From positions 1-51,705 of the forward strand of contig JAKSVV010000001.1 in the NCBI GenBank assembly GCA_024407775.1: a stretch of 51,705 bases of DNA. The letters are read 5' to 3'. The DNA comes from Clostridia bacterium. Lineage in GTDB: Bacteria > Bacillota > Clostridia > Lachnospirales > JAKSVV01. Position numbers and translations under genes: made by a program. This document shows positions 1 through 51,705 of the stretch, piece by piece. The notes under the pieces were generated by a model. The model made no database searches, was not told the origin of the DNA, and saw nothing but the letters and a program-made list of their open reading frames with translations. The first letter of the stretch is position 1. Each line of letters starts with the position of its first letter.

Positions 1-433
1 GTGATTGCATACTTCCAAGTAATTTTGAAAGTAATGTTTCTCTTGAAGGGATTTTAGCAACTTCAAGGATTCCTTGTTTGTCGTAGTAAACTCCTTCAAC
101 AACTCCTGCTTTTAATTCAAGAGCTTCACAATCTTTAACGATGTCGTATAAATTTCTTGCAGCTGATGTTGGATCGTCATAGCTGAATGCTACAGCTGTA
201 GGTCCTTCTAAATCTTTTTTGATTTCATCAAATTTTGTTCCATCAACTGCGAATCTGATTGTTGTATTTTTGTATACTTTGTAATCAACATTGTTTTCTG
301 TTAAATGTTTTCTAAGTTGTGTTTCTTTTTCTGCATCGATTCCATTGTATTTTAATAATACCATTGAAACTGCTTTGTCAACTTTTTCTTTAATTTCTTC
401 TGCTACTGCTTTTTTGTTTTCTAAACTTGCCAT
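1..433 (-). CDS. rplJ: 50S ribosomal protein L10, C-terminus cut by the window edge
   Basis: ATG at 431-433 preceded by GGAGGTG. The translation MASLENKKAVAEEIKEKVDKAVSMVLLKYNGIDAEKETQLRKHL... is L10-like, and the gene sits in the conserved position downstream of rplK-rplA. Confidence 0.85.
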   Translation of the reverse strand, partial: MASLENKKAVAEEIKEKVDKAVSMVLLKYNGIDAEKETQLRKHLTENNVDYKVYKNTTIRFAVDGTKFDEIKKDLEGPTAVAFSYDDPTSAARNLYDIVKDCEALELKAGVVEGVYYDKQGILEVAKIPSRETLLSKLLGSMQS

Positions 434-606
434 TTTCGTTTCACCTCCCAATAAAAAAATTTTCTTTTAGCCATGCAATGGGCGAAAAGAAAATTTCTAA
501 TCCGTACATTGCCTCGACAGGATGCTTACGGTTTTTCACCCCCTGTTTTCTATGGCTCTATTAATAATTTAAAATTATTTTCAAATTCATGTTTGAATAC
601 TAAATA
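434..606 (-). promoter_or_regulatory. Candidate ribosomal protein L10 leader (autoregulatory structured 5' UTR)
   Basis: The 173-nt rplA-rplJ spacer is visibly GC-richer than other spacers. It has nested complementary arms (agccatag...ttgcatggct; ccgta...tacgg) followed by a U-rich tract just before the rplJ RBS. The position matches the known Firmicutes L10 leader, but no covariance model was run. Confidence 0.4.
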
Positions 607-1299
607 TTATCCAAGAACTGCTGGGTTTATAGAAACACCAGGTCCCATTGTAGCTGATAAACTTACGCTCTTAACGTATTGTCCTTTAGCTGCAGCTGGT
701 TTAGCTTTTAAGATAGCTCCCATAACTGTATCAAAGTTTTCCATTAATTTATCATCTTCGAATGAAACTTTACCAATCATTAAGTGAATGATATTGTTTT
801 TGTCTAATCTGTATTCTACTTTACCTGCTTTTGCATCCTTAACAGCTTGAGCTACATTTGGTGTAACTGTTCCTGTTTTAGGGTTTGGCATTAATCCTTT
901 AGGTCCTAGTAATCTACCAATACGTCCGATAGCAGCCATCATATCTGGTGATGCGATCATAACGTCAAAATCTAACCAGTTTTCTGTTTGGATTTTTTGA
1001 ATCATTTCTTCAGCTCCTACATAATCAGCTCCAGCTTCTTGTGCAGCTTTGAAGTTTCCTTCTTTAGTAATTACTAATACTCTAACTTTTTTACCTGTTC
1101 CATTAGGTAGTACTACAGCACCTCTAACTTGTTGGTCAGCTTGTCTTGAGTCAACACCTAATTTAACGTGTAGTTCTACAGAACCATCAAATTTTGTGTA
1201 TGATGATTTTTTAACTGTTTCAATTGCTTCTTTAACATCATATAGTTTTCCGTTTTCAACTAATTTAGAAGCTTCTTGATATTTTTTTCCTCTAAACAT
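607..1299 (-). CDS. rplA: 50S ribosomal protein L1
   Basis: ORF-track protein. I trimmed the start to [12 protein letters not shown] (ATG at 1297-1299), which follows AAGGAGGAAG. Typical L1 sequence and synteny. Confidence 0.95.
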
Positions 1300-1459
1300 T
1301 TCTTCCTCCTTGTGGTATGGCGACAATTAAGTCTTCCACGTAATTTTTAAAATTGTTTGATTTATCTTGTTTTCGATTTTTAGATTTTAAATCTCTCGAT
1401 TATGATTTGTTTGTTTGTTTTGTTTTCTTAATTTAATTTTTATTACATATTAGATGTAA

Positions 1460-1885
1460 TTATTCTTCAACTGTTATTCCCATGCTTCTTGCAGTACCTG
1501 CAACCATGCTCATAGCAGCTTCGATTGAGTTAGCATTTAAATCGCTCATTTTTGTTTCTGCAATTTTCTTAACTTGATCTTTTGTTAATTTAGCAACTTT
1601 GTTTTTGTTTGGAACACCTGATCCAGATTTAACATTTGCTTCTTTTTTGATTAAGTTAGCAACTGGTGATACTTTAGTAATAAAATCGAATGATCTATCT
1701 TTGTATACAGTAATAACTACTGGTACAACCATTCCCATTTGATCTTTAGTAGCATCGTTGAATTGTTTACAGAAATCCATAATATTTACACCATTAGCAC
1801 CAAGTGCTGGTCCAACTGGTGGAGCTGGGTTAGCTTTACCTGCTTCAATTTGTAATTTGATCTTTGCTGTAATTTCTTTTGCCAT
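1460..1885 (-). CDS. rplK: 50S ribosomal protein L11
   Basis: [29 protein letters not shown]... is the canonical L11 N-terminus, with a GGAGGTG RBS. Confidence 0.95.
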
Positions 1886-1906
1886 TTATTTCACCTCCTA
1901 CCAAAT

Positions 1907-2467
1907 CTATAATTTTTCTACACTTGATAAATCTATTTCAACTGGAGTTTCTCTACCGAATGCTGTAAGAGTTACAACAACTGTTCTCTTATCTGCATTA
2001 ACTTTAGATACTTTACCAGTAGAATTCGCGAATGCTCCGTCAGTGATTCTAACATCATCACCAACTTCGTAATCAACATTAACTGTATATTTGTCAACAC
2101 CTAGTTCTAAGATTTCCTTTTCTGTTAAAGGTACTGGTTTAGATCCAGGTCCTACAAATCCTGTTACTCCACGGACATTTCTTACAATGAACCATGTGTA
2201 GTCATTCATAACCATTTTAACTAGAACATAGCTAGGGAATACCTTGCTAGTTACTTCTTTTCTTACACCAGATTTTGTAGTAGTCATTTCATTCATTTCA
2301 GGAACGATTACTTCTGGTATTAATTCTCTAATATTTCTTGTTTCGATGATATTGTCTAAAGTTGATTTAACTTTATTTTCATACCCAGAATAAGTGTGTA
2401 CTACGTACCATCTACATTCTTCATTTTTGATATCATCTAATGATATATCTTTAAATTCATCAGCCAT
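1907..2467 (-). CDS. nusG: Transcription termination/antitermination factor NusG
   Basis: NGN domain (WYVVHTYSGYENKV) and a C-terminal KOW motif (GDDVRITDGAFANSTGKV), in secE-nusG-rplK synteny. Confidence 0.95.
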   Translation of the reverse strand: MADEFKDISLDDIKNEECRWYVVHTYSGYENKVKSTLDNIIETRNIRELIPEVIVPEMNEMTTTKSGVRKEVTSKVFPSYVLVKMVMNDYTWFIVRNVRGVTGFVGPGSKPVPLTEKEILELGVDKYTVNVDYEVGDDVRITDGAFANSTGKVSKVNADKRTVVVTLTAFGRETPVEIDLSSVEKL

Positions 2468-2482
2468 TTTTCACCCCAAATT

Positions 2483-2668
2483 TTATAAATTTGCTAAAAA
2501 GTCGTGTAATCCATATTGATATAATGTATCTAATCCTAAGATTAGTAATGTTAATACAAATGATATAACTAATACTAAAGCTGTTTTCTTTGTAACATCT
2601 TCTTTAGTTGGCCATATAACTTGATTAAATTCTTTCTTTAAATTTCCAAAGAAGTTTTTTAGTTTCAT
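2483..2668 (-). CDS. secE: Preprotein translocase subunit SecE
   Basis: Start trimmed to MKLKNFFGNLKKEFNQVIWPTKEDV (ATG at 2666-2668 after AAGGAG). Single C-terminal TM helix, located between rpmG and nusG. Confidence 0.85.
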   Translation of the reverse strand: MKLKNFFGNLKKEFNQVIWPTKEDVTKKTALVLVISFVLTLLILGLDTLYQYGLHDFLANL

Positions 2669-2690
2669 GTTTTTACTCCTTAATATACTA

Positions 2691-2840
2691 TTATTTAGTT
2701 TCTTTGTGTGCTGTGTGTTTACCACAGAATTTACAATATTTATTCATTTCCATTCTGTCTGGATGTTTCTTTTTGTTTTTCTTTGTGTCATAGTTTCTTG
2801 ATTTGCATTCTGTACATTCTAAAGTAATTTTTTCTAACAT
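2691..2840 (-). CDS. rpmG: 50S ribosomal protein L33 (49 aa, below the ORF-track cutoff)
   Basis: Hand translation gives [49 protein letters not shown]. It has the CxxC...CxxC zinc ribbon typical of L33, and AAGGAGA precedes the ATG at 2838-2840. Confidence 0.9.
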
Positions 2841-2909
2841 TTTTGTGTCTCCTTTTCCTTAAATTTTAGCAATAAAAAAGAGCGTCAAACACTCTCATAT
2901 TTAGTTGAT

Positions 2910-2938
2910 ATAATACCATAATACAAACAATAAGTCAA
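2910..2938 (-). promoter_or_regulatory. Sigma-A-type promoter for rpmG-secE-nusG
   Basis: The minus strand reads TTGACT, a 17-nt spacer, then TATTAT, about 70 nt upstream of rpmG. Confidence 0.4.
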
Positions 2939-3151
2939 TAGAAATTGCATATTTTTATATATTTTTTTACAATTCATTTTTCCCTTATATGCTAGCTTTG
3001 GGCTTTGGGGTCATATGATTATGTAAATAATTTTTGAAAACTTCCTTCTATTATATATACATTTATTATTTTTATGATCATTTTCAATCTAAATATTATT
3101 TATTATATATATTAATTAAATATAATTATAATCCAAATTAAAAGGCAAAAC

Positions 3152-3178
3152 ATTTGAAAAGGGGAGCAAAGCTCCCCT
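3152..3178 (-). terminator. Rho-independent terminator after the DUF4116 gene
   Basis: Stem aggggagc / gctcccct with a 3-nt loop, followed on the minus strand by a short U tract. Confidence 0.5.
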
Positions 3179-3184
3179 ATCAAA

Positions 3185-3730
3185 CTAATTTAAAAGGTTA
3201 AAAGAAAATCTATTTCTGACCTCGCTTGGAATCAAGAAAAAATTTTCCCAGCCTGCTTTTAATGCCATAAGGCAAATGTCCGGATAATCAATAAGCGCTC
3301 TTGGTGAGCAAAACTTAATGCTTGCTGGATTTTGCTTTACAGCCTCATATGGAATCTGTACATATTCATTCTGAAGTTCAAAAGGAACAAACTTAATAAA
3401 CATACCGTTTTCCGAAACAAGTCTTAATACATCAGTATAGTACTGACGAAGTACCTGGAATGGAATGTAACTAAGATATGATTCCTCGCGACCCTCACGA
3501 GCAGCATTGAATGTGCGGTTAAATACGTAATCAACCATCTTACGGTTATCCATCAAAAACTGGACTGAAAAGAGTTCAATGTTCTTAGGATCATCATTAA
3601 TAAGTGCCCATGCTTTATCAGGGTGCTTTCTGAAGACGTCCTTCTCCACATAACTCATTGCGCTGGCCTTCCAGCTTTCTTTACCGTCTATTACCTGGAT
3701 ATAATCCAAATATTTTTCTTTTTCACTCAT
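3185..3730 (-). CDS. DUF4116-like repeat protein (hypothetical)
   Basis: Start trimmed to MSEKEKYLDY (ATG at 3728-3730 after GGAGGA). The C-terminal half (VSENGMFIKFVPFELQNEYVQIPYEAVKQNPASIKFCSPRALIDYPDICLMALKAG) resembles DUF4116 repeats. The gene is visibly GC-richer than its neighbours. Confidence 0.55.
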   Translation of the reverse strand: MSEKEKYLDYIQVIDGKESWKASAMSYVEKDVFRKHPDKAWALINDDPKNIELFSVQFLMDNRKMVDYVFNRTFNAAREGREESYLSYIPFQVLRQYYTDVLRLVSENGMFIKFVPFELQNEYVQIPYEAVKQNPASIKFCSPRALIDYPDICLMALKAGWENFFLIPSEVRNRFSFNLLN

Positions 3731-3799
3731 GTTATCTATCCTCCGTTTATATAAAAAACAAGTGAAGGCAGAAAAATAAACTGCCAAAGTTATGAGGTG

Positions 3800-3829
3800 A
3801 TTTTATCACAAAATTACATATTTTGTCAA
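3800..3829 (-). promoter_or_regulatory. Sigma-A-type promoter of the DUF4116 gene
   Basis: The minus strand reads TTGACA, about 18 nt of spacer, then (TGtGA)TAAAAT. Confidence 0.45.
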
Positions 3830-3854
3830 TAAAATTTTTTATAAAAATTAACAC

Positions 3855-3885
3855 ATAAAAAAATGAGTATCATAGATACTCATTT
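3855..3885 (-). terminator. Rho-independent terminator ending the candidate sRNA
   Basis: 10-bp stem aatgagtatc / gatactcatt with a 3-nt loop, followed on the minus strand by a run of seven U. Confidence 0.6.
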
Positions 3886-4062
3886 ATACCGGCTCTATTC
3901 CAAAGTGAGGGATTTCAAACTCCCACATAGGATAGAGCCTTTTGCTATAAAGGAATTAAGGTGTGCTACTTTTAGCTGTGGCAATGAGGGAGATTTTACG
4001 AAATTTTTGCATGCAAATAAAACCAACCCCACATAACTCTTAAAAAGTTATTGTAATTACCA
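3855..4062 (-). ncRNA. Candidate stand-alone structured small RNA of about 200 nt, class unknown. The raiA-motif RNA is one hypothesis.
   Basis: The segment lies between the fliW terminator and the DUF4116 promoter. It has its own TATAAT (4069-4074, minus strand) and its own terminator. It is GC-richer than the flanking spacer and contains a long imperfect hairpin, ggctctat(t)cc...ggatagagcc (3892-3940). No convincing ORF on either strand. Confidence 0.3.
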
Positions 4063-4261
4063 TTTGAAATTATATCTGATATTTAACACATTTAATAAAC
4101 ATTTTGATCATATATTAAATATTAATTTCATTACCATACATATTCTATCTAATTTTCTTTTAAATTTCAAACATCTTTGTTATAATTATTTTCATAGTGA
4201 ACGGTACTTATAATAGATTTTTTGGTCAACATTATTATATAAGGTTCGCTATGTTTTTGCA

Positions 4262-4299
4262 TTAAAAAGGGAACCAAAACTTTACAGTTTTGGTTCCCT
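4262..4299 (-). terminator. Rho-independent terminator after fliW
   Basis: 12-bp stem gggaaccaaaac / gttttggttccc followed by a U-run on the minus strand. Confidence 0.7.
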
Positions 4300-4331
4300 C
4301 ATTTTGCGTTAGATCCTTTATACCTTAATTA

Positions 4332-4784
4332 TTATGCATACATTTGTACTAAATCTGCTAATTTGTGTCTAACAGTATAGTCAGCATTGTTTGCTATAAA
4401 TTGTCCACCCATATTTGTTTTTTCATTAATAACTACAGGTGCTTTTAAATTTACTGTTGCTTCTTTAGCGTTGTTTGGAATAACCATGATATTGAAAACA
4501 GAAATGTCTTTCATATCATCTTGTCCATGTACACCAATTGTAGCAAGTTCACTATCAGCTACATCTGGTTTATAATCAGGATAAAATACGTAAGGAACTG
4601 TTAATGCAAATGCTGTATCTGCTTCATCAACTGATTGTAACCAGCAGAATAATTCATTTTGATCTCTTTTTGATAGCATTACATAGTTCTTAGAATTTGG
4701 AAATCCAGGTATTCCTTCAGCAAATTTAATGATTTTGTTGTCTTCGATGTTTACTTCACCGAAATGTTTTGTGTTGATTTTCAT
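4332..4784 (-). CDS. fliW: Flagellar assembly factor FliW
   Basis: MKINTKHFGEVNIEDNKIIKFAEGIPGFPNSKNYVML... is the typical FliW family N-terminus, at about 150 aa. Confidence 0.9.
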   Translation of the reverse strand: MKINTKHFGEVNIEDNKIIKFAEGIPGFPNSKNYVMLSKRDQNELFCWLQSVDEADTAFALTVPYVFYPDYKPDVADSELATIGVHGQDDMKDISVFNIMVIPNNAKEATVNLKAPVVINEKTNMGGQFIANNADYTVRHKLADLVQMYA

Positions 4785-4883
4785 GATATTTCCCCCTCAA
4801 ATTAAAATTTTTACTAGAGGCAAACATACATTCCTTGTATAATGTTCAAGTATTTGAACATTCCTCATCGTACTTCCTGTACC

Positions 4884-4918
4884 TTATATATCGGACAGGA
4901 ATATTTTTTTCTTAAGGA
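4884..4918 (-). promoter_or_regulatory. Sigma-D (sigma-28)-like promoter upstream of fliW
   Basis: The minus strand reads TAAG-N15-TCCGATAT, against the B. subtilis sigma-D consensus TAAA-N15-GCCGATAT. Confidence 0.45.
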
Positions 4919-4943
4919 GTAAAATTAAAATATCTAGAAATTT

Positions 4944-5783
4944 TTAATCATTTTTATCATTTAAATTATTTTTTTCATTTTTAAGTTGATCACTTGATAC
5001 ACCAATTGTAAAGAAATATATGTTACGAACTTTAGTTTCAGATAATGCTTTTTTACATTCATTAATTGTAGCACCAGTTGTATAAACGTCATCAATAATT
5101 AAAACATCCATACCAAAAAGTTCATCTTCTTTTAATATCTCAAATGATCCTGCTATATTTTTTGCTCTATCTTTATTCGCTAGTTGTGATTGAGGTGCAG
5201 TATATCTCGTTCTGCCAATAACATCAGTCATATAAGGTAAGCCTGTTTTTTCATAAAATCTTTTAGCTATTAAATCAGACTGATTAAATCCTCTTTCTTT
5301 AAGTCTATCTTTGTGAATAGGCATTGGTATCATAAAATTAACATGATGATGTGATAAAAATTCTTTTAAATCATCACATGCAAGTTCACTAAGTGCAATT
5401 GCTATTTTTTTATCTTTGTTAAATTTTAATTTTTGAACTAAATATCTAACAACACCATCATAACGATATACGCTTTTTCCTATTTCTTTTTTTGTTACCT
5501 CATCATAAAAACTTTTATTAACTTTATATTGTTTATAAATTTCTATACAGTTATCGCAAACAAATGATTCATCAAAATTAACTTTAGTCTTACCACACAT
5601 ATAACATCGTGGTGGATAAAAGTCATCTATGATTTTCTTAAACAATCTTTTAAAACTAGAAGTTTTTTTGTATGAAAAAGAAGAAGATATATCTTCCACT
5701 ATAATAGTTTTATCTTCTTCAAATTTAAAGTCTCTTAATTTTTGTAATGTTTTAAAATCGTTTATAGAATCATTTGCTTTCAT
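4944..5783 (-). CDS. comFC: ComF family protein (ComFC-type phosphoribosyltransferase-fold competence protein)
   Basis: N-terminal zinc-finger cysteines (CYMCGK...CDNC) and a C-terminal PRTase motif (VLIIDDVYTTGATI). Start trimmed to MKANDS (GGTGA RBS). The ATG lies 1 nt after the recD2 stop. Confidence 0.85.
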   Translation of the reverse strand: MKANDSINDFKTLQKLRDFKFEEDKTIIVEDISSSFSYKKTSSFKRLFKKIIDDFYPPRCYMCGKTKVNFDESFVCDNCIEIYKQYKVNKSFYDEVTKKEIGKSVYRYDGVVRYLVQKLKFNKDKKIAIALSELACDDLKEFLSHHHVNFMIPMPIHKDRLKERGFNQSDLIAKRFYEKTGLPYMTDVIGRTRYTAPQSQLANKDRAKNIAGSFEILKEDELFGMDVLIIDDVYTTGATINECKKALSETKVRNIYFFTIGVSSDQLKNEKNNLNDKND

Positions 5784-5784
5784 A

Positions 5785-8103
5785 TTAATCACCATTATTA
5801 ATTTTAAATATCAATTGATCTTTTAAACTTGAATATCTTTTTTCATCTGTATCATTACGAACCATATCATAAATTGCATCTTTAGTTCCAACAAGAACTA
5901 TAAGTTCTTTAGCTCTAGTAATTCCTGTATAAAGTAAATTTCTATTAGCAAGTAATAATGGAATACTAAGAGTTGGAATAATAACAGCTTTATATTCTGA
6001 TCCTTGTGATTTATGAATAGTAATTGCATAAGCAAGTTCTAATTCATCAAGCATATTAGTTTCGTAAGTAACTTCTTTACCGTCATCAAATTTCACTTTG
6101 ATTTCATCTCTTAAATTATCAATTGAAATAATACGCCCAATATCACCATTAAACACACCTGTTCCTTTTTCACCAGTGACACCAAGATAAGAAATTTTTC
6201 TCCATTCTATTTCATAGTTGTTTTTAATTTGCATTACCTTGTCACCAGTTTTAAAAATCTTATTACCGTATTTAACTTCACCTTCATTTTTAAATAAAGT
6301 GTCGTTAGGATTTAATATCTTTTGTAATTTTTCATTTAAGTTAATTGTTCCAAGTGTACCTTTTTTCATCGGTGATAATATTTGAATATCACGAGATGCA
6401 CAATTTAGATATTTAGGTAATCTTTTATTAATTAAATCTATGATTGTTTTTTCTGCAACAATATCACTATTGGTATTAATAAAGAAAAAGTCTTTATCAT
6501 TTCCATTCAATATTGGCATTTTAGAATTTCTTATTAAGTGAGCATTACGTATAATGTTACTTTCTTCAGCTTGTCTAAAAACTTGAGTTAAGAAACATGT
6601 TTTAATTTTTTTAGAGTTAATTAAATCTTTTAAAACATTACCTGGTCCAACACTAGGTAATTGTTTTTCATCTCCCACTAAAATTAATTTAGTTCCAAGT
6701 TCAACTGCTTTTAGAAAACTATTAAATAATAAAATATCAACCATAGACATTTCATCTATAATAATTACATCAGTCTCTAATGGATTATCTTCATTACGAG
6801 CAAATTGTTGTGATTCATTTTCTATTGATACTGGTTGTACTTCTAGTAATCTATGAATTGTTGAAGCTTCTTTTTTAGTTGCTTCACTCATTCTATTTGC
6901 AGCACGACCAGTTGGAGCTACAAGAGTAACTCTCTTTTTGTTTAGTTCATAGTATTTAACTATAACATTAATAATTGTTGTTTTACCTGTTCCAGGTCCT
7001 CCAGTAATAATACTAACTTCAGATGCAAGAGAGTTAAGAACAGCTTCATATTGTTCATCAGAAAGATCAAGTTCAAGTTCTTTTAAAATACGATTAATTT
7101 CTCTTTCTTTTTTAACTAAATCTTTTTGTTTCTTTTCATATGTTTTCTTTTGTATCTTTGTTGCAAGTATAGTAGTATTGCCTAAGTCTTCATAATCATC
7201 AAGTGATAACATATCACGAATCTTATCTGAAACATTTTTTTCAGCATAGTAAAATTTCTTTAAGAAGATTCTATCTTCTCCATTGTCTTTTACTAAGTAT
7301 ACTTTCTTGTCTTTAATAAGTGCTTTTATACCTTCAATTATTTTTTCATCATCATATATTTCTAATATGTTTTTAGCATCTCTTATTAGTTCATCTTTAG
7401 GAAGATAACAATGTCCAACAAGTGATGCATTCTTTAAGGCATATCTAATTCCTTCTTCTATTCTTGAAATATTATCAAGTTTCATGTTACCACGAAGTGC
7501 TAACTTATCTGCGTATTTAAAATTAACATTGTCAATTTCATCAATAAGCTTATAAGGATCATTAACAATAATATGCATAGCTCTATCTTTATATTTTTCA
7601 TATATCTTTGTAGCCATGTTTATAGATATGTCATAATGTTGTGCTTCTAAAATAAAATTTCTCATAGAGTTTTTTTGTGTAAATTCATTGTGTAAGTTTT
7701 CTGCTTTTTCAAAAGTTATACCTCTAATAGAAGCAAGTTTTTCATAATCATTTTCTATGATATCAAAAGTTTCTTCTTTAAATTTTTCAACTATTTTTTC
7801 AGCAGTCTTTTCTCCTATGCCAAAAAATACTCCGCTAGATAAATATTTAATCATAGCACTTTTAGATTTAATATCTTCTTTTTCAATGCTTTCTACTTTA
7901 AGTTGCTTACCATAAATTTTATGTTCAGTGAATGTACCCATAACTTTAAGTTTTTCTCCGAGATAGACACCGTAACAAGTGCCAACACATGTAAGCATAT
8001 TTCCATCATCTAGTATTAGATCAAATATTGAGTAACCATTTTCTTCGTTGTAATAAACTATTTCATCTACTTCGCCTTTGTATTCATAAAGTTTTTGGTC
8101 CAT
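5785..8103 (-). CDS. recD2: ATP-dependent RecD-like DNA helicase (RecD2 type)
   Basis: Walker A ITGGPGTGKTT and Walker B IIIDEMSMVD, plus an SF1B C-terminal part (AITIHKSQGSE) and an N-terminal HhH-like region. Start trimmed to MDQKLYEY after GGGGGA. Confidence 0.9.
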   Translation of the reverse strand: MDQKLYEYKGEVDEIVYYNEENGYSIFDLILDDGNMLTCVGTCYGVYLGEKLKVMGTFTEHKIYGKQLKVESIEKEDIKSKSAMIKYLSSGVFFGIGEKTAEKIVEKFKEETFDIIENDYEKLASIRGITFEKAENLHNEFTQKNSMRNFILEAQHYDISINMATKIYEKYKDRAMHIIVNDPYKLIDEIDNVNFKYADKLALRGNMKLDNISRIEEGIRYALKNASLVGHCYLPKDELIRDAKNILEIYDDEKIIEGIKALIKDKKVYLVKDNGEDRIFLKKFYYAEKNVSDKIRDMLSLDDYEDLGNTTILATKIQKKTYEKKQKDLVKKEREINRILKELELDLSDEQYEAVLNSLASEVSIITGGPGTGKTTIINVIVKYYELNKKRVTLVAPTGRAANRMSEATKKEASTIHRLLEVQPVSIENESQQFARNEDNPLETDVIIIDEMSMVDILLFNSFLKAVELGTKLILVGDEKQLPSVGPGNVLKDLINSKKIKTCFLTQVFRQAEESNIIRNAHLIRNSKMPILNGNDKDFFFINTNSDIVAEKTIIDLINKRLPKYLNCASRDIQILSPMKKGTLGTINLNEKLQKILNPNDTLFKNEGEVKYGNKIFKTGDKVMQIKNNYEIEWRKISYLGVTGEKGTGVFNGDIGRIISIDNLRDEIKVKFDDGKEVTYETNMLDELELAYAITIHKSQGSEYKAVIIPTLSIPLLLANRNLLYTGITRAKELIVLVGTKDAIYDMVRNDTDEKRYSSLKDQLIFKINNGD

Positions 8104-8166
8104 ACATCCCCCTTTCATAAAATCTTTTCAATATAATAATTGTAGCATATAAAAACTTATAAACAA

Positions 8167-9264
8167 CTACTTGTCATAGTAAAATTGATACTTTTCATTA
8201 CCAAACATAATCTTATCGCCATTAACTAAAAGTCTTTCATCATTAGGTGATAATTTTTCATCATTAACAAATGTATGATTAGTAGAATTTAAATCTTTTA
8301 TGTAATAACCAAATTTATTTCTAAAAAACATAGCATGTTTTTTACTAATACTAGGGCTTTTAATTACATAGTTATTACTGCTATCTTTTCCTACATTAAA
8401 TTCATCTGTTGTTATATATATTTTATCATCAAGAAGTCCTTTTCTTAAATATGGATAACTTTGAATAATCATTGTTTCATCCATCACTTCTTCATTTATA
8501 AAATCTATTTCCTTATTATATTTTTCAATCAATTTCATAACAAGCAAAATAAATATAAATGTTATAGATAAAATTATAGTAAACTTCATACTGTTTTTTG
8601 TTAAAACTAATAAGATTAAAAATAGTAAAATACCAAAGATTTTTATGTATCTATTTCTTTTATTTTCTTTATCATACTCTTTCTTATAATCCATGTTATT
8701 TTTCTTATCAGTTTCTTCAATTTTAGTAATATCATCTTGCAAAAGTTTTTCTAAAAGTTTTCCCTTATCAGGTGATGGATGTTCTATAATTTTCATTAGA
8801 TCATCGCTTTTATAAATACCATTTTCATTCATTAAAAAATTGTAAGACTCTTTGAAATTTTTATCTAAATTATTAATAGGGAGATATATGAATTTAAAAT
8901 TGATTTCTTGTTTTGATCTATATGCAATTTCATCTATAAATATAAAATTCTTATCAAGTATTAAATTATTTTCATTAAGCAAATAATTATGCATAGATGT
9001 TACTAACATATCTATTTTAGTTTTTAAAATATCTTTGATAACAGGTTCATAGGTTCTTGCAAAATCGCATAATGATATATATCCATTTTTATTGTATGTA
9101 AATTTAAGACATGTTAAATCATTTGTTTCTTCACATTTGAATTTAATAAGGTTAAGTTCATTTTCAATGTCACTTGCTTTATTAATCATATCAATTTGAT
9201 AGTTAATAGCATATGTGTCATATACCTTAAATATCACTTCTTTATCACCAATATATTTATCCAT
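8167..9264 (-). CDS. Membrane protein with a C-terminal FHA domain
   Basis: Central TM helix (IFGILLFLILLVLT...). The C-terminus VGKDSSNNYVIKSPSISKKHAMFFRNKFGYYIKDLNSTNHTFVNDEKL...GDKIMFG is a canonical FHA fold signature. GGAGGTG RBS. Confidence 0.8.
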   Translation of the reverse strand: MDKYIGDKEVIFKVYDTYAINYQIDMINKASDIENELNLIKFKCEETNDLTCLKFTYNKNGYISLCDFARTYEPVIKDILKTKIDMLVTSMHNYLLNENNLILDKNFIFIDEIAYRSKQEINFKFIYLPINNLDKNFKESYNFLMNENGIYKSDDLMKIIEHPSPDKGKLLEKLLQDDITKIEETDKKNNMDYKKEYDKENKRNRYIKIFGILLFLILLVLTKNSMKFTIILSITFIFILLVMKLIEKYNKEIDFINEEVMDETMIIQSYPYLRKGLLDDKIYITTDEFNVGKDSSNNYVIKSPSISKKHAMFFRNKFGYYIKDLNSTNHTFVNDEKLSPNDERLLVNGDKIMFGNEKYQFYYDK

Positions 9265-9272
9265 ATCACCTC

Positions 9273-10085
9273 CTAATTAATAATTGTCACTTTAAATTGT
9301 ATGCCTTTATTATGAGCATAATTTTTAACTATCATAAGATCCTTTTCAATTAAACTATCATAATCATTAGTTGGAAGAATTAAATTAAATATTTTTCCTT
9401 TATAAGAATCTTCATTTATATTTTTTCCATTAACTGTTCCAGATTTAAAATTATAAAGTTCATTAATATCATTCTTTAATTTTGAAACAATTAATTTATG
9501 ATTATTACTATAAGTATCTTTTCTAAAATCCAAGCTAACCATAGATACAATTTGATCATTATATATATTATCAATATGGCTACCATCAAACTCACTAAAA
9601 GCATCAGTAAGATCAGATATGCTTTTAGCTCTATTAATATTACTCATACTCCATATATCAAAATCATTTTTTATATATTCAGTATTAATACCATAATCAA
9701 GAAGACTTAAGCCATGCGTAAAAAGTTTAGTTTCAATTTTCTTCTCGTTATAATAATCATCAATAAAATTTAATGGTATATCATATTTATAATTAATATT
9801 GTAATTTAATTTATCTCCACTTATCTGATAATCATCTTCCATATTAGAAAGACGTTTATAATTTTTATGTTCTAGTTTTTTAAAAGTATATGGAAGGTTA
9901 TAAATATATTCTTTATATGAACTAGAATTATTTTCTATAATATTAAAAGCAATTTCTTTCGAGATGTTATCAGATAATGAAATGTAATACATAACATAAT
10001 TAAATGTTAAAAGAACTAAAGCAAAAACAGGAAAAACTAATGCTCCTTCAATGGATAAGTTTCCTTCATTATTTTTAATATCCAA
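9273..10085 (-). CDS. TadE/pseudopilin-like protein (prepilin-like N-terminus)
   Basis: TTG start. N-terminus MDIKNNEG-NLSIE-GALVFPVFALVLL (G-x4-E followed by a hydrophobic helix). Overlaps the upstream gene by 11 nt. Confidence 0.5.
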   Translation of the reverse strand: MDIKNNEGNLSIEGALVFPVFALVLLTFNYVMYYISLSDNISKEIAFNIIENNSSSYKEYIYNLPYTFKKLEHKNYKRLSNMEDDYQISGDKLNYNINYKYDIPLNFIDDYYNEKKIETKLFTHGLSLLDYGINTEYIKNDFDIWSMSNINRAKSISDLTDAFSEFDGSHIDNIYNDQIVSMVSLDFRKDTYSNNHKLIVSKLKNDINELYNFKSGTVNGKNINEDSYKGKIFNLILPTNDYDSLIEKDLMIVKNYAHNKGIQFKVTIIN

Positions 10086-11454
10086 AACTTACATCAAGCA
10101 TGTAATTATAATTTGAATTAAATCTAAAAGATGAAGGTAAACAAAATCGTGAAGCAAACATTAATTTTTCACTAGCATCAGTTCTTATTGTTAAATTAGA
10201 ATAAGTTGTATCCATAGAAAATAAACAGTTGTATTTTTTTAAATTTATATTTATTAATTTAATAATTCGTTCAGTAAGAGCATCATCATCCATCGCAAGT
10301 AAAATAATTTTCAAAAAATCATCATATGATAACTCATAGTCAATATATGATAATTTATATTTATTACCTAAAAGTAAATTTTCATATTCACTATTTGCTT
10401 CATCAAGTGCCCATGAAGTTAGGATTAAATTTTTGCATATTGTAACACCAGCATCACTAGACCACCATCCGCAAACAGCACAAGCTATAAGTTCAGCTTC
10501 TAAAACTTTTTCATTATCATGAGATATTTCTAATAACTTATCAGGAAAAATCATAAGCAAAATTTTTTCTTTCGTTTTTTTAATGTTTGTATTCTGACTA
10601 TTAGATCCAAAAATTATATATTCAATTTCAGCATCAAAATACGAATTACGTTCTTTTTTAGTTATAAGAGAATTAAATGTTTCCATTGTATAAGATGTTA
10701 AATATAAATCATCTTTAAAATCAAAAACATTTTTAATCTTATTAACAAAGTTATTAGAATCTTCATATATGTTATCAAGTTTTATAGTATATTTTTCATA
10801 TTCTATATCATTATCAATATCATCTTCATAAACAATATCTGTATCACTATCTGTATTAACTTTATTAACTATCGTATCACGCGTATCGCGTGATGCGTAA
10901 CTAAGCACATTCTCATATTCATCTTCACTAACACTTTTAATTTCTTTATCATGTGTTTCTTTTGAATCAGAATAATCTGTATCAATAAATGATATAACTG
11001 ATTCAAACAAATTTTGATAAATATTATTTTTAAATTTTAAACTTTCATATAAACCAATTTGTCTTTTAACTTCATATATATTATTAAGTTTTGTGCCACC
11101 AATTATTTTTACATCATTAATATGAGTTCTATTAAATTTAGTAAAATTAATATTTTTAATTAAATTGTTTTTTATTACATCTTCAATTTCAAATTCATTT
11201 TGATAACAGATACCTAGTAGATGATAATCATTATATAGTTCGGTCGCATAATCACACATCACTGTGTTAATAGCTACATATGACATCTCTTTTAAATTAT
11301 TTTTTGATGAATATATTCTTAGTATATCTATGAACGAAAATATTAAAAGTAATAAAGCTGTTATAATAATGGTAAGAAACACACTGTTTATTCCTTCTTC
11401 GTTTAAGATACTATTTTTTGTTTTAATCAAAAAGTATGTTATCTTCTTTAACAT
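10075..11454 (-). CDS. Large pilus-associated protein with a prepilin-like N-terminus (TadG-like?)
   Basis: N-terminus ...ILNEEG-INSVF-LTIIITALLLLIF, with no recognisable catalytic motif. Overlaps both neighbouring genes. Confidence 0.4.
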   Translation of the reverse strand: MLKKITYFLIKTKNSILNEEGINSVFLTIIITALLLLIFSFIDILRIYSSKNNLKEMSYVAINTVMCDYATELYNDYHLLGICYQNEFEIEDVIKNNLIKNINFTKFNRTHINDVKIIGGTKLNNIYEVKRQIGLYESLKFKNNIYQNLFESVISFIDTDYSDSKETHDKEIKSVSEDEYENVLSYASRDTRDTIVNKVNTDSDTDIVYEDDIDNDIEYEKYTIKLDNIYEDSNNFVNKIKNVFDFKDDLYLTSYTMETFNSLITKKERNSYFDAEIEYIIFGSNSQNTNIKKTKEKILLMIFPDKLLEISHDNEKVLEAELIACAVCGWWSSDAGVTICKNLILTSWALDEANSEYENLLLGNKYKLSYIDYELSYDDFLKIILLAMDDDALTERIIKLININLKKYNCLFSMDTTYSNLTIRTDASEKLMFASRFCLPSSFRFNSNYNYMLDVSFGY

Positions 11455-11629
11455 TATTTATTCCATCATATATATTAAAATTATTATCAAGGCTAGAATT
11501 ATTTGATATCAGATTTTCTTTATTACCATTAAATATATAAATAGTAATCGTAATAATTGTAATTATAAAAATCATCATTAAAGGTAATACAATAGATGCT
11601 TCAATTGAGTAATTACCTTCTTCATTCAT
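11423..11629 (-). CDS. Small TadE-like minor pilin
   Basis: MNEEG-NYSIE-ASIVLPLMMIFIITIITITIYIF. Its ATG shares one nucleotide with the flp stop codon (TAATG). Confidence 0.5.
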   Translation of the reverse strand: MNEEGNYSIEASIVLPLMMIFIITIITITIYIFNGNKENLISNNSSLDNNFNIYDGINNVKEDNILFD

Positions 11630-11823
11630 TATTCTAATCCCGAATTTCTAATTGTCTCAGGACTAATATCCGTCTGGGTATTTAATACGTCGTTAAGTAT
11701 ATTACTCGCGAAGCCAATCATTTTATCTCTAAAGATTAAAGCAATTCCTACTACAACAGCAAGTATAATTACAATCTCAATTGTATTTACACCTTGTTCA
11801 TTTTTAAAAATTTTAGACTTCAT
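11629..11823 (-). CDS. flp: Flp/Fap-family prepilin (putative major pilin)
   Basis: 64 aa: MKSKIFKNEQG-VNTIE-IVIILAVVVGIALIF. It has the G/xxxxE[YI] Flp processing motif followed by a hydrophobic helix, and the strongest RBS in the cluster (AGGAGGAAT). Confidence 0.6.
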   Translation of the reverse strand: MKSKIFKNEQGVNTIEIVIILAVVVGIALIFRDKMIGFASNILNDVLNTQTDISPETIRNSGLE

Positions 11824-11830
11824 ATTCCTC

Positions 11831-13183
11831 CTAGAAATTCATCGCACATGCTGCCGGATATACAACCATAATCATAGTTGATATAAGTATCATCATAAGA
11901 GGCAGTAATGCTTTAATATTATTTTCTTCTGCTATTTTTTGATAAGAATATTTCTTATTAATGTTAAGCAAATTTAATTCATTTTTTAATAACTCACATA
12001 AGTTACCATTACCTCTTTTAAGATTAACTATTAATGTTGTTACAAATCTTTTTATATTTGAACTATGTGACTCTTCACCAAAAGATTCTAAAACCTTATA
12101 TGGGTTTTCGGATATGCATAGTTTAGAATTCATTTTAATAAGTTCATGTTTTAATTCATTATCTTTCTTATATCTATCATTAATATATTTGATAGCATTT
12201 GAAATATTAAAACCAGCACTTTGAAGAAGTATATAATCTTCTACAAAATCTATAAACTGGTTTTCTAAATTAAATACATGTTTTTTTCTTTTGCTTTTTT
12301 CTTTATTAAATTCATTAAATATTAACAAAGCATAAATAATAATTACATATACTAATAGTTCTAAGCTGTTATTTTCATTATCTATATCAGGGTAATACCA
12401 TGATAGATTTTTATCATTTAAAGTTGTTGGTAAGGTTAATTTTTCATCTTTATTAAACAAGTTTTCATTTTTATTTAAATCGTTTATTTTGGTAATTAAT
12501 TTGTTGTTATCAGATTCAAGTTTAGATATATTATCTTCTATAATTATTATTTTAAATTCTTTTACTTTCTTAATATCTTTATATGTTACTGTAACTTTAA
12601 GTGTATCTTTAAAGTTCCCTTCTCCAGCATAAGGGCGTAAGACATCGCCATTATCGGTATCAATATATCCATTTTTGCTTTCATAATAGATATCAGCACC
12701 ATATGAATTCTTTGTCACTAAATTTAAATTTGTAGTAACATTAGTTAAACTTTTATTATCTCCTTTAATAGTATTAGTTATGACATATATAAGTCTATCA
12801 ACTATATCCATATCAGTTGGAGATTCTTTAGGTATTTTTAAATCGAAATTATAAAACTTCCCATCTAGTTTTAAATCTAAATTAATGAACTTATCATCAG
12901 ATATAAAATCATTGTAATTAGTACTAACAAACATTTCTTTTTCTTTTTTATTAGGCATAAGTACAAAAGAAAATATTATTAAAATTATTATTAATGCCAA
13001 GCAAAAAGTATAATTAAAAACATTAATAAAAATTTGATCATTATAAATCGAAACATTTTTATTAAAAATTTTTATTAAAGAAACTAATTTAGTCTTAAAC
13101 GATTTAAAATATTTTTTGTTAAAACTAAATATAAAATTTTTAATTTTGCAAATTAAATCTTTATAGTTCATTAGTAATATCAC
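11831..13183 (-). CDS. tadC: TadC-like platform protein (T2SS-F family) with a large N-terminal extracytoplasmic insert
   Basis: The C-terminal ~150 aa are a GspF/TadC-like domain (FVEDYILLQSAGFNISNAI...LLPLMMILISTMIMVVYPA). Residues ~80-270 lie between TM helices. GTG start at 13183; an alternative ATG is at 13171. Confidence 0.65.
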   Translation of the reverse strand: MILLMNYKDLICKIKNFIFSFNKKYFKSFKTKLVSLIKIFNKNVSIYNDQIFINVFNYTFCLALIIILIIFSFVLMPNKKEKEMFVSTNYNDFISDDKFINLDLKLDGKFYNFDLKIPKESPTDMDIVDRLIYVITNTIKGDNKSLTNVTTNLNLVTKNSYGADIYYESKNGYIDTDNGDVLRPYAGEGNFKDTLKVTVTYKDIKKVKEFKIIIIEDNISKLESDNNKLITKINDLNKNENLFNKDEKLTLPTTLNDKNLSWYYPDIDNENNSLELLVYVIIIYALLIFNEFNKEKSKRKKHVFNLENQFIDFVEDYILLQSAGFNISNAIKYINDRYKKDNELKHELIKMNSKLCISENPYKVLESFGEESHSSNIKRFVTTLIVNLKRGNGNLCELLKNELNLLNINKKYSYQKIAEENNIKALLPLMMILISTMIMVVYPAACAMNF

Positions 13184-13907
13184 CCATCATTTTTTCTCCG
13201 ATTAGATAAGCACCAATAAGTAAAAATAGACATATAGTTAGAACTATATAACCAGTCACGCTTTCATATATAGGCATCAAAAACTCATTGGCAGTTAATG
13301 ATAAGAAGCCATATATTAATATAGGTATTGCAAGCATAATTCTAAGTTCATATTTTTTCTCATAAAATATTTTTTCTATCTCATACCCGATTTCAATTCG
13401 GTCAGTAATTACTTTGACTGTATCACTAAGAATAGAATTAATATCTCCTGTTGTTTTTTCTGCAATTAGAATTGAATCATAAAATTTATCAATCTCAGGT
13501 ATATCAAATTCTTCTTTAAGAATTTTAATAGCACCAGAAAAATCATTATATGTTATTAAATAGTTTTTACTTTGTTTTAATATATTAATAAATTCATTGC
13601 TGCTAGCTATTTTAATAAACTCATTATATGAATTTATAAATGCTTTAGCTGGTTCATCACCAGTTAAAGAAGAAACTGAAAATAAATTAATAAACTCTTT
13701 AAAATCTATTAAGACTTTTTTTAGTTTTTCATTTTCTTCATCTTTTAATATTTTTTTATACACTATTATGTACGACCAGCTTATAAGAAAGCTTAGAAAT
13801 AAGTTTCTATAAAACAGCATGCATATAGCAAAGAAAATTATATATAAATAAAAGGAGATTTTTATTTTGGTTTTTCTGTCGATAAATTTGTATTTATTAT
13901 TTTGCAA
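13161..13907 (-). CDS. tadB: TadB-like platform protein (T2SS-F family)
   Basis: TM helices flank a soluble helical GspF-like domain. Position directly after cpaF. TTG start overlapping the cpaF stop. Confidence 0.65.
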   Translation of the reverse strand: MQNNKYKFIDRKTKIKISFYLYIIFFAICMLFYRNLFLSFLISWSYIIVYKKILKDEENEKLKKVLIDFKEFINLFSVSSLTGDEPAKAFINSYNEFIKIASSNEFINILKQSKNYLITYNDFSGAIKILKEEFDIPEIDKFYDSILIAEKTTGDINSILSDTVKVITDRIEIGYEIEKIFYEKKYELRIMLAIPILIYGFLSLTANEFLMPIYESVTGYIVLTICLFLLIGAYLIGEKMMGDITNEL

Positions 13908-15042
13908 TTAATCCACCCATTTTTATAATTTCGTTTTTATTGTAATCATATTTATATATTTCATTCATAACATAGTGACCATCTTCATATCCAGAGATTT
14001 GACTAATCTCAACTATCTTTCTATTTCCTTCACTGTTTCTTGAAATATGTATTATGATATCAATAGCTGAAGCTATTTGTCTTTTTATAGCTTCAAGAGG
14101 AAGATCATAAGCCATTATAACCATAGACTCAAGACGTGTTAGCATATCACGTGATGAGTTAGCATGACCCGTTGATAAACTTCCTTCATGGCCAGTGTTC
14201 ATAGCTTGAAGCATATCAAAAGTTTCACTCCCTCTAACTTCACCAACTATTATTCTATCTGGTCTCATTCTTAATGATGTGATTAACAAATCTCTAATAG
14301 AAATTTTATTATCACCATTAATGTTTCCATCTCTAGTTTCTAGTGACACTAAATTTTTAATGTGATTGATTTTTAATTCAGCGGAATCTTCAATAGTTAT
14401 TACTCTTTCATCTTCTCCAATAAAATTACTCATAATATTAAGAAGTGTTGTTTTGCCACTACCCGTTCCGCCCGAAATAAATATGTTGTATTTATTTTTA
14501 ACAATATATTTTAAAAATTCACCAACTTCAGAAGTAATAGTTCCATTATTAATTAGATCACTAGCACTAAGTAGTTCCTTAGAAAATTTTCTAATAGTAA
14601 CTATAGGTCCATTTAACGCAACTGGTTTCCCAACAATATTCACTCTAGATCCATCTTTAAGTCTAGCATCAAGTATTGGTCTAGCTATACTTATCATCTT
14701 GTTAACTTCAGATGCAATCTTTTCTATAATGTTATCAATTTCAGCATAAGTTAAGTGAATGTTAGTTTGAATTATTTGACCATGTTTTTCTATGAAGATA
14801 TCGTTTATACCATTGATCATAATTTCACTAACATCACTATCATTTATAAATTTTTCTATCTTACCATAACCGATAATTTCATCCAATATGTCATTTTTGA
14901 TTTCTTCTTTTTTATCTTTATCAATATAAGTTAAAAGAGACGCTTTAGAAATCTCTTCATTAATAACATATTCAATTTCATCTTTATTAAAATCATCAAG
15001 CTTAGTAATTTTATTTTTAATTTTACTTTTTACATCTAACAT
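13897..15042 (-). CDS. cpaF: CpaF/TadA-family type II/IV secretion ATPase
   Basis: Walker A FISGGTGSGKTTLLN, Asp box, Walker B RPDRIIVGEVRG, and a His box MNTGHEGSLSTGHAN. Confidence 0.9.
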   Translation of the reverse strand: MLDVKSKIKNKITKLDDFNKDEIEYVINEEISKASLLTYIDKDKKEEIKNDILDEIIGYGKIEKFINDSDVSEIMINGINDIFIEKHGQIIQTNIHLTYAEIDNIIEKIASEVNKMISIARPILDARLKDGSRVNIVGKPVALNGPIVTIRKFSKELLSASDLINNGTITSEVGEFLKYIVKNKYNIFISGGTGSGKTTLLNIMSNFIGEDERVITIEDSAELKINHIKNLVSLETRDGNINGDNKISIRDLLITSLRMRPDRIIVGEVRGSETFDMLQAMNTGHEGSLSTGHANSSRDMLTRLESMVIMAYDLPLEAIKRQIASAIDIIIHISRNSEGNRKIVEISQISGYEDGHYVMNEIYKYDYNKNEIIKMGGLIAK

Positions 15043-16001
15043 ATCATTCCTCTAATATTATTAAGAAGCATATAGTCTTTTTTAGAATGAGTTAATTTAA
15101 GTTCTATTATTTTATCCTTAATAGAATTATTATTTTTCTTTTTTATATAAGTAAAATAATTTTTAACTCTGTCTTTTTTAATTTCATCATATTTTGTATA
15201 AAGTAATATAAAGGTATCTGCCTTATTAATAACATCATTTATAAAAGGATTAACATTACCTTTTAAGATTGAAATATTACATTTAAAATCTAGAGTATTC
15301 AATTTATTATTAATATCAACATAATCTTCTTGTGATAATTCATTAAAATCATAAGGGTTAGTTAAAGGATAAAAAGTAAAAGTATCGTCATTCACTTTCT
15401 TAAGTTTATTTAGAAAACTATCATTATTTAAAATATTATTTGATCCTAATGCCATAGCCATATCCATTCCGTCATCCGAAACTTCATTAGAAAACATTTC
15501 ATAATTCCATATTAGTTTTTTTGTACCTGGCATAATATCATCAATTAGTTTATTCATAAATCCATCAACATATAAAGATGATGCGTTGTATATGACTATA
15601 TTTTTAACAGGGTATGTAATAGATGGAGTGTGATTTTTATCAACTGATTGTATATTATCATTTATATCATCATCTTTTATGTAGCTTTGATTTATAATTT
15701 CATATATTTGTTTTAATAGATTATTCATATTTTGATATTTAAAATAATACTTACTATTAATATCTTCTTCATCACTTAACGTTTGCTCATTAAGCAAGAT
15801 AATAACGTTATTACCTTTTTTCTCTTTTGTTTTATAATCATCATTTATTAATATAACATCAAAGTCATATAGTTCTTTATCAGCTATATAATCTTTTATA
15901 GTTATGTATGAGTAACATTTAATATTTTTATCACTCATATAATTTTTAAAATTTTCTAAATACTTTTCATCCTTATCAACTATAGCTACTTTAGTTAGCA
16001 T
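15036..16001 (-). CDS. TadZ/CpaE-like protein with a receiver-like N-domain and a degenerate P-loop (tentative)
   Basis: The N-terminus MLTKVAIVDKDEKYLENFKNYM...DFDVILINDDY looks like a CheY-fold. The position where CpaE carries KGGxGKT reads IVIYNASSLYVDG. Overlaps comEC and cpaF. Confidence 0.4.
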   Translation of the reverse strand: MLTKVAIVDKDEKYLENFKNYMSDKNIKCYSYITIKDYIADKELYDFDVILINDDYKTKEKKGNNVIILLNEQTLSDEEDINSKYYFKYQNMNNLLKQIYEIINQSYIKDDDINDNIQSVDKNHTPSITYPVKNIVIYNASSLYVDGFMNKLIDDIMPGTKKLIWNYEMFSNEVSDDGMDMAMALGSNNILNNDSFLNKLKKVNDDTFTFYPLTNPYDFNELSQEDYVDINNKLNTLDFKCNISILKGNVNPFINDVINKADTFILLYTKYDEIKKDRVKNYFTYIKKKNNNSIKDKIIELKLTHSKKDYMLLNNIRGMIC

Positions 16002-18313
16002 TTCACACCTCGAATTTTAAAATTTATCATTCCAGAATAATATGTTGTTATTATCTTAGAATTTTTAAACTTATATACATTCTTCTTATTGAAGTTTGTA
16101 ATATTAGCTTTGTTGCCTGATACGATTAAATATTTAGGGGAGACAACTTTTACGAATTCATCAGTTGATGACGTATTAGAGCCGTGATGAGCTACCTTCA
16201 TTAGAAAGACATTCCTTTCTATCTTATTACTATCTATAATAATTTCTTCAGCTTCCTTTTCTATGTCTCCCGTAAATAAAAAATCTTTATCATCAATTTT
16301 CATATTTAAAACCACAGAATAGTTATTAGGTTTAAATTTATAATCATCAATATTAGGTGGTGGATAAATACAATCTATATGTACTCTTCCGAGTTCAAAG
16401 TAAGAATTATTATCTATGGCTATTATAGGAATTTTATACTTTACTGCTTTTTCTTTAAGTTCCTCATAATAATTTCCACTTAAAGTTCCTTGGGGGACAA
16501 GTATCTCGCCTATATCTATAAGGCTTATGAGTTCAATAATTCCTTTAATGTGATCTCTATCTGTATGTGTTACAACACAAACATCAAGTTTAGAAAGACC
16601 TAAATAATTCAAGTAGGGAAATACATTATAATTACCCGTGTCTTTCTCATTATCATTTTTGCCACCACCATCAATCAACAGAGACTTATTTTCTTTTTTA
16701 TCAAAGATTAGGATTGAATCTCCATGATCAACATCAATGAAAGTTACATCTATTTCATTTGGTTTATAAAATATTGAAAATAAAAAAATAATAAGAGATA
16801 AAGCATACAATTTTATATACAAAAGAAATCTTCTTTTATCTCTAATAGTATCTCTTTTCTCTTTAATGATCTTATATAAAATGAAATAACTAACATACCA
16901 AACTATAATGGTAAAAAGTGAAAGTTTACCTGATATGATTTTAAAACCATTTAGTTTTGATAAATAAGTTAGTACTTCTTCATAATACATAAGAATAAGT
17001 GAAATAAGTTTTCCTAAAATAATTGCTAAATTAAAATTAATGTATTTTAAAAATATTAAAATAAAACTTGATATGACTAGAGTACTAGTCAGAGGTAAAA
17101 TAAATATATTTGCAATCATGCTTAGACCTTGAAAATTGTAAAAGTTATAAGTAAGTATAGGTGTCATTAACATGAAAACAGATATTGTACTTGCATAATT
17201 TTTAAATATACCTTTTAATCTTAATTTTGCTTTCATAGATAAAATAGCACTAAACGATAATATAAAACTAACGTTAAATAAATTAGCACTATTAATCATT
17301 AATATAATTAAACAAGCAAGTGATAAACCACTCAGTGAATCATACTCTCTATCAAGGAGTAAACTTATCTCACTAAAAATAGTCATAAGTAATGCTCTTA
17401 TAGTAGAAATATTCATACCCGTGAAAATGGTATACAAAAACAAAATTGAAACCAGACATGTGAATTTAATTTTTTTATTCTTGATAAAATAACTAAGTAT
17501 CTTTTTTAAAAATAAAGAAATTATTCCTATGTGCATACCACTAATTGCTAGTATATGAAATACTCCACCATTCTTATAAAGAGTTTTGGTATCACTATCA
17601 AGCAAACTGCTTTCTCCAGTTATCATTGCTTTAATTATTGAACTATATTTTTCACTAAGAAGTGAGTCGTAAATATTACATATTTTATTTCTAAGTTTAG
17701 ATAAATCAGTAACAATAAAAATATAACCAGGACTAACATTAAGCACCTCGCCAGAAAAATTATAATAAATCCGTTGTGCTCTTTTGTATTCTTTCTCATT
17801 ATAGGAGCCTAAATTTTTAACACTATTTATGTTAGTAAGCATTCCTTTTAATTTAATTTTGTATCCAGCATATATTTCATTGCATAAACTTTTATCAATA
17901 TAAACTTCAACGTTCTCATTAACTGATTTTAATTTTACTTTTGCTTTATAATTTTCTTCACGTGTGGTTATCTTAGTTATAACTCCTTCGTATTCACGTT
18001 TATCATACAGGGTTTGGGTAGAATATGGATTAAAATGATGATTCGAAATATAACTCGAGATAAATCCATACGCAAAGAATATTAAGCATAAAATAATTTT
18101 TTTATAATTAATAAAATCTTTAAAGTTTAAAAGTAATATTTTAAAATTTTTAAATCTTACTTTTTTATCTCTGTCAAATTTATTAATAATCAAAATAAAA
18201 AAATCAGTAATGAACAATATAAAAATAAGTAATATAGTTTCCAATAAATTTAATTTTGTCTCAGAATAAATTCCGCAAATTAAAAATATTAAAATTGCAA
18301 TTATTTCTTTCAT
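15995..18313 (-). CDS. comEC: DNA internalization-related competence protein ComEC/Rec2
   Basis: N-terminal OB-like region, a polytopic competence domain, and a C-terminal metallo-beta-lactamase domain (VTFIDVDHGDS, HTDRDH, VAHHGS). Start trimmed to MKEIIAILIF (ATG at 18311-18313, GGTGA RBS). Confidence 0.9.
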   Translation of the reverse strand: MKEIIAILIFLICGIYSETKLNLLETILLIFILFITDFFILIINKFDRDKKVRFKNFKILLLNFKDFINYKKIILCLIFFAYGFISSYISNHHFNPYSTQTLYDKREYEGVITKITTREENYKAKVKLKSVNENVEVYIDKSLCNEIYAGYKIKLKGMLTNINSVKNLGSYNEKEYKRAQRIYYNFSGEVLNVSPGYIFIVTDLSKLRNKICNIYDSLLSEKYSSIIKAMITGESSLLDSDTKTLYKNGGVFHILAISGMHIGIISLFLKKILSYFIKNKKIKFTCLVSILFLYTIFTGMNISTIRALLMTIFSEISLLLDREYDSLSGLSLACLIILMINSANLFNVSFILSFSAILSMKAKLRLKGIFKNYASTISVFMLMTPILTYNFYNFQGLSMIANIFILPLTSTLVISSFILIFLKYINFNLAIILGKLISLILMYYEEVLTYLSKLNGFKIISGKLSLFTIIVWYVSYFILYKIIKEKRDTIRDKRRFLLYIKLYALSLIIFLFSIFYKPNEIDVTFIDVDHGDSILIFDKKENKSLLIDGGGKNDNEKDTGNYNVFPYLNYLGLSKLDVCVVTHTDRDHIKGIIELISLIDIGEILVPQGTLSGNYYEELKEKAVKYKIPIIAIDNNSYFELGRVHIDCIYPPPNIDDYKFKPNNYSVVLNMKIDDKDFLFTGDIEKEAEEIIIDSNKIERNVFLMKVAHHGSNTSSTDEFVKVVSPKYLIVSGNKANITNFNKKNVYKFKNSKIITTYYSGMINFKIRGVKC

Positions 18314-18329
18314 ACATTCACCGGATGTA

Positions 18330-18358
18330 AATATAGAAAAATTATTTTTTAAATTCAA
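18330..18358 (-). promoter_or_regulatory. Sigma-A-type promoter of the comEC-to-comFC operon
   Basis: The minus strand reads TTGAAT, a 17-nt spacer, then TATATT, about 15 nt upstream of the comEC ATG and downstream of the GH18 terminator. Confidence 0.4.
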
Positions 18359-18467
18359 CCATTTCTTCCCCAAAAGTCGATTTAGAAACCCCAAATGTTT
18401 GTTTTTTTAAAATTTTCGACTTAAGGAAGAACTTTTCTTCCTCTAACCCTACCGTAGGGGAATGAAA

Positions 18468-18510
18468 TCAAAAAAATACCTCGTAAGGCTAATAAAACCG
18501 TACGAGGTAT
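18468..18510 (-). terminator. Rho-independent terminator after the GH18 gene
   Basis: 10-bp stem atacctcgta / tacgaggtat followed by a U-run on the minus strand. Confidence 0.6.
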
Positions 18511-18535
18511 TTCATATTTTAATAAAATAAATTAT

Positions 18536-20296
18536 TTACTTTTTCATATATTCTTCATAAAGTTTCCAGATATCATCATTATCAAAACCTTTCTTCCAAG
18601 ATGCAACTCCAATTAAATTATATTTAGTAGCTAAATCTAATCTTTGTTTAATTGATGTTTGATCTTCAAGCCAAATTTTAAATATTGAATTATCTTTTGT
18701 ATATTCTCCGAAGTTTTGTTTTGTTTCTTCATCAAAAATAATTTTAGCTTTATTTTCTTTTAAATCATTCATAGCATTATCCATACCAAATGATTTTTGA
18801 TTTATTACTTTATTCTTTTTATCAACTTCCCATCTTCTTGTATAAAGTGGAATACCTAAAACTAATTTATTATTATCAACTTCTTTTAATGTTTCTTTTA
18901 TTCCTCTTTCAACCCAAGGTAAAGATCCAACTGATCCAGCTTCAGGACATGTTGACCAATGTTCATCATAAGCCATAAGACAGAAGTAATCAACATACTC
19001 ACTTACAACTTTTCTATTATAGAATGATGTACCTTGACTTGGCATATACATATCAAGTGAAAGTTCTAAATCATTTAAATTACAGAATACACTAAGTTCA
19101 CGAATATATTGAACATAGTATGGTCCAGTTTTTGATTTAATACTTTCTATATCAACATTAATTCCATCAATACCATATTTCTTACAGTAACTCATCATTT
19201 GTTTAATACTATTTTCTCTCGATACTGCATTTGATAACATATCATGAGATAATGAGCTATCACTAAATGGATTAGTAACAAGTGCCCAAATTTTATAATT
19301 ATTTTTATGAGCCCATTTAACTATATCATTATCAATCTTTTCTCTAATGTTACCGTCTTTATCATTAATTTCAAACCAAGTAAAACACATATGTGTCATA
19401 CCAGGAACTTTTTTAAGTGTATTAGTTTTTGGATTAGATGATTTACTATTAACTTGATACCATACGATATCAATTTTATTTTTTACATTCTCTTTATCAT
19501 CAAGCATTTCATCATTAGATAATAAAACTTTTTCATTACCATATGTTAAACCCGAATTAAGTTCTATATCACTTGATGCTTCATTAGTTATACTTTCTTT
19601 ATAGCTAAGTAAATTTGATTTTATAAAACCAGATTCGCCATTACTATTTACTATACGTGACCATGTTCCATCATCACTATATCTAGTAACTTCACTGCCT
19701 AAAATAACATTACCAACGATGCTAGATTTAATTGTAGATGTTTCTCTCATAACATCATCAGCATTAACTAAACATATATCTCTTTTAACATTAGCAAGAT
19801 CCATTAATAAAATATTGTAATCACTAATATAATTAAAAGTAATACCATATAGTTCTTTAAGTAATGACATAGGTAAATACATCATACCATCTTTTTCAAT
19901 AGGACATGCATTTCCTTTTTTAACTTTGCCATTTAAAACAAATTTTATTTCATCTTTTTCATATCTAATATATGTAGTTTTATTTGCACATATTACATAG
20001 TTATCATTTTGTATAATTGTATCATCAACATATTTAGTAAGAATAAAAACAGGAAGCATGACTTCTCCATTTTCATAAATAATAGGAGAACCTTCTCTTA
20101 CTATCTCACCATTAATTAATAATCCAGAGTTGCCACTAACAAGTTCAGGCATTCTTTCATATATTGATAATATATCAAAACTCGGAAGAAATATTTGCAT
20201 CATAACCCATATAAAAATAAAAGATGCAATAATATCACCGATTAATTTTCTATAATTAATCTTCTTCGTCCTCTTCTTCGCACGCATCTTGATCAA
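18536..20296 (-). CDS. Membrane-anchored glycoside hydrolase family 18 protein (YaaH/YdhD-like peptidoglycan or chitin hydrolase)
   Basis: GH18 catalytic motif DGINVDIE. N-terminal TM anchor, a copper-amine-oxidase-N-like stretch and an SH3-like segment (GSEVTRYSDDGTWSRIVNSNGESGFIKSNLL). TTG at 20296 or ATG at 20287. Confidence 0.8.
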   Translation of the reverse strand: MIKMRAKKRTKKINYRKLIGDIIASFIFIWVMMQIFLPSFDILSIYERMPELVSGNSGLLINGEIVREGSPIIYENGEVMLPVFILTKYVDDTIIQNDNYVICANKTTYIRYEKDEIKFVLNGKVKKGNACPIEKDGMMYLPMSLLKELYGITFNYISDYNILLMDLANVKRDICLVNADDVMRETSTIKSSIVGNVILGSEVTRYSDDGTWSRIVNSNGESGFIKSNLLSYKESITNEASSDIELNSGLTYGNEKVLLSNDEMLDDKENVKNKIDIVWYQVNSKSSNPKTNTLKKVPGMTHMCFTWFEINDKDGNIREKIDNDIVKWAHKNNYKIWALVTNPFSDSSLSHDMLSNAVSRENSIKQMMSYCKKYGIDGINVDIESIKSKTGPYYVQYIRELSVFCNLNDLELSLDMYMPSQGTSFYNRKVVSEYVDYFCLMAYDEHWSTCPEAGSVGSLPWVERGIKETLKEVDNNKLVLGIPLYTRRWEVDKKNKVINQKSFGMDNAMNDLKENKAKIIFDEETKQNFGEYTKDNSIFKIWLEDQTSIKQRLDLATKYNLIGVASWKKGFDNDDIWKLYEEYMKK

Positions 20297-20894
20297 GTAC
20301 CCCCTCTATTACATTCCATAATTCTTCAACACCAATTTTCTTTGTACTAGAAAATGTTAAAAGTATTTCACCTTTTTTAAGTTCTAATTTCTTTTTAATC
20401 ATAGAGATATTTTTAGTAGCTTCATTATTAGATAATTTATCTCTCTTAGTTAAAACTATAACAGGTTTGTAATGTAACTTACGAATAAAATCAAGCATCA
20501 TTAAATCATTAGCACTTGGTTCATGACGTATATCAATAAGTAATACTATCATAGCAAGTTGTGGTGCTTCTTTTAAATAAGTATCAATAAGACCACTAAA
20601 TCCCATCATAGTATGTTTACCAGTTTTAGTGTAACCATAACCAGGAAGGTCAGCAAGATATAATTTTTTATCAACATTATAAAAATTTATAGTTTGTGTT
20701 TTACCTGGTGTAGAACTAGTTCTAGCAAAATTAATTCTGTTAAGTAATGCATTAATTAAACTTGATTTACCTACATTACTTTTTCCTGCAAGAGCAACTT
20801 GAGGAAGATCAGTATTAGGAACTTGCTTCATACTAGCTGCAGATATTTCCATTGTAACGTTGTGTCTATTAACTAAACTTTCTTCTCCAAACAT
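20256..20894 (-). CDS. engB: Ribosome biogenesis GTPase EngB/YsxC
   Basis: G1 motif GKSNVGKSSLINAL, G3 motif DLPGYG, G4 motif TKRDK. The acidic tail overlaps the GH18 start. Confidence 0.9.
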   Translation of the reverse strand: MFGEESLVNRHNVTMEISAASMKQVPNTDLPQVALAGKSNVGKSSLINALLNRINFARTSSTPGKTQTINFYNVDKKLYLADLPGYGYTKTGKHTMMGFSGLIDTYLKEAPQLAMIVLLIDIRHEPSANDLMMLDFIRKLHYKPVIVLTKRDKLSNNEATKNISMIKKKLELKKGEILLTFSSTKKIGVEELWNVIEGVLDQDACEEEDEED

Positions 20895-21062
20895 AATTCT
20901 TTCTCCATATATATTTTTTGTTTTTTAAATTTTATTTTTTAAATTTTTTTAAATTTTATTTTTTCTTATTAAAATAATTATATAAAAATCATTTTTATAA
21001 TCAACATAATATATTTTAAATCTACTTATTATATATACTATATAATAAGTAGGAAAAATAAT

Positions 21063-21094
21063 CAAGAAAAAACGCGCCATAAAAGACGCGTTTT
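21063..21094 (-). terminator. Rho-independent terminator after the nucleotidyltransferase gene
   Basis: Stem aaaacgcg / cgcgtttt followed by a U tract on the minus strand. Confidence 0.6.
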
Positions 21095-21098
21095 AATC

Positions 21099-22007
21099 TT
21101 AATCCCAAAGAGCTTTTGGATACTCTTTTTGATCAATAAAAGTACTAATTGTTTGTTTTAAGCTAGGCAAGTCTTCCTTAAATGTTACACCAGTCCAAAG
21201 ACCAGTTGTAGTTACGTTTTTTAATTTCAAGTCACCACTAGCAAGATAACGTTTTGCAGTATCAGGAACTAGTGACTCACCCTTTGTAAGAACTTCTTCT
21301 GATTGATGAATAAATTCATCAAAATCTTTTTCAAGTAAATCTAAGAATCCTTCCTTAAAACAGAACAAGTTCATTGAAACAGGATGATTCTTAGGAACAA
21401 AGAAAGCACTTTGTCCGTTAAGAGGTTCACAGTGTGCATTATCTCCGTCAATCTCAACTTTTGATTCAGTAAGATTTACGATATAATCATTTTTAACATC
21501 AAGAACTGCTCTTTTAACAGCACCATATTTGCTGCTAGTAATATCAAAAGGATATGCAATAACTGCACCTTCTTTTTCATCTGTAGAATTCTTTAAGAAC
21601 TCAGCAGCTTTAATGTAAGCATCTCTTCCATAAAAATCATCAGCATTTATAATTGCAAAAGGTCCGTCAATTTGATCTTTAGCGCAAAGGATTGCATGTG
21701 TTGTACCCCAAGGTTTTGTTCTATCAGCTGGAACTGTTGCATCATTAGGCACAAAGAAGCTAAGGTCTTGATAAGCATAAGATACTTTAATCTTATTTCT
21801 TAAATTCTTAGTGATTGTATTATCAAACACATCCTTATGTTCCTTTTTAATAATAAAAACAACCTTTGAAAATCCCGCTTTAATAGCATCATAAACACTG
21901 TAGTCTATAATAAACTCACCATTAGGTCCAACAGGCATGATTTGTTTTGGTCCACCAAAACGTGACCCCATTCCTGCGGCCATTACAACTAAAGTTAATT
22001 CTTTCAT
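21099..22007 (-). CDS. Sugar-phosphate nucleotidyltransferase family protein
   Basis: N-terminal signature VVMAAGMGSRFGGPKQ (GxGxRxxxxxK), with a Rossmann-like GT-A fold pattern. Confidence 0.75.
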   Translation of the reverse strand: MKELTLVVMAAGMGSRFGGPKQIMPVGPNGEFIIDYSVYDAIKAGFSKVVFIIKKEHKDVFDNTITKNLRNKIKVSYAYQDLSFFVPNDATVPADRTKPWGTTHAILCAKDQIDGPFAIINADDFYGRDAYIKAAEFLKNSTDEKEGAVIAYPFDITSSKYGAVKRAVLDVKNDYIVNLTESKVEIDGDNAHCEPLNGQSAFFVPKNHPVSMNLFCFKEGFLDLLEKDFDEFIHQSEEVLTKGESLVPDTAKRYLASGDLKLKNVTTTGLWTGVTFKEDLPSLKQTISTFIDQKEYPKALWD

Positions 22008-22231
22008 ATAAATTGCCTCCTATTTCAAAAACTAAAAGACTTATGATTAGTCCAAACGATTAGTATTGTAGTTGCATTATATCAATCTTCTAGTTTTATA
22101 TCAAGTGTAAAATAGTAAATTTTCAATATAATAATTCACTAATTTTTTACACCAAAAAAATATATCGACAATATAAACCAAAACATAATCAAATAATAAA
22201 AATAATAGACAAAAATATTTAAAAATTTTCA

Positions 22232-22266
22232 TAAAAAAAGAGCATCTATGTTACGCTATAGATGCT
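22232..22266 (-). terminator. Rho-independent terminator after flgE
   Basis: 9-bp stem agcatctat / atagatgct followed by a run of seven U on the minus strand. Confidence 0.7.
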
Positions 22267-22319
22267 ACTTTTTACATAATCTTATATATTAAGGATATAT
22301 TAGTTATGGCCTACATTAA

Positions 22320-23894
22320 TTATCTCTTAAGGTTAACAAGTTCTTCAAGTAATGTATCTGATGTTGTGATAATTCTTGAGTTAGCTTGGAATCCTCTTTG
22401 AGTTGTGATCATTTCTGTGAACTCTGTTGATAAGTCTACGTTAGACATTTCTAGAGTACCAGCGTTTAATGATCCTACACTTGTTGGGTCAACCCCGATA
22501 CCATCGAAGTCACCTGAGTTAAGTGTTGATTGATATAAGTTACCACCAACTTTTTCAAGCCCTGCTGAGTTTGAGAAAGTTGCAAGTGATATTTGTCCTA
22601 AAATTTTAGTTTGTCCATTTGAGTACTTAGCTGAGATGATACCATCTGAACCAATTGAGTATGAACTCATAGTACCAGGTTTGTTACCATCATAAGTACT
22701 ACTTGCAGTTGTTGAACTGTTGTATTGTGTTAAATCATTTAATGATAATGTGATAACATTAATAGTTGCATCACCAACATCACCTGTACCAACATTAGAT
22801 ACAATACCTCTTATTGGTGGTTCTGTTCCTTTACCAAAGTTTAATTTAATACCTGTAATTCCAGCACCAACATTTTTATCTAAGTTTCCTGAAGCATCAA
22901 ATTTGAATACTGCAGGGAAACCAGCAGCTGTATTACCAGCATCACTTAATTTTGAAAGTAATGTTGCTAGTGGTACTTCACCAGTTTCATCAGCTACATC
23001 AGCTTTAGTTAAACCACTTTGTGTTACATAAGCATCAGATGCATATACTCTTTCACCTTCAGCATTTGTTACATCACTAATTCCAAGTGATACCCAGAAT
23101 GGATATGCAACATCTCCAGTTACTCCTGCACCTTTATTTACATTTGCCATTGTAATATCATATGTTTTAACTCCAGTTGGTAAACCTGTTGGGTAACCAT
23201 CAACTGTTAATTTTACATCGTGGTTATCATTATATTTATCAACTGCAGCTTGTGAGTCTATATAATAGAAATTTTGTTTTACTGTATATTCGTTACCTAA
23301 GCTATCGAAGATTGTAGATAGTTGTGTAACACCTGTTGCTTCAGTAGATCCGTCATCAATATTTAAGTTCTTTGCAAAATTAATTTTTGTTGTTTTACTA
23401 GCTGGAACTGAGTAAGTTTCATTTGCAACCATTGCTAATTTTTCTACTGGAGTTTTTGCAATGTTACCATCTTTATCTGCTGTCCATCCACATACATAGT
23501 AACCATTTGATGTTACTAAGTATCCATTAACATCTATTTTAAAAGATCCGTCTCTTGTAAATTTATATCCATTACCATCGTTAACAATGAAGAATCCATC
23601 TCCTTCAATTTTTAAATCTAGTTCGTTATCAGTTCTTTGTGCAGCACCTTCACCCATTAGGATATCGATACTACCAACAGTAGATCCTAAACCGATTTGT
23701 TTAGAGTTTGTACCTCCGACTTCTTCATTACCTGCAGAAGCCCCTGATAATTTTTGTGAGAATACATCAGTAAATGTAACTCTACTTGATTTAAATGCTG
23801 TTGTGTTAACGTTAGCTATATTATTACCGATTACGTCCATCTTTGTTTGGTGAACTGTTAATCCTGAAATCCCTGAATATAATGATCTCATCAT
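22320..23894 (-). CDS. flgE: Flagellar hook protein FlgE
   Basis: N-terminus MRSLYSGISGLTVHQTKMDVIGNNIANVNTTAFK and C-terminus MITTQRGFQANSRIITTSDTLLEELVNL are rod/hook family signatures. Confidence 0.95.
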   Translation of the reverse strand: MMRSLYSGISGLTVHQTKMDVIGNNIANVNTTAFKSSRVTFTDVFSQKLSGASAGNEEVGGTNSKQIGLGSTVGSIDILMGEGAAQRTDNELDLKIEGDGFFIVNDGNGYKFTRDGSFKIDVNGYLVTSNGYYVCGWTADKDGNIAKTPVEKLAMVANETYSVPASKTTKINFAKNLNIDDGSTEATGVTQLSTIFDSLGNEYTVKQNFYYIDSQAAVDKYNDNHDVKLTVDGYPTGLPTGVKTYDITMANVNKGAGVTGDVAYPFWVSLGISDVTNAEGERVYASDAYVTQSGLTKADVADETGEVPLATLLSKLSDAGNTAAGFPAVFKFDASGNLDKNVGAGITGIKLNFGKGTEPPIRGIVSNVGTGDVGDATINVITLSLNDLTQYNSSTTASSTYDGNKPGTMSSYSIGSDGIISAKYSNGQTKILGQISLATFSNSAGLEKVGGNLYQSTLNSGDFDGIGVDPTSVGSLNAGTLEMSNVDLSTEFTEMITTQRGFQANSRIITTSDTLLEELVNLKR

Positions 23895-24008
23895 AGTTTG
23901 TACCTATCCTCCAATTTCTACTTTTTTATTTCTTAATATCACTCAATCTAATTTCAATTTAATTATCAAAATTTATATTTTATAACTTTTACTTTTTATT
24001 TATATTTT

Positions 24009-24773
24009 TTATTCCGTCACATCACTAAGTTCGTTTTCAATATTTTCTGCTTCTTCATTAGTAGCAGTTAATACTTCATATAATTGTTTTACATATTGAA
24101 GTATATCTTCTTCGGCTGGAATCATTTCAGTTACATTTTCAATTTCGCCAAGTGTAACATCACGTTTTTCACCAGTTACAGCATCATATGCTTCAAGATG
24201 AATTTCTCCATCAGTAACATTTACGCTATTGATTAATGCTTTCCATGTGTTTTGATATCCGCTTTCAAAAATTTCTGTTCCTGAAACAATCTTTCCAATT
24301 AATGAGTTTGCATAAGATAATTTTGTATAATCTAAAACTCCATTTGATGTTGTTTCATCATTAACAACTGATTGTACTTTTCCAAGTTCGATGTCTTTAT
24401 CTCCAACAAGTAAATATACTTCGCCAGAAATAACTTTTGTTCCATCAACTTTTCCAATCACGCTGTTACCATCAGCATCAGTTGCACTAATAATCTTACC
24501 AATCATTCCAGTTGCTTCATTCATCTCATTAGCAAATCCTAAGTTTTCCATAATTTCTAGTGTAGTAAATTGTGCCATTTGTGATAAGAATTCTGAGTTG
24601 TCTTGTGGATCAAGTGGATCTTGATATTGCATTTGTGTAACTAATAAGTTTAAGAAAATATCTTTATCAGATGTTCTTGCTTCTTCAGCTTGAACTTGTG
24701 TAGTTGTTTGACCATATTTTTTAATATAATCATCCATAGTCACGTTACCATTAACATTACTTACGCCGCTCAT
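24009..24773 (-). CDS. flgD: Flagellar hook capping/assembly protein FlgD
   Basis: FlgD motif [37 protein letters not shown]. Confidence 0.9.
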
Positions 24774-24802
24774 TATCGGGCCTCCTTAAAAAATTTCTTT
24801 AT

Positions 24803-26422
24803 CTAAGCTATGTAGTTTAATTGACTCTTTGTCATATATAAACCACGTCTTCTTAATTCACTATTATTTATTTCGGCAGTTGTATTAAAAATCTTTATAC
24901 CTTTGCCAAGAATTTTATGAGGATTTTTTCCTTGAGCTATTTTTCTAATTTCATCTAAATTTCTTTCATTATTTTGGTTATTCATATTTTGACCAACACT
25001 AACGCTAAGACCTGTCACTTCAACTCCTCTCTTTTCAAGAGATTCTTTAAGCAAGCTTAGGTTAGATTCAATTATTTCTTTTACCTTTTGATTTTCTGCT
25101 TCAAATTTAGCTTGAACTAAACCATTTTCAGCAACAATCTTTAAGTTAACTTTACCTAAATTTTCAGGATCAAGTTTGATATTCATTTCTTGAACACCTT
25201 CAGAAATATTTAATTCAACATGTTTAACCATTTGTTTTGTAACATTAATTGTTTCAATAAATCTATCAGTAACACTGTTACTCATAAGATTTTCATCTAT
25301 AACATCAGATAAATCTTCTGGAATTATATTTTCATTTGAAACTTTACTAATGTTAAATTCATTCTTTGGTTTTGTTTCAAGTACTCTATCTTGTTTTACT
25401 CCTTTATGATCTTTTTTAATTTCTTTGTGATCAATTTCTTCATCACTATCGATATTGTTGTCTACAACTTTATCAACTTTTTCATCACTAATAGAAGTAT
25501 CTTCATCAAGAGATACTTTTTCATCTATAATAACTATTTCGTTATCTTCTTTTATATCTTTAGTTGTATCAATTATTTCTTCTGAAACTTCTGATACTAC
25601 TTCTTCAGTTTTAACTTCTTTAACATTTTTAACAACATTAACTTCATCAATCATTTCATTGATTACATCTTTTAAAATATTAAAGTTGTTATCATCTTTT
25701 TCTTCTATAGGAGCTTCTACTTCTAAAACATTTTCTTCATTAATAATAGGAAGTTCTTCTAAAGAATTTTCTTCTTCGTTATCCATTGTAAAAATATTTA
25801 CAAGTTTAACTTGTTTATTAACTTCATCTAACGTGAAATCTAAACTAACATCAATTAATTTTTCAAAATCAAAATTTTGATCTTCATTTAATAAATTGAT
25901 ATCAACATTTAAATTATTATCAGATATAAATGTTTCCAAATTAGTTTTTAATAAATCCAAATTATCTAAATTAATTTCAAATGTACCATCTTCATTTTCA
26001 GTAAAATATATTTTCATATCTTCTGGTTTTTCTTGAAGCATTTGAAGTAATGCACCAAGTGCTTCAATAGATGCATCATTTATTTTTTCTTTATCATCAT
26101 CTATATCTTCACTTATTTCATTAATAACATTTGTATCTTCAATTTTATCTTCGATAGTACTTACTACTTTAGTATCATCAGTTTTATCAAGAGCTAAATC
26201 TTTATCAGTAGTTTTATCTATAGTGTCATTTTTTGAAACAACATTTTCATTTTTAATAACATCAACGTTATTAGATTTATTTGATTCATCAATTTTATTT
26301 ATTAAGTTATCAAACATACCACTGAATTCTTTGTTTTGTGCTTTAGAACTCATTAGTTTATTTGTAACATCACTAGCACTATTAGCGCCTTGAGTCATTT
26401 CAAATAATATATTTAAGTCCAT
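24803..26422 (-). CDS. fliK: Flagellar hook-length control protein FliK
   Basis: Acidic low-complexity ruler region plus a C-terminal Flg_hook-like domain (MNIKLDPENLGKVNLKIVAENGLVQAKFEAENQKVKEII). Start trimmed to MDLNILFEM (ATG at 26420-26422 after AAAGGAGGAA). Confidence 0.8.
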   Translation of the reverse strand: MDLNILFEMTQGANSASDVTNKLMSSKAQNKEFSGMFDNLINKIDESNKSNNVDVIKNENVVSKNDTIDKTTDKDLALDKTDDTKVVSTIEDKIEDTNVINEISEDIDDDKEKINDASIEALGALLQMLQEKPEDMKIYFTENEDGTFEINLDNLDLLKTNLETFISDNNLNVDINLLNEDQNFDFEKLIDVSLDFTLDEVNKQVKLVNIFTMDNEEENSLEELPIINEENVLEVEAPIEEKDDNNFNILKDVINEMIDEVNVVKNVKEVKTEEVVSEVSEEIIDTTKDIKEDNEIVIIDEKVSLDEDTSISDEKVDKVVDNNIDSDEEIDHKEIKKDHKGVKQDRVLETKPKNEFNISKVSNENIIPEDLSDVIDENLMSNSVTDRFIETINVTKQMVKHVELNISEGVQEMNIKLDPENLGKVNLKIVAENGLVQAKFEAENQKVKEIIESNLSLLKESLEKRGVEVTGLSVSVGQNMNNQNNERNLDEIRKIAQGKNPHKILGKGIKIFNTTAEINNSELRRRGLYMTKSQLNYIA

Positions 26423-26457
26423 AGATTCCTCCTTTCTCAAAATTTAGTCCTAACTCT

Positions 26458-26484
26458 ATATCGACATTAGAAAACAAAAATTTA
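26458..26484 (-). promoter_or_regulatory. Sigma-D (sigma-28)-like promoter of fliK-flgD-flgE
   Basis: The minus strand reads TAAA-N15-GTCGATAT, with exactly 15 nt of spacer, about 35 nt upstream of the fliK ATG. Confidence 0.5.
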
Positions 26485-26543
26485 TACCCTGAGCAAAAAA
26501 TTTTTTAACTGCTTTATATATAAATCCCGCAAAAACTATAACA

Positions 26544-26577
26544 ACAAAAAAGAGAGATTTGAAAATCAAATCTCTCT
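26544..26577 (-). terminator. Rho-independent terminator after the ABC-F gene
   Basis: 12-bp stem agagagatttga / tcaaatctctct followed by a U-run on the minus strand. Confidence 0.7.
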
Positions 26578-26604
26578 ATATAAAAGTCCATATAATATTT
26601 ATAA

Positions 26605-28251
26605 TTAATTATCTTTTTCTTCACTAGTTTCATCTTCTGTTGAATAAGCAAGTTCACGTTTAGCTGCCATTTCATCACTAGCAAGATATTCATCATATGT
26701 CATAAGTTTATCAATTATTCCTCCAGGAACAATTTCTATAATTCTATTAGCTGTTGTTTGAATAAATTGGTGGTCGTGTGATACGAACATCATTGATTCT
26801 TTATAATTAATACATCCATTATTTAATGCAGTAATAGATTCTAGATCTAAGTGGTTAGTTGGTTCATCTAAGATTAAGAAGTTAGGTGCTTCAAGCATAC
26901 ACTTTGATAACATACATCTAGCTTTTTCTCCCCCAGATAATACTCTAACATCTTTAAATACTTCTTCACCTTTAAATAACATTCTTCCTAAGAAACCTCT
27001 AACAAGTTGATCATCATCTAGCGGATAATATTGAGCAATCCAATCAGCAAGTTGCATTTCTTTTTCAAAATATTTTGTGTTATCTTTTGGATCATAAGCA
27101 CATGTTATAGTTTTTCCCCAAGTGAAGCTTCCACTATCAGGTTGTTCTTCACCCATAAGAATTTTAAATAACATAGTTTTTGCATTTCCGTTTGGTCCAA
27201 CAAATGCAATTTTATCTCCAGCGTTAACAATGAAAGATACATTATCTAATATCTTAACACCATCAACAGTTTTAGTTAAACCTTCAACTTTTAATATATC
27301 TTTTCCTGATTCTCTTTCAGGCTTGAAATCAATAAAAGGATATTTTCTTGAACTTGGTCCAATATCATCAAGTTCAATTTTTTCAAGCATCTTTTTACGA
27401 GATGTAGCTTGTTTAGATTTTGATGCATTAGCAGCAAATCTTTGAATAAAGCTTTGTAATTCTTTAATTTTTTCTTCTTTCTTTTTATTTTGATCAGACA
27501 TTTGTTTTAAAGCAAGTTGACTTGATTCATACCAGAAATCATAGTTACCAACATAAAGTTTAATCTTACCATAGTCAATGTCAGCGATATGTGTACATAC
27601 TTGGTTTAAGAAATGTCTATCGTGTGATACAACAATAACTGTGTTTTCAAAATTAATTAAAAATTCTTCTAGCCATTCAATAGCTGCGATGTCTAAGTGG
27701 TTAGTAGGTTCATCAAGTAATAATACATCTGGATTACCAAATAAAGCTTGAGCAAGTAATACTTTAACTTTATAAGGTGTAGGAAGTTCACTCATTAATT
27801 TTAAGTGCCATTCAGTATCAACTCCTAAACCATTAAGAAGTTGTGCAGCATCACTTTCAGCTTCCCATCCATTCATTTCAGCAAATTCAGCTTCAAGTTC
27901 ACCAGCTCTAATTCCATCTTCATCGGAGAAATCTGGTTTCATATATATTGCATCTTTTTCTTTCATAATATCATATAATCTTTGGTTACCCATAATAACA
28001 GTATCAAGAACACTGTATTCTTCGTAAGCAAAGTGATCTTGTTTTAAAACTCCAAGTCTTTCATCTTTACCCAAAAATACTTCACCTTTATTAGGTTCAA
28101 TTTCACCAGATAATATTTTTAAGAATGTAGATTTACCAGCACCATTAGCACCAATAAGTCCATAACAGTTACCAGGTGTAAATTTAATATTAACATCTTC
28201 AAATAATGTTCTTTGTCCAAATCTTAATGTTACTCCGCTTGTACTTAACAT
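26605..28251 (-). CDS. ABC-F family ATPase (YbiT/EttA-like translation factor type, no TM domain)
   Basis: Two ABC cassettes (GANGAGKST / LSGGEK..LLLDEPTNHLD, and GPNGNAKT / LSGGEKAR..LILDEPTNHLD) joined by a charged linker. Confidence 0.9.
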   Translation of the reverse strand: MLSTSGVTLRFGQRTLFEDVNIKFTPGNCYGLIGANGAGKSTFLKILSGEIEPNKGEVFLGKDERLGVLKQDHFAYEEYSVLDTVIMGNQRLYDIMKEKDAIYMKPDFSDEDGIRAGELEAEFAEMNGWEAESDAAQLLNGLGVDTEWHLKLMSELPTPYKVKVLLAQALFGNPDVLLLDEPTNHLDIAAIEWLEEFLINFENTVIVVSHDRHFLNQVCTHIADIDYGKIKLYVGNYDFWYESSQLALKQMSDQNKKKEEKIKELQSFIQRFAANASKSKQATSRKKMLEKIELDDIGPSSRKYPFIDFKPERESGKDILKVEGLTKTVDGVKILDNVSFIVNAGDKIAFVGPNGNAKTMLFKILMGEEQPDSGSFTWGKTITCAYDPKDNTKYFEKEMQLADWIAQYYPLDDDQLVRGFLGRMLFKGEEVFKDVRVLSGGEKARCMLSKCMLEAPNFLILDEPTNHLDLESITALNNGCINYKESMMFVSHDHQFIQTTANRIIEIVPGGIIDKLMTYDEYLASDEMAAKRELAYSTEDETSEEKDN

Positions 28252-28488
28252 TTTAATTTCTCCTTTTTATACTTTTATCTCAAACTCTTGCTATTATAAC
28301 ATAACTTTCATATATAAGCAAATCAAGACGGAGTATTTATAAAAATACCCACCTATTCTTATATTAAATAAACATATATATAATAGAAGGAAACTTTTTT
28401 AATTTTGCTAGTTTTCTACTCCCATAAAGGGTTTGCCAGGTATTTTTTACCCTCAAAATTGCATATTTTTCATATGTTTTTAACTTTT

Positions 28489-28566
28489 TGTTAATAACAT
28501 ATTGACAATAACACGAAACGGGTGTAATATATAATAAAAGTTGTTAATAACAAAATGTTAATAACA
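28489..28566. promoter_or_regulatory. Three copies of the palindrome TGTTAATAACA (candidate NrtR operators) around the pnuC promoter
   Basis: Exact copies at 28489-28499, 28542-28552 and 28556-28566. One abuts the -35 element and two lie just downstream of the -10. Confidence 0.45.
28502..28530 (+). promoter_or_regulatory. Sigma-A promoter of pnuC-nadR
   Basis: TTGACA (28502-28507), a 17-nt spacer, then TAATAT (28525-28530). Confidence 0.5.
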
Positions 28567-28618
28567 AAAATTAATATATATATTAAAAAATATAACTAAG
28601 TAAAAGGGAGGAAATCTT

Positions 28619-29332
28619 ATGAAAATGAGAGAATTAATTAAAAATGAATTTAAAGGATGGCAACTTAAAGAAATTATATGGCTTGCACTTGCTACTATTG
28701 TCATCACAGCATTATCAATCTACTGGGGAGACACATTAATGGGAATCATATCAGCATCAACTGGTGTTATATGTGTAGTTTTAACAGGTAAAGGAAAATT
28801 ATCAGCTTACTTATTCGGATTAGTAAACTGTATACTATATGCAATCATAAGTTACAGAGCAACTTATTATGGAGAAACAATGCTTAACGCATTATATTAC
28901 GTACCAATGCAATTCGTTGGATTTTATGTATGGTTTAAAAATATGAATGTAGAAACTGCTGAAGTTAATAAAAGACATATGAGTAATAAAGTAAGATTAT
29001 TATCTATCTTATCAATTGCAATTTTAACAATTGGATATGGATATGTACTTAAATATTTAAATGACGCAATGCCATTTGTTGATAGTTTTACAACAGTATC
29101 AAGTATAATTGCTATGATCGTATCAATTGGAATGTATGCAGAACAATGGTTAATATGGATAGCTGTAGATATCTTTAGTACATATATGTGGTTTATGGAT
29201 TTTATGAATGGTAGTGATAACATTGCTACTCTTCTTATGTGGGCAATATATTTAGGTAATGCATTTATTATGTTTTATAAATGGGAAAAAGAATGCAGAC
29301 AAAACGAAAAAGAATTAAAAGAAAAAAATTAA
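28619..29332 (+). CDS. pnuC: Nicotinamide riboside transporter PnuC
   Basis: About 7 TM helices and the PnuC-type pattern (W..KE..WL......LSIYWGD...GVICVVLTGKGK...YVPMQFVGFYVW). Adjacent to nadR. Confidence 0.9.
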   Translation: MKMRELIKNEFKGWQLKEIIWLALATIVITALSIYWGDTLMGIISASTGVICVVLTGKGKLSAYLFGLVNCILYAIISYRATYYGETMLNALYYVPMQFVGFYVWFKNMNVETAEVNKRHMSNKVRLLSILSIAILTIGYGYVLKYLNDAMPFVDSFTTVSSIIAMIVSIGMYAEQWLIWIAVDIFSTYMWFMDFMNGSDNIATLLMWAIYLGNAFIMFYKWEKECRQNEKELKEKN

Positions 29333-29370
29333 TTTAAATTTTTATAAAAAAATATATAGAGGTAATTATT

Positions 29371-30474
29371 ATGAGTAATTTAGTAGGAATGTATGGTGGA
29401 GAATTTAATCCTCTTCACCTTGGTCATGTTAATAATATAATTAAAGCATCAAGTATGTGTGATGAACTTCACATTATGATTTGTTACAGAGATGATGATA
29501 CATCTGTACCAAAAGAAATTAGATATAGATGGATTCATGAAATAACAAAACATATGAAAAATGTACAAATACATTTATTAAAAGATGAAGCAGAAAATAA
29601 AGATGATTATAATAACGGATCATATTGGGAACAAGGAAGAGATAATATTTTAAATATCATTGGTAAAGAAATTGATGTTGTATATTGCGGCAGTGATTAT
29701 ATTGGAACAAATAGATTTGAAGAATTATATCCTGATAGTATGATATATTATTTTGATAGAGGCGAAGTTCCTGTATCAAGTACAAACATAAGAAACTTTG
29801 GCATAGAAAATTGGGACTACATTCCTAAATGTGCAAAAAGTTATTATGCTAAAAAAGTTTTATTACTTGGTGGAGAATCAACAGGTAAATCAATGTTATG
29901 TGAAAATCTAGCACTATGTTATAACACAAACTTTGTAAAAGAAGTTGGTCGTGATACTTGTGAAAGAGCTGGTGGTGAAGAATTTATGACTAGTGAAGAT
30001 TTATATGAAAATATAATTAGACAAAAAATAAATGTTATGGATGCACTAGAAGATGCAAACAGATTATTATTTGTTGATACAGAAAGTTTAACAACAAAAT
30101 TTTATGGACAATTTCTTCTTAGTGATGACGAAAAAAAAATGGAGAAAGTAAATAATCTTGCTGATAGCATAAATGATATAACAAATTGGGATCTAGTATT
30201 ATTTCTAGAACCTGATATTCCTTTCGTACAAGATGGAACAAGAAATGAAGAAATTGAAAATGATAGAGAAAAATTTTCTAATCAAATAAAACAACTCTTA
30301 GATGAAAAAGAAATTAAATATCACACAATAGGTGGTAATTATTTTGAAAGATTAATAGCAGCCAAAGAAATTATTAAAGATGAATTAGGTATAACAACAG
30401 CTTTTAATACAACTTATACTAAAGAAGAAGCTAATGATGATGTAGAAGAAAACACAATCCTAGAAGTAATCTAA
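29371..30474 (+). CDS. nadR: NadR-type NMN adenylyltransferase / ribosylnicotinamide kinase (no N-terminal HTH)
   Basis: Nucleotidyltransferase motif GGEFNPLHLGH and a C-terminal P-loop kinase motif LLGGESTGKS. Confidence 0.85.
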   Translation: MSNLVGMYGGEFNPLHLGHVNNIIKASSMCDELHIMICYRDDDTSVPKEIRYRWIHEITKHMKNVQIHLLKDEAENKDDYNNGSYWEQGRDNILNIIGKEIDVVYCGSDYIGTNRFEELYPDSMIYYFDRGEVPVSSTNIRNFGIENWDYIPKCAKSYYAKKVLLLGGESTGKSMLCENLALCYNTNFVKEVGRDTCERAGGEEFMTSEDLYENIIRQKINVMDALEDANRLLFVDTESLTTKFYGQFLLSDDEKKMEKVNNLADSINDITNWDLVLFLEPDIPFVQDGTRNEEIENDREKFSNQIKQLLDEKEIKYHTIGGNYFERLIAAKEIIKDELGITTAFNTTYTKEEANDDVEENTILEVI

Positions 30475-30513
30475 TAATATATAAATATGCTTTACAACAA
30501 AATCATATATTGC

Positions 30514-30535
30514 TATAATAAAGTTGATAATAACA
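30514..30535 (+). promoter_or_regulatory. Candidate nrtR promoter (-10) with an overlapping operator-like site
   Basis: TGcTATAAT (-10 at 30514-19), followed by TGATAATAACA (30525-30535). That site differs by one base from the pnuC-region palindrome. Confidence 0.35.
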
Positions 30536-30556
30536 AATTAATAAAAAGAGGTTTAT

Positions 30557-31402
30557 ATGTCACAAGAAGAAAATTATAAATCAGAAAAAGAATTTTTAGA
30601 AAATTATAATTCTAACGCTTTTGAAAAATTATCTTTAACATCTGATACTCTAATTTTTTCAGTATCAGAAGAAAAACAAGAAAACTATAGAAAATTAAAT
30701 GAAAAATATTTTAGCATCTTACTTGTTAAAAGAACAACATATCCATTCAAAGATAAATGGTGTCTTCCTGGTGGATTTGTAAAAATGGATGAAACAGGTG
30801 AAGAAGCAGCTAAAAGAATTTTAGCAAGTGAAGCAAATTTACATGATATATATATGGAACAACTTTATACTTATTCAGATGTTGATCGTGATCCACGAAT
30901 GAGAATTGTTAGTACTGCTTATATTGCTTTAATAGATAAAAATAAAATACAAGATAAACTAAACGACAATGCATCATGGTTTAATGTTGTAGATTATAAC
31001 GAAGAAATAAGTAATGATGGAAGTATATTAGTATCATATAAATTAAATAATGGTAATGAAGATATTTTTATTAAATGTAAAAAAACTAGAATAAATAAAA
31101 CAAGTGAAAATTATAATTATGAAATTCTAGAAAACGAAAAATTAGCATTCGATCATGCAAAAGTAATTATTCAAGGTAGAGAAAGATTACAAAACAAAAT
31201 CGAATATACAGACATTGCATTTAATCTTGTTGGTGAATATTTTACACTTGGAGAATTACAACAAGTTTATGAAATAGTTCTAGGAAAAAAATTATTAGAT
31301 CCTGCATTTAGAAGAATCATTGCAGATAAAGTTGTTAAAACAAATAAAGAAAAGAAAGGTGAAGGTCACCGCCCTAGTGCATTATTCAAATATAATGGTT
31401 AA
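30557..31402 (+). CDS. nrtR: NrtR-like Nudix-related transcriptional regulator
   Basis: A Nudix-fold N-domain (LPGGFVKMDETGEEAAKRILASEANL) with a C-terminal winged-helix-like domain (FTLGELQQVYEIVLGKKLLDPAFRR). Located next to pnuC-nadR. Confidence 0.8.
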   Translation: MSQEENYKSEKEFLENYNSNAFEKLSLTSDTLIFSVSEEKQENYRKLNEKYFSILLVKRTTYPFKDKWCLPGGFVKMDETGEEAAKRILASEANLHDIYMEQLYTYSDVDRDPRMRIVSTAYIALIDKNKIQDKLNDNASWFNVVDYNEEISNDGSILVSYKLNNGNEDIFIKCKKTRINKTSENYNYEILENEKLAFDHAKVIIQGRERLQNKIEYTDIAFNLVGEYFTLGELQQVYEIVLGKKLLDPAFRRIIADKVVKTNKEKKGEGHRPSALFKYNG

Positions 31403-31467
31403 AAATAAAATTTAAAATTTATAAATTTAAAATTAAAAATTTAAAATTAAATAAAAATTTTATAAAT

Positions 31468-31499
31468 AAAAAATCACATGCAATGCATGTGATTTTTTT
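31468..31499. terminator. Bidirectional rho-independent terminator between convergent nrtR and mgtC
   Basis: 11-bp stem aaatcacatgc / gcatgtgattt flanked by an A-run and a T-run. Confidence 0.75.
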
Positions 31500-31513
31500 A
31501 TAAAACAAAATAT

Positions 31514-32203
31514 TTATTCTTCGTCATACTCATCTTTATCTTCTTTAACTCCAGATACATCTAATAGATATAAATCATTTATAAATTTCTTTTTAACATC
31601 TTGGTTATTTGCACCTAAGTTAAATTCATAAAGTTTGTTTCCAAAATTATCAGCACTCATATTAACAGATTTAATTTCAATTCCTCTTTCTTTAATTAGT
31701 TCTGATACTTTTGCTAAATCTTTTTTGTTTTCTCCTGCTGTAACAGTAATATTAAATTCAATAACTTTCTTTAGATATTTTCTTTCAATTGCTGGTACAA
31801 TTTTTAATGTTAAATAGAATAATATACCACCTATTATTACAACATCATGCGCACCAAGTCCGGCACAAATACCAAATGCAGCACATGTCCATAATGAAGC
31901 AGCTGTTGTTAATCCAACTACATTATCCTTATATCTTAAAATTGTTCCTGCACCAATGAACCCAATTCCACTTAATACTTGAGCTGGAATTCTATAGTTG
32001 TCAGAATGTCCATCTGGATAAAAATAACATGCAAGTGTAACAACACAAGCACCTAGTGTAACGATAACGTGAGTTCTAAGACCTGCTGGTCTTCTTGTTC
32101 TTTCTCTGTCTAATCCTACAACTACAGATATAATTAGAGCTTCTAAAAATCTAATTAGAACACTGACAGTTCTAGCACTAAACACGCTTGTTAAAATACT
32201 CAT
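31514..32203 (-). CDS. mgtC: MgtC/SapB family membrane protein with a C-terminal ACT-like domain
   Basis: MgtC motif GLDRERTRRPAGLRTHVIV...GIGFIGAGTI. Start trimmed to the ATG at 32201-32203, following AGGAG. Confidence 0.85.
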   Translation of the reverse strand: MSILTSVFSARTVSVLIRFLEALIISVVVGLDRERTRRPAGLRTHVIVTLGACVVTLACYFYPDGHSDNYRIPAQVLSGIGFIGAGTILRYKDNVVGLTTAASLWTCAAFGICAGLGAHDVVIIGGILFYLTLKIVPAIERKYLKKVIEFNITVTAGENKKDLAKVSELIKERGIEIKSVNMSADNFGNKLYEFNLGANNQDVKKKFINDLYLLDVSGVKEDKDEYDEE

Positions 32204-32428
32204 ATACAAATCTCCTAATTTGTTTTTATTAGTTATATTATTAATCGTATTATTTTTTTATTAATTAACTATAAATTAATATTACACCAAGTTTTTATTT
32301 TTTCAATATCTATATATAATATGAATTTATATATAGATATCTAAAAATAAAATTATTTTTTAAAAAATATTTATAGAAAATTTAAATGTTTGTGTGTTTT
32401 TTTGAAGCTCTCCTTCTTTATAGATTTT

Positions 32429-33217
32429 TTAGTCATTTAAATCTTCATAATATTTTTCAAATTCTTCTTTAACTTCGTATCTTCTTGATCTTGCCATTAC
32501 AAATATTTCTCCATTAGACATTTCAACGCAGCAATTTTTAATATCTACTTTTCTGACAAATTGAAGGTTAACAATAATAGCTTTATGAATTTTAATAAAT
32601 CCATGATAAAGTTCACCAAATGAATTTTCTAGTTTATTTTCAATCTCAGCTAGTGAACTATAGATATCAACTATTCCACCTTTCATATAAATTTTTGTTT
32701 TAGGTTTGTTGTGCTCAAAGGCAATAATATCCTTAATAGGGATATTTAAATTTTTGTAGTTAGAAACAACAGAAATTCTCCTGCTATAAGCTCCCATAAA
32801 TGTATTAGCAATAAGGGCATAGTCTCCATCAATCTTACTGATTAATTTAATAAATTCTGTTTTGCCTATAGGTTTAAAGAAAAAATCAAAACATCTTATT
32901 TCATAATCAATATACTTTTTACAGATATCATTATCTGATAGAAAAACTATGTAAGCAAGTGGATCGAATTTTCTGATTGTTCTAGCTAAGTCAATTCCAT
33001 CATATTGTTTTTTGACTGTCACATCAATTAAATATAATGATGCTTCATCTGTTACAATATTATGTTTGAATAAGTGTGATACAACCCTGCGAGATTCGCT
33101 AGTAATCAAAGAAACATGAACTCCACCTCCTTGTTCCGTTATAGTTTCTTTTACATTACTATCGATCTGCTTAATTAAAACAGGGTCATCTGTGAAAATT
33201 GTGATCTTCACATACAT
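32429..33217 (-). CDS. LytTR-family response regulator (orphan; no kinase in the window)
   Basis: Receiver-like N-domain (IFTDD...YLIDV...VFLS) and a C-terminal LytTR domain (IIAFEHNKPKTKIYMKGG...FIKIHKAIIVNLQFV). No obvious SD sequence upstream of the ATG. Confidence 0.8.
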   Translation of the reverse strand: MYVKITIFTDDPVLIKQIDSNVKETITEQGGGVHVSLITSESRRVVSHLFKHNIVTDEASLYLIDVTVKKQYDGIDLARTIRKFDPLAYIVFLSDNDICKKYIDYEIRCFDFFFKPIGKTEFIKLISKIDGDYALIANTFMGAYSRRISVVSNYKNLNIPIKDIIAFEHNKPKTKIYMKGGIVDIYSSLAEIENKLENSFGELYHGFIKIHKAIIVNLQFVRKVDIKNCCVEMSNGEIFVMARSRRYEVKEEFEKYYEDLND

Positions 33218-33429
33218 GTCGCTTCAAAAAACGCACAAATTGGGATTTTATTCCAAACATGTAAATACCTCAACCATATAGTGCAATGTTGCACTGAACC
33301 ATATATAAAAGTTTAATTTCATAAAGTCCTTTATTTATGCATTATGCAGAAGAAAAAATAACTCATTTTTATCAATACTATATTAGAAAAAATGGTTCCA
33401 AAATGAGCATATTTTTTTAATTAGAAGGC

Positions 33430-33462
33430 ATAAAAAAGAACCAAAACATACATTTTGGTTCT
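33430..33462 (-). terminator. Rho-independent terminator after the coiled-coil protein gene
   Basis: Stem agaaccaaaa / ttttggttct followed by a U-run on the minus strand. Confidence 0.65.
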
Positions 33463-33495
33463 ATATAATCATTATTATTATCATAAATTATTAAA

Positions 33496-33903
33496 CTATT
33501 TTCCACCTTTAATAAGTGTAAATGTTCTTTCTTTTTCAACCTTTTCTTCTTCTTTCTTTGTTTCAGTAACAACAGATTGAAATTCATCATAGTATCTTTC
33601 AAGTTTATCGATACATTCATCTGGATTAGTTTTTGCAAGATAAGAAATACTTACAAAAGCTTCTTCTATTTCTTTATGTTTACAAACTACGTTATTATAT
33701 TCATCAACAATCTTTTTCATTTGTGTTCTTAGATCATCTATTGTTTGCTTCATATATCTAGTTTCTTCTTGTGTTTGTCTAAATTCTGTATTAGCTTTTT
33801 CAAAGTGATGTTCATATAATTTAATAGTTTCTTTATATTTTTCAATTTGTAATTTTAGTCTATCGTTTTCTTCATATACTTCATCGTATGATAAATTGTC
33901 CAT
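33496..33903 (-). CDS. Hypothetical coiled-coil protein
   Basis: 135-aa ORF with heptad-like charged sequence (LKLQIEKYKETIKLYEHHFEKANTEFRQTQEE...). It has its own terminator. No family recognised. Confidence 0.5.
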   Translation of the reverse strand: MDNLSYDEVYEENDRLKLQIEKYKETIKLYEHHFEKANTEFRQTQEETRYMKQTIDDLRTQMKKIVDEYNNVVCKHKEIEEAFVSISYLAKTNPDECIDKLERYYDEFQSVVTETKKEEEKVEKERTFTLIKGGK

Positions 33904-34034
33904 GTTTCCCCCAAATCATTTAGTATAGAATTAATTATAAATATAAATTTCTAATTTGCAAGTAATTTAACAAGGTTATTACCAAGAAAAATATATGTAT
34001 TTTATCTTATTTAATATATTTATTTAATAAAATA

Positions 34035-34073
34035 ATAAAAAAATCGTAAGCATAAAATTTATACTTACGATTT
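34035..34073 (-). terminator. Rho-independent terminator after rlmB
   Basis: Stem aaatcgtaag / cttacgattt flanked by A and T runs. Confidence 0.65.
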
Positions 34074-34090
34074 TTTATTTATTTTTCTTA

Positions 34091-34816
34091 TTAGTTATTT
34101 CTTTGTCTTGATGCTTCATACATTGCAATTCCTGATGCAACAGATGCATTAAGTGAATTTATTTTTCCGTATTGAGGTATAGATAAAATGAAATCACAAT
34201 TTTCTCTAACACTCTTTCTCATTCCTTCACCTTCATTACCAACGATGATAGCAATTGGTCCTTTTAAATCTTGGTTATAAATTGTTTCTCCATTCATATC
34301 AAGACCATATATCCAAACATTTTTCTTTTTTAATTCTTCAATTGCATTATTTAAGTTAGTAACTTTACATACCTTAACATATTCAATTGCACCTGCAGCA
34401 GTTTTACTAACAGTTTCATTTATAGTAACACTATTTCTTTTTGGAATAATAATTCCATCAACATCATTAAGTTCTGCTGTTCTAATAATAGCTCCAAAGT
34501 TATGAGGATCTGTTAAGTTATCAAGTATCATAATAAATGGTGCTTTACCTTTCTTAGCTGCACTATCTAATATTTGATCAATAGTATAGTAATTATATTC
34601 ACTAACTATAGCACATATTCCTTGGTTCTTATCAGTACCAGCTACTTCTCTTAATTTACTAGAAGGAACATATTGTTTAATAATACCTTTGTCTCCTGCT
34701 ATTTTTAAAATTTCACTAATATTACTATGTGCTCTATCTTTAACTATCATAATCTTTTCAATTTCTTTTCCACTTTTTAATGCTTCAGTTATAGCATTCT
34801 TTCCTACTAATACCAT
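34091..34816 (-). CDS. rlmB: SpoU/TrmH-family 23S rRNA 2'-O-methyltransferase (RlmB/YacO-like)
   Basis: SpoU motifs LDNLTDPHNFGAIIRTA, IVGNEGEGM and IPQYGKINSLNASVA, plus an N-terminal substrate-binding domain. Confidence 0.85.
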   Translation of the reverse strand: MVLVGKNAITEALKSGKEIEKIMIVKDRAHSNISEILKIAGDKGIIKQYVPSSKLREVAGTDKNQGICAIVSEYNYYTIDQILDSAAKKGKAPFIMILDNLTDPHNFGAIIRTAELNDVDGIIIPKRNSVTINETVSKTAAGAIEYVKVCKVTNLNNAIEELKKKNVWIYGLDMNGETIYNQDLKGPIAIIVGNEGEGMRKSVRENCDFILSIPQYGKINSLNASVASGIAMYEASRQRNN

Positions 34817-34958
34817 GAATGTATCTCCTTATATCTTATATATTTTTCTCTTTATATAATATTATAATATCGCATTAATTTCAAGAGATATATTAGAAAA
34901 TAAAAAAGGAGAAATACAATTTCTCCTTTTTTATATATGTATGTATAAAAACAATAAA

Positions 34959-36062
34959 CTACTTATATTGATTAATTTGAGCAAGTGTATAGTAACCAGA
35001 GTCAATTAATTTTTCTACATAGTTATCAATTGTAATACATTCAACTGGTGTTTCAAGAGTTGGTACATATAATTTTCCGTTATTACTTTCAGCATTTGTT
35101 TCAACTTCTTCACCATTTAAAATACTCATAGCAACTTTACATGCATTCTTAGCAAGTGTATTTGTATTTTTAAATACACTCATTCCTTGTTTACCATTTA
35201 CTATATAAACAACTGAAGCAAGACCTGCATCTTGTCCTGTTATTTTATAACTTGTAACATCAGGATCTTGTAATACTACATCGGCAATTCCTCTTGCTGT
35301 ATCATCATTAGCAGCTAAGATTAAGATATCACCTTTTTGATCTTTTGTAGCATTAGCAAATTCTGCTTTTGCTCTATTGTTTGCAACTTCATATGACCAG
35401 TCTGTTGCTTCTTGCATAACAATTTTATCTACTACTTCTTGTGATAATTCTTTATTATAAATATTATTTTGAGCTTCAGGACAGTTTGCTAAAACAAATG
35501 TTCCATCAGCAAGATATGGTTGTAATACCTCCCATGATCCTCTAAAGAATATTCCAGCATTATTGTCTGCAGGAAGTCCTGTATATAAATATAGAGGTAT
35601 TCCTTTTCCTTCTGGTTTATTATCAATTAAATATTGAGCTTGAAGAGCTCCAACTTCAGTTGAGTTAAATGTAACGAAGTAATCAACTCCATCGCTATCA
35701 GTAATTAATCTATCATATGTAATTACTTTAACTCCATTATCTTTTGCATATTGAATTGAATCGGCAGCAGCTTCACTATCTTCTGGACAGATAATTAAAA
35801 CTTTAATACCTTTATCAACTAATTTTTTAACATTTTCTTTTTCAGTAATACTAGATGCTTGGCTAAATAAAACTTCACTACTAAAACCAACACCATCAAG
35901 CATTTCTTCAAATTGTGCTTTATCTTGTAACCATCTATTTTGTTCACCACTAGGAAGACAAATTCCAACTTCTACAGTTTCTTCTTTAGTACATCCTGTA
36001 AAAATAGAAACAGATAATGCGATTAAAAATAATCCTAAAATACTTTTTAAAACTTTTTTCAT
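34959..36062 (-). CDS. Sugar ABC-transporter substrate-binding lipoprotein (periplasmic-binding-protein type I; ChvE/XylF-like)
   Basis: Lipobox LSVSIFTGC and a PBP type I pattern. Start trimmed to MKKVLKS (ATG at 36060-62 after AAAGGTGA). No permease or ATPase gene adjacent. Confidence 0.8.
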   Translation of the reverse strand: MKKVLKSILGLFLIALSVSIFTGCTKEETVEVGICLPSGEQNRWLQDKAQFEEMLDGVGFSSEVLFSQASSITEKENVKKLVDKGIKVLIICPEDSEAAADSIQYAKDNGVKVITYDRLITDSDGVDYFVTFNSTEVGALQAQYLIDNKPEGKGIPLYLYTGLPADNNAGIFFRGSWEVLQPYLADGTFVLANCPEAQNNIYNKELSQEVVDKIVMQEATDWSYEVANNRAKAEFANATKDQKGDILILAANDDTARGIADVVLQDPDVTSYKITGQDAGLASVVYIVNGKQGMSVFKNTNTLAKNACKVAMSILNGEEVETNAESNNGKLYVPTLETPVECITIDNYVEKLIDSGYYTLAQINQYK

Positions 36063-36313
36063 GTTATTCACCTTTCTTAATAAAATTATTGTTTACGTTT
36101 TGATTTTCTAATCGTTTAATAAATATCAAATATATTTATCATGCTAGATAGTTTAATTATATGACGAATAAAATCTTTATCAAGATATAATCATAATTTA
36201 TTTAATAACAATATTCATTTATTAATATAGTTATTGATTATATTTTTTACTATGATATATTAATATTGTTAAGGAAAAATTATGGCAAATATTAAAATAC
36301 GAAAGGTAACAAT

Positions 36314-36751
36314 ATGGATATTGAATCAAGAGATGAAAATCTAGTAAACGAAATTTTAGGAGTTTACGAAAAATCAATTGAACACCTAAATGGTGTTATG
36401 CCAAAAGAAAGCATGGAAGAAATTAAAAGCAACACTGAAAAAATGATTAAGAATATTGAAAACTTAATCATAGTAAAAAATGATGAAGAAAATATAATTG
36501 GTTTTATGGGATGTGAAAATGAAAACTTAGAAATGTTATATCTTCATCCAGATTATAAAAACCAAGGTATAGGAAAAGAATTAATTAACATTGCAATTAA
36601 TAATCATAATGTTAATAAAGCACATATAGTAAAAATAAATACAGATGGAATAGATTTTTGTCGTCACATGGGATTTATTCCTTGTGAAATAACAAACGGA
36701 AGTTTATATAATGAAGCTATCGAAATGAAATTAAATAAGGAGGCAAACTAA
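36314..36751 (+). CDS. GNAT-family N-acetyltransferase (N-terminus possibly frameshifted)
   Basis: Acetyl-CoA motif LYLHPDYKNQGIGKELI. See the finding about the upstream ATG at 36282. Confidence 0.75.
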   Translation: MDIESRDENLVNEILGVYEKSIEHLNGVMPKESMEEIKSNTEKMIKNIENLIIVKNDEENIIGFMGCENENLEMLYLHPDYKNQGIGKELINIAINNHNVNKAHIVKINTDGIDFCRHMGFIPCEITNGSLYNEAIEMKLNKEAN

Positions 36752-37386
36752 TGGCTGAAGTATTAAATAATTTCTTCGGAAGTTTTGATTATCAAATTTT
36801 AGAATCATTACATAACTTAGCAGAAACAAGTGGAAATATTTTAAGACCACTTTGTGATATTGTTAGTTTTGTATTTGATAATGGGATAGTATTTTTTATA
36901 CTAGGATTAATTTTATTATTATTTAAAAAGACAAGAAAAATCGGAATATGTTTAATCGGTGCATTAGGACTTGGAACAATTATAGCAAAGTTTGGATTAA
37001 AAGATTTTGTTGCAAGACCAAGACCATTCATGCAAAATGATACATATAATTCTTGGTGGCAATTCATAGGAACAACAAATGATACAAGTTTCTCATTCCC
37101 ATCAGGACATACAACAATGACTATGGCAGGATTTACAACACTATTCATCTATTTAAAAAAGAGATATTCATCATGGGGAATACTTGGAGTATTACTAGTA
37201 ACATTTAGTAGATGTTACTTAATGGTTCATTACCCATCAGATATTTTAGGTGGAATTTTAGTTGGGCTTGTTAGTGCAATCATTGCTTGGTTAATTACAA
37301 AATTAATTTATTATATTTTAGAAAAATATAAAGATAAAAAATTCTTTAAATTTATTTTAGAATTTAATATAGTAAAAAATAAATAA
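36751..37386 (+). CDS. PAP2-family phosphatase (undecaprenyl-diphosphate / lipid phosphatase type)
   Basis: PAP2 motifs KDFVARPRP, PSGH and SRCYLMVHYPSD. Polytopic membrane protein. TAATG overlap with the GNAT gene. Confidence 0.85.
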   Translation: MAEVLNNFFGSFDYQILESLHNLAETSGNILRPLCDIVSFVFDNGIVFFILGLILLLFKKTRKIGICLIGALGLGTIIAKFGLKDFVARPRPFMQNDTYNSWWQFIGTTNDTSFSFPSGHTTMTMAGFTTLFIYLKKRYSSWGILGVLLVTFSRCYLMVHYPSDILGGILVGLVSAIIAWLITKLIYYILEKYKDKKFFKFILEFNIVKNK

Positions 37387-37423
37387 TTATAAAAATTTAA
37401 ATTTAAAATATTTGGAGGTATGT

Positions 37424-37921
37424 ATGAAAAAAATATTATCACTAGCATTAGTTCTTGCTATGGGTATTACTCTTGTAGCATGTACTAAAGAAGTAAAAGA
37501 AGATGTTTATGAAATCGAAAACGAAGAAGATGTTGTTATCAATTACGAAATGAACGAAATTGAAATGGAATACTACAACATATTAAAAGACATTAATGAA
37601 AATTGTGAAGTTGGTACAGCAGGTAGTTCATTAAAAGCAGTTCCATTTGCAGCTACAATTATCAATTGGAGTATGGGTTCAGAAATTAATGATGATCAAA
37701 TTAAAACTGTATTAGATAACTTCGTATCAAAATTAGAAGATAAAGATGAATTTTTGGATCAAATGAGTTTAGTAAAAGCTACAATCAATTCACTACTTAG
37801 TGATGATTGTGACGAATTACTTGAAGAATCAGGTAACGCTGATATGCAAACACCTTGGAGAGATGTTGAAAACTTCGACAATCCAAGAATTGATATAGTA
37901 TTTAACCAATTAGGTTTATAA
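37424..37921 (+). CDS. Hypothetical lipoprotein
   Basis: MKKILSLALVLAMGITLVAC lipobox after a GGAGG RBS. No family recognised. Confidence 0.6.
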   Translation: MKKILSLALVLAMGITLVACTKEVKEDVYEIENEEDVVINYEMNEIEMEYYNILKDINENCEVGTAGSSLKAVPFAATIINWSMGSEINDDQIKTVLDNFVSKLEDKDEFLDQMSLVKATINSLLSDDCDELLEESGNADMQTPWRDVENFDNPRIDIVFNQLGL

Positions 37922-37962
37922 AACTTGATTTTTTAAAAATTTGATATAGAATTTAAATATGG

Positions 37963-38013
37963 TAGATTTTAAAAAAACCCCCTAAAACGGATTTTTTTAA
38001 AATCTATTTTTTT
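37963..38013 (+). terminator. Rho-independent terminator after the lipoprotein gene
   Basis: 15-bp AT-rich stem tagattttaaaaaaa / tttttttaaaatcta followed by a T-run. Confidence 0.6.
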
Positions 38014-38039
38014 GTTTTAAGGGGAGTAAGGAGCAACAA

Positions 38040-39497
38040 ATGGAAATAGGTTTTGATAACAAGCTTTATCAAAAAGTACAAGGAGAAAAAATCAAAGAAA
38101 GAATAAAGATGTTTGATAACAAACTTTATCTTGAATTTGGTGGAAAGATTTATGATGACTATCATGCATCACGTGTACTCCCAGGGTTCATGCCTGATGA
38201 AAAAATTAATTTATTAAAACAATTTAAAGATGACTTAGAAGTTATATGTTGTATCAATGCAGGTGACATTGAAAAAAGTAAAATTAGAGCAGACTATGGA
38301 ATAAGTTACGAATTAGATCTTTTAAAATTAATTGAGAACTTACAAAAACTTGAGATACAAGTTAATAGTGTAGTAGTTACAAGATACAACGATAATATAA
38401 ATATAAGTCACTTAGAAAAAATTCTTAAAGAAAGAAAAATTAAATTATATAAACATAGACCAACACCTGGATATCCAAATGATGTTGAAACTATTGTTAG
38501 TGAAAAAGGTTATGGTTTAAATCCATACATTGAAACAACAAAAAAATTAGTTGTAGTAACAGCACCCGGTCCTAATAGCGGAAAACTTGGAACATGCCTT
38601 TCACAACTATATCATGAATATAAAAAAGGTGTTAAAGCAGGTTATGCAAAATTTGAAACATTCCCAATATGGAATTTAAGTTTAATGCATCCAGCTAACA
38701 TTGCATATGAAGCAGCGACAGCTGATCTTAATGATGTAAATATGATTGATCCATTTCATCTTGAAACATATGGTGAAAATGCAACAAACTATAACAGAGA
38801 TATTTCTACATTCCCAATATTAAAAAATATTTTATTAAAAATAACAGGAAAAGAAATTTATAAATCTCCTACTGATATGGGAGTTAACATGATTAAAGCA
38901 TGTATAGTAAACAATGATGTTATAGAGCAAGCAGCCAAAGATGAAATTATAAGAAGATACTACAATATTCTTTGTGATAATAAACAAGGTATAGCAAAAA
39001 ATGAAGCAGTAGAAAAAATAAAATCATTAATGGATAAACTAGAACTAACATTAGATGATAGAGAAATTGCTAAGTATGCATTAAAAAAGAGTGAAGAAAA
39101 AAATACAAATGTCATAGCAATAAAACTTAACGACGGAAAAATTTATACAGGAAAAGAATCAGAATTATTATCTGCATCATCAGCATGTATAATTAATGCA
39201 ATCAAAGGTATGACAAAAATTCCTGATGAACAATTTTTATTATCACCTCAAGTACTTGATGGAATATTTAGATTAAAAAAGAATACATCATATAACACAT
39301 CATACTTTTTAAGTTTGCCTGAAGTACTAATAGCTTTAAGTATTTGTTCTATAACAAATCCTATCATAGATAAAGCAATAAAAAGTTTTGATAACCTAAG
39401 AGGATGTGAAGCACATGCAAGTTATATCATTGAAAAGAGCGAACTTAATGTATTAAAAAACTTCGGAATAAATTTAACATGTGAACCAAAGATGTAA
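38040..39497 (+). CDS. DUF1846 (UPF0371) family protein
   Basis: The ~485-aa protein starts MEIGFDNKLYQKVQGEKIKERI...LYLEFGGKIYDDYHASRVLPGF, typical of the conserved DUF1846 family. Confidence 0.8.
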   Translation: MEIGFDNKLYQKVQGEKIKERIKMFDNKLYLEFGGKIYDDYHASRVLPGFMPDEKINLLKQFKDDLEVICCINAGDIEKSKIRADYGISYELDLLKLIENLQKLEIQVNSVVVTRYNDNINISHLEKILKERKIKLYKHRPTPGYPNDVETIVSEKGYGLNPYIETTKKLVVVTAPGPNSGKLGTCLSQLYHEYKKGVKAGYAKFETFPIWNLSLMHPANIAYEAATADLNDVNMIDPFHLETYGENATNYNRDISTFPILKNILLKITGKEIYKSPTDMGVNMIKACIVNNDVIEQAAKDEIIRRYYNILCDNKQGIAKNEAVEKIKSLMDKLELTLDDREIAKYALKKSEEKNTNVIAIKLNDGKIYTGKESELLSASSACIINAIKGMTKIPDEQFLLSPQVLDGIFRLKKNTSYNTSYFLSLPEVLIALSICSITNPIIDKAIKSFDNLRGCEAHASYIIEKSELNVLKNFGINLTCEPKM

Positions 39498-39521
39498 AAA
39501 AAAATAAAATAAAGTACAAAT

Positions 39522-39550
39522 AAATCTCTAGATTTTCTAGAGATTTTTTA
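39522..39550 (+). terminator. Rho-independent terminator after the DUF1846 gene
   Basis: Stem aaatctctag / ctagagattt followed by a T-run. Confidence 0.7.
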
Positions 39551-39625
39551 TTGCAAAAGTATCGATCTCATGATATAAATATCGTAACAAAATTGTAGTG
39601 ATTCACTATACTGGAGGTTTAATAA

Positions 39626-40630
39626 ATGAAAAAGACACTAATAGTATTACTCTTATTAACACTCTCATTTCAAGTTGTAGCTTGTAATAAAACAAATACA
39701 TCACAAGATGACATTGAAAGTACTAATGAAAAAGTTGTAGAAGAAACAATCAGTCCAGAAGAAGATGCCATGTGGCAGCAAATATTCGCGGATAAAGAAG
39801 ATCGTGAAAATCTAATAACTAAAATAACAAAGTTTAATGTTGCATCTGATAACAGAATTTCAATCACATATGATGGAGTAGAAAGAGAAGGTTTAATTTT
39901 CTTCCCGGAAAATGTTAAAGGATCGCCATTACTTGTTATGCTTCATGGTTCTGGAATGTCTATGGAAGAATTTATCGATATGATAAAAATTAATGATGAA
40001 GCTACAGCTCGTGGTTACACTGTATTATATCTTCAGGCCAAAACAAATCCTGATGACAAAACAAGTGTAATACAATGGAATAATGGAACAGGTTTAAACT
40101 CAAATGATGACTTAGGATTTATCCAGGCCGCTGCATTAAAAGCAGAAGAAAAATATGAACTAGATGCATATAGAACTTATGTTGCAGGTTTTAGTAACGG
40201 AGCATTTATGGTTCACACAATTGCTGCTGAAGGAAATAGTACATTCGAAGGTTTTTGTTCAGTCGCAGGAGATATGCAAGAACATTCTTGGGAAAGTAAA
40301 AAAGAATATATCGAATTATCATTTCTCGAAATTTTCGGATTGAAAGATGATGCAGTACCATCTAATGCAGCAGGAACAGCAAAGTTCGCGCAGGCTCCAG
40401 CAATCGAAGACGTCATGAATTATTATGGCAATACACAAAAGCTTACATTACATGATCCAGTTTCATTATCAGATAAAGTAATAGAATATACTTATGATTC
40501 TCAAGAATCCGAATTCAAAGTACAATGTGTTGCAATCAAAGATTGTCATCATGGATGGCCAGAGGAAAGATTAACAACTCTTAATACTAATAAGTATGTT
40601 CTTGATTTCTTTGATAGTTTAAACAAATAA
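39626..40630 (+). CDS. Secreted lipoprotein esterase (alpha/beta hydrolase, PHB-depolymerase/feruloyl-esterase-like)
   Basis: Lipobox LSFQVVAC, an oxyanion region LVMLHGSG and the nucleophile elbow GFSNGA. Confidence 0.7.
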   Translation: MKKTLIVLLLLTLSFQVVACNKTNTSQDDIESTNEKVVEETISPEEDAMWQQIFADKEDRENLITKITKFNVASDNRISITYDGVEREGLIFFPENVKGSPLLVMLHGSGMSMEEFIDMIKINDEATARGYTVLYLQAKTNPDDKTSVIQWNNGTGLNSNDDLGFIQAAALKAEEKYELDAYRTYVAGFSNGAFMVHTIAAEGNSTFEGFCSVAGDMQEHSWESKKEYIELSFLEIFGLKDDAVPSNAAGTAKFAQAPAIEDVMNYYGNTQKLTLHDPVSLSDKVIEYTYDSQESEFKVQCVAIKDCHHGWPEERLTTLNTNKYVLDFFDSLNK

Positions 40631-40663
40631 AAAATATGCACGCGAAGCGTGCATATTTTTTTA
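40630..40663. terminator. Bidirectional terminator between the convergent esterase gene and murG
   Basis: 12-bp stem aaatatgcacgc / gcgtgcatattt flanked by A and T runs. Confidence 0.75.
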
Positions 40664-40717
40664 TTACGAAAATCATTAAATCATTTTTGTAATTTTTAAT
40701 TTTGTTATTTTATATTT

Positions 40718-41785
40718 TTATAAATTTAATTCTTCTTCAATTACTTTAATAATATTTTCATTTGCTTTTGTTAATTTTGTTTCTTTCATTTTAGAAATCA
40801 TATCATCACTTTTTTCTTCAAGTAATGTTAATGCTCCAAGTAATCTTTCTTTAGTAATTGTATCTTCATCTATAACCATGCTAAAACCTTGTTTTTCAAA
40901 GCTTTCAGCGTTTAAGATTTGATCTCCACGTGATGCTTTTTTAGTAAGTGGCATTAACAAATTTGGTTTAGCAAGTGCAAGTAATTCAAAAATAGATCCA
41001 GCTCCTGCTCTTGAAATAATTAAATCACTACAAGCAAAATAATCTTTTAATTCTTCACTTACATATTCAAATTGTTTTACACCTTCTTTATTTTTAACAA
41101 TTAAATCTTCTTTACCTTTTCCGCAAATATGAATAATTTGATAACGTTCTCTAAGTTCATCAATTGCGTCTTTAATTGCATTATTAAGTGCAACAGATCC
41201 AAGTGATCCACCAATTACTAATAAAATTTTTTTATCTTTATTAAATCCTAAAAGTTTTAATCCTCTTTCTTTATCACCCTCTAAGATTTCAGATCTAATT
41301 GGTGACCCGCATAGAACTCCCTTCTTCCCTACCATTCCAAGAGTCTCAGGGAATGTTACACATATTTTTTTAGCAAATGGTTTTGCAATTTTATTAGCAA
41401 GTCCTGGTGTTAAATCTGATTCATGACATACTACTGGAACTTTATTTTTCTTTGCACCAATTACAACTGGCACAGCAACAAATCCACCTTTAGAAAAAAC
41501 TAAATCAGGTTTTTCTTCTTTAATAATTTTTGTTGCATCATCAATTCCTTTAAATACATTAAAGAAATCTTTTATATTTTCTTTTGATAAATATCTTCTT
41601 AATTTTCCTGTTGATATTTCTCTATATTTAATTCCTTGTTCACCAATTAATTCTTTTTCTATTCCTGTTTTAGATCCGATATAAACTATTTCAATATCAG
41701 GATGTTTTTCTTTTAAAGAATTAATTATCGCAATATTAGGAATTACGTGGCCTCCAGAGCCTCCACCTGTAAAAATTATTTTCAT
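40718..41785 (-). CDS. murG: UDP-N-acetylglucosamine--N-acetylmuramyl-(pentapeptide)-pyrophosphoryl-undecaprenol GlcNAc transferase MurG
   Basis: MKIIFTGGGSGGHVIPNIAI G-loop and a GT28 C-domain (GGSLGS...ISRAGAGSIFEL). Confidence 0.9.
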   Translation of the reverse strand: MKIIFTGGGSGGHVIPNIAIINSLKEKHPDIEIVYIGSKTGIEKELIGEQGIKYREISTGKLRRYLSKENIKDFFNVFKGIDDATKIIKEEKPDLVFSKGGFVAVPVVIGAKKNKVPVVCHESDLTPGLANKIAKPFAKKICVTFPETLGMVGKKGVLCGSPIRSEILEGDKERGLKLLGFNKDKKILLVIGGSLGSVALNNAIKDAIDELRERYQIIHICGKGKEDLIVKNKEGVKQFEYVSEELKDYFACSDLIISRAGAGSIFELLALAKPNLLMPLTKKASRGDQILNAESFEKQGFSMVIDEDTITKERLLGALTLLEEKSDDMISKMKETKLTKANENIIKVIEEELNL

Positions 41786-41796
41786 ATATTATGCCT

Positions 41797-42201
41797 CTAC
41801 ATCATTTTTAATTTATTATACATATCTTCGATTTCAGTTTTTGCGCCATCAAAATTTGGCCATGCATTAACTTTATCATCTTTCTTTCTTGGAATGATAT
41901 GAATATGTAAATGGAATACTGATTGTTGAGCAGCTTCTCCATTTGCATTAATTAAATCAACACCATCATATCCTAAATCATCTGTATAATGATTTGAAAT
42001 TTTCTTTACTGTATTCATAACATGATGTAATGTTTCTTCATCACAATCTAAAATATTAGTAACATGTTTTTTAGGAACAACTAATGTATGTCCGTCAACA
42101 TCTTTAGCTATGTCTAAAAAAGCATAAGTATATTCATCTTCATAAATTTTATAACTAGGAATATCTCCTTTAATTATCTTACAAAAAATACAATCTTCCA
42201 T
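41797..42201 (-). CDS. HIT-family (Hint-like) nucleotide hydrolase
   Basis: CIFCKII and the histidine triad HLHIHIIP. Confidence 0.9.
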   Translation of the reverse strand: MEDCIFCKIIKGDIPSYKIYEDEYTYAFLDIAKDVDGHTLVVPKKHVTNILDCDEETLHHVMNTVKKISNHYTDDLGYDGVDLINANGEAAQQSVFHLHIHIIPRKKDDKVNAWPNFDGAKTEIEDMYNKLKMM

Positions 42202-42351
42202 TCTTTGTATCTCCCTTCTATACTATATTTGCAAGGTTTTTATACCTCACTTTTTGATTTTTTCCTTCATTATATATACATCTTATTTAATGTACTTTTT
42301 ATATATTAAACTTATAAAAATATTGTGCAATATTTTTTATAATTAATCTTC

Positions 42352-43539
42352 TTATATCTTTCCTTGTAATTTGTAAACGAATGCTAATACTTCTGCTACT
42401 GATTGGTATAATTCTTCTGGTATAGAATCACCAACTTCACATGTTGCATAAAGTGTTCTTGCAAGAGGTTTGTTTTCCACAATTTCCACTTTATTTTCTT
42501 TAGCAATTTCTTTAATACGAAGAGCTAAATAATCTTGTCCTTTAGCAACAACATAAGGTGGTCTTTGATCAACTGCATCTCTATCATATTTAATACCTAC
42601 AGCAAAGTGAGTAGGGTTAGTAATAATAACATCTGCAGTTTTAACATCTTGCATCATACGTGACATAGACATTTGTCTTTGTTTATTACGACGTTGTTGT
42701 TTGATGTTTGGATCCCCTTCTAATTGTTTGTATTCTTCTTTAACTTCTTGTTTACTCATCATTAAGTTTTTCATAAGTTCTCTTCTTTGGAAGAAGTAGT
42801 CGATAACAGCTATAATAGCAAAGAAACCTCCAACTTTTATTCCAAGTGAAATAACAACTTTACCTATATATATCATCGCTTGGTCAGCACTAACATTAAC
42901 AAGGTTAACCATAGCAAGAATTTCATCAACTATACAAAGATATAAAATGTAAGCAATAAGTCCAAACTTTCCAAGTGATTTAAAAAGTTCAAGAAATGCT
43001 TTCTTACTAAAAATTCTTTTCATACCTTCAATAGGATTTAATCTATTAAATTTAGGTTTTAATGCTTTACCTGTTGGTTTCCAACCAACTTGAATAATAT
43101 TAGCAACTATCCCTAAAGCCATGGCTACTCCAAAGATAGGAAGAGCTGTAAATAACATATCTCCAAATGCTCTTGTTACCCATTTACTAATTGCAGATGG
43201 AGTAAATAATGCATCAGGTGATTCTATTAAAACTAAATTTTGATTAATAACTTTAATTAAATTTTTATACATAAAACCTGCTGTCATTTTTAATGCAAAG
43301 AATAATCCAACGATTAATATTGCTGTATTAATTTCAACAGACTTAGCAACTTGTCCTTCTTCTCTAGCTTTTTCTTTTCTATAATCAGAAGGTGCTTCAG
43401 TTTTTTCTCCGCCAGCTCCTTCATTGTCAGCGAAAAATTGTAAATTTAATTTTAATAAATTACTTTTATTTTTTTCATTAAAAAAAGATAGTATGATTTC
43501 ATCATCATTATTATCATAAAAATTTATTACTCTAATCAT
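42352..43539 (-). CDS. flhB: Flagellar export apparatus switch protein FlhB
   Basis: LQFFA...EKTEAPSDYRKEKAREEGQVAKS and the NPTH autocleavage site (VIITNPTHFAV). About 30 extra N-terminal residues. Confidence 0.92.
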   Translation of the reverse strand: MIRVINFYDNNDDEIILSFFNEKNKSNLLKLNLQFFADNEGAGGEKTEAPSDYRKEKAREEGQVAKSVEINTAILIVGLFFALKMTAGFMYKNLIKVINQNLVLIESPDALFTPSAISKWVTRAFGDMLFTALPIFGVAMALGIVANIIQVGWKPTGKALKPKFNRLNPIEGMKRIFSKKAFLELFKSLGKFGLIAYILYLCIVDEILAMVNLVNVSADQAMIYIGKVVISLGIKVGGFFAIIAVIDYFFQRRELMKNLMMSKQEVKEEYKQLEGDPNIKQQRRNKQRQMSMSRMMQDVKTADVIITNPTHFAVGIKYDRDAVDQRPPYVVAKGQDYLALRIKEIAKENKVEIVENKPLARTLYATCEVGDSIPEELYQSVAEVLAFVYKLQGKI

Positions 43540-43560
43540 ACTACCTCCTAAAAAATTTTA

Positions 43561-44346
43561 TCAAGTTTCTATCGCGAATAATTTCATAAACGTTGTAATA
43601 ATATCTACACCCTTATCATAAATAATTGCATAGTTATCTATAATTAAATCTGTTGCAAATATCATAATAAGCAAGAACATTGCAATCTTAAGTGGGAAAC
43701 CTACAACGAATACATTCATTTGTGGTACTGCTCTAACTAATACTCCAAGTCCTACATCAAGTATTAACATTGTTGCAATAATTGGACTTGCAAATTTAAA
43801 TGCTAGTATAAACATATCCCCCATCAATTTTATAATATAGCTTACTGTTGAACCAGTGAATGCAAACTTACCAATAGGTAATAATTCATAGCTATAAAAA
43901 ATTGCTTTTATAAAAGTATGATGCATATTTGTGCAAAGAAAAATTGCAATTAATGCATAATAATATAAGTTAGCAGTTATAGCAAGTTGCATTGAGTTTG
44001 ATGGATCATAAACTGTTGCCATAGTAAGTCCTGCTTGTGAGTCAATTAATGTTCCTGCAAAAATAATTGCATTAAATATTATAGTTGCAGCAAATCCTAT
44101 CATTGCTCCAATCATAGCTTCAGTAACACATATGCCTCCAAAAGCAAGTGGATTATCAAACATGCTTACGCTAACACTTAAATTATCGTTAGCAAAAAAT
44201 ATCATACATGCAAGACAAAAACTTAATGCACCTTTAACATATGTATTAATATATCTACCATTAAAAAATGGGGCTGTTACAAAAAATCCAAGTAATCTTA
44301 TCATTAATATTATAACAAGCTCCACCATATCTAGCGTAATAGACAT
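43561..44346 (-). CDS. fliR: Flagellar export apparatus protein FliR
   Basis: Polytopic 261-aa protein in fliP-fliQ-fliR-flhB order, with FliR-like sequence. Confidence 0.9.
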   Translation of the reverse strand: MSITLDMVELVIILMIRLLGFFVTAPFFNGRYINTYVKGALSFCLACMIFFANDNLSVSVSMFDNPLAFGGICVTEAMIGAMIGFAATIIFNAIIFAGTLIDSQAGLTMATVYDPSNSMQLAITANLYYYALIAIFLCTNMHHTFIKAIFYSYELLPIGKFAFTGSTVSYIIKLMGDMFILAFKFASPIIATMLILDVGLGVLVRAVPQMNVFVVGFPLKIAMFLLIMIFATDLIIDNYAIIYDKGVDIITTFMKLFAIET

Positions 44347-44397
44347 GTTTCCTCCATTAATTTTTTATATAAAAATAAGCATACTAAAATAAGTATG

Positions 44398-44667
44398 CTA
44401 TCCTAAATATTGTCCCATATTTGTGAACAAATTATTTGTAAACTGTATAAGAATGTTAAGAATCCAAGTACCGAAAACAAGCAAAGACGCGAAAATAGCA
44501 ACTATCTTCGGAACGAACGCTAAGGTTTGTTCTTGAATAGAAGTTACAGCCTGAAATATACTGACTATAACACCGACAACTAATCCGCAAATTAGCATCG
44601 GTGCAGATGCCTCAAGTATTGTTATCAAAGCATCAGTTACAACTTTAGTAACGATTTCGCTTGTCAT
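44398..44667 (-). CDS. fliQ: Flagellar export apparatus protein FliQ
   Basis: 89-aa, two-TM protein with the pattern ...GLVVGVIVSIFQAVTSIQEQTLAFVPKI. Confidence 0.92.
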   Translation of the reverse strand: MTSEIVTKVVTDALITILEASAPMLICGLVVGVIVSIFQAVTSIQEQTLAFVPKIVAIFASLLVFGTWILNILIQFTNNLFTNMGQYLG

Positions 44668-44797
44668 TTTCCTTTTCCCCTTTTATTATACCTACTTATT
44701 TCTTAATCTTATATTTTTGTTATCTTATATTTTTATTTATAATTCTTTTTTTATTTATATTAATTTTAATAATTTTCAAATTTAAAAATTAGTTACG

Positions 44798-45559
44798 TCA
44801 GGACACCATCCTGAAACTAGAAACTAATTCACTACATATTAAATGCCATCCATCAACCATAATGAATAATAAAATTTTAAATGGTAAAGATATCGAAGCT
44901 GGTGGTAACATCATCATACCCATAGCCATAAGTACTGACGCAACAACCATATCGATAACGATAAATGGTATGTAAATTAAGAATCCAATCATGAATCCTC
45001 TTTTTAGTTCCCCAATAATAAAACTTGGGATAACAACTGTAAGTGGAAGATCAATATATTCTTCAACTGGTTCAGCGTTACTCATATTAGCAAATAAAGC
45101 TAAATCTTCTTCATAAACTTGATTTAGCATAAATTCTTTTAATGGTTTTGTTGCATTATCAAATGCTACTTCTTCTGTAATAGCTCCCGCCTTATATGGA
45201 TCCCATGCTGTAGTCTTAATACTTGTAAATATAGGCATCATTAAAAACAATGTCATAAATAAAGCAAGACCAATTAATGCTTGGTTTGGTGGTGTTTGTT
45301 GTGTACCAAGTGCAGCTCTTAAGAAATAAAATACAACGACAATTCTCGTAAAAGATGTCATCATAATTATTATAGATGGTGCAAGTGATAACACAGTTAT
45401 TATAAGTAATATTTGAATACTACTTGTAACTTCTAGTGGACTTGTTGCTCCATCAATATTAATGCTTACACTAGGAAGTGCTGAGGCATAAACCTTAGAA
45501 CTTAAAGAAAATAGCATCATAAATAAAAGTAATAAACCTTTTATTTTCTTCCCTTTCAT
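44798..45559 (-). CDS. fliP: Flagellar export apparatus protein FliP
   Basis: Signal peptide plus the FliP motifs MTSFTRIVVVFYFLRAALGTQQTPPNQ and GFLIYIPFIVIDMVVASVLMAMGMMMLPP. Confidence 0.95.
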   Translation of the reverse strand: MKGKKIKGLLLLFMMLFSLSSKVYASALPSVSINIDGATSPLEVTSSIQILLIITVLSLAPSIIIMMTSFTRIVVVFYFLRAALGTQQTPPNQALIGLALFMTLFLMMPIFTSIKTTAWDPYKAGAITEEVAFDNATKPLKEFMLNQVYEEDLALFANMSNAEPVEEYIDLPLTVVIPSFIIGELKRGFMIGFLIYIPFIVIDMVVASVLMAMGMMMLPPASISLPFKILLFIMVDGWHLICSELVSSFRMVS

Positions 45560-45579
45560 TACCTAATATCTCCCTACAA

Positions 45580-46080
45580 TTATCTTCTGTGTGTTTTAAA
45601 TAATAAAGTTTTAATATCTATTTCATCATCATCTTTATTAGAATCAGAATTATTTATAATAACTTCATTACTATCGCATTCATTTTTAATAGATGTACTT
45701 TCAATATTTTCATTCTTATTATTTTCATTATCATCATGCATGAAAGAACGTGTCATATTATTAAAAACTTCTTCGAAAGATACTACTCTCTTATCAAGTT
45801 CTTCTTCTGATACGTTAAGTTCATGTGAATAAAATGTATCTAATTTAACAACATTATCTTTAGTAAGTGCTAGTAATAAAATTTTATTTCCTACTCTTAC
45901 AAGTTGTAATGTCTTTTGTGGTCCAAGTTGCATTCCTTCTAATAAACGCATATTTTTATTTTTGTATTTTTTAAAACTTGCACTAGCAACAATTTTAGTT
46001 GTTACATATGCAAGTCCTAAAATTACAGCAAAAGCGAATATTAGAGATAGAAATGTCATAACTCCATCTAACCATCCCAT
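45580..46080 (-). CDS. fliO: Flagellar biosynthesis protein FliO/FliZ
   Basis: Single N-terminal TM followed by ...MRLLEGMQLGPQKTLQLVRVGNKILLLALTKDNV. Located between cheY and fliP, as in the Bacillus fla/che operon. Confidence 0.7.
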   Translation of the reverse strand: MGWLDGVMTFLSLIFAFAVILGLAYVTTKIVASASFKKYKNKNMRLLEGMQLGPQKTLQLVRVGNKILLLALTKDNVVKLDTFYSHELNVSEEELDKRVVSFEEVFNNMTRSFMHDDNENNKNENIESTSIKNECDSNEVIINNSDSNKDDDEIDIKTLLFKTHRR

Positions 46081-46174
46081 AAAAACCTCTTCATTAATTT
46101 ATTTACCCAAACAATTAACTACTTTTACTAATTATTTTTATAATAATAAATTATTTTCTACCTATTATATAGCA

Positions 46175-46534
46175 TTAAGCTAATGCTTTTTGAACAGCTT
46201 CAATAACTCTATCTGGTTGGAAAGGCTTAACTATAAAGTCTTTTGCTCCAGCTTGAATTGATTCAATAACCATTGCTTGTTGTCCCATAGCACTACACAT
46301 AATGATATTAGCACTTGGTGCAATTTTCTTAATTTCTTTAACAGCTTGAATACCATCCATTTCTGGCATTGTGATATCCATGATTACTAAATCTGGTGTT
46401 TCTTCTTTGTATTTTTCTACTGCTACTAATCCATTTTCTGCTTCTACGATTGGATCATATCCTGCCTTTGTTAAAATATCCTTAAGCATCATTCTCATAA
46501 AAGCTGCATCGTCTACTAATAAAATCTTTGACAT
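46175..46534 (-). CDS. cheY: Chemotaxis response regulator CheY
   Basis: 119-aa stand-alone receiver: LLVDDAAFMR, DITMPEMDG, AKDFIVKPF. Confidence 0.9.
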   Translation of the reverse strand: MSKILLVDDAAFMRMMLKDILTKAGYDPIVEAENGLVAVEKYKEETPDLVIMDITMPEMDGIQAVKEIKKIAPSANIIMCSAMGQQAMVIESIQAGAKDFIVKPFQPDRVIEAVQKALA

Positions 46535-46543
46535 TTCTTCCTC

Positions 46544-47692
46544 CTAAATTCTCTTCTTTACATCTATTATTTCAGTTATACGAATACCGAAGTTTTCATC
46601 AATAACTACTACTTCGCCCTTAGCGATAAATTTATTATTTATTAAAATATCAATAGGTTCACCGGCCATCTTGTTAAGTTCAATAACAACCCCTGGTGAA
46701 AACTCTAATATTTCCTTAATTGATTTATTAGTTCTACCAAGTTCAACGACTACTTCAAGTGGTACGTCTTGGATTAAACTAATTTGTTCTTTAACGCCTT
46801 CAACTCTTTCAGCAACTAATGTTTCAAATTGAACTGAAGATGCATTACTAACTGGAGCAGGTGCTGGTGCACTTACTTGTACTGGAGCAGCTGCTTGAGC
46901 AGGTGCTGCTTCAGGCATTGGTGCTGCGGCTGGTGCCGGAGCTGGTGCTGCTTCTGGTGCTGGGACTTCTTCTTTCTTTTCTTCCCCTCCTCCATTTGCT
47001 CCTGTTAATTTATCTATAAGTTGTTTAGCAACAGGTCTAGGTAAGATTTGAACCATCTTACTTGCTAAGATATCTCCAACTGTTAAATCAAATTCAACAG
47101 TAACGTAATCTTCACTTTCAATATCTACACCTGCAACAACTTTGCTTTGTGAAATATCTATCTTTTCAACTGAAGGTGGATTAATATCAACTGTACTACT
47201 AAATACTTGTGACATAGATGTACATGATGTACCAACCATTTGGTTCATAGCTTCGGCAATCGCACTTAAACTCATGTCGTCAAGTTCGCTACCTGCTTCA
47301 ACGTTAGGTCCTTGTCCCATCATCATACTAGCTACAATTTTAACATCTTGTTCTTTCATAAGTAACATGAAAGATCCATCAAGTCCTGTTTTATACTTGA
47401 TATCAATTGCTACATATTTATCAGCTCCGCCTAACAATTCTTTTAAAGTACTGCCTTCTTTAACAGTAGGAGTAGTAATATTAACTTTTTCGTTAAGTAA
47501 TGATGATAATGTTGTAGCAGCGCTACCCATACTTATGTTTCCAACTTCCCCTAAAACGTCTCTATCGGAATCTGTAAGGCTTGCGCCACTGGCTGCACCT
47601 GTTGTTCCACCATCGCTAGATGCTCCAGCGTCTCCGCCACCAGCATTTGCAAATAGTGCGTTAATTTCATCTTGTGATATTGTATCAGCCAT
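46544..47692 (-). CDS. fliY: Flagellar motor switch phosphatase FliY (CheC-like domain plus FliN domain)
   Basis: N-terminal EINALF peptide, CheC-like repeats (LGEVGNISMGSAATTLS / AIAEAMNQMVG), an Ala/Pro linker and a C-terminal FliN/SpoA domain. Start trimmed to MADTISQ (47690-92). Overlaps the fliM stop. Confidence 0.9.
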   Translation of the reverse strand: MADTISQDEINALFANAGGGDAGASSDGGTTGAASGASLTDSDRDVLGEVGNISMGSAATTLSSLLNEKVNITTPTVKEGSTLKELLGGADKYVAIDIKYKTGLDGSFMLLMKEQDVKIVASMMMGQGPNVEAGSELDDMSLSAIAEAMNQMVGTSCTSMSQVFSSTVDINPPSVEKIDISQSKVVAGVDIESEDYVTVEFDLTVGDILASKMVQILPRPVAKQLIDKLTGANGGGEEKKEEVPAPEAAPAPAPAAAPMPEAAPAQAAAPVQVSAPAPAPVSNASSVQFETLVAERVEGVKEQISLIQDVPLEVVVELGRTNKSIKEILEFSPGVVIELNKMAGEPIDILINNKFIAKGEVVVIDENFGIRITEIIDVKKRI

Positions 47693-48707
47693 TTGCTTCC
47701 TCCTTCCCAACACTTTCTTCTTCGCCTTCTTTTGGTGGTTCCTTTATAATCTTGGTTATGAGAACTGAATTTCTATGTCTACTCATACCAGGTTTGGCAT
47801 CAAATTTATAGATGTCACCAACCAAAATCTTTAATGCAGAGTTTACGTCTGTATCAAGTTTGATAACATCTCCAACTTGGAGATCAACAAACTCATCAAC
47901 TTTTATAACACTTGTTCCTAAAATAGCTTTTATTGGAACAATAAGTTTTGTAAGTTTTTCTTCTAGTCTATCTTTATAGTTATCTTGATGTTCTTCACGC
48001 TTAACACTGAACCATTGTTTTGTAGAAAGTTTATGCATAACAGGTTCAATGACCATGTGAGGAATACATATATTAATCATGTCACTAAGTTCACCGAATT
48101 GAATATTTAAAGTAATAAGCGCAACCATTTCGTTAGGTTCGATTACTTCGGCGAACTGAACATTTGTTTCTAACTTTTCAAGTCTTGGGTGAATTTGATG
48201 TACGTTTTCCCAAGGTTCTCTCATAAGTTCTGCCATCTTTGATACTACTCTTTGCATAAGAGCAATTTCTATTTCTGTGAATTCTCTTTCTTCTTTGATT
48301 TCGATTCCTTCACCACCAAGTACTCTATCTATAATTGCATAAGCAAGTTTAGCACTCATCTTTGCCATGATAGAACCTTTAAGTGGTGCAAAGTTAATCA
48401 TTGTGAATACTAATGGGTTTGATAAACCTCCACTGAATTCTTTATATGTAAGAGCTTCAACACCGTCAACTGTAATGTGTGTAGGTATTCTTAAATATCC
48501 AGAAAAGTAGCTAGATAATACTCTCGAATAGTTGTCATATATAATTTGTAATGTTTTTAAATGTTCTCTTGAAAATTTTGATGGTCTTGTAAAATCATAG
48601 TCACGTACTTTCTTTTCAGCTGATACCATTTCGGTAGTATCAACTTCACCGGTATTTAAAGCGGATAGTAACGCGTCAATCTCTGATTGAGAAAGAACAT
48701 CAGCCAT
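47685..48707 (-). CDS. fliM: Flagellar motor switch protein FliM
   Basis: N-terminal CheY-P binding peptide LSQSEIDALL, with the FliM middle domain and a C-terminal SpoA-like domain. Confidence 0.93.
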   Translation of the reverse strand: MADVLSQSEIDALLSALNTGEVDTTEMVSAEKKVRDYDFTRPSKFSREHLKTLQIIYDNYSRVLSSYFSGYLRIPTHITVDGVEALTYKEFSGGLSNPLVFTMINFAPLKGSIMAKMSAKLAYAIIDRVLGGEGIEIKEEREFTEIEIALMQRVVSKMAELMREPWENVHQIHPRLEKLETNVQFAEVIEPNEMVALITLNIQFGELSDMINICIPHMVIEPVMHKLSTKQWFSVKREEHQDNYKDRLEEKLTKLIVPIKAILGTSVIKVDEFVDLQVGDVIKLDTDVNSALKILVGDIYKFDAKPGMSRHRNSVLITKIIKEPPKEGEEESVGKEEANG

Positions 48708-48745
48708 TAGTCTTCACCCCCTTTGCCAACAATATATATCAAATA

Positions 48746-49324
48746 CTAAGCTTTAATCTTATCACTAAAGTACACATCACATACTATTGTTGTTCCAAAT
48801 GTTTGATTTAATGTGTCTAAAATTTTTGTTTTAACAGTATATTCTTTATCAGCACCATCAAAGTATGACATGTCTGTTGATGTAACAATTTGTTCAACTT
48901 TTTCTTTGATGATTTCTTTTTTAGCATTTAAAATTTCAATGTCTTTCTTATAAGCTTTATCTTTTGTGTTAATACCTAGGTTAACTGTCATAGTTAAGTA
49001 TCTATCAGTTGTACCATCTTTAACATTGAAAGCTGCACCATTAACTACTTCATAAAGTTCAATATCAGCATATGATACTTGAGTTTTTTCAGAAGTTTGA
49101 ACTAACTTTCCTTCTTCACTTAATCCATTATTAATGTTTTCAACTTTTTGCATTGTTGTATATTGAAGAAATACCATAGCAGCCATAACCATTAAAATTA
49201 AGAATTGTAATCCTGTAGAAACTCCGTTTCCACCACCAGATTTTTCTTTAGATTTTTTAGCTTTCTTAGCTTCTTTGTCTTGACCTTCGTCTTTTACTTC
49301 TTCATTCTTGTTTTCTTCATCCAT
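48746..49324 (-). CDS. fliL: Flagellar basal-body-associated protein FliL
   Basis: Charged N-terminus, a single TM, and a FliL-type C-domain (RYLTMTVNLGIN...KEKVEQIV). Located between motB and fliM. Confidence 0.85.
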   Translation of the reverse strand: MDEENKNEEVKDEGQDKEAKKAKKSKEKSGGGNGVSTGLQFLILMVMAAMVFLQYTTMQKVENINNGLSEEGKLVQTSEKTQVSYADIELYEVVNGAAFNVKDGTTDRYLTMTVNLGINTKDKAYKKDIEILNAKKEIIKEKVEQIVTSTDMSYFDGADKEYTVKTKILDTLNQTFGTTIVCDVYFSDKIKA

Positions 49325-49338
49325 CTTTCCATTCTCCT

Positions 49339-51342
49339 TTATTCAGCATATTTTGAAATTATCTTAATTTCTACACGTCTGTTTTTTGCTCTTCCGTCTT
49401 CAGTATCATTACTTGCAACTGGATAGAATTCTCCATAACCTGTTGCACTAATGAATGTTGGTTTAATTCCCATATCAACATAATAACTTAAAACTGCAAG
49501 AGCTCTATCTGATGATAAGTACCAGTTGTTTGGATACTTTGAAGTATGAATTGGTACATTATCAGTATGTCCTTCAACGACGATTTGATTTCCGTCTTTT
49601 TCAAAATCTTTTAATGCATCGTATAGGCCTTTTAGTAATGTTCTAGCTGATGGTTTTAAATCAGCTTTTCCTGTATCGAATAATACTCCATCACCAAAAG
49701 TGATCTTAACAAATCCATCGCCTGCTGAGATTTGAACTTTGTCTCCATATTCTTCAGCAATTGATAATTCATCATTTTTGTTACCTTGTTTTGCATCATC
49801 TGTCTTGTTGCCTTTTTTGTCATCATCTGTTTTATTACCAGACTTTTCTTCTTCGGTTTTATTACCCATAAATTCTTGTGCTGTTTTATTTCCTTGGAAT
49901 AAATCTTCAAGTTTATCAGCTCCTAAGAATTCACTAGGTGTTTGATTACCGATTTCTTGTGCTTCTGTTTTATTACCAGATAATTTATCAACTGTTTTAT
50001 TACCAAGTAATTCTTCAATTGTTTGGTTACCTGATAATTCATCAAGTGTTTTGTTTCCGATTAGTTCTTCGATTGTCTTACCACCTAGTAAATCTTCAGG
50101 TGTCATACCACCAACTAATTCTTCAACAGTTTTACCACCAAGAAGTTCTTCCATAAGTTTTTGACCTGATAGGTCATCAAGTGTTTTACCACCGATTAGT
50201 TCTTCTAAAGTTTTATTTCCAACTAGATCATCTAGTGTTAAGTTACCAAGAAGTTCTGCAAGAGCTTCACTCTTAAGTGCTTCTTCTAAGTTCTTTTCAC
50301 CAAGTAATTCATCTAGTGTTTTGTTTCCATCAAGATCATCCATAGTAATATTACCTATAAGTTCATCAAGTGTCTTACCACCATCAAGAGCTTCAAGTAA
50401 TTTTTCTAAAGTTTCATCAGCAATTTCTTTTCCGTTATTGCCTTGATCTTTATCTTGTCCTTTATTACCATCATCTTTGCCTTGGTTACCTTTGTCATTT
50501 TGTTTTCCGTCATTTCCTTGATCTGCTTTTTGACCATTATTGCCTTGGTCTTTATCTTGTCCTTTGTTACCTTGGTTTTGATCTTTTCCGTTATTTCCTT
50601 GGTCAGATTGTTGACCATTGTTTCCTTGATTTTGATCTTGACCATTATTACCATGATCATTTTGTTTTCCGTTAGAACCTTGTTCTTGTTCTTTTGTTTG
50701 TCCGCTATCACCATTTTGTGTTGATTCAAGAAGTTTTTCTAACATATCACTTCCAAGTAATTCTTCAAGAGTTTGTCCACCAACAAGTTCTTGAATAGAC
50801 ATTTCTCCAAGTAATTCTTCAAGTGATTTTCCTTCGGCTGTAAGTTCGCCTAAGTTTCCTAGAGCTTCAGCAATATCTGCAAGCTCAGCAAGTTCTTTTA
50901 ATTGTTCTTCACTTAACATTTCTTCAAGAAGTGCTTCAGTGATTTTATCTTCTGTACTCTTTTCTTTTCCTTCACCTGATAATGCTTTCTCAAGTGTTTC
51001 AGTCATTTCGTTTACTTGTGCTTCCATAGCAGCACTTAATGCTCCATTTTTTACACCAATAAGTTGATCTGAGAACATTGCATCATATGCTGGAAGTGGT
51101 AAGATACCGCTACCCATAAGTTTACCATTATCGATTAATGCTTCTCCTCCGCCAAGTACACCAGTTGATCCTGTGTAACTTCTCATAGAGACCGCAATTT
51201 GTTTCATTTTTTCGGTATTGGTGTCACTCATGGCATAAAGCATGATGAAGAATGTAAGAAGTAATGTAACCATGTCCCCGTATGTACTCATCCACGCAGG
51301 AGAGCCAGGAGCTGGTGCATCTTCTTTCTTTTTGATTGCCAT
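49339..51342 (-). CDS. motB: Flagellar stator protein MotB, greatly expanded (667 aa) by a repeat-rich linker
   Basis: N-terminal WMSTYGDMVTLLLTFFIMLYAMS (TM helix with the conserved Asp) and a C-terminal OmpA-like peptidoglycan-binding domain (VVEGHTDNVP...SSDRALAV...NRRVEIKI). About 390 residues of repeats lie between them. Confidence 0.85.
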   Translation of the reverse strand: MAIKKKEDAPAPGSPAWMSTYGDMVTLLLTFFIMLYAMSDTNTEKMKQIAVSMRSYTGSTGVLGGGEALIDNGKLMGSGILPLPAYDAMFSDQLIGVKNGALSAAMEAQVNEMTETLEKALSGEGKEKSTEDKITEALLEEMLSEEQLKELAELADIAEALGNLGELTAEGKSLEELLGEMSIQELVGGQTLEELLGSDMLEKLLESTQNGDSGQTKEQEQGSNGKQNDHGNNGQDQNQGNNGQQSDQGNNGKDQNQGNKGQDKDQGNNGQKADQGNDGKQNDKGNQGKDDGNKGQDKDQGNNGKEIADETLEKLLEALDGGKTLDELIGNITMDDLDGNKTLDELLGEKNLEEALKSEALAELLGNLTLDDLVGNKTLEELIGGKTLDDLSGQKLMEELLGGKTVEELVGGMTPEDLLGGKTIEELIGNKTLDELSGNQTIEELLGNKTVDKLSGNKTEAQEIGNQTPSEFLGADKLEDLFQGNKTAQEFMGNKTEEEKSGNKTDDDKKGNKTDDAKQGNKNDELSIAEEYGDKVQISAGDGFVKITFGDGVLFDTGKADLKPSARTLLKGLYDALKDFEKDGNQIVVEGHTDNVPIHTSKYPNNWYLSSDRALAVLSYYVDMGIKPTFISATGYGEFYPVASNDTEDGRAKNRRVEIKIISKYAE
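49768..50940 (-). repeat. In-frame 27-nt (9-residue) tandem repeats of two families inside motB
   Basis: About 20 units of G-[NG]-K-T-x-[ED]-E-L-x flank about 10 units of G-N-N-G-[QK]-D-Q-N-Q. Several frames are stop-free here, which produces multiple shadow ORFs in the track. Confidence 0.85.
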
Positions 51343-51394
51343 GAAATCACCTCCTACCTTTTCATAATTTTATAGTATAACTAAATTTAATCTA

Positions 51395-51705
51395 TTATTC
51401 TTCAGTCTTTGTTTCTTGTTTTTCTGCTTTTCTTAATGCTGGTGATAAGAATGCTTTTAATTTTTCTTCAATGATTCTTGGGTTTTCACCAGCTAGGATT
51501 GATAATAAACCTTCAACCATAATTTGTTTCATTAAAATTTCTTGGCTACTTCTAACCTTTAGTTTTGATACTGTAGGTGATGCAACGAAGTTAGCTAGGA
51601 TAGAACCATAGAATGTTGTAACTAACGCAACGGACATTGATGGTCCAAGGGCATCTGGGTCATCCATGTGTTGTAAAAGAATGATAAGTCCAAGAAGTGT
51701 ACCAA
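51395..51705 (-). CDS. motA: Flagellar stator protein MotA, N-terminus cut by the window edge
   Basis: MotA/TolQ/ExbB C-terminal channel region ...LGPSMSVALVTTFYGSILANFVASP..., directly upstream of motB. Confidence 0.85.
   Translation of the reverse strand, partial: GTLLGLIILLQHMDDPDALGPSMSVALVTTFYGSILANFVASPTVSKLKVRSSQEILMKQIMVEGLLSILAGENPRIIEEKLKAFLSPALRKAEKQETKTEE

Follow-up and report, generated by a model that had tools for sequence, protein, structure and literature searches.

In an uncultured, low-GC Clostridia bacterium, comEC stood first in a Tad/Flp pilus gene cluster, and this arrangement was kept in a few divergent relatives. Judged from the sequences, the conserved link suggests a Tad-based DNA-uptake machine. 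A Tad pilus that feeds DNA to ComEC was our best reading of the locus, with a probability of about 0.5. Transformation in Firmicutes is known almost wholly through the ComG pilus, and experimentally shown Tad-dependent transformation was found for Micrococcus and Liberibacter only, both of which encode the pilus apart from comEC. No genomic evidence so far would speak more strongly for Tad pili as recurrent DNA-uptake fibres than a conserved comEC-first Tad operon.

Layout and boundaries of the gene train

The window (51,705 nt, GC content 25-30%) covered positions 1-51,705 of JAKSVV010000001.1, the single contig examined from this MAG (GCA_024407775.1). Twelve minus-strand genes ran from comEC to comFC (4944-18313) with a terminator hairpin on each side. 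The train is made of two separable parts, Unit A (comEC and nine Tad genes) and Unit B (recD2-comFC-fliW). The features were as follows:

18470..18510, minus strand, hairpin terminator 3' of the upstream GH18 gene, read directly from the sequence; upstream transcription-unit boundary
18330..18358, minus strand, candidate sigma-70-type promoter TTGAAT-17-TATATT; 9/12 consensus positions
15995..18313, minus strand, comEC, 772 aa, full-length; DUF4131 (OB), Competence and Lactamase_B (metallo-beta-lactamase nuclease)
15036..16001, minus strand, divergent tadZ; receiver-like domain and ParA/MinD-like domain without Walker A
13897..15042, minus strand, cpaF/tadA, pilus motor ATPase; T2SSE 6.6e-55; NCBI name CpaF family protein
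13161..13907, minus strand, tadB, platform protein; weak T2SSF 8e-4; position and homology as tadB of related loci
11831..13183, minus strand, tadC, platform protein with inserted Ig-like aBig_2; aBig_2 3.1e-11, weak T2SSF 9e-5
11629..11823, minus strand, flp, major pilin; Flp1_like 45.9 bits, cutoff 33.5
11423..11629, minus strand, shortened TadE-like pseudopilin, 68 aa; TadE 1.2e-3
10075..11454, minus strand, DUF5702 membrane protein; DUF5702 9.6e-27; TadG-like position of Clostridial Tad loci
9273..10085, minus strand, pseudopilin-like protein, 270 aa; CDI_toxin_EC869_like 1.1e-6
8167..9264, minus strand, FHA/DUF6382 membrane protein, last gene of the Tad module; FHA 5.1e-18, DUF6382 3.1e-7
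8139..8166, minus strand, promoter-like TTGTTT-16-TACAAT, read from the sequence; in the widest spacer (FHA-recD2), at the Unit A/B boundary
5785..8103, minus strand, recD2, SF1B DNA helicase; TIGR01448 816 bits, cutoff 500
4944..5783, minus strand, comFC; zinc ribbon (DZR_2) and PRTase-like domain (Pribosyltran)
4888..4894, minus strand, sigmaD-like -10 element CCGATAT 5' of fliW, read from the sequence
4332..4784, minus strand, fliW, flagellar assembly factor; FliW 2.3e-38
4268..4299, minus strand, hairpin terminator 3' of fliW, 14-bp stem; downstream boundary

All genes listed in the initial annotation were recovered on the minus strand at the same positions, and the identities it had given them were right. 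The tight packing on one strand that it described was real: between the two terminators, stop and start codons mostly overlapped, and the 11 junction gaps from comEC to comFC, computed with the longest ORFs, were -7, -7, -11, -23, +7, -1, -32, -11, +8, +48 and -11 nt. The spacer between comFC and fliW was 159 nt. It had also reported no terminator before the end of fliW, and a consensus terminator scan likewise found no minus-strand terminator-like site inside the train. That scan was limited to loops of 8 nt or less; the hairpin at 18470-18510 (10-bp stem ATACCTCGTA/TACGAGGTAT, 15-nt loop, T-run) escaped it by its loop length. One strand, short or overlapping junctions, flanking terminators and the lack of an internal terminator in the scan were the features of a single operon that were seen; the FHA-recD2 and comFC-fliW spacers, each with a promoter-like element, were a caveat to it.

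The promoter proposed at 18330-18358 ended 17 nt 5' of the comEC ATG, a plausible position. The match itself carried no statistical weight because such matches occurred at chance frequency in the AT-rich DNA of the window (140 found, 145 expected from shuffles), so that it is the position that speaks for this promoter. In the relative L014, the equivalent site in the FHA-recD2 spacer was TTGTTT-16-TAGAAT. A 15-mer common to L014 and L003 near the Unit A/B boundary occurred at chance frequency within the window. The CCGATAT element 5' of fliW presumably resembles the sigmaD consensus. GC3 was even over the train and its flanks, indicating native composition, which counts in favor of uptake by Tad and ComEC. 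The flagellar operons of the window were fragmented and interspersed with unrelated genes, and an NMN transporter and NAD-salvage genes were also present.

Conservation of the comEC-Tad link and separability of Unit B

The comparison with relatives that had been suggested in the initial annotation bore out the link. comEC lay directly 5' of tadZ-cpaF in four divergent lineages (the window/L001, L011, L002 and L003), across which identity was 43-52% in ComEC and 56-63% in CpaF; two of the comEC-tadZ junctions overlapped, by 7 nt and 1 nt, and the other two left gaps of 2 nt and 18 nt. In L002, fliK-flgD-flgE stood immediately 5' of comEC. The upstream gene in L003 differed, and TGA serves there as a sense codon, showing that L003 is a distinct lineage; recoded TGA was seen in two relatives. 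L004-L008, the nearest other Tad loci of Clostridia, had no comEC, and the ComEC HMM had no match in a background set of 80 metagenome Tad loci (at least 3.5 kb of upstream sequence in 45 of them). The next-nearest ComECs were 32-34% identical and were encoded in other contexts, one of them in the canonical comEC-holA-rpsT. The link is not general and was found in a few distant relatives. All four comEC-linked lineages formed one ComEC/CpaF clade, and by this phylogeny the link probably arose once. Its retention is therefore a single, phylogenetically non-independent observation, which counts against the uptake reading.

Unit B had another history. The locus had been described as a Tad module fused into a comEC...recD2-comFC operon, a misreading of how it came about: comEC travels with Tad and Unit B is separate, because recD2-comFC-fliW occurred without Tad in L015 and genes other than Unit B followed the FHA gene in L003. 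Synteny of recD2-comFC-fliW was kept in L014 and L015, with comFC abutting recD2 in both and in the window, and both the window and one relative (L014) had Unit B after the Tad module. Its separability, together with the promoter-like element in the spacer, counts against one uptake machine made of Tad and ComEC. RecD2 carried the Pfam domains OB_YrrC, HHH_RecD2, AAA_19/30 and SH3_13; the best NCBIfam match of ComFC was comF (TIGR00201) at 3e-31, with 109 bits against a 233-bit cutoff. RecD2 family helicases translocate 5' to 3', and in pneumococcus the incoming strand enters 3' end first. This polarity does not suit the pulling of such a strand and also counts against the uptake reading.

As had been noted before, comG, comEA and comFA were absent from the window. 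A profile scan of the window ORFs detected no dprA, and no ComEA or HhH protein was present in the window. The genome outside the window may encode a comG system or another comEC.

ComEC, the pilus proteins and the nuclease-fold pseudopilin

ComEC scored 223 bits against TIGR00361 (cutoff 190), and its HTDRDH metal-binding motif was unchanged in three subclade members. Its stop codon overlapped the tadZ start (ATGCTAA). Catalytic motifs were intact in ComEC, CpaF, RecD2 and ComFC, which counts in favor of uptake; in CpaF, the Walker A motif (GGTGSGKTT) and RPDRIIVGEVRG were unchanged throughout the subclade. Besides comEC, Unit A encoded TadZ-like, CpaF, TadB, TadC and Flp proteins, three pseudopilin-like proteins and the FHA membrane protein, a Clostridial-type Tad module. 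TadZ alone had no Pfam match. However, a subclade profile aligned to canonical Clostridial TadZ with an hhalign probability of 98.7% (E 2.1e-16), and a mixed TadZ profile matched PDB 3FKQ, which we take to be Eubacterium rectale TadZ, at 1e-37. In the subclade alignment, only L003 had kept the TadZ Walker A, which the window, L011 and L002 had lost. The T2SSF matches of TadB and TadC were below the Pfam cutoff, and their assignment leans on gene order and on homologues with a recorded T2SSF. The aBig_2 architecture of TadC was also found in L002, L003, L006 and L007.

Within the module, Flp was conserved best, with 79-82% identity to its L002 and L003 counterparts; its prepilin site was NEQG|VNTIE. 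The 68-aa TadE-like protein aligned to the N-terminal parts of homologues of 124-210 aa. The DUF5702 protein was found in all related Tad loci, comEC-linked or not, and the FHA/DUF6382 gene had an equivalent position in L003, L004, L007 and L014. The module had been called a complete monoderm Tad set. This did not hold: the TadZ Walker A was lost, and the scan of the train and the other window ORFs detected no Peptidase_A24 prepilin peptidase (TadV/CpaA). An A24 peptidase was present in the L004 and L006 Tad loci; here the prepilin peptidase may be encoded elsewhere in the genome.

The 270-aa protein combined a TadE-like N-terminus, a long helix and a beta-sheet head with a C-terminal nuclease fold of the EC869 CdiA-CT type. 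Its profile matched PDB 4G6U (2.9e-15) and 4ZQU (1.4e-17), the EC869 and YPIII CdiA-CT DNase toxins, and the same two structures were the top Foldseek matches of its AF2 model (pLDDT 85.8), which had a pilin-like long helix. The C-terminal domain resembled these toxins in fold and in the region of the D..S-x-K motif, presumably the EC869-type catalytic residues. However, the catalytic lysine was replaced by valine (D..S-x-V), indicating that this pseudopilin is probably not a nuclease. Unlike the toxins, the nuclease fold was joined to a pilin-like N-terminus rather than to CdiA, and no immunity gene was present. A nuclease-fold pseudopilin was also encoded in Tad loci unlinked to comEC. Since FHA, DUF5702 and the aBig_2 TadC likewise occurred in comEC-less Tad loci, no DNA-specific adaptation was visible in the Tad components, which counts against the uptake reading.

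Proposed machine, other readings and known systems

In the proposed machine, the train would be co-transcribed and ComEC would be produced together with the Flp pilus machine through translational coupling. The Flp prepilin would be processed by an unlinked peptidase, the pilus assembled by the CpaF-TadB-TadC platform, and the three pseudopilin-like proteins would prime or cap it. The pilus would bind double-stranded DNA in place of ComG, and CpaF-driven retraction would draw this DNA to the membrane, where one strand would be broken down by the nuclease domain of ComEC and the other would pass in through its channel. Read-through, possibly with a promoter of its own, would transcribe recD2-comFC. 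ComFC would act at the channel exit as the cytoplasmic partner, and RecD2 could be a helicase in the slot of the Bacilli ComFA or a RecA modulator; such protein interactions are predicted from the gene content. If true, predicted competence would extend to Clostridia without recognisable comG genes, and current detection models that tie ComEC to ComM-type pili would overlook such systems. The locus also points to two candidates, the nuclease-fold pseudopilin as a DNA receptor and RecD2 as a ComFA stand-in. A bolder version seemed unlikely to us: that in a small uncultured AT-rich Clostridia lineage, some members reading TGA as sense, Tad/Flp replaced ComG and was wired to ComEC in one operon, with the nuclease-dead EC869-fold pseudopilin replacing ComEA as a pilus-borne DNA receptor and RecD2-ComFC replacing ComFA-ComFC as the cytoplasmic motor pair. 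On that version, no Tad-type transformasome encoded in one operon would have been known before.

The locus could instead encode an ordinary adhesion or colonisation pilus, with comEC having landed upstream once in an ancestor and inertia keeping it there in compact AT-rich genomes; pilus and ComEC would work independently, and recD2-comFC-fliW would simply be the next unit. This is possible, if doubtful. The Tad gene content matched that of comEC-less Clostridial Tad loci, the link was probably of single origin in one clade, Unit B was separable, and gene order was shuffled in the lineage, since the flagellar operons of the window were broken up and mixed with unrelated genes. However, adjacency, the comEC-first order and stop and start codons that lie close together or overlap were kept down to 43% ComEC identity, through a code change and different flanks. 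Moreover, comEC moved from its canonical context specifically to the position upstream of Tad, and Flp was under unusually strong constraint (79-82%, compared with about 62% for CpaF).

A Tad and ComEC machine serving chiefly nucleotide scavenging rather than recombination, as proposed for Liberibacter (PMC8513845), was considered quite improbable. It would suit small, AT-rich, probably host-dependent genomes: the GC content of 25-30% and recoded TGA in two relatives point to reduced genomes, the NMN transporter and NAD-salvage genes to a scavenging lifestyle, and Liberibacter provides a precedent. However, RecD2 and ComFC, handlers of incoming single strands, adjoin Unit A. A paralogous, Tad-linked ComEC with a non-transformation role, such as a membrane nuclease/channel for pilus-associated DNA processing (for example of biofilm extracellular DNA), beside a canonical comEC elsewhere in the genome, is very improbable. 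Subclade ComECs being just 32-34% identical to the nearest others and a nuclease-fold pseudopilin within the module are consistent with such a paralogue, but the full three-domain architecture, a score above the TIGR00361 equivalog cutoff and the retained metal-binding motif argue against it, and no second comEC was observed in the one contig examined.

The uptake machine proposed here shares with the Com machinery of Bacilli a type IV filament, ComEC and a probable ComFC. As in Bacillus subtilis, where we take the gene order to be comF-flgM...fliW, comFC lay upstream of late flagellar genes including fliW. By contrast, the filament was of the Tad type (CpaF, TadB/C, Flp) instead of ComGA/GB/GC, RecD2 (SF1B) occupied the place of ComFA (SF2), and comEC was apart from comEA and comEB, the Bacilli operons being comG, comEA-EB-EC and comFA-FB-FC. 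A ComEC-ComFA-ComFC complex is known in Firmicutes (PMC12663950), and in B. subtilis RecD2 is reported to assist chromosomal transformation as an accessory protein (PMC12539628).

Micrococcus luteus, whose transformation depends on tad genes (Angelov et al. 2015, PMC4322843), is also monoderm; tad genes and comEC are both needed there, while in our bacterium such a role is predicted. M. luteus has no ComG-type system, and none was seen in our window; in both, the tad genes have no prepilin peptidase gene among them. However, two tad clusters and comEA/comEC are at separate loci in M. luteus, while comEC was the first gene of the Tad operon here. M. luteus has ComEA and lacks TadZ; a TadZ-like protein was present and ComEA was not seen in our window, and the host was a low-GC Clostridia lineage. 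In Liberibacter crescens, DNA uptake needs Tad and transformation needs comEC (PMC8513845). The likeness is the Tad pilus implicated in taking up dsDNA together with ComEC, and L. crescens has no other pilus system. Unlike our bacterium, L. crescens is a diderm alphaproteobacterium, its genes are not reported as one operon, and uptake is proposed mainly for food. Together with the findings on RecD2 and on the ComEC complex in Firmicutes, these two Tad-dependent cases are precedents that count in favor of uptake by Tad and ComEC.

The module also occurred in comEC-less Clostridial Tad loci (for example Clostridiales bacterium GWE2_32_10, L007/L008), which shared a TadZ-like protein, CpaF, TadB, aBig_2-TadC, the Flp1-like pilin, the TadE-like, DUF5702 and EC869-like pseudopilin proteins and FHA/DUF6382. 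Such loci differed from the window in that they often carried an A24 peptidase and a Ser/Thr kinase, kept the TadZ Walker A, and had a TadE-like protein that was not cut to 68 aa.

Organization and boundaries of the gene train

The 51.7-kb NCBI MAG contig, labelled 'Clostridia bacterium', had a GC content of 22-35% and used the standard genetic code, 3 of 50 genes ending in TGA. Thirteen open reading frames were located on the minus strand between 4332 and 18394.

Genes of the train, all on the minus strand
ComEC: DUF4131, Competence and Lactamase_B domains; TIGR00361, 223 bits (cutoff 190)
321-aa protein, between comEC and cpaF: no Pfam match
CpaF: T2SSE, 6.6e-55
TadB: weak T2SSF match
TadC: weak T2SSF match, aBig_2 insert
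11629-11823, Flp pilin: Flp1_like, 45.9 bits (cutoff 33.5)
11423-11629, TadE-like protein, 68 aa
DUF5702 protein: DUF5702 match
9273-10085, 270-aa protein: CDI_toxin_EC869_like match
FHA/DUF6382 membrane protein, after the 270-aa protein gene
RecD2: TIGR01448, 816 bits (cutoff 500)
ComFC: zinc ribbon and PRTase domain; best NCBIfam match comF, below cutoff
FliW: last gene of the train

The junctions measured -7, -7, -11, -23, +7, -1, -32, -11, +8, +48 and -11 nt (overlaps negative), with 159 nt before fliW. Reading frames, domain matches and junctions all agreed with the packed 13-gene minus-strand train described in the initial annotation. GC3 was even over the train and its flanks; the train was therefore taken as native, and its horizontal acquisition was rejected.

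One hairpin terminator (18470-18510) ended the upstream GH18 gene and another (4268-4299) followed fliW. Scanning the stretch between the two gave no terminator-like site on the minus strand, as had been claimed from the sequence. The promoter proposed ahead of comEC was plausible by position only, because promoter-like matches in such AT-rich DNA were no commoner than chance predicts (140 observed, 145 expected); as a match it carries no weight. A TTGTTT-16-TACAAT element (8139-8166) in the FHA-recD2 spacer, ahead of recD2 and with an equivalent at the corresponding position of the related locus L014, and a sigmaD-like CCGATAT (4888-4894) ahead of fliW are possible internal promoters. L014 and L003 (another related locus) both had the 15-mer TTGTTTATTTTACTT downstream of the FHA gene. 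It was rejected as a regulon signal since, at up to three mismatches, its 25 matches in the window were at the chance level of 23.5.

The train is best described as a predicted Tad operon headed by comEC, with a recD2-comFC-fliW unit directly next to it. The order FHA-recD2-comFC-fliW was common to the window and L014, whose RecD2 was 80% identical. A further relative, L015, carried recD2-comFC-fliW-fliW-csrA preceded by a flagellin-like gene, with no Tad genes and a RecD2 56% identical to that of the window. In L003, the FHA gene was followed by a 99-aa gene, a flagellin-like gene and the contig end, and one generic Clostridial recD2 did not adjoin comFC. Leaving aside the 159 nt before fliW, the FHA-recD2 boundary was the largest spacer of the train and held the promoter-like element. 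This description replaces the earlier one, in which a comEC...recD2-comFC operon had received a Tad module, since the downstream unit is separable and the spacer with its promoter-like element marks the boundary. Unlike in L015, no csrA followed fliW in the window.

Distribution of the comEC-Tad link

In four lineages comEC lay directly 5' of tadZ-cpaF, with comEC/tadZ junctions of 7-nt overlap, 2-nt gap, 18-nt gap and 1-nt overlap.

Lineages with linked comEC (ComEC identity to the window; upstream gene)
Window/L001: reference; GH18 gene
L011: 52%; same GH18 gene
L002: 44%; fliK-flgD-flgE directly
L003: 43%; different gene; in-frame TGA apparently read as sense

The nearest other Clostridial Tad loci (L004-L008) had the same module and no comEC. 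An A24 peptidase was present in L004/L005 and L006, and L007/L008 carried an aBig_2 TadC, an EC869-like protein, FHA and a kinase. The background set consisted of metagenome contig matches to an alignment of the CpaF subclade (the comEC-linked lineages); the matches listed were generic Tad loci of 43-53% identity, with no further subclade member among them. Among these matches the ComEC HMM hit none of 80 background Tad loci, 45 of which extended 3.5 kb or more beyond cpaF on its upstream side. The comEC-Tad link is not general. The next-closest ComECs were 32-34% identical and stood in other contexts, one of them in the canonical comEC-holA-rpsT-gpr-spoIIP-lepA. Given four linked lineages, nearest Tad loci lacking comEC, and other contexts for the next ComECs, it appears that the ancestor of a clade both small and rare acquired a full-length ComEC, moved from elsewhere, at the head of its Tad operon, where it has stayed. 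Because the linked clade is monophyletic, the four cases probably go back to one event, preserved through deep divergence, and are not independent of each other.

In the window (18536-20296) and L011 (3417-5189), the gene next upstream of comEC encoded a GH18/Cu_amine_oxidN1/SH3 protein. Such a protein was also encoded a few kb upstream of the comEC-less Tad locus in L006 (2994-4805), a hint that the Tad locus remained in its chromosomal surroundings and that comEC was added to it.

In-frame TGA codons occurred in comEC, the FHA gene and recD2 of two relatives (L003:2247-4535 and 11311-12345; L015:1923-4295). Those in comEC aligned mostly with aromatic residues (F, Y, W) of homologues, so the L003 and L015 lineages appear to read TGA as sense, probably as Trp.

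TadZ, pilins and the nuclease-fold pseudopilin

A profile of the 321-aa protein from four subclade members matched canonical Clostridial TadZ over both domains (hhalign probability 98.7%, E 2.1e-16). On this profile-profile comparison, the protein is best assigned as a divergent TadZ; the window protein and those of two relatives had lost the Walker A motif. Against the PDB, neither the subclade-only TadZ profile (no significant match) nor the DUF5702 protein sequence (no match) found a counterpart.

Flp was the best-conserved protein of the module, with 79-82% identity to L002 and L003, where CpaF reached about 62% and ComEC 43-44%; the Flp processing site was G|VNTIE. The TadE-like pseudopilin was 208-210 aa long in generic loci, 124-130 aa in L002/L003 and 68 aa in the window. 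No A24 prepilin peptidase was found in the train or elsewhere in the window, and the Tad set was thus not 'complete' as first described.

The 270-aa protein had a TadE-like N-terminus, and its AF2 model (pLDDT 85.8) showed a long helix like that of pilins, a head made of beta-sheet, and a further domain at the C-terminus. Profile comparison matched this last domain to the EC869 (2.9e-15) and YPIII (1.4e-17) CdiA-CT DNases, and the modelled fold resembled theirs too. In the alignment, the lysine of the toxin D..S-x-K region, a catalytic residue in EC869, was replaced by valine (D..S-x-V) in the 270-aa protein and the proteins closest to it, and K or R was retained in more distant TadE-type and toxin-type members. 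The 270-aa protein is probably not an active nuclease. Its family was rare: 1.84 billion proteins yielded 45 representatives at E ≤1e-3. The EC869-fold pseudopilin was a regular part of the Clostridial Tad module, with or without linked comEC (copies at window 9273-10085, L007:16255-17250 and L014:1-588). It was discarded as specific evidence of DNA uptake because the comEC-less L007 also encoded this protein, with the lysine likewise changed to valine.

Proposed function and other features of the window

The best-supported reading, to which we assign a probability of about 0.5, is that the Flp pilus would capture DNA, CpaF-driven retraction would hand it to ComEC, and ComFC and RecD2 would handle the incoming strand. 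Transformation is Tad-dependent in M. luteus, whose tad genes and comEA/EC occupy separate loci and whose tadV is not clustered (PMC4322843); in Liberibacter crescens, DNA uptake is Tad-dependent and transformation comEC-dependent (PMC8513845). Firmicutes possess a ComEC-ComFA-ComFC complex (PMC12663950), and in B. subtilis the accessory factors listed for chromosomal transformation include RecD2 (PMC12539628). No comEC-tad operon was described in Denise et al. 2019 (PMC6668835) or the other literature searched. Tad-associated DNA uptake is already known; what would be new here is its form as a conserved operon fusion, and this within the Firmicutes, in one lineage.

Against DNA transfer from Flp to ComEC, no feature of the Tad part was specific to comEC-linked loci, and neither ComEA nor a prepilin peptidase was present in the window. 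The RecD2 family has 5'-3' polarity, ill-suited to a strand entering 3' end first. An adhesion pilus with comEC as a fortuitously kept neighbour is a tentative alternative; uptake of DNA mainly as food is unlikely, and a ComEC paralogue with a role outside transformation is highly improbable. The initial annotation had taken the operon for a DNA-import apparatus. This was supported in part, by the conserved comEC-Tad link; the complete Tad set and the inserted-Tad history were not borne out. Its statement that comG, comEA and comFA were missing was correct within the window, where dprA was also absent.

Flagellar genes occurred in blocks parted by unrelated genes (22320-26440 and 42352-51667), among them motAB-fliLMY-cheY-fliOPQR-flhB and fliK-flgD-flgE; fliW stood alone. 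The Rfam scan of the window matched only a ribosomal protein L10 leader downstream of rplA (445-573; RF00557, 59.7 bits), and the tRNA scan found no tRNA genes. A plus-strand NAD-salvage cluster (28619-31402) encoded a PnuC-like NMN transporter, a NadR-resembling cytidylyltransferase-like/AAA_28 protein and a Nudix/NrtR-type regulator, a predicted gene content consistent with a scavenging lifestyle.

Follow-up and report, generated by a model that had tools for sequence, protein, structure and literature searches.

The DNA analysed here (the window, a stretch of 51,705 nt from an uncultured Clostridia genome) encodes a flagellar stator protein, MotB, whose linker between the plug and the peptidoglycan-binding (PGB) domain is ~430 residues long and contains two families of tandem nonapeptides, one old and fixed in unit number, the other young and variable in length. 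The motB gene (49339..51342, 667 amino acids plus stop; this and all features below lie on the minus strand) was identified from the open reading frame list and Pfam, and an AGGAGG ribosome-binding site can be read from the sequence 7 nt upstream of its ATG (51350..51355). It is preceded by the 3' end of motA (51395..51705, Pfam MotA_ExbB), which is cut off by the contig end, and is directly followed by fliL (48746..49324, Pfam), after which Pfam recognizes fliM, fliY, cheY, fliO, fliP, fliQ, fliR and flhB, reaching 42352. Related loci have a flagellar gene order identical to that of the window, and in three of them (L084, L086 and L090) a complete motA (263 aa) adjoins the same motB.

Both ends of the protein match the corresponding domains of MotB: MotB_plug (PF13677) at aa 4-55, with E 1.9e-19 and a score of 69.4 bits (cut-off 24), and OmpA (PF00691) at aa 554-655, with E 6.5e-22 and a score of 78.2 bits (cut-off 27.2). 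In PDB its sequence is best matched by the MotB chains in entries for the MotA5B2 stator (6ysf, 8ucs and 6ysl), and MotB, PomB and MotS domains in PDB match aa ~499-666 with E from 1e-18 to 1e-35. In an alignment with nine relatives, Asp23 (YGD23MVTLLLTFFIML) falls in the [YF][GS]D motif, which is invariant, and the PGB motifs are conserved as well. The top NCBIfam matches (MotD, MotB and MotS models) all fall under their curated cut-offs (MotD 159 bits, cut-off 283; MotB 149 bits, cut-off 301); their ranking fits a MotB, and the scores are consistent with a protein too divergent or too interrupted for these models, which would affect the subtype name (MotB, MotD or MotS) but not the superfamily. 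Judged from its domains and its neighbours, the 667-aa protein is a true B subunit of the flagellar stator, encoded in a motA-motB-fliL-fliM... operon, and apart from the repeat linker the stator gene is ordinary. It shares the TM Asp, plug helix and C-terminal OmpA-like domain of canonical MotB (Clostridium sporogenes, 6ysf, 251 aa; Bacillus subtilis, 6ysl, 261 aa), and, as in canonical Firmicutes, the gene directly follows motA in a flagellar operon; unlike canonical Firmicutes MotB, it has a linker of ~430 residues rather than ~30-80, with two nonapeptide families that occur in no normal-length relative.

An earlier note on this DNA had called the protein a giant MotB of 667 aa and proposed a comparison with motB of related genomes. 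The open reading frame, both terminal Pfam domains and the flagellar neighbours bear this description out, and the length, 2.5 times the normal one, is far above the range of relatives, which is 237-319 aa among 80 relatives in species-representative genomes (one 121-aa stretch excepted) and 237-315 aa among the best 120 of 3342 terminal-domain homologues. In a homologue search with the full-length protein, low-complexity words dominated the 13 matches; a linker-less query worked better and returned normal-length MotBs only. No homologue exceeds 47% identity to the terminal domains, and those of the best matches that carry a name are from Defluviitalea, Epulopiscium and Cellulosilyticum. No further repeat-bearing MotB was found in species-representative genomes or among the metagenome-contig matches listed, all of which are ~240-320 aa. 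Comparison of aa 307-525 with 1.84 billion representatives by phmmer gave 261 matches, in which the only MotB relatives are the 77%-identical orthologue of a sister species (P0001), a 47%-identical orthologue of 531 aa (P0002) and a fragment (P0045). On this distribution, the repeat linker is restricted to a small clade of uncultured bacteria. The other phmmer matches (RTX toxins, ~250-aa bacterial 'GNSTVxxMW' proteins and eukaryotic repeats) were rejected as relatives, only the 9-residue period being common, and P0171 (537 aa), considered as a length variant of P0002, is merely a different start call. The linker gave nothing above noise in Pfam at E <= 10 and no relative in PDB, and searches of the literature on MotB linker repeats, linker length and low complexity turned up no account of such a MotB. 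The host lineage belongs to the uncultured Clostridia and has a genome of ~27% GC; ribosomal protein L1 of the source genome is at most 74% identical to its nearest named relatives (Clostridiales and Ruminococcaceae metagenome-assembled genomes).

The protein begins with a short cytoplasmic N-terminus, the TM helix with Asp23 (YGDMVTLLL) and the plug helix (aa 1-58, 51169..51342; Pfam and alignment), followed by a plug-proximal part common to normal-length MotBs, with the pattern GVL..G..L...G.L.GSG (aa 59-95, 51058..51168; alignment with Lachnospiraceae and Vallitalea MotBs). Alignment places the lineage-specific insert at aa ~95-525, ~430 residues where relatives have ~30-80 residues of acidic character. 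It starts with an acidic, helix-prone segment missing from relatives (aa 96-214, 50701..51057, net charge -21), to which AF2 assigns helices with low confidence and at whose end (aa 163-207) there are ~5 degenerate amphipathic units of 9 aa. Next come a low-complexity block of N, Q, G, D and K with ~10 GNNGQDQNQ-like units (aa 215-306, 50425..50700; repeat finding and lag-9 identity), referred to here as the N/Q block, and the core, in which amphipathic units of the form G-[NG]-K-T-h-[ED]-[ED]-L-h are arrayed (aa 307-482, 49897..50424, net charge -27; unit table and codon usage). The K/D-rich tail units (aa 483-525, 49768..49896; unit table), which are GNKTAQEFM, GNKTEEEKS, GNKTDDDKK, GNKTDDAKQ and GNKND.., have lost the hydrophobic positions, and the protein ends with the OmpA-like PGB domain and its preceding helix (aa 526-667, 49339..49767, stop codon included; Pfam and PDB matches).

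Two 9-residue families with a shared 27-nt period had been read between 49768 and 50940, which corresponds to aa 135-525. A tandem repeat finder (TRF), the check proposed for this interval, found the 27-nt periodicity, with 54- and 81-nt super-periods, across 49778-50832, and counted 10.2 copies of a 27-nt unit at 50426-50695, in agreement with the ~10 N/Q units reported; a separate DNA repeat search found 13 copies at 27-nt spacing. The families are equally evident in the protein, where amino acid identity at a lag of nine residues was compared with 2000 shuffles: 0.45 versus 0.10 +/- 0.02 (maximum 0.17) for aa 307-525, 0.48 versus 0.17 +/- 0.04 (maximum 0.34) for aa 215-306, and, more weakly, 0.27 versus 0.13 +/- 0.04 for aa 135-214. 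The amphipathic family is present as described but larger than the count of about 20 units first given, with ~28 units in all when the degenerate ones at aa 163-207 are counted. Eighteen units stand in perfect register at aa 321-482, then comes a one-residue slip at Q483, then five K/D-rich units at aa 484-528; the run of 16 units once described as strictly consecutive is tandem but includes one 10-residue unit at this slip. Of the 18 core units, 14 have Thr at position 4; position 5 is hydrophobic, and at position 6 eight units have Glu and seven have Asp; L, I, V, M and F make up 31% of core residues, and the N/Q block has zero hydrophobic residues.

Assembly artefact, a collapse or chimera in a metagenome-assembled genome, had been raised as a caution, and the window is indeed an entire contig of such a genome that ends inside motA. 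Three other sequencing runs (L086, L090 and L091), however, contain the 667-aa motB with 42-45 nt differences and no indel, a fourth gives a 642-aa variant (L084), two partial copies were recovered as well, and the sister species shows a matching unit-by-unit architecture. Core units share ~58% nucleotide identity and repeat copies are 60-74% identical over 80-135 nt, too divergent to mislead an assembler; short-read assemblers would not collapse repeats of which the units are only ~58% identical in DNA. As far as short-read data allow, these observations refute an artefact, the chance of which we put as negligible. The homologues show repeats in this region, not the known folded domain that had been named as the other possible objection.

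Comparison with P0001 separates the insert into parts of very different evolutionary behaviour. The N-terminal region (aa 1-58) is 97% identical with dN/dS 0.07, and the PGB region (aa 526-667) is 85% identical with dN/dS 0.15. The core is 84% identical with dN/dS 0.24 and 0 gaps over 176 codons; its orthologous units are 0.84 identical between the species, non-orthologous ones 0.44; and there is no indel in it between strains or versus the sister species. P0002, too, has 17-18 of these units, in which positions 5, 8 and 9 are still hydrophobic. The core is a fixed, selected structure, given its low dN/dS, the lack of indels and the one-to-one orthology of its units; by these comparisons it is old, fixed in unit number and under purifying selection, and not a slippery tract. 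The N/Q block is by the same measures the fast-evolving, length-variable part: versus P0001 its dN/dS is 0.63, its identity 46% and its gapped positions 29, the block being shorter in P0001, and it is missing from P0002. Within the species, a 75-nt segment of it (aa 279-303, 50428..50502; locus comparison) is deleted in L084, a strain from another sample, the deletion being bordered by a 12-nt direct repeat, AAT[G/A]ACGGAAAA. The K/D tail has one extra unit in P0001 and lacks most of its units in P0002. The suggestion that the linker might vary in length between strains therefore holds for the N/Q block, by the 75-nt indel and the shorter block of the sister species, and for the K/D tail, by the additional unit of the sister species, but not for the amphipathic core. 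Expansion of repeats at the DNA level, also proposed earlier, stands for the amphipathic family as history only: 27-nt units would have been amplified in tandem, lengthening the plug-to-PGB linker from 30-80 to ~430 residues, but the amphipathic units have since diverged to ~58% identity in DNA and their Leu codons are scrambled (at unit position 8, TTA seven times, CTT four times and CTA four times). The linker would accordingly consist of two layers, an old one of ~28 amphipathic nonapeptides and a young one, the ~10-unit N/Q/G/D/K block with the K/D tail, still gaining and losing units.

These rates also bear on the possibility that the insert is low-complexity sequence which expanded in an AT-rich genome and is tolerated with practically no function. 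Stators of E. coli still work when a whole fluorescent protein (GFP or iLOV) is placed behind the plug (PMC12434310), a GC content of ~27% favours N/K/I/D-rich tracts, the trait is limited to a small uncultured clade, and the N/Q block is nearly neutral and subject to strain-level indels. The core, by comparison, equals the OmpA domain in sequence conservation (84% versus 85%) and is free of indels, and in junk one would not expect the number of units and their hydrophobic pattern to persist as far as an orthologue of 47% identity. For the insert as a whole, an absence of function is quite unlikely; for the N/Q block by itself, neutral expansion may apply.

Structure prediction by AF2 gave a mean pLDDT of 38.9 for the full protein and a pLDDT of 41.3 with a pTM of 0.18 for a 171-aa core fragment. 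Both runs, at this low pLDDT, place a helix of 4-5 residues in each core unit and coil in the N/Q block; the 3-sequence alignment being very shallow, the models are interpretable only for local helix propensity, and at such confidence they would establish neither a flexible nor a folded linker. On a charge-hydropathy plot the core lies on the boundary (H 0.460 versus 0.468) and the N/Q block deep on the disordered side, and the K/D tail is predicted to be disordered. The hydropathy spectrum of the core has sharp peaks at periods of 4.5 and 3 residues. Each amphipathic unit may comprise a Gly/Asn turn, a Thr N-cap in a T-x-x-E capping box, and an amphipathic helix of 1.5 turns that is ended by the Gly of the next unit.

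We lean, if only slightly, towards reading the linker as a long, acidic, semi-flexible tether that extends the reach of the wall anchor and combines an old core with a variable spacer. Each chain of the MotB dimer would then bear an acidic tether, so that the OmpA-like anchor could reach the wall tens of nm from the proton channel instead of ~5 nm, and the variable N/Q block would act as an adjustable disordered spacer. That the linker might suit the stator to a thick or unusual envelope, as the earlier note suggested, is plausible. A random coil of 430 residues has a computed end-to-end distance of ~18 nm and a contour length of ~155 nm; with 45 residues, the values are ~4.6 nm and 16 nm. There is precedent for a dynamic linker in MotB, which contracts and extends and which matters for activation (PMC5647336). 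Against a tether, closely related families get by with short linkers, and we estimate that a soft, long tether would be mechanically awkward for a torque-bearing anchor, as it would let each stator unit slide along the rotor until taut, with backlash on reversal. A defined structure would account for the strictly conserved number of units no less well than a floppy tether would.

Such a structure could be a folded rod or solenoid formed by the amphipathic array, possibly from both MotB chains, which would make the core a rigid strut of defined length and leave only the N/Q block disordered. Its stiffness would spare a torque-bearing anchor the problem of compliance, and a strut would account for features in which the core departs from ordinary disordered linkers and from the N/Q block, namely the fixed number of units, their one-to-one orthology and the absence of indels from 176 codons; three of nine positions (5, 8 and 9) are hydrophobic even in the 47%-identical orthologue, and the 31% content of L, I, V, M and F and the hydropathy peaks at 4.5 and 3 residues point the same way. 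A net charge of -27 in 176 residues, the borderline hydropathy and the lack of a Pfam or PDB relative weigh against it, as does, though weakly in view of the very shallow alignment of three sequences, the failure of AF2 to produce a confident tertiary structure (pLDDT 39 and 41, pTM 0.18), and we consider a strut unlikely. A bolder version, which we regard as rather improbable, is that 18-23 nonapeptides, as capped helices of 1.5 turns each, build an undescribed regular rod or superhelix, probably from both MotB chains, serving as a fixed-length ruler by which the stator is anchored to a wall layer tens of nm from the membrane, with the N/Q block fine-tuning the distance in each strain. If true, this would be a natural counterpart, inside the flagellar stator, of envelope rulers of the Lpp, TolA or TonB type.

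The 9-residue period invites comparison with the RTX calcium-binding beta-roll (GGxGxDxUx), of which the nonapeptides might be a divergent form, disordered without Ca2+ and stiffening outside the cell. Both are acidic and extracytoplasmic, and they match in register at Gly1, at position 2 (often Gly in RTX repeats, G/N here), at acidic position 6 and at Leu8; HMMER aligns the region marginally (E 0.012) to the beta-roll of alkaline protease (1akl/1kap), and there are many RTX proteins among the matches of the 1.84-billion-protein search. Thr, however, takes the place of the turn Gly at position 4, Glu is as frequent as Asp at position 6, and position 5 is hydrophobic and forms with positions 8 and 9 a helical i, i+3, i+4 pattern, in keeping with the assignment by AF2 of helix, not strand, in every unit. 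The Pfam scan of the linker detected no RTX (hemolysin-type calcium-binding) repeat family at E <= 10, and the database matches are explained by the common periodicity, unrelated eukaryotic 9-mer repeats scoring higher. With no Gly4, mixed Glu/Asp at position 6, hydrophobic positions 5 and 9 and helix propensity, the array is not counted as a member of the RTX family, and an RTX-like beta-roll is very unlikely. An EF-hand-like unit was dropped by inspection, the would-be loop ligands 1, 3 and 5 being Leu, Glu and Ile.

Repeat-built segments that span the periplasm are found in TolA (domain II) and TonB (Pro-rich region), the partners of TolQR and ExbBD; they belong to a separate third protein, reach the outer membrane of diderms, and consist of an Ala/Lys/Glu helix and of Glu-Pro/Lys-Pro, respectively. 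The linker described here is likewise long, charged, rich in repeats and extracytoplasmic, and joins an ion-driven motor of the MotAB type to a distant envelope layer, but it lies within the B subunit itself and in a presumed monoderm. TolQR and ExbBD are described as homologous 5:2 motors (PMC12204202). Among flagellar stators, the MotB linker of Helicobacter pylori (residues ~65-125) also joins the plug to the PG-binding domain and switches between compact and extended forms by SAXS, a plasticity thought to set wall reach and to contribute to mechanosensitivity, and the entire periplasmic part of that protein spans 5-11.5 nm (PMC5647336). The H. pylori linker is ~60 residues long, non-repetitive, and folds against the plug or core, whereas the present one is 7x longer and repetitive. 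Engineered MotB with GFP or iLOV (PMC12434310) also carries a big insertion after the plug, but, unlike the repeat linker, those inserts are artificial, globular, made in E. coli and not selected for any role.

Current stator models assume a short plug-to-PGB linker for which an extension of ~5 nm is enough, and invoke linker plasticity for load sensing. The repeat-linker MotB bears on the depth at which stators are anchored in the Gram-positive wall and on the tuning of stator dynamics by linker length, and its combination of a core of conserved length with a strain-variable block offers a natural test of the reach and compliance that a torque-bearing anchor tolerates. The nonapeptide G-N-K-T-L-E-E-L-I, a compact, idealised turn-cap-helix module without a Pfam or PDB counterpart, may interest students as well as designers of repeat proteins.

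The earlier note had counted more than ten N-x-T motifs in the amphipathic family while cautioning against a reading as glycosylation sites, and both count and caution hold. Residues 307-525 contain 13 N-x-[ST] motifs versus 1.8 +/- 1.2 in shuffles, an excess over composition that, together with the extracytoplasmic location of the region by MotB topology, is what could be expected if the array were one of N-glycosylation sequons and the linker a glycosylated stalk. Asn at unit position 2, however, is found in 9 of 18 units here, in 8 of 18 in P0001 and in 2 of 18 in the more distant P0002, with Gly replacing it freely while the hydrophobic and acidic positions are kept. The window contains no oligosaccharyltransferase gene, and the Thr suits a helix N-cap (T-x-x-E). 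A glycosylated stalk is highly improbable, and the N-x-T motifs more plausibly arise as a side effect of the turn and helix cap in G-N-K-T. Sequons also turn over between strains of the same species, in which they are lost by T459Q and T496N and one is created by G421N/T423S.

The motB gene (49339-51342, minus strand) is a single open reading frame of 667 codons whose ATG is preceded, after a 7-nt gap, by a strong AGGAGG ribosome-binding site, and its product is, judging from its sequence, a flagellar stator B subunit. Pfam matches far above the gathering score identify MotB_plug (aa 4-55) and OmpA (aa 554-655), and alignment with relatives indicates that the ion-binding aspartate D23 (YGDMVTLLL) and the OmpA-like motifs have been kept. 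Among solved structures, the MotB chains of the MotA5B2 entries 6ysf, 8ucs and 6ysl are closest in sequence, and PomB and MotS come next; the top-ranked NCBIfam models are MotD, MotB and MotS, none of which reaches its curated cut-off. Upstream lies the 3' end of motA, truncated by the contig end, and downstream on the same strand Pfam identifies fliL, fliM, fliY (CheC and FliN domains), cheY, fliO, fliP, fliQ, fliR and flhB. All testable defining features of the MotB family are present, and the departure lies in the linker. At 1700-2491 of L090, a locus with the same operon from another sequencing run, the partner of this motB is a full-length 263-aa MotA, which scores best in NCBIfam against the sodium-type MotP and PomA, ahead of MotA, with every score below the cut-off.

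MotB aligns with normal-length relatives to aa ~95 and again from aa ~525, leaving a linker of ~430 residues versus 30-80, mostly acidic, in the relatives. The great length claimed in the earlier note is borne out by the best 80 relatives in bacterial genomes sampled once per species (Lachnospiraceae, Vallitalea and others), which have 237-319 aa with the lone exception of a 121-aa stretch. The best 120 of 3342 homologs of the terminal domains (named members from Defluviitalea, Epulopiscium, Cellulosilyticum and similar genera) have 237-315 aa and at most 47% identity, and a metagenome scan returned only ordinary MotBs among the matches listed. In these searches and a large protein search, repeat-bearing MotB was seen only in the species of the window, a sister species (P0001, 634 aa, 77% identical), a distant ortholog (P0002, 531 aa, 47% identical) and a fragment (P0045). 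The P0001 and P0002 genes are both immediately preceded by motA, and P0002 is followed by fliL. No MotB with a tandem-repeat linker was found described in the literature on MotB linkers.

The linker repeats, first noticed as two 9-residue families at 49768-50940 (aa 135-525), are real and non-random. TRF finds 27-nt periods over 49778-50832 plus 54- and 81-nt super-periods, a DNA repeat search finds a 135-nt reference recurring 13 times at 27-nt spacing, and lag-9 amino acid identity exceeds that of shuffled sequences at aa 307-525 (0.45 versus 0.10 +/- 0.02), aa 215-306 (0.48 versus 0.17 +/- 0.04) and aa 135-214 (0.27 versus 0.13 +/- 0.04). Comparable 9-residue periodicity is absent from every other ORF of the window. 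The amphipathic family, previously counted as about 20 units with 16 consecutive, is properly tallied as ~5 degenerate units (aa 163-207), a main array of 18 units in perfect register (aa 321-482), a one-residue register slip at Q483, and 5 K/D-rich units that have lost the hydrophobic residues (aa 484-528). The ~10 GNNGQDQNQ-like units of the second family (aa 215-306), devoid of hydrophobic residues, agree with the earlier count (TRF, 10.2 copies at 50426-50695).

The window is the whole of a 51,705-bp contig from a metagenome-assembled genome, and the repeat block is no assembly artefact. Independent copies of motB were located in other assemblies through exact FliL and FliM proteins: three other runs (L086, L090, L091) each encode 667 aa, with 42-45 nt and 10-11 amino acid differences and no indels, and partial copies (L087, L092) match, while the copy in L084 encodes 642 aa. 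Repeat units share just 60-74% identity over 80-135 nt and therefore do not confuse short-read assemblers. An assembly error, the possibility raised against the repeats at the outset, is refuted to the extent that short-read data permit. In loci L084 and L090, mecA is found upstream of motA.

The two repeat layers evolve in opposite ways. The amphipathic core (aa 307-482) is evidently old and constrained: its units are on average 43% identical in amino acids and 58% in nucleotides to one another, with the Leu of position 8 encoded by TTA in 7 units, CTT in 4 and CTA in 4. Its 176 codons align with P0001 without a gap at 84% identity and a dN/dS of 0.24 (OmpA domain, 85% and 0.15), orthologous units being 0.84 identical versus 0.44 for non-orthologous pairs, and the orthologous unit being the best match for 17 of the 18. 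The array of 17-18 units is preserved in P0002, where positions 5, 8 and 9 are still hydrophobic and 6 and 7 still acidic. The core is selected, fixed in length and strongly acidic (net charge -27 over 176 residues, to which aa 96-214 add -21). The N/Q/G/D/K block (aa 215-306), by comparison, is young and in flux: it is only 46% identical to P0001 with 29 gapped positions and a dN/dS of 0.63, and is missing from P0002. In L084 (3441-5369; run SRR25429249) it is short by exactly 75 nt, corresponding to window ~50428-50502 (aa 279-303), and the deletion is bordered by the direct repeat AAT[G/A]ACGGAAAA; the K/D-rich tail (aa 483-525) varies in unit number among species. The suggestion of length variability between strains thus holds for the low-complexity parts but not for the core. 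An origin by purely neutral expansion is likewise improbable for the core, though possible for the N/Q block.

The abundance of N-x-T motifs reported for the first family is likewise genuine: aa 307-525 contain 13 N-x-[ST] motifs versus 1.8 +/- 1.2 expected from composition, and all derive from the unit start G-N-K-T. Their interpretation as glycosylation sites is poorly supported, since Asn occupies position 2 in only 2 of the 18 P0002 units and sequons turn over among conspecific strains (two lost by T459Q and T496N, one gained by G421N with T423S). In this MotB, 5 of 18 units have Gly in place of Asn at this position. What the units conserve is Gly1, Lys3, Thr4, hydrophobic 5/8/9 and acidic 6/7, and established helix-capping rules suggest that each unit may begin with a Gly/Asn turn, followed by a Thr N-cap with a T-x-x-E capping box and an amphipathic helix of 1.5 turns, for which the Gly of the next unit would supply the C-cap. 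AF2 agrees, predicting a 4-5-residue helix in each unit at low confidence. The large protein search with the linker also returned bacterial proteins of ~250 aa (P0027, P0033, P0034, P0041 and ~20 more) with 9-residue GNSTVxxMW repeats and a common N-terminal domain (MC.F.S.I..KDG...). Pfam matches none of them; they share the pattern G-N-x-T-h-x-x-h-h with the MotB unit and otherwise appear unrelated.

AF2 mean pLDDT is 38.9 for the whole MotB and 41.3 for the core fragment (pTM 0.18, three-sequence alignment). The core lies on the charge-hydropathy boundary (H 0.460 versus 0.468), and the N/Q block and tail lie far into the disordered side. The gene looks like that of a functional stator with a variable, probably disordered block. 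Pfam matches to the linker are absent even at E <= 10, and the single PDB match, marginal but in register, is to the alkaline protease RTX beta-roll (E 0.012). The MotB unit shares with RTX the 9-residue period, G1, G/N2, acidic position 6 and Leu8, but has Thr for the turn Gly4, Glu or Asp for the strict Asp6, and a hydrophobic position 5; an RTX-type roll is on these grounds poorly supported. The numerous RTX matches of the large protein search are periodicity artefacts, because unrelated eukaryotic 9-mer repeats outscore them.

The two linkers of a MotB dimer may together make a long tether, which would allow the OmpA-like domain to reach wall material well beyond the usual distance from the channel. 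The calculated end-to-end distance and contour length are ~18 nm and ~155 nm for a 430-residue coil versus ~4.6 nm and 16 nm for a 45-residue linker. Such a role is plausible because the MotB linker is known to extend and contract and has a part in activation and mechanosensing (PMC5647336), and because E. coli tolerates large insertions after the plug (PMC12434310). Its main difficulty, by our own estimate, is that a soft chain at ~10 pN would stretch far, with backlash on motor reversal. These awkward mechanics and the strictly conserved unit number keep alive the alternative of a core built as a stiff and regular rod, a ruler and not a leash. The homologous motors TolQR and ExbBD (PMC12204202) have as partners TolA and TonB, whose repeat-built segments spanning the envelope are apparently the nearest functional analogs of the linker, but those place the span on a separate protein in diderm systems, whereas here it lies inside the B subunit. 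In this MotB nature has run a clean experiment on the length of a stator tether, and the nonapeptide is a neat uncharacterised module, within the limits of a narrow, uncultured clade and a linker function that we infer.

The flagellar genes form two groups ~16 kb apart, fliK-flgD-flgE (22320-26440, minus strand) and motAB-fliL-fliM-fliY-cheY-fliOPQR-flhB (42352-51705, minus strand), separated by unrelated genes (NMN transporter, NadR-like, NrtR-like, MgtC, LytTR regulator, DUF1846, PAP2 and others); fliW is located at 4332-4784. In the window flhB is followed not by flhA but by genes of a HIT protein and a MurG-like GT28 glycosyltransferase. FliY (46544-47713, minus strand) has an Ala/Pro-rich low-complexity linker (PAPEAAPAPAPAAAPMPEAAPAQAAAPVQVSAPAPAPV, aa ~245-290) joining its CheC-like and FliN domains. 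A Tad/type IV pilus-like cluster (8167-15042, minus strand), followed by comEC (15995-18394), encodes a T2SSE ATPase, two T2SSF-like membrane proteins, one bearing an atrophied Ig domain, a DUF5702 protein and an FHA/DUF6382 protein, and the C-terminus of its ORF 9273-10085 matches the CDI toxin EC869-like nuclease domain. The GC content of the window is 22-35% (mean ~27%), with minima of 22-25% over this cluster at 8-14 kb, and GC skew tracks gene orientation. The ribosomal protein L1 of the window (607-1326) is normal; several homologs from related organisms, called in metagenome or MAG assemblies (P0292-P0294, P0302; 300-364 aa), contain an internal duplication of ~70-130 residues and are most likely strain-chimeric assemblies.
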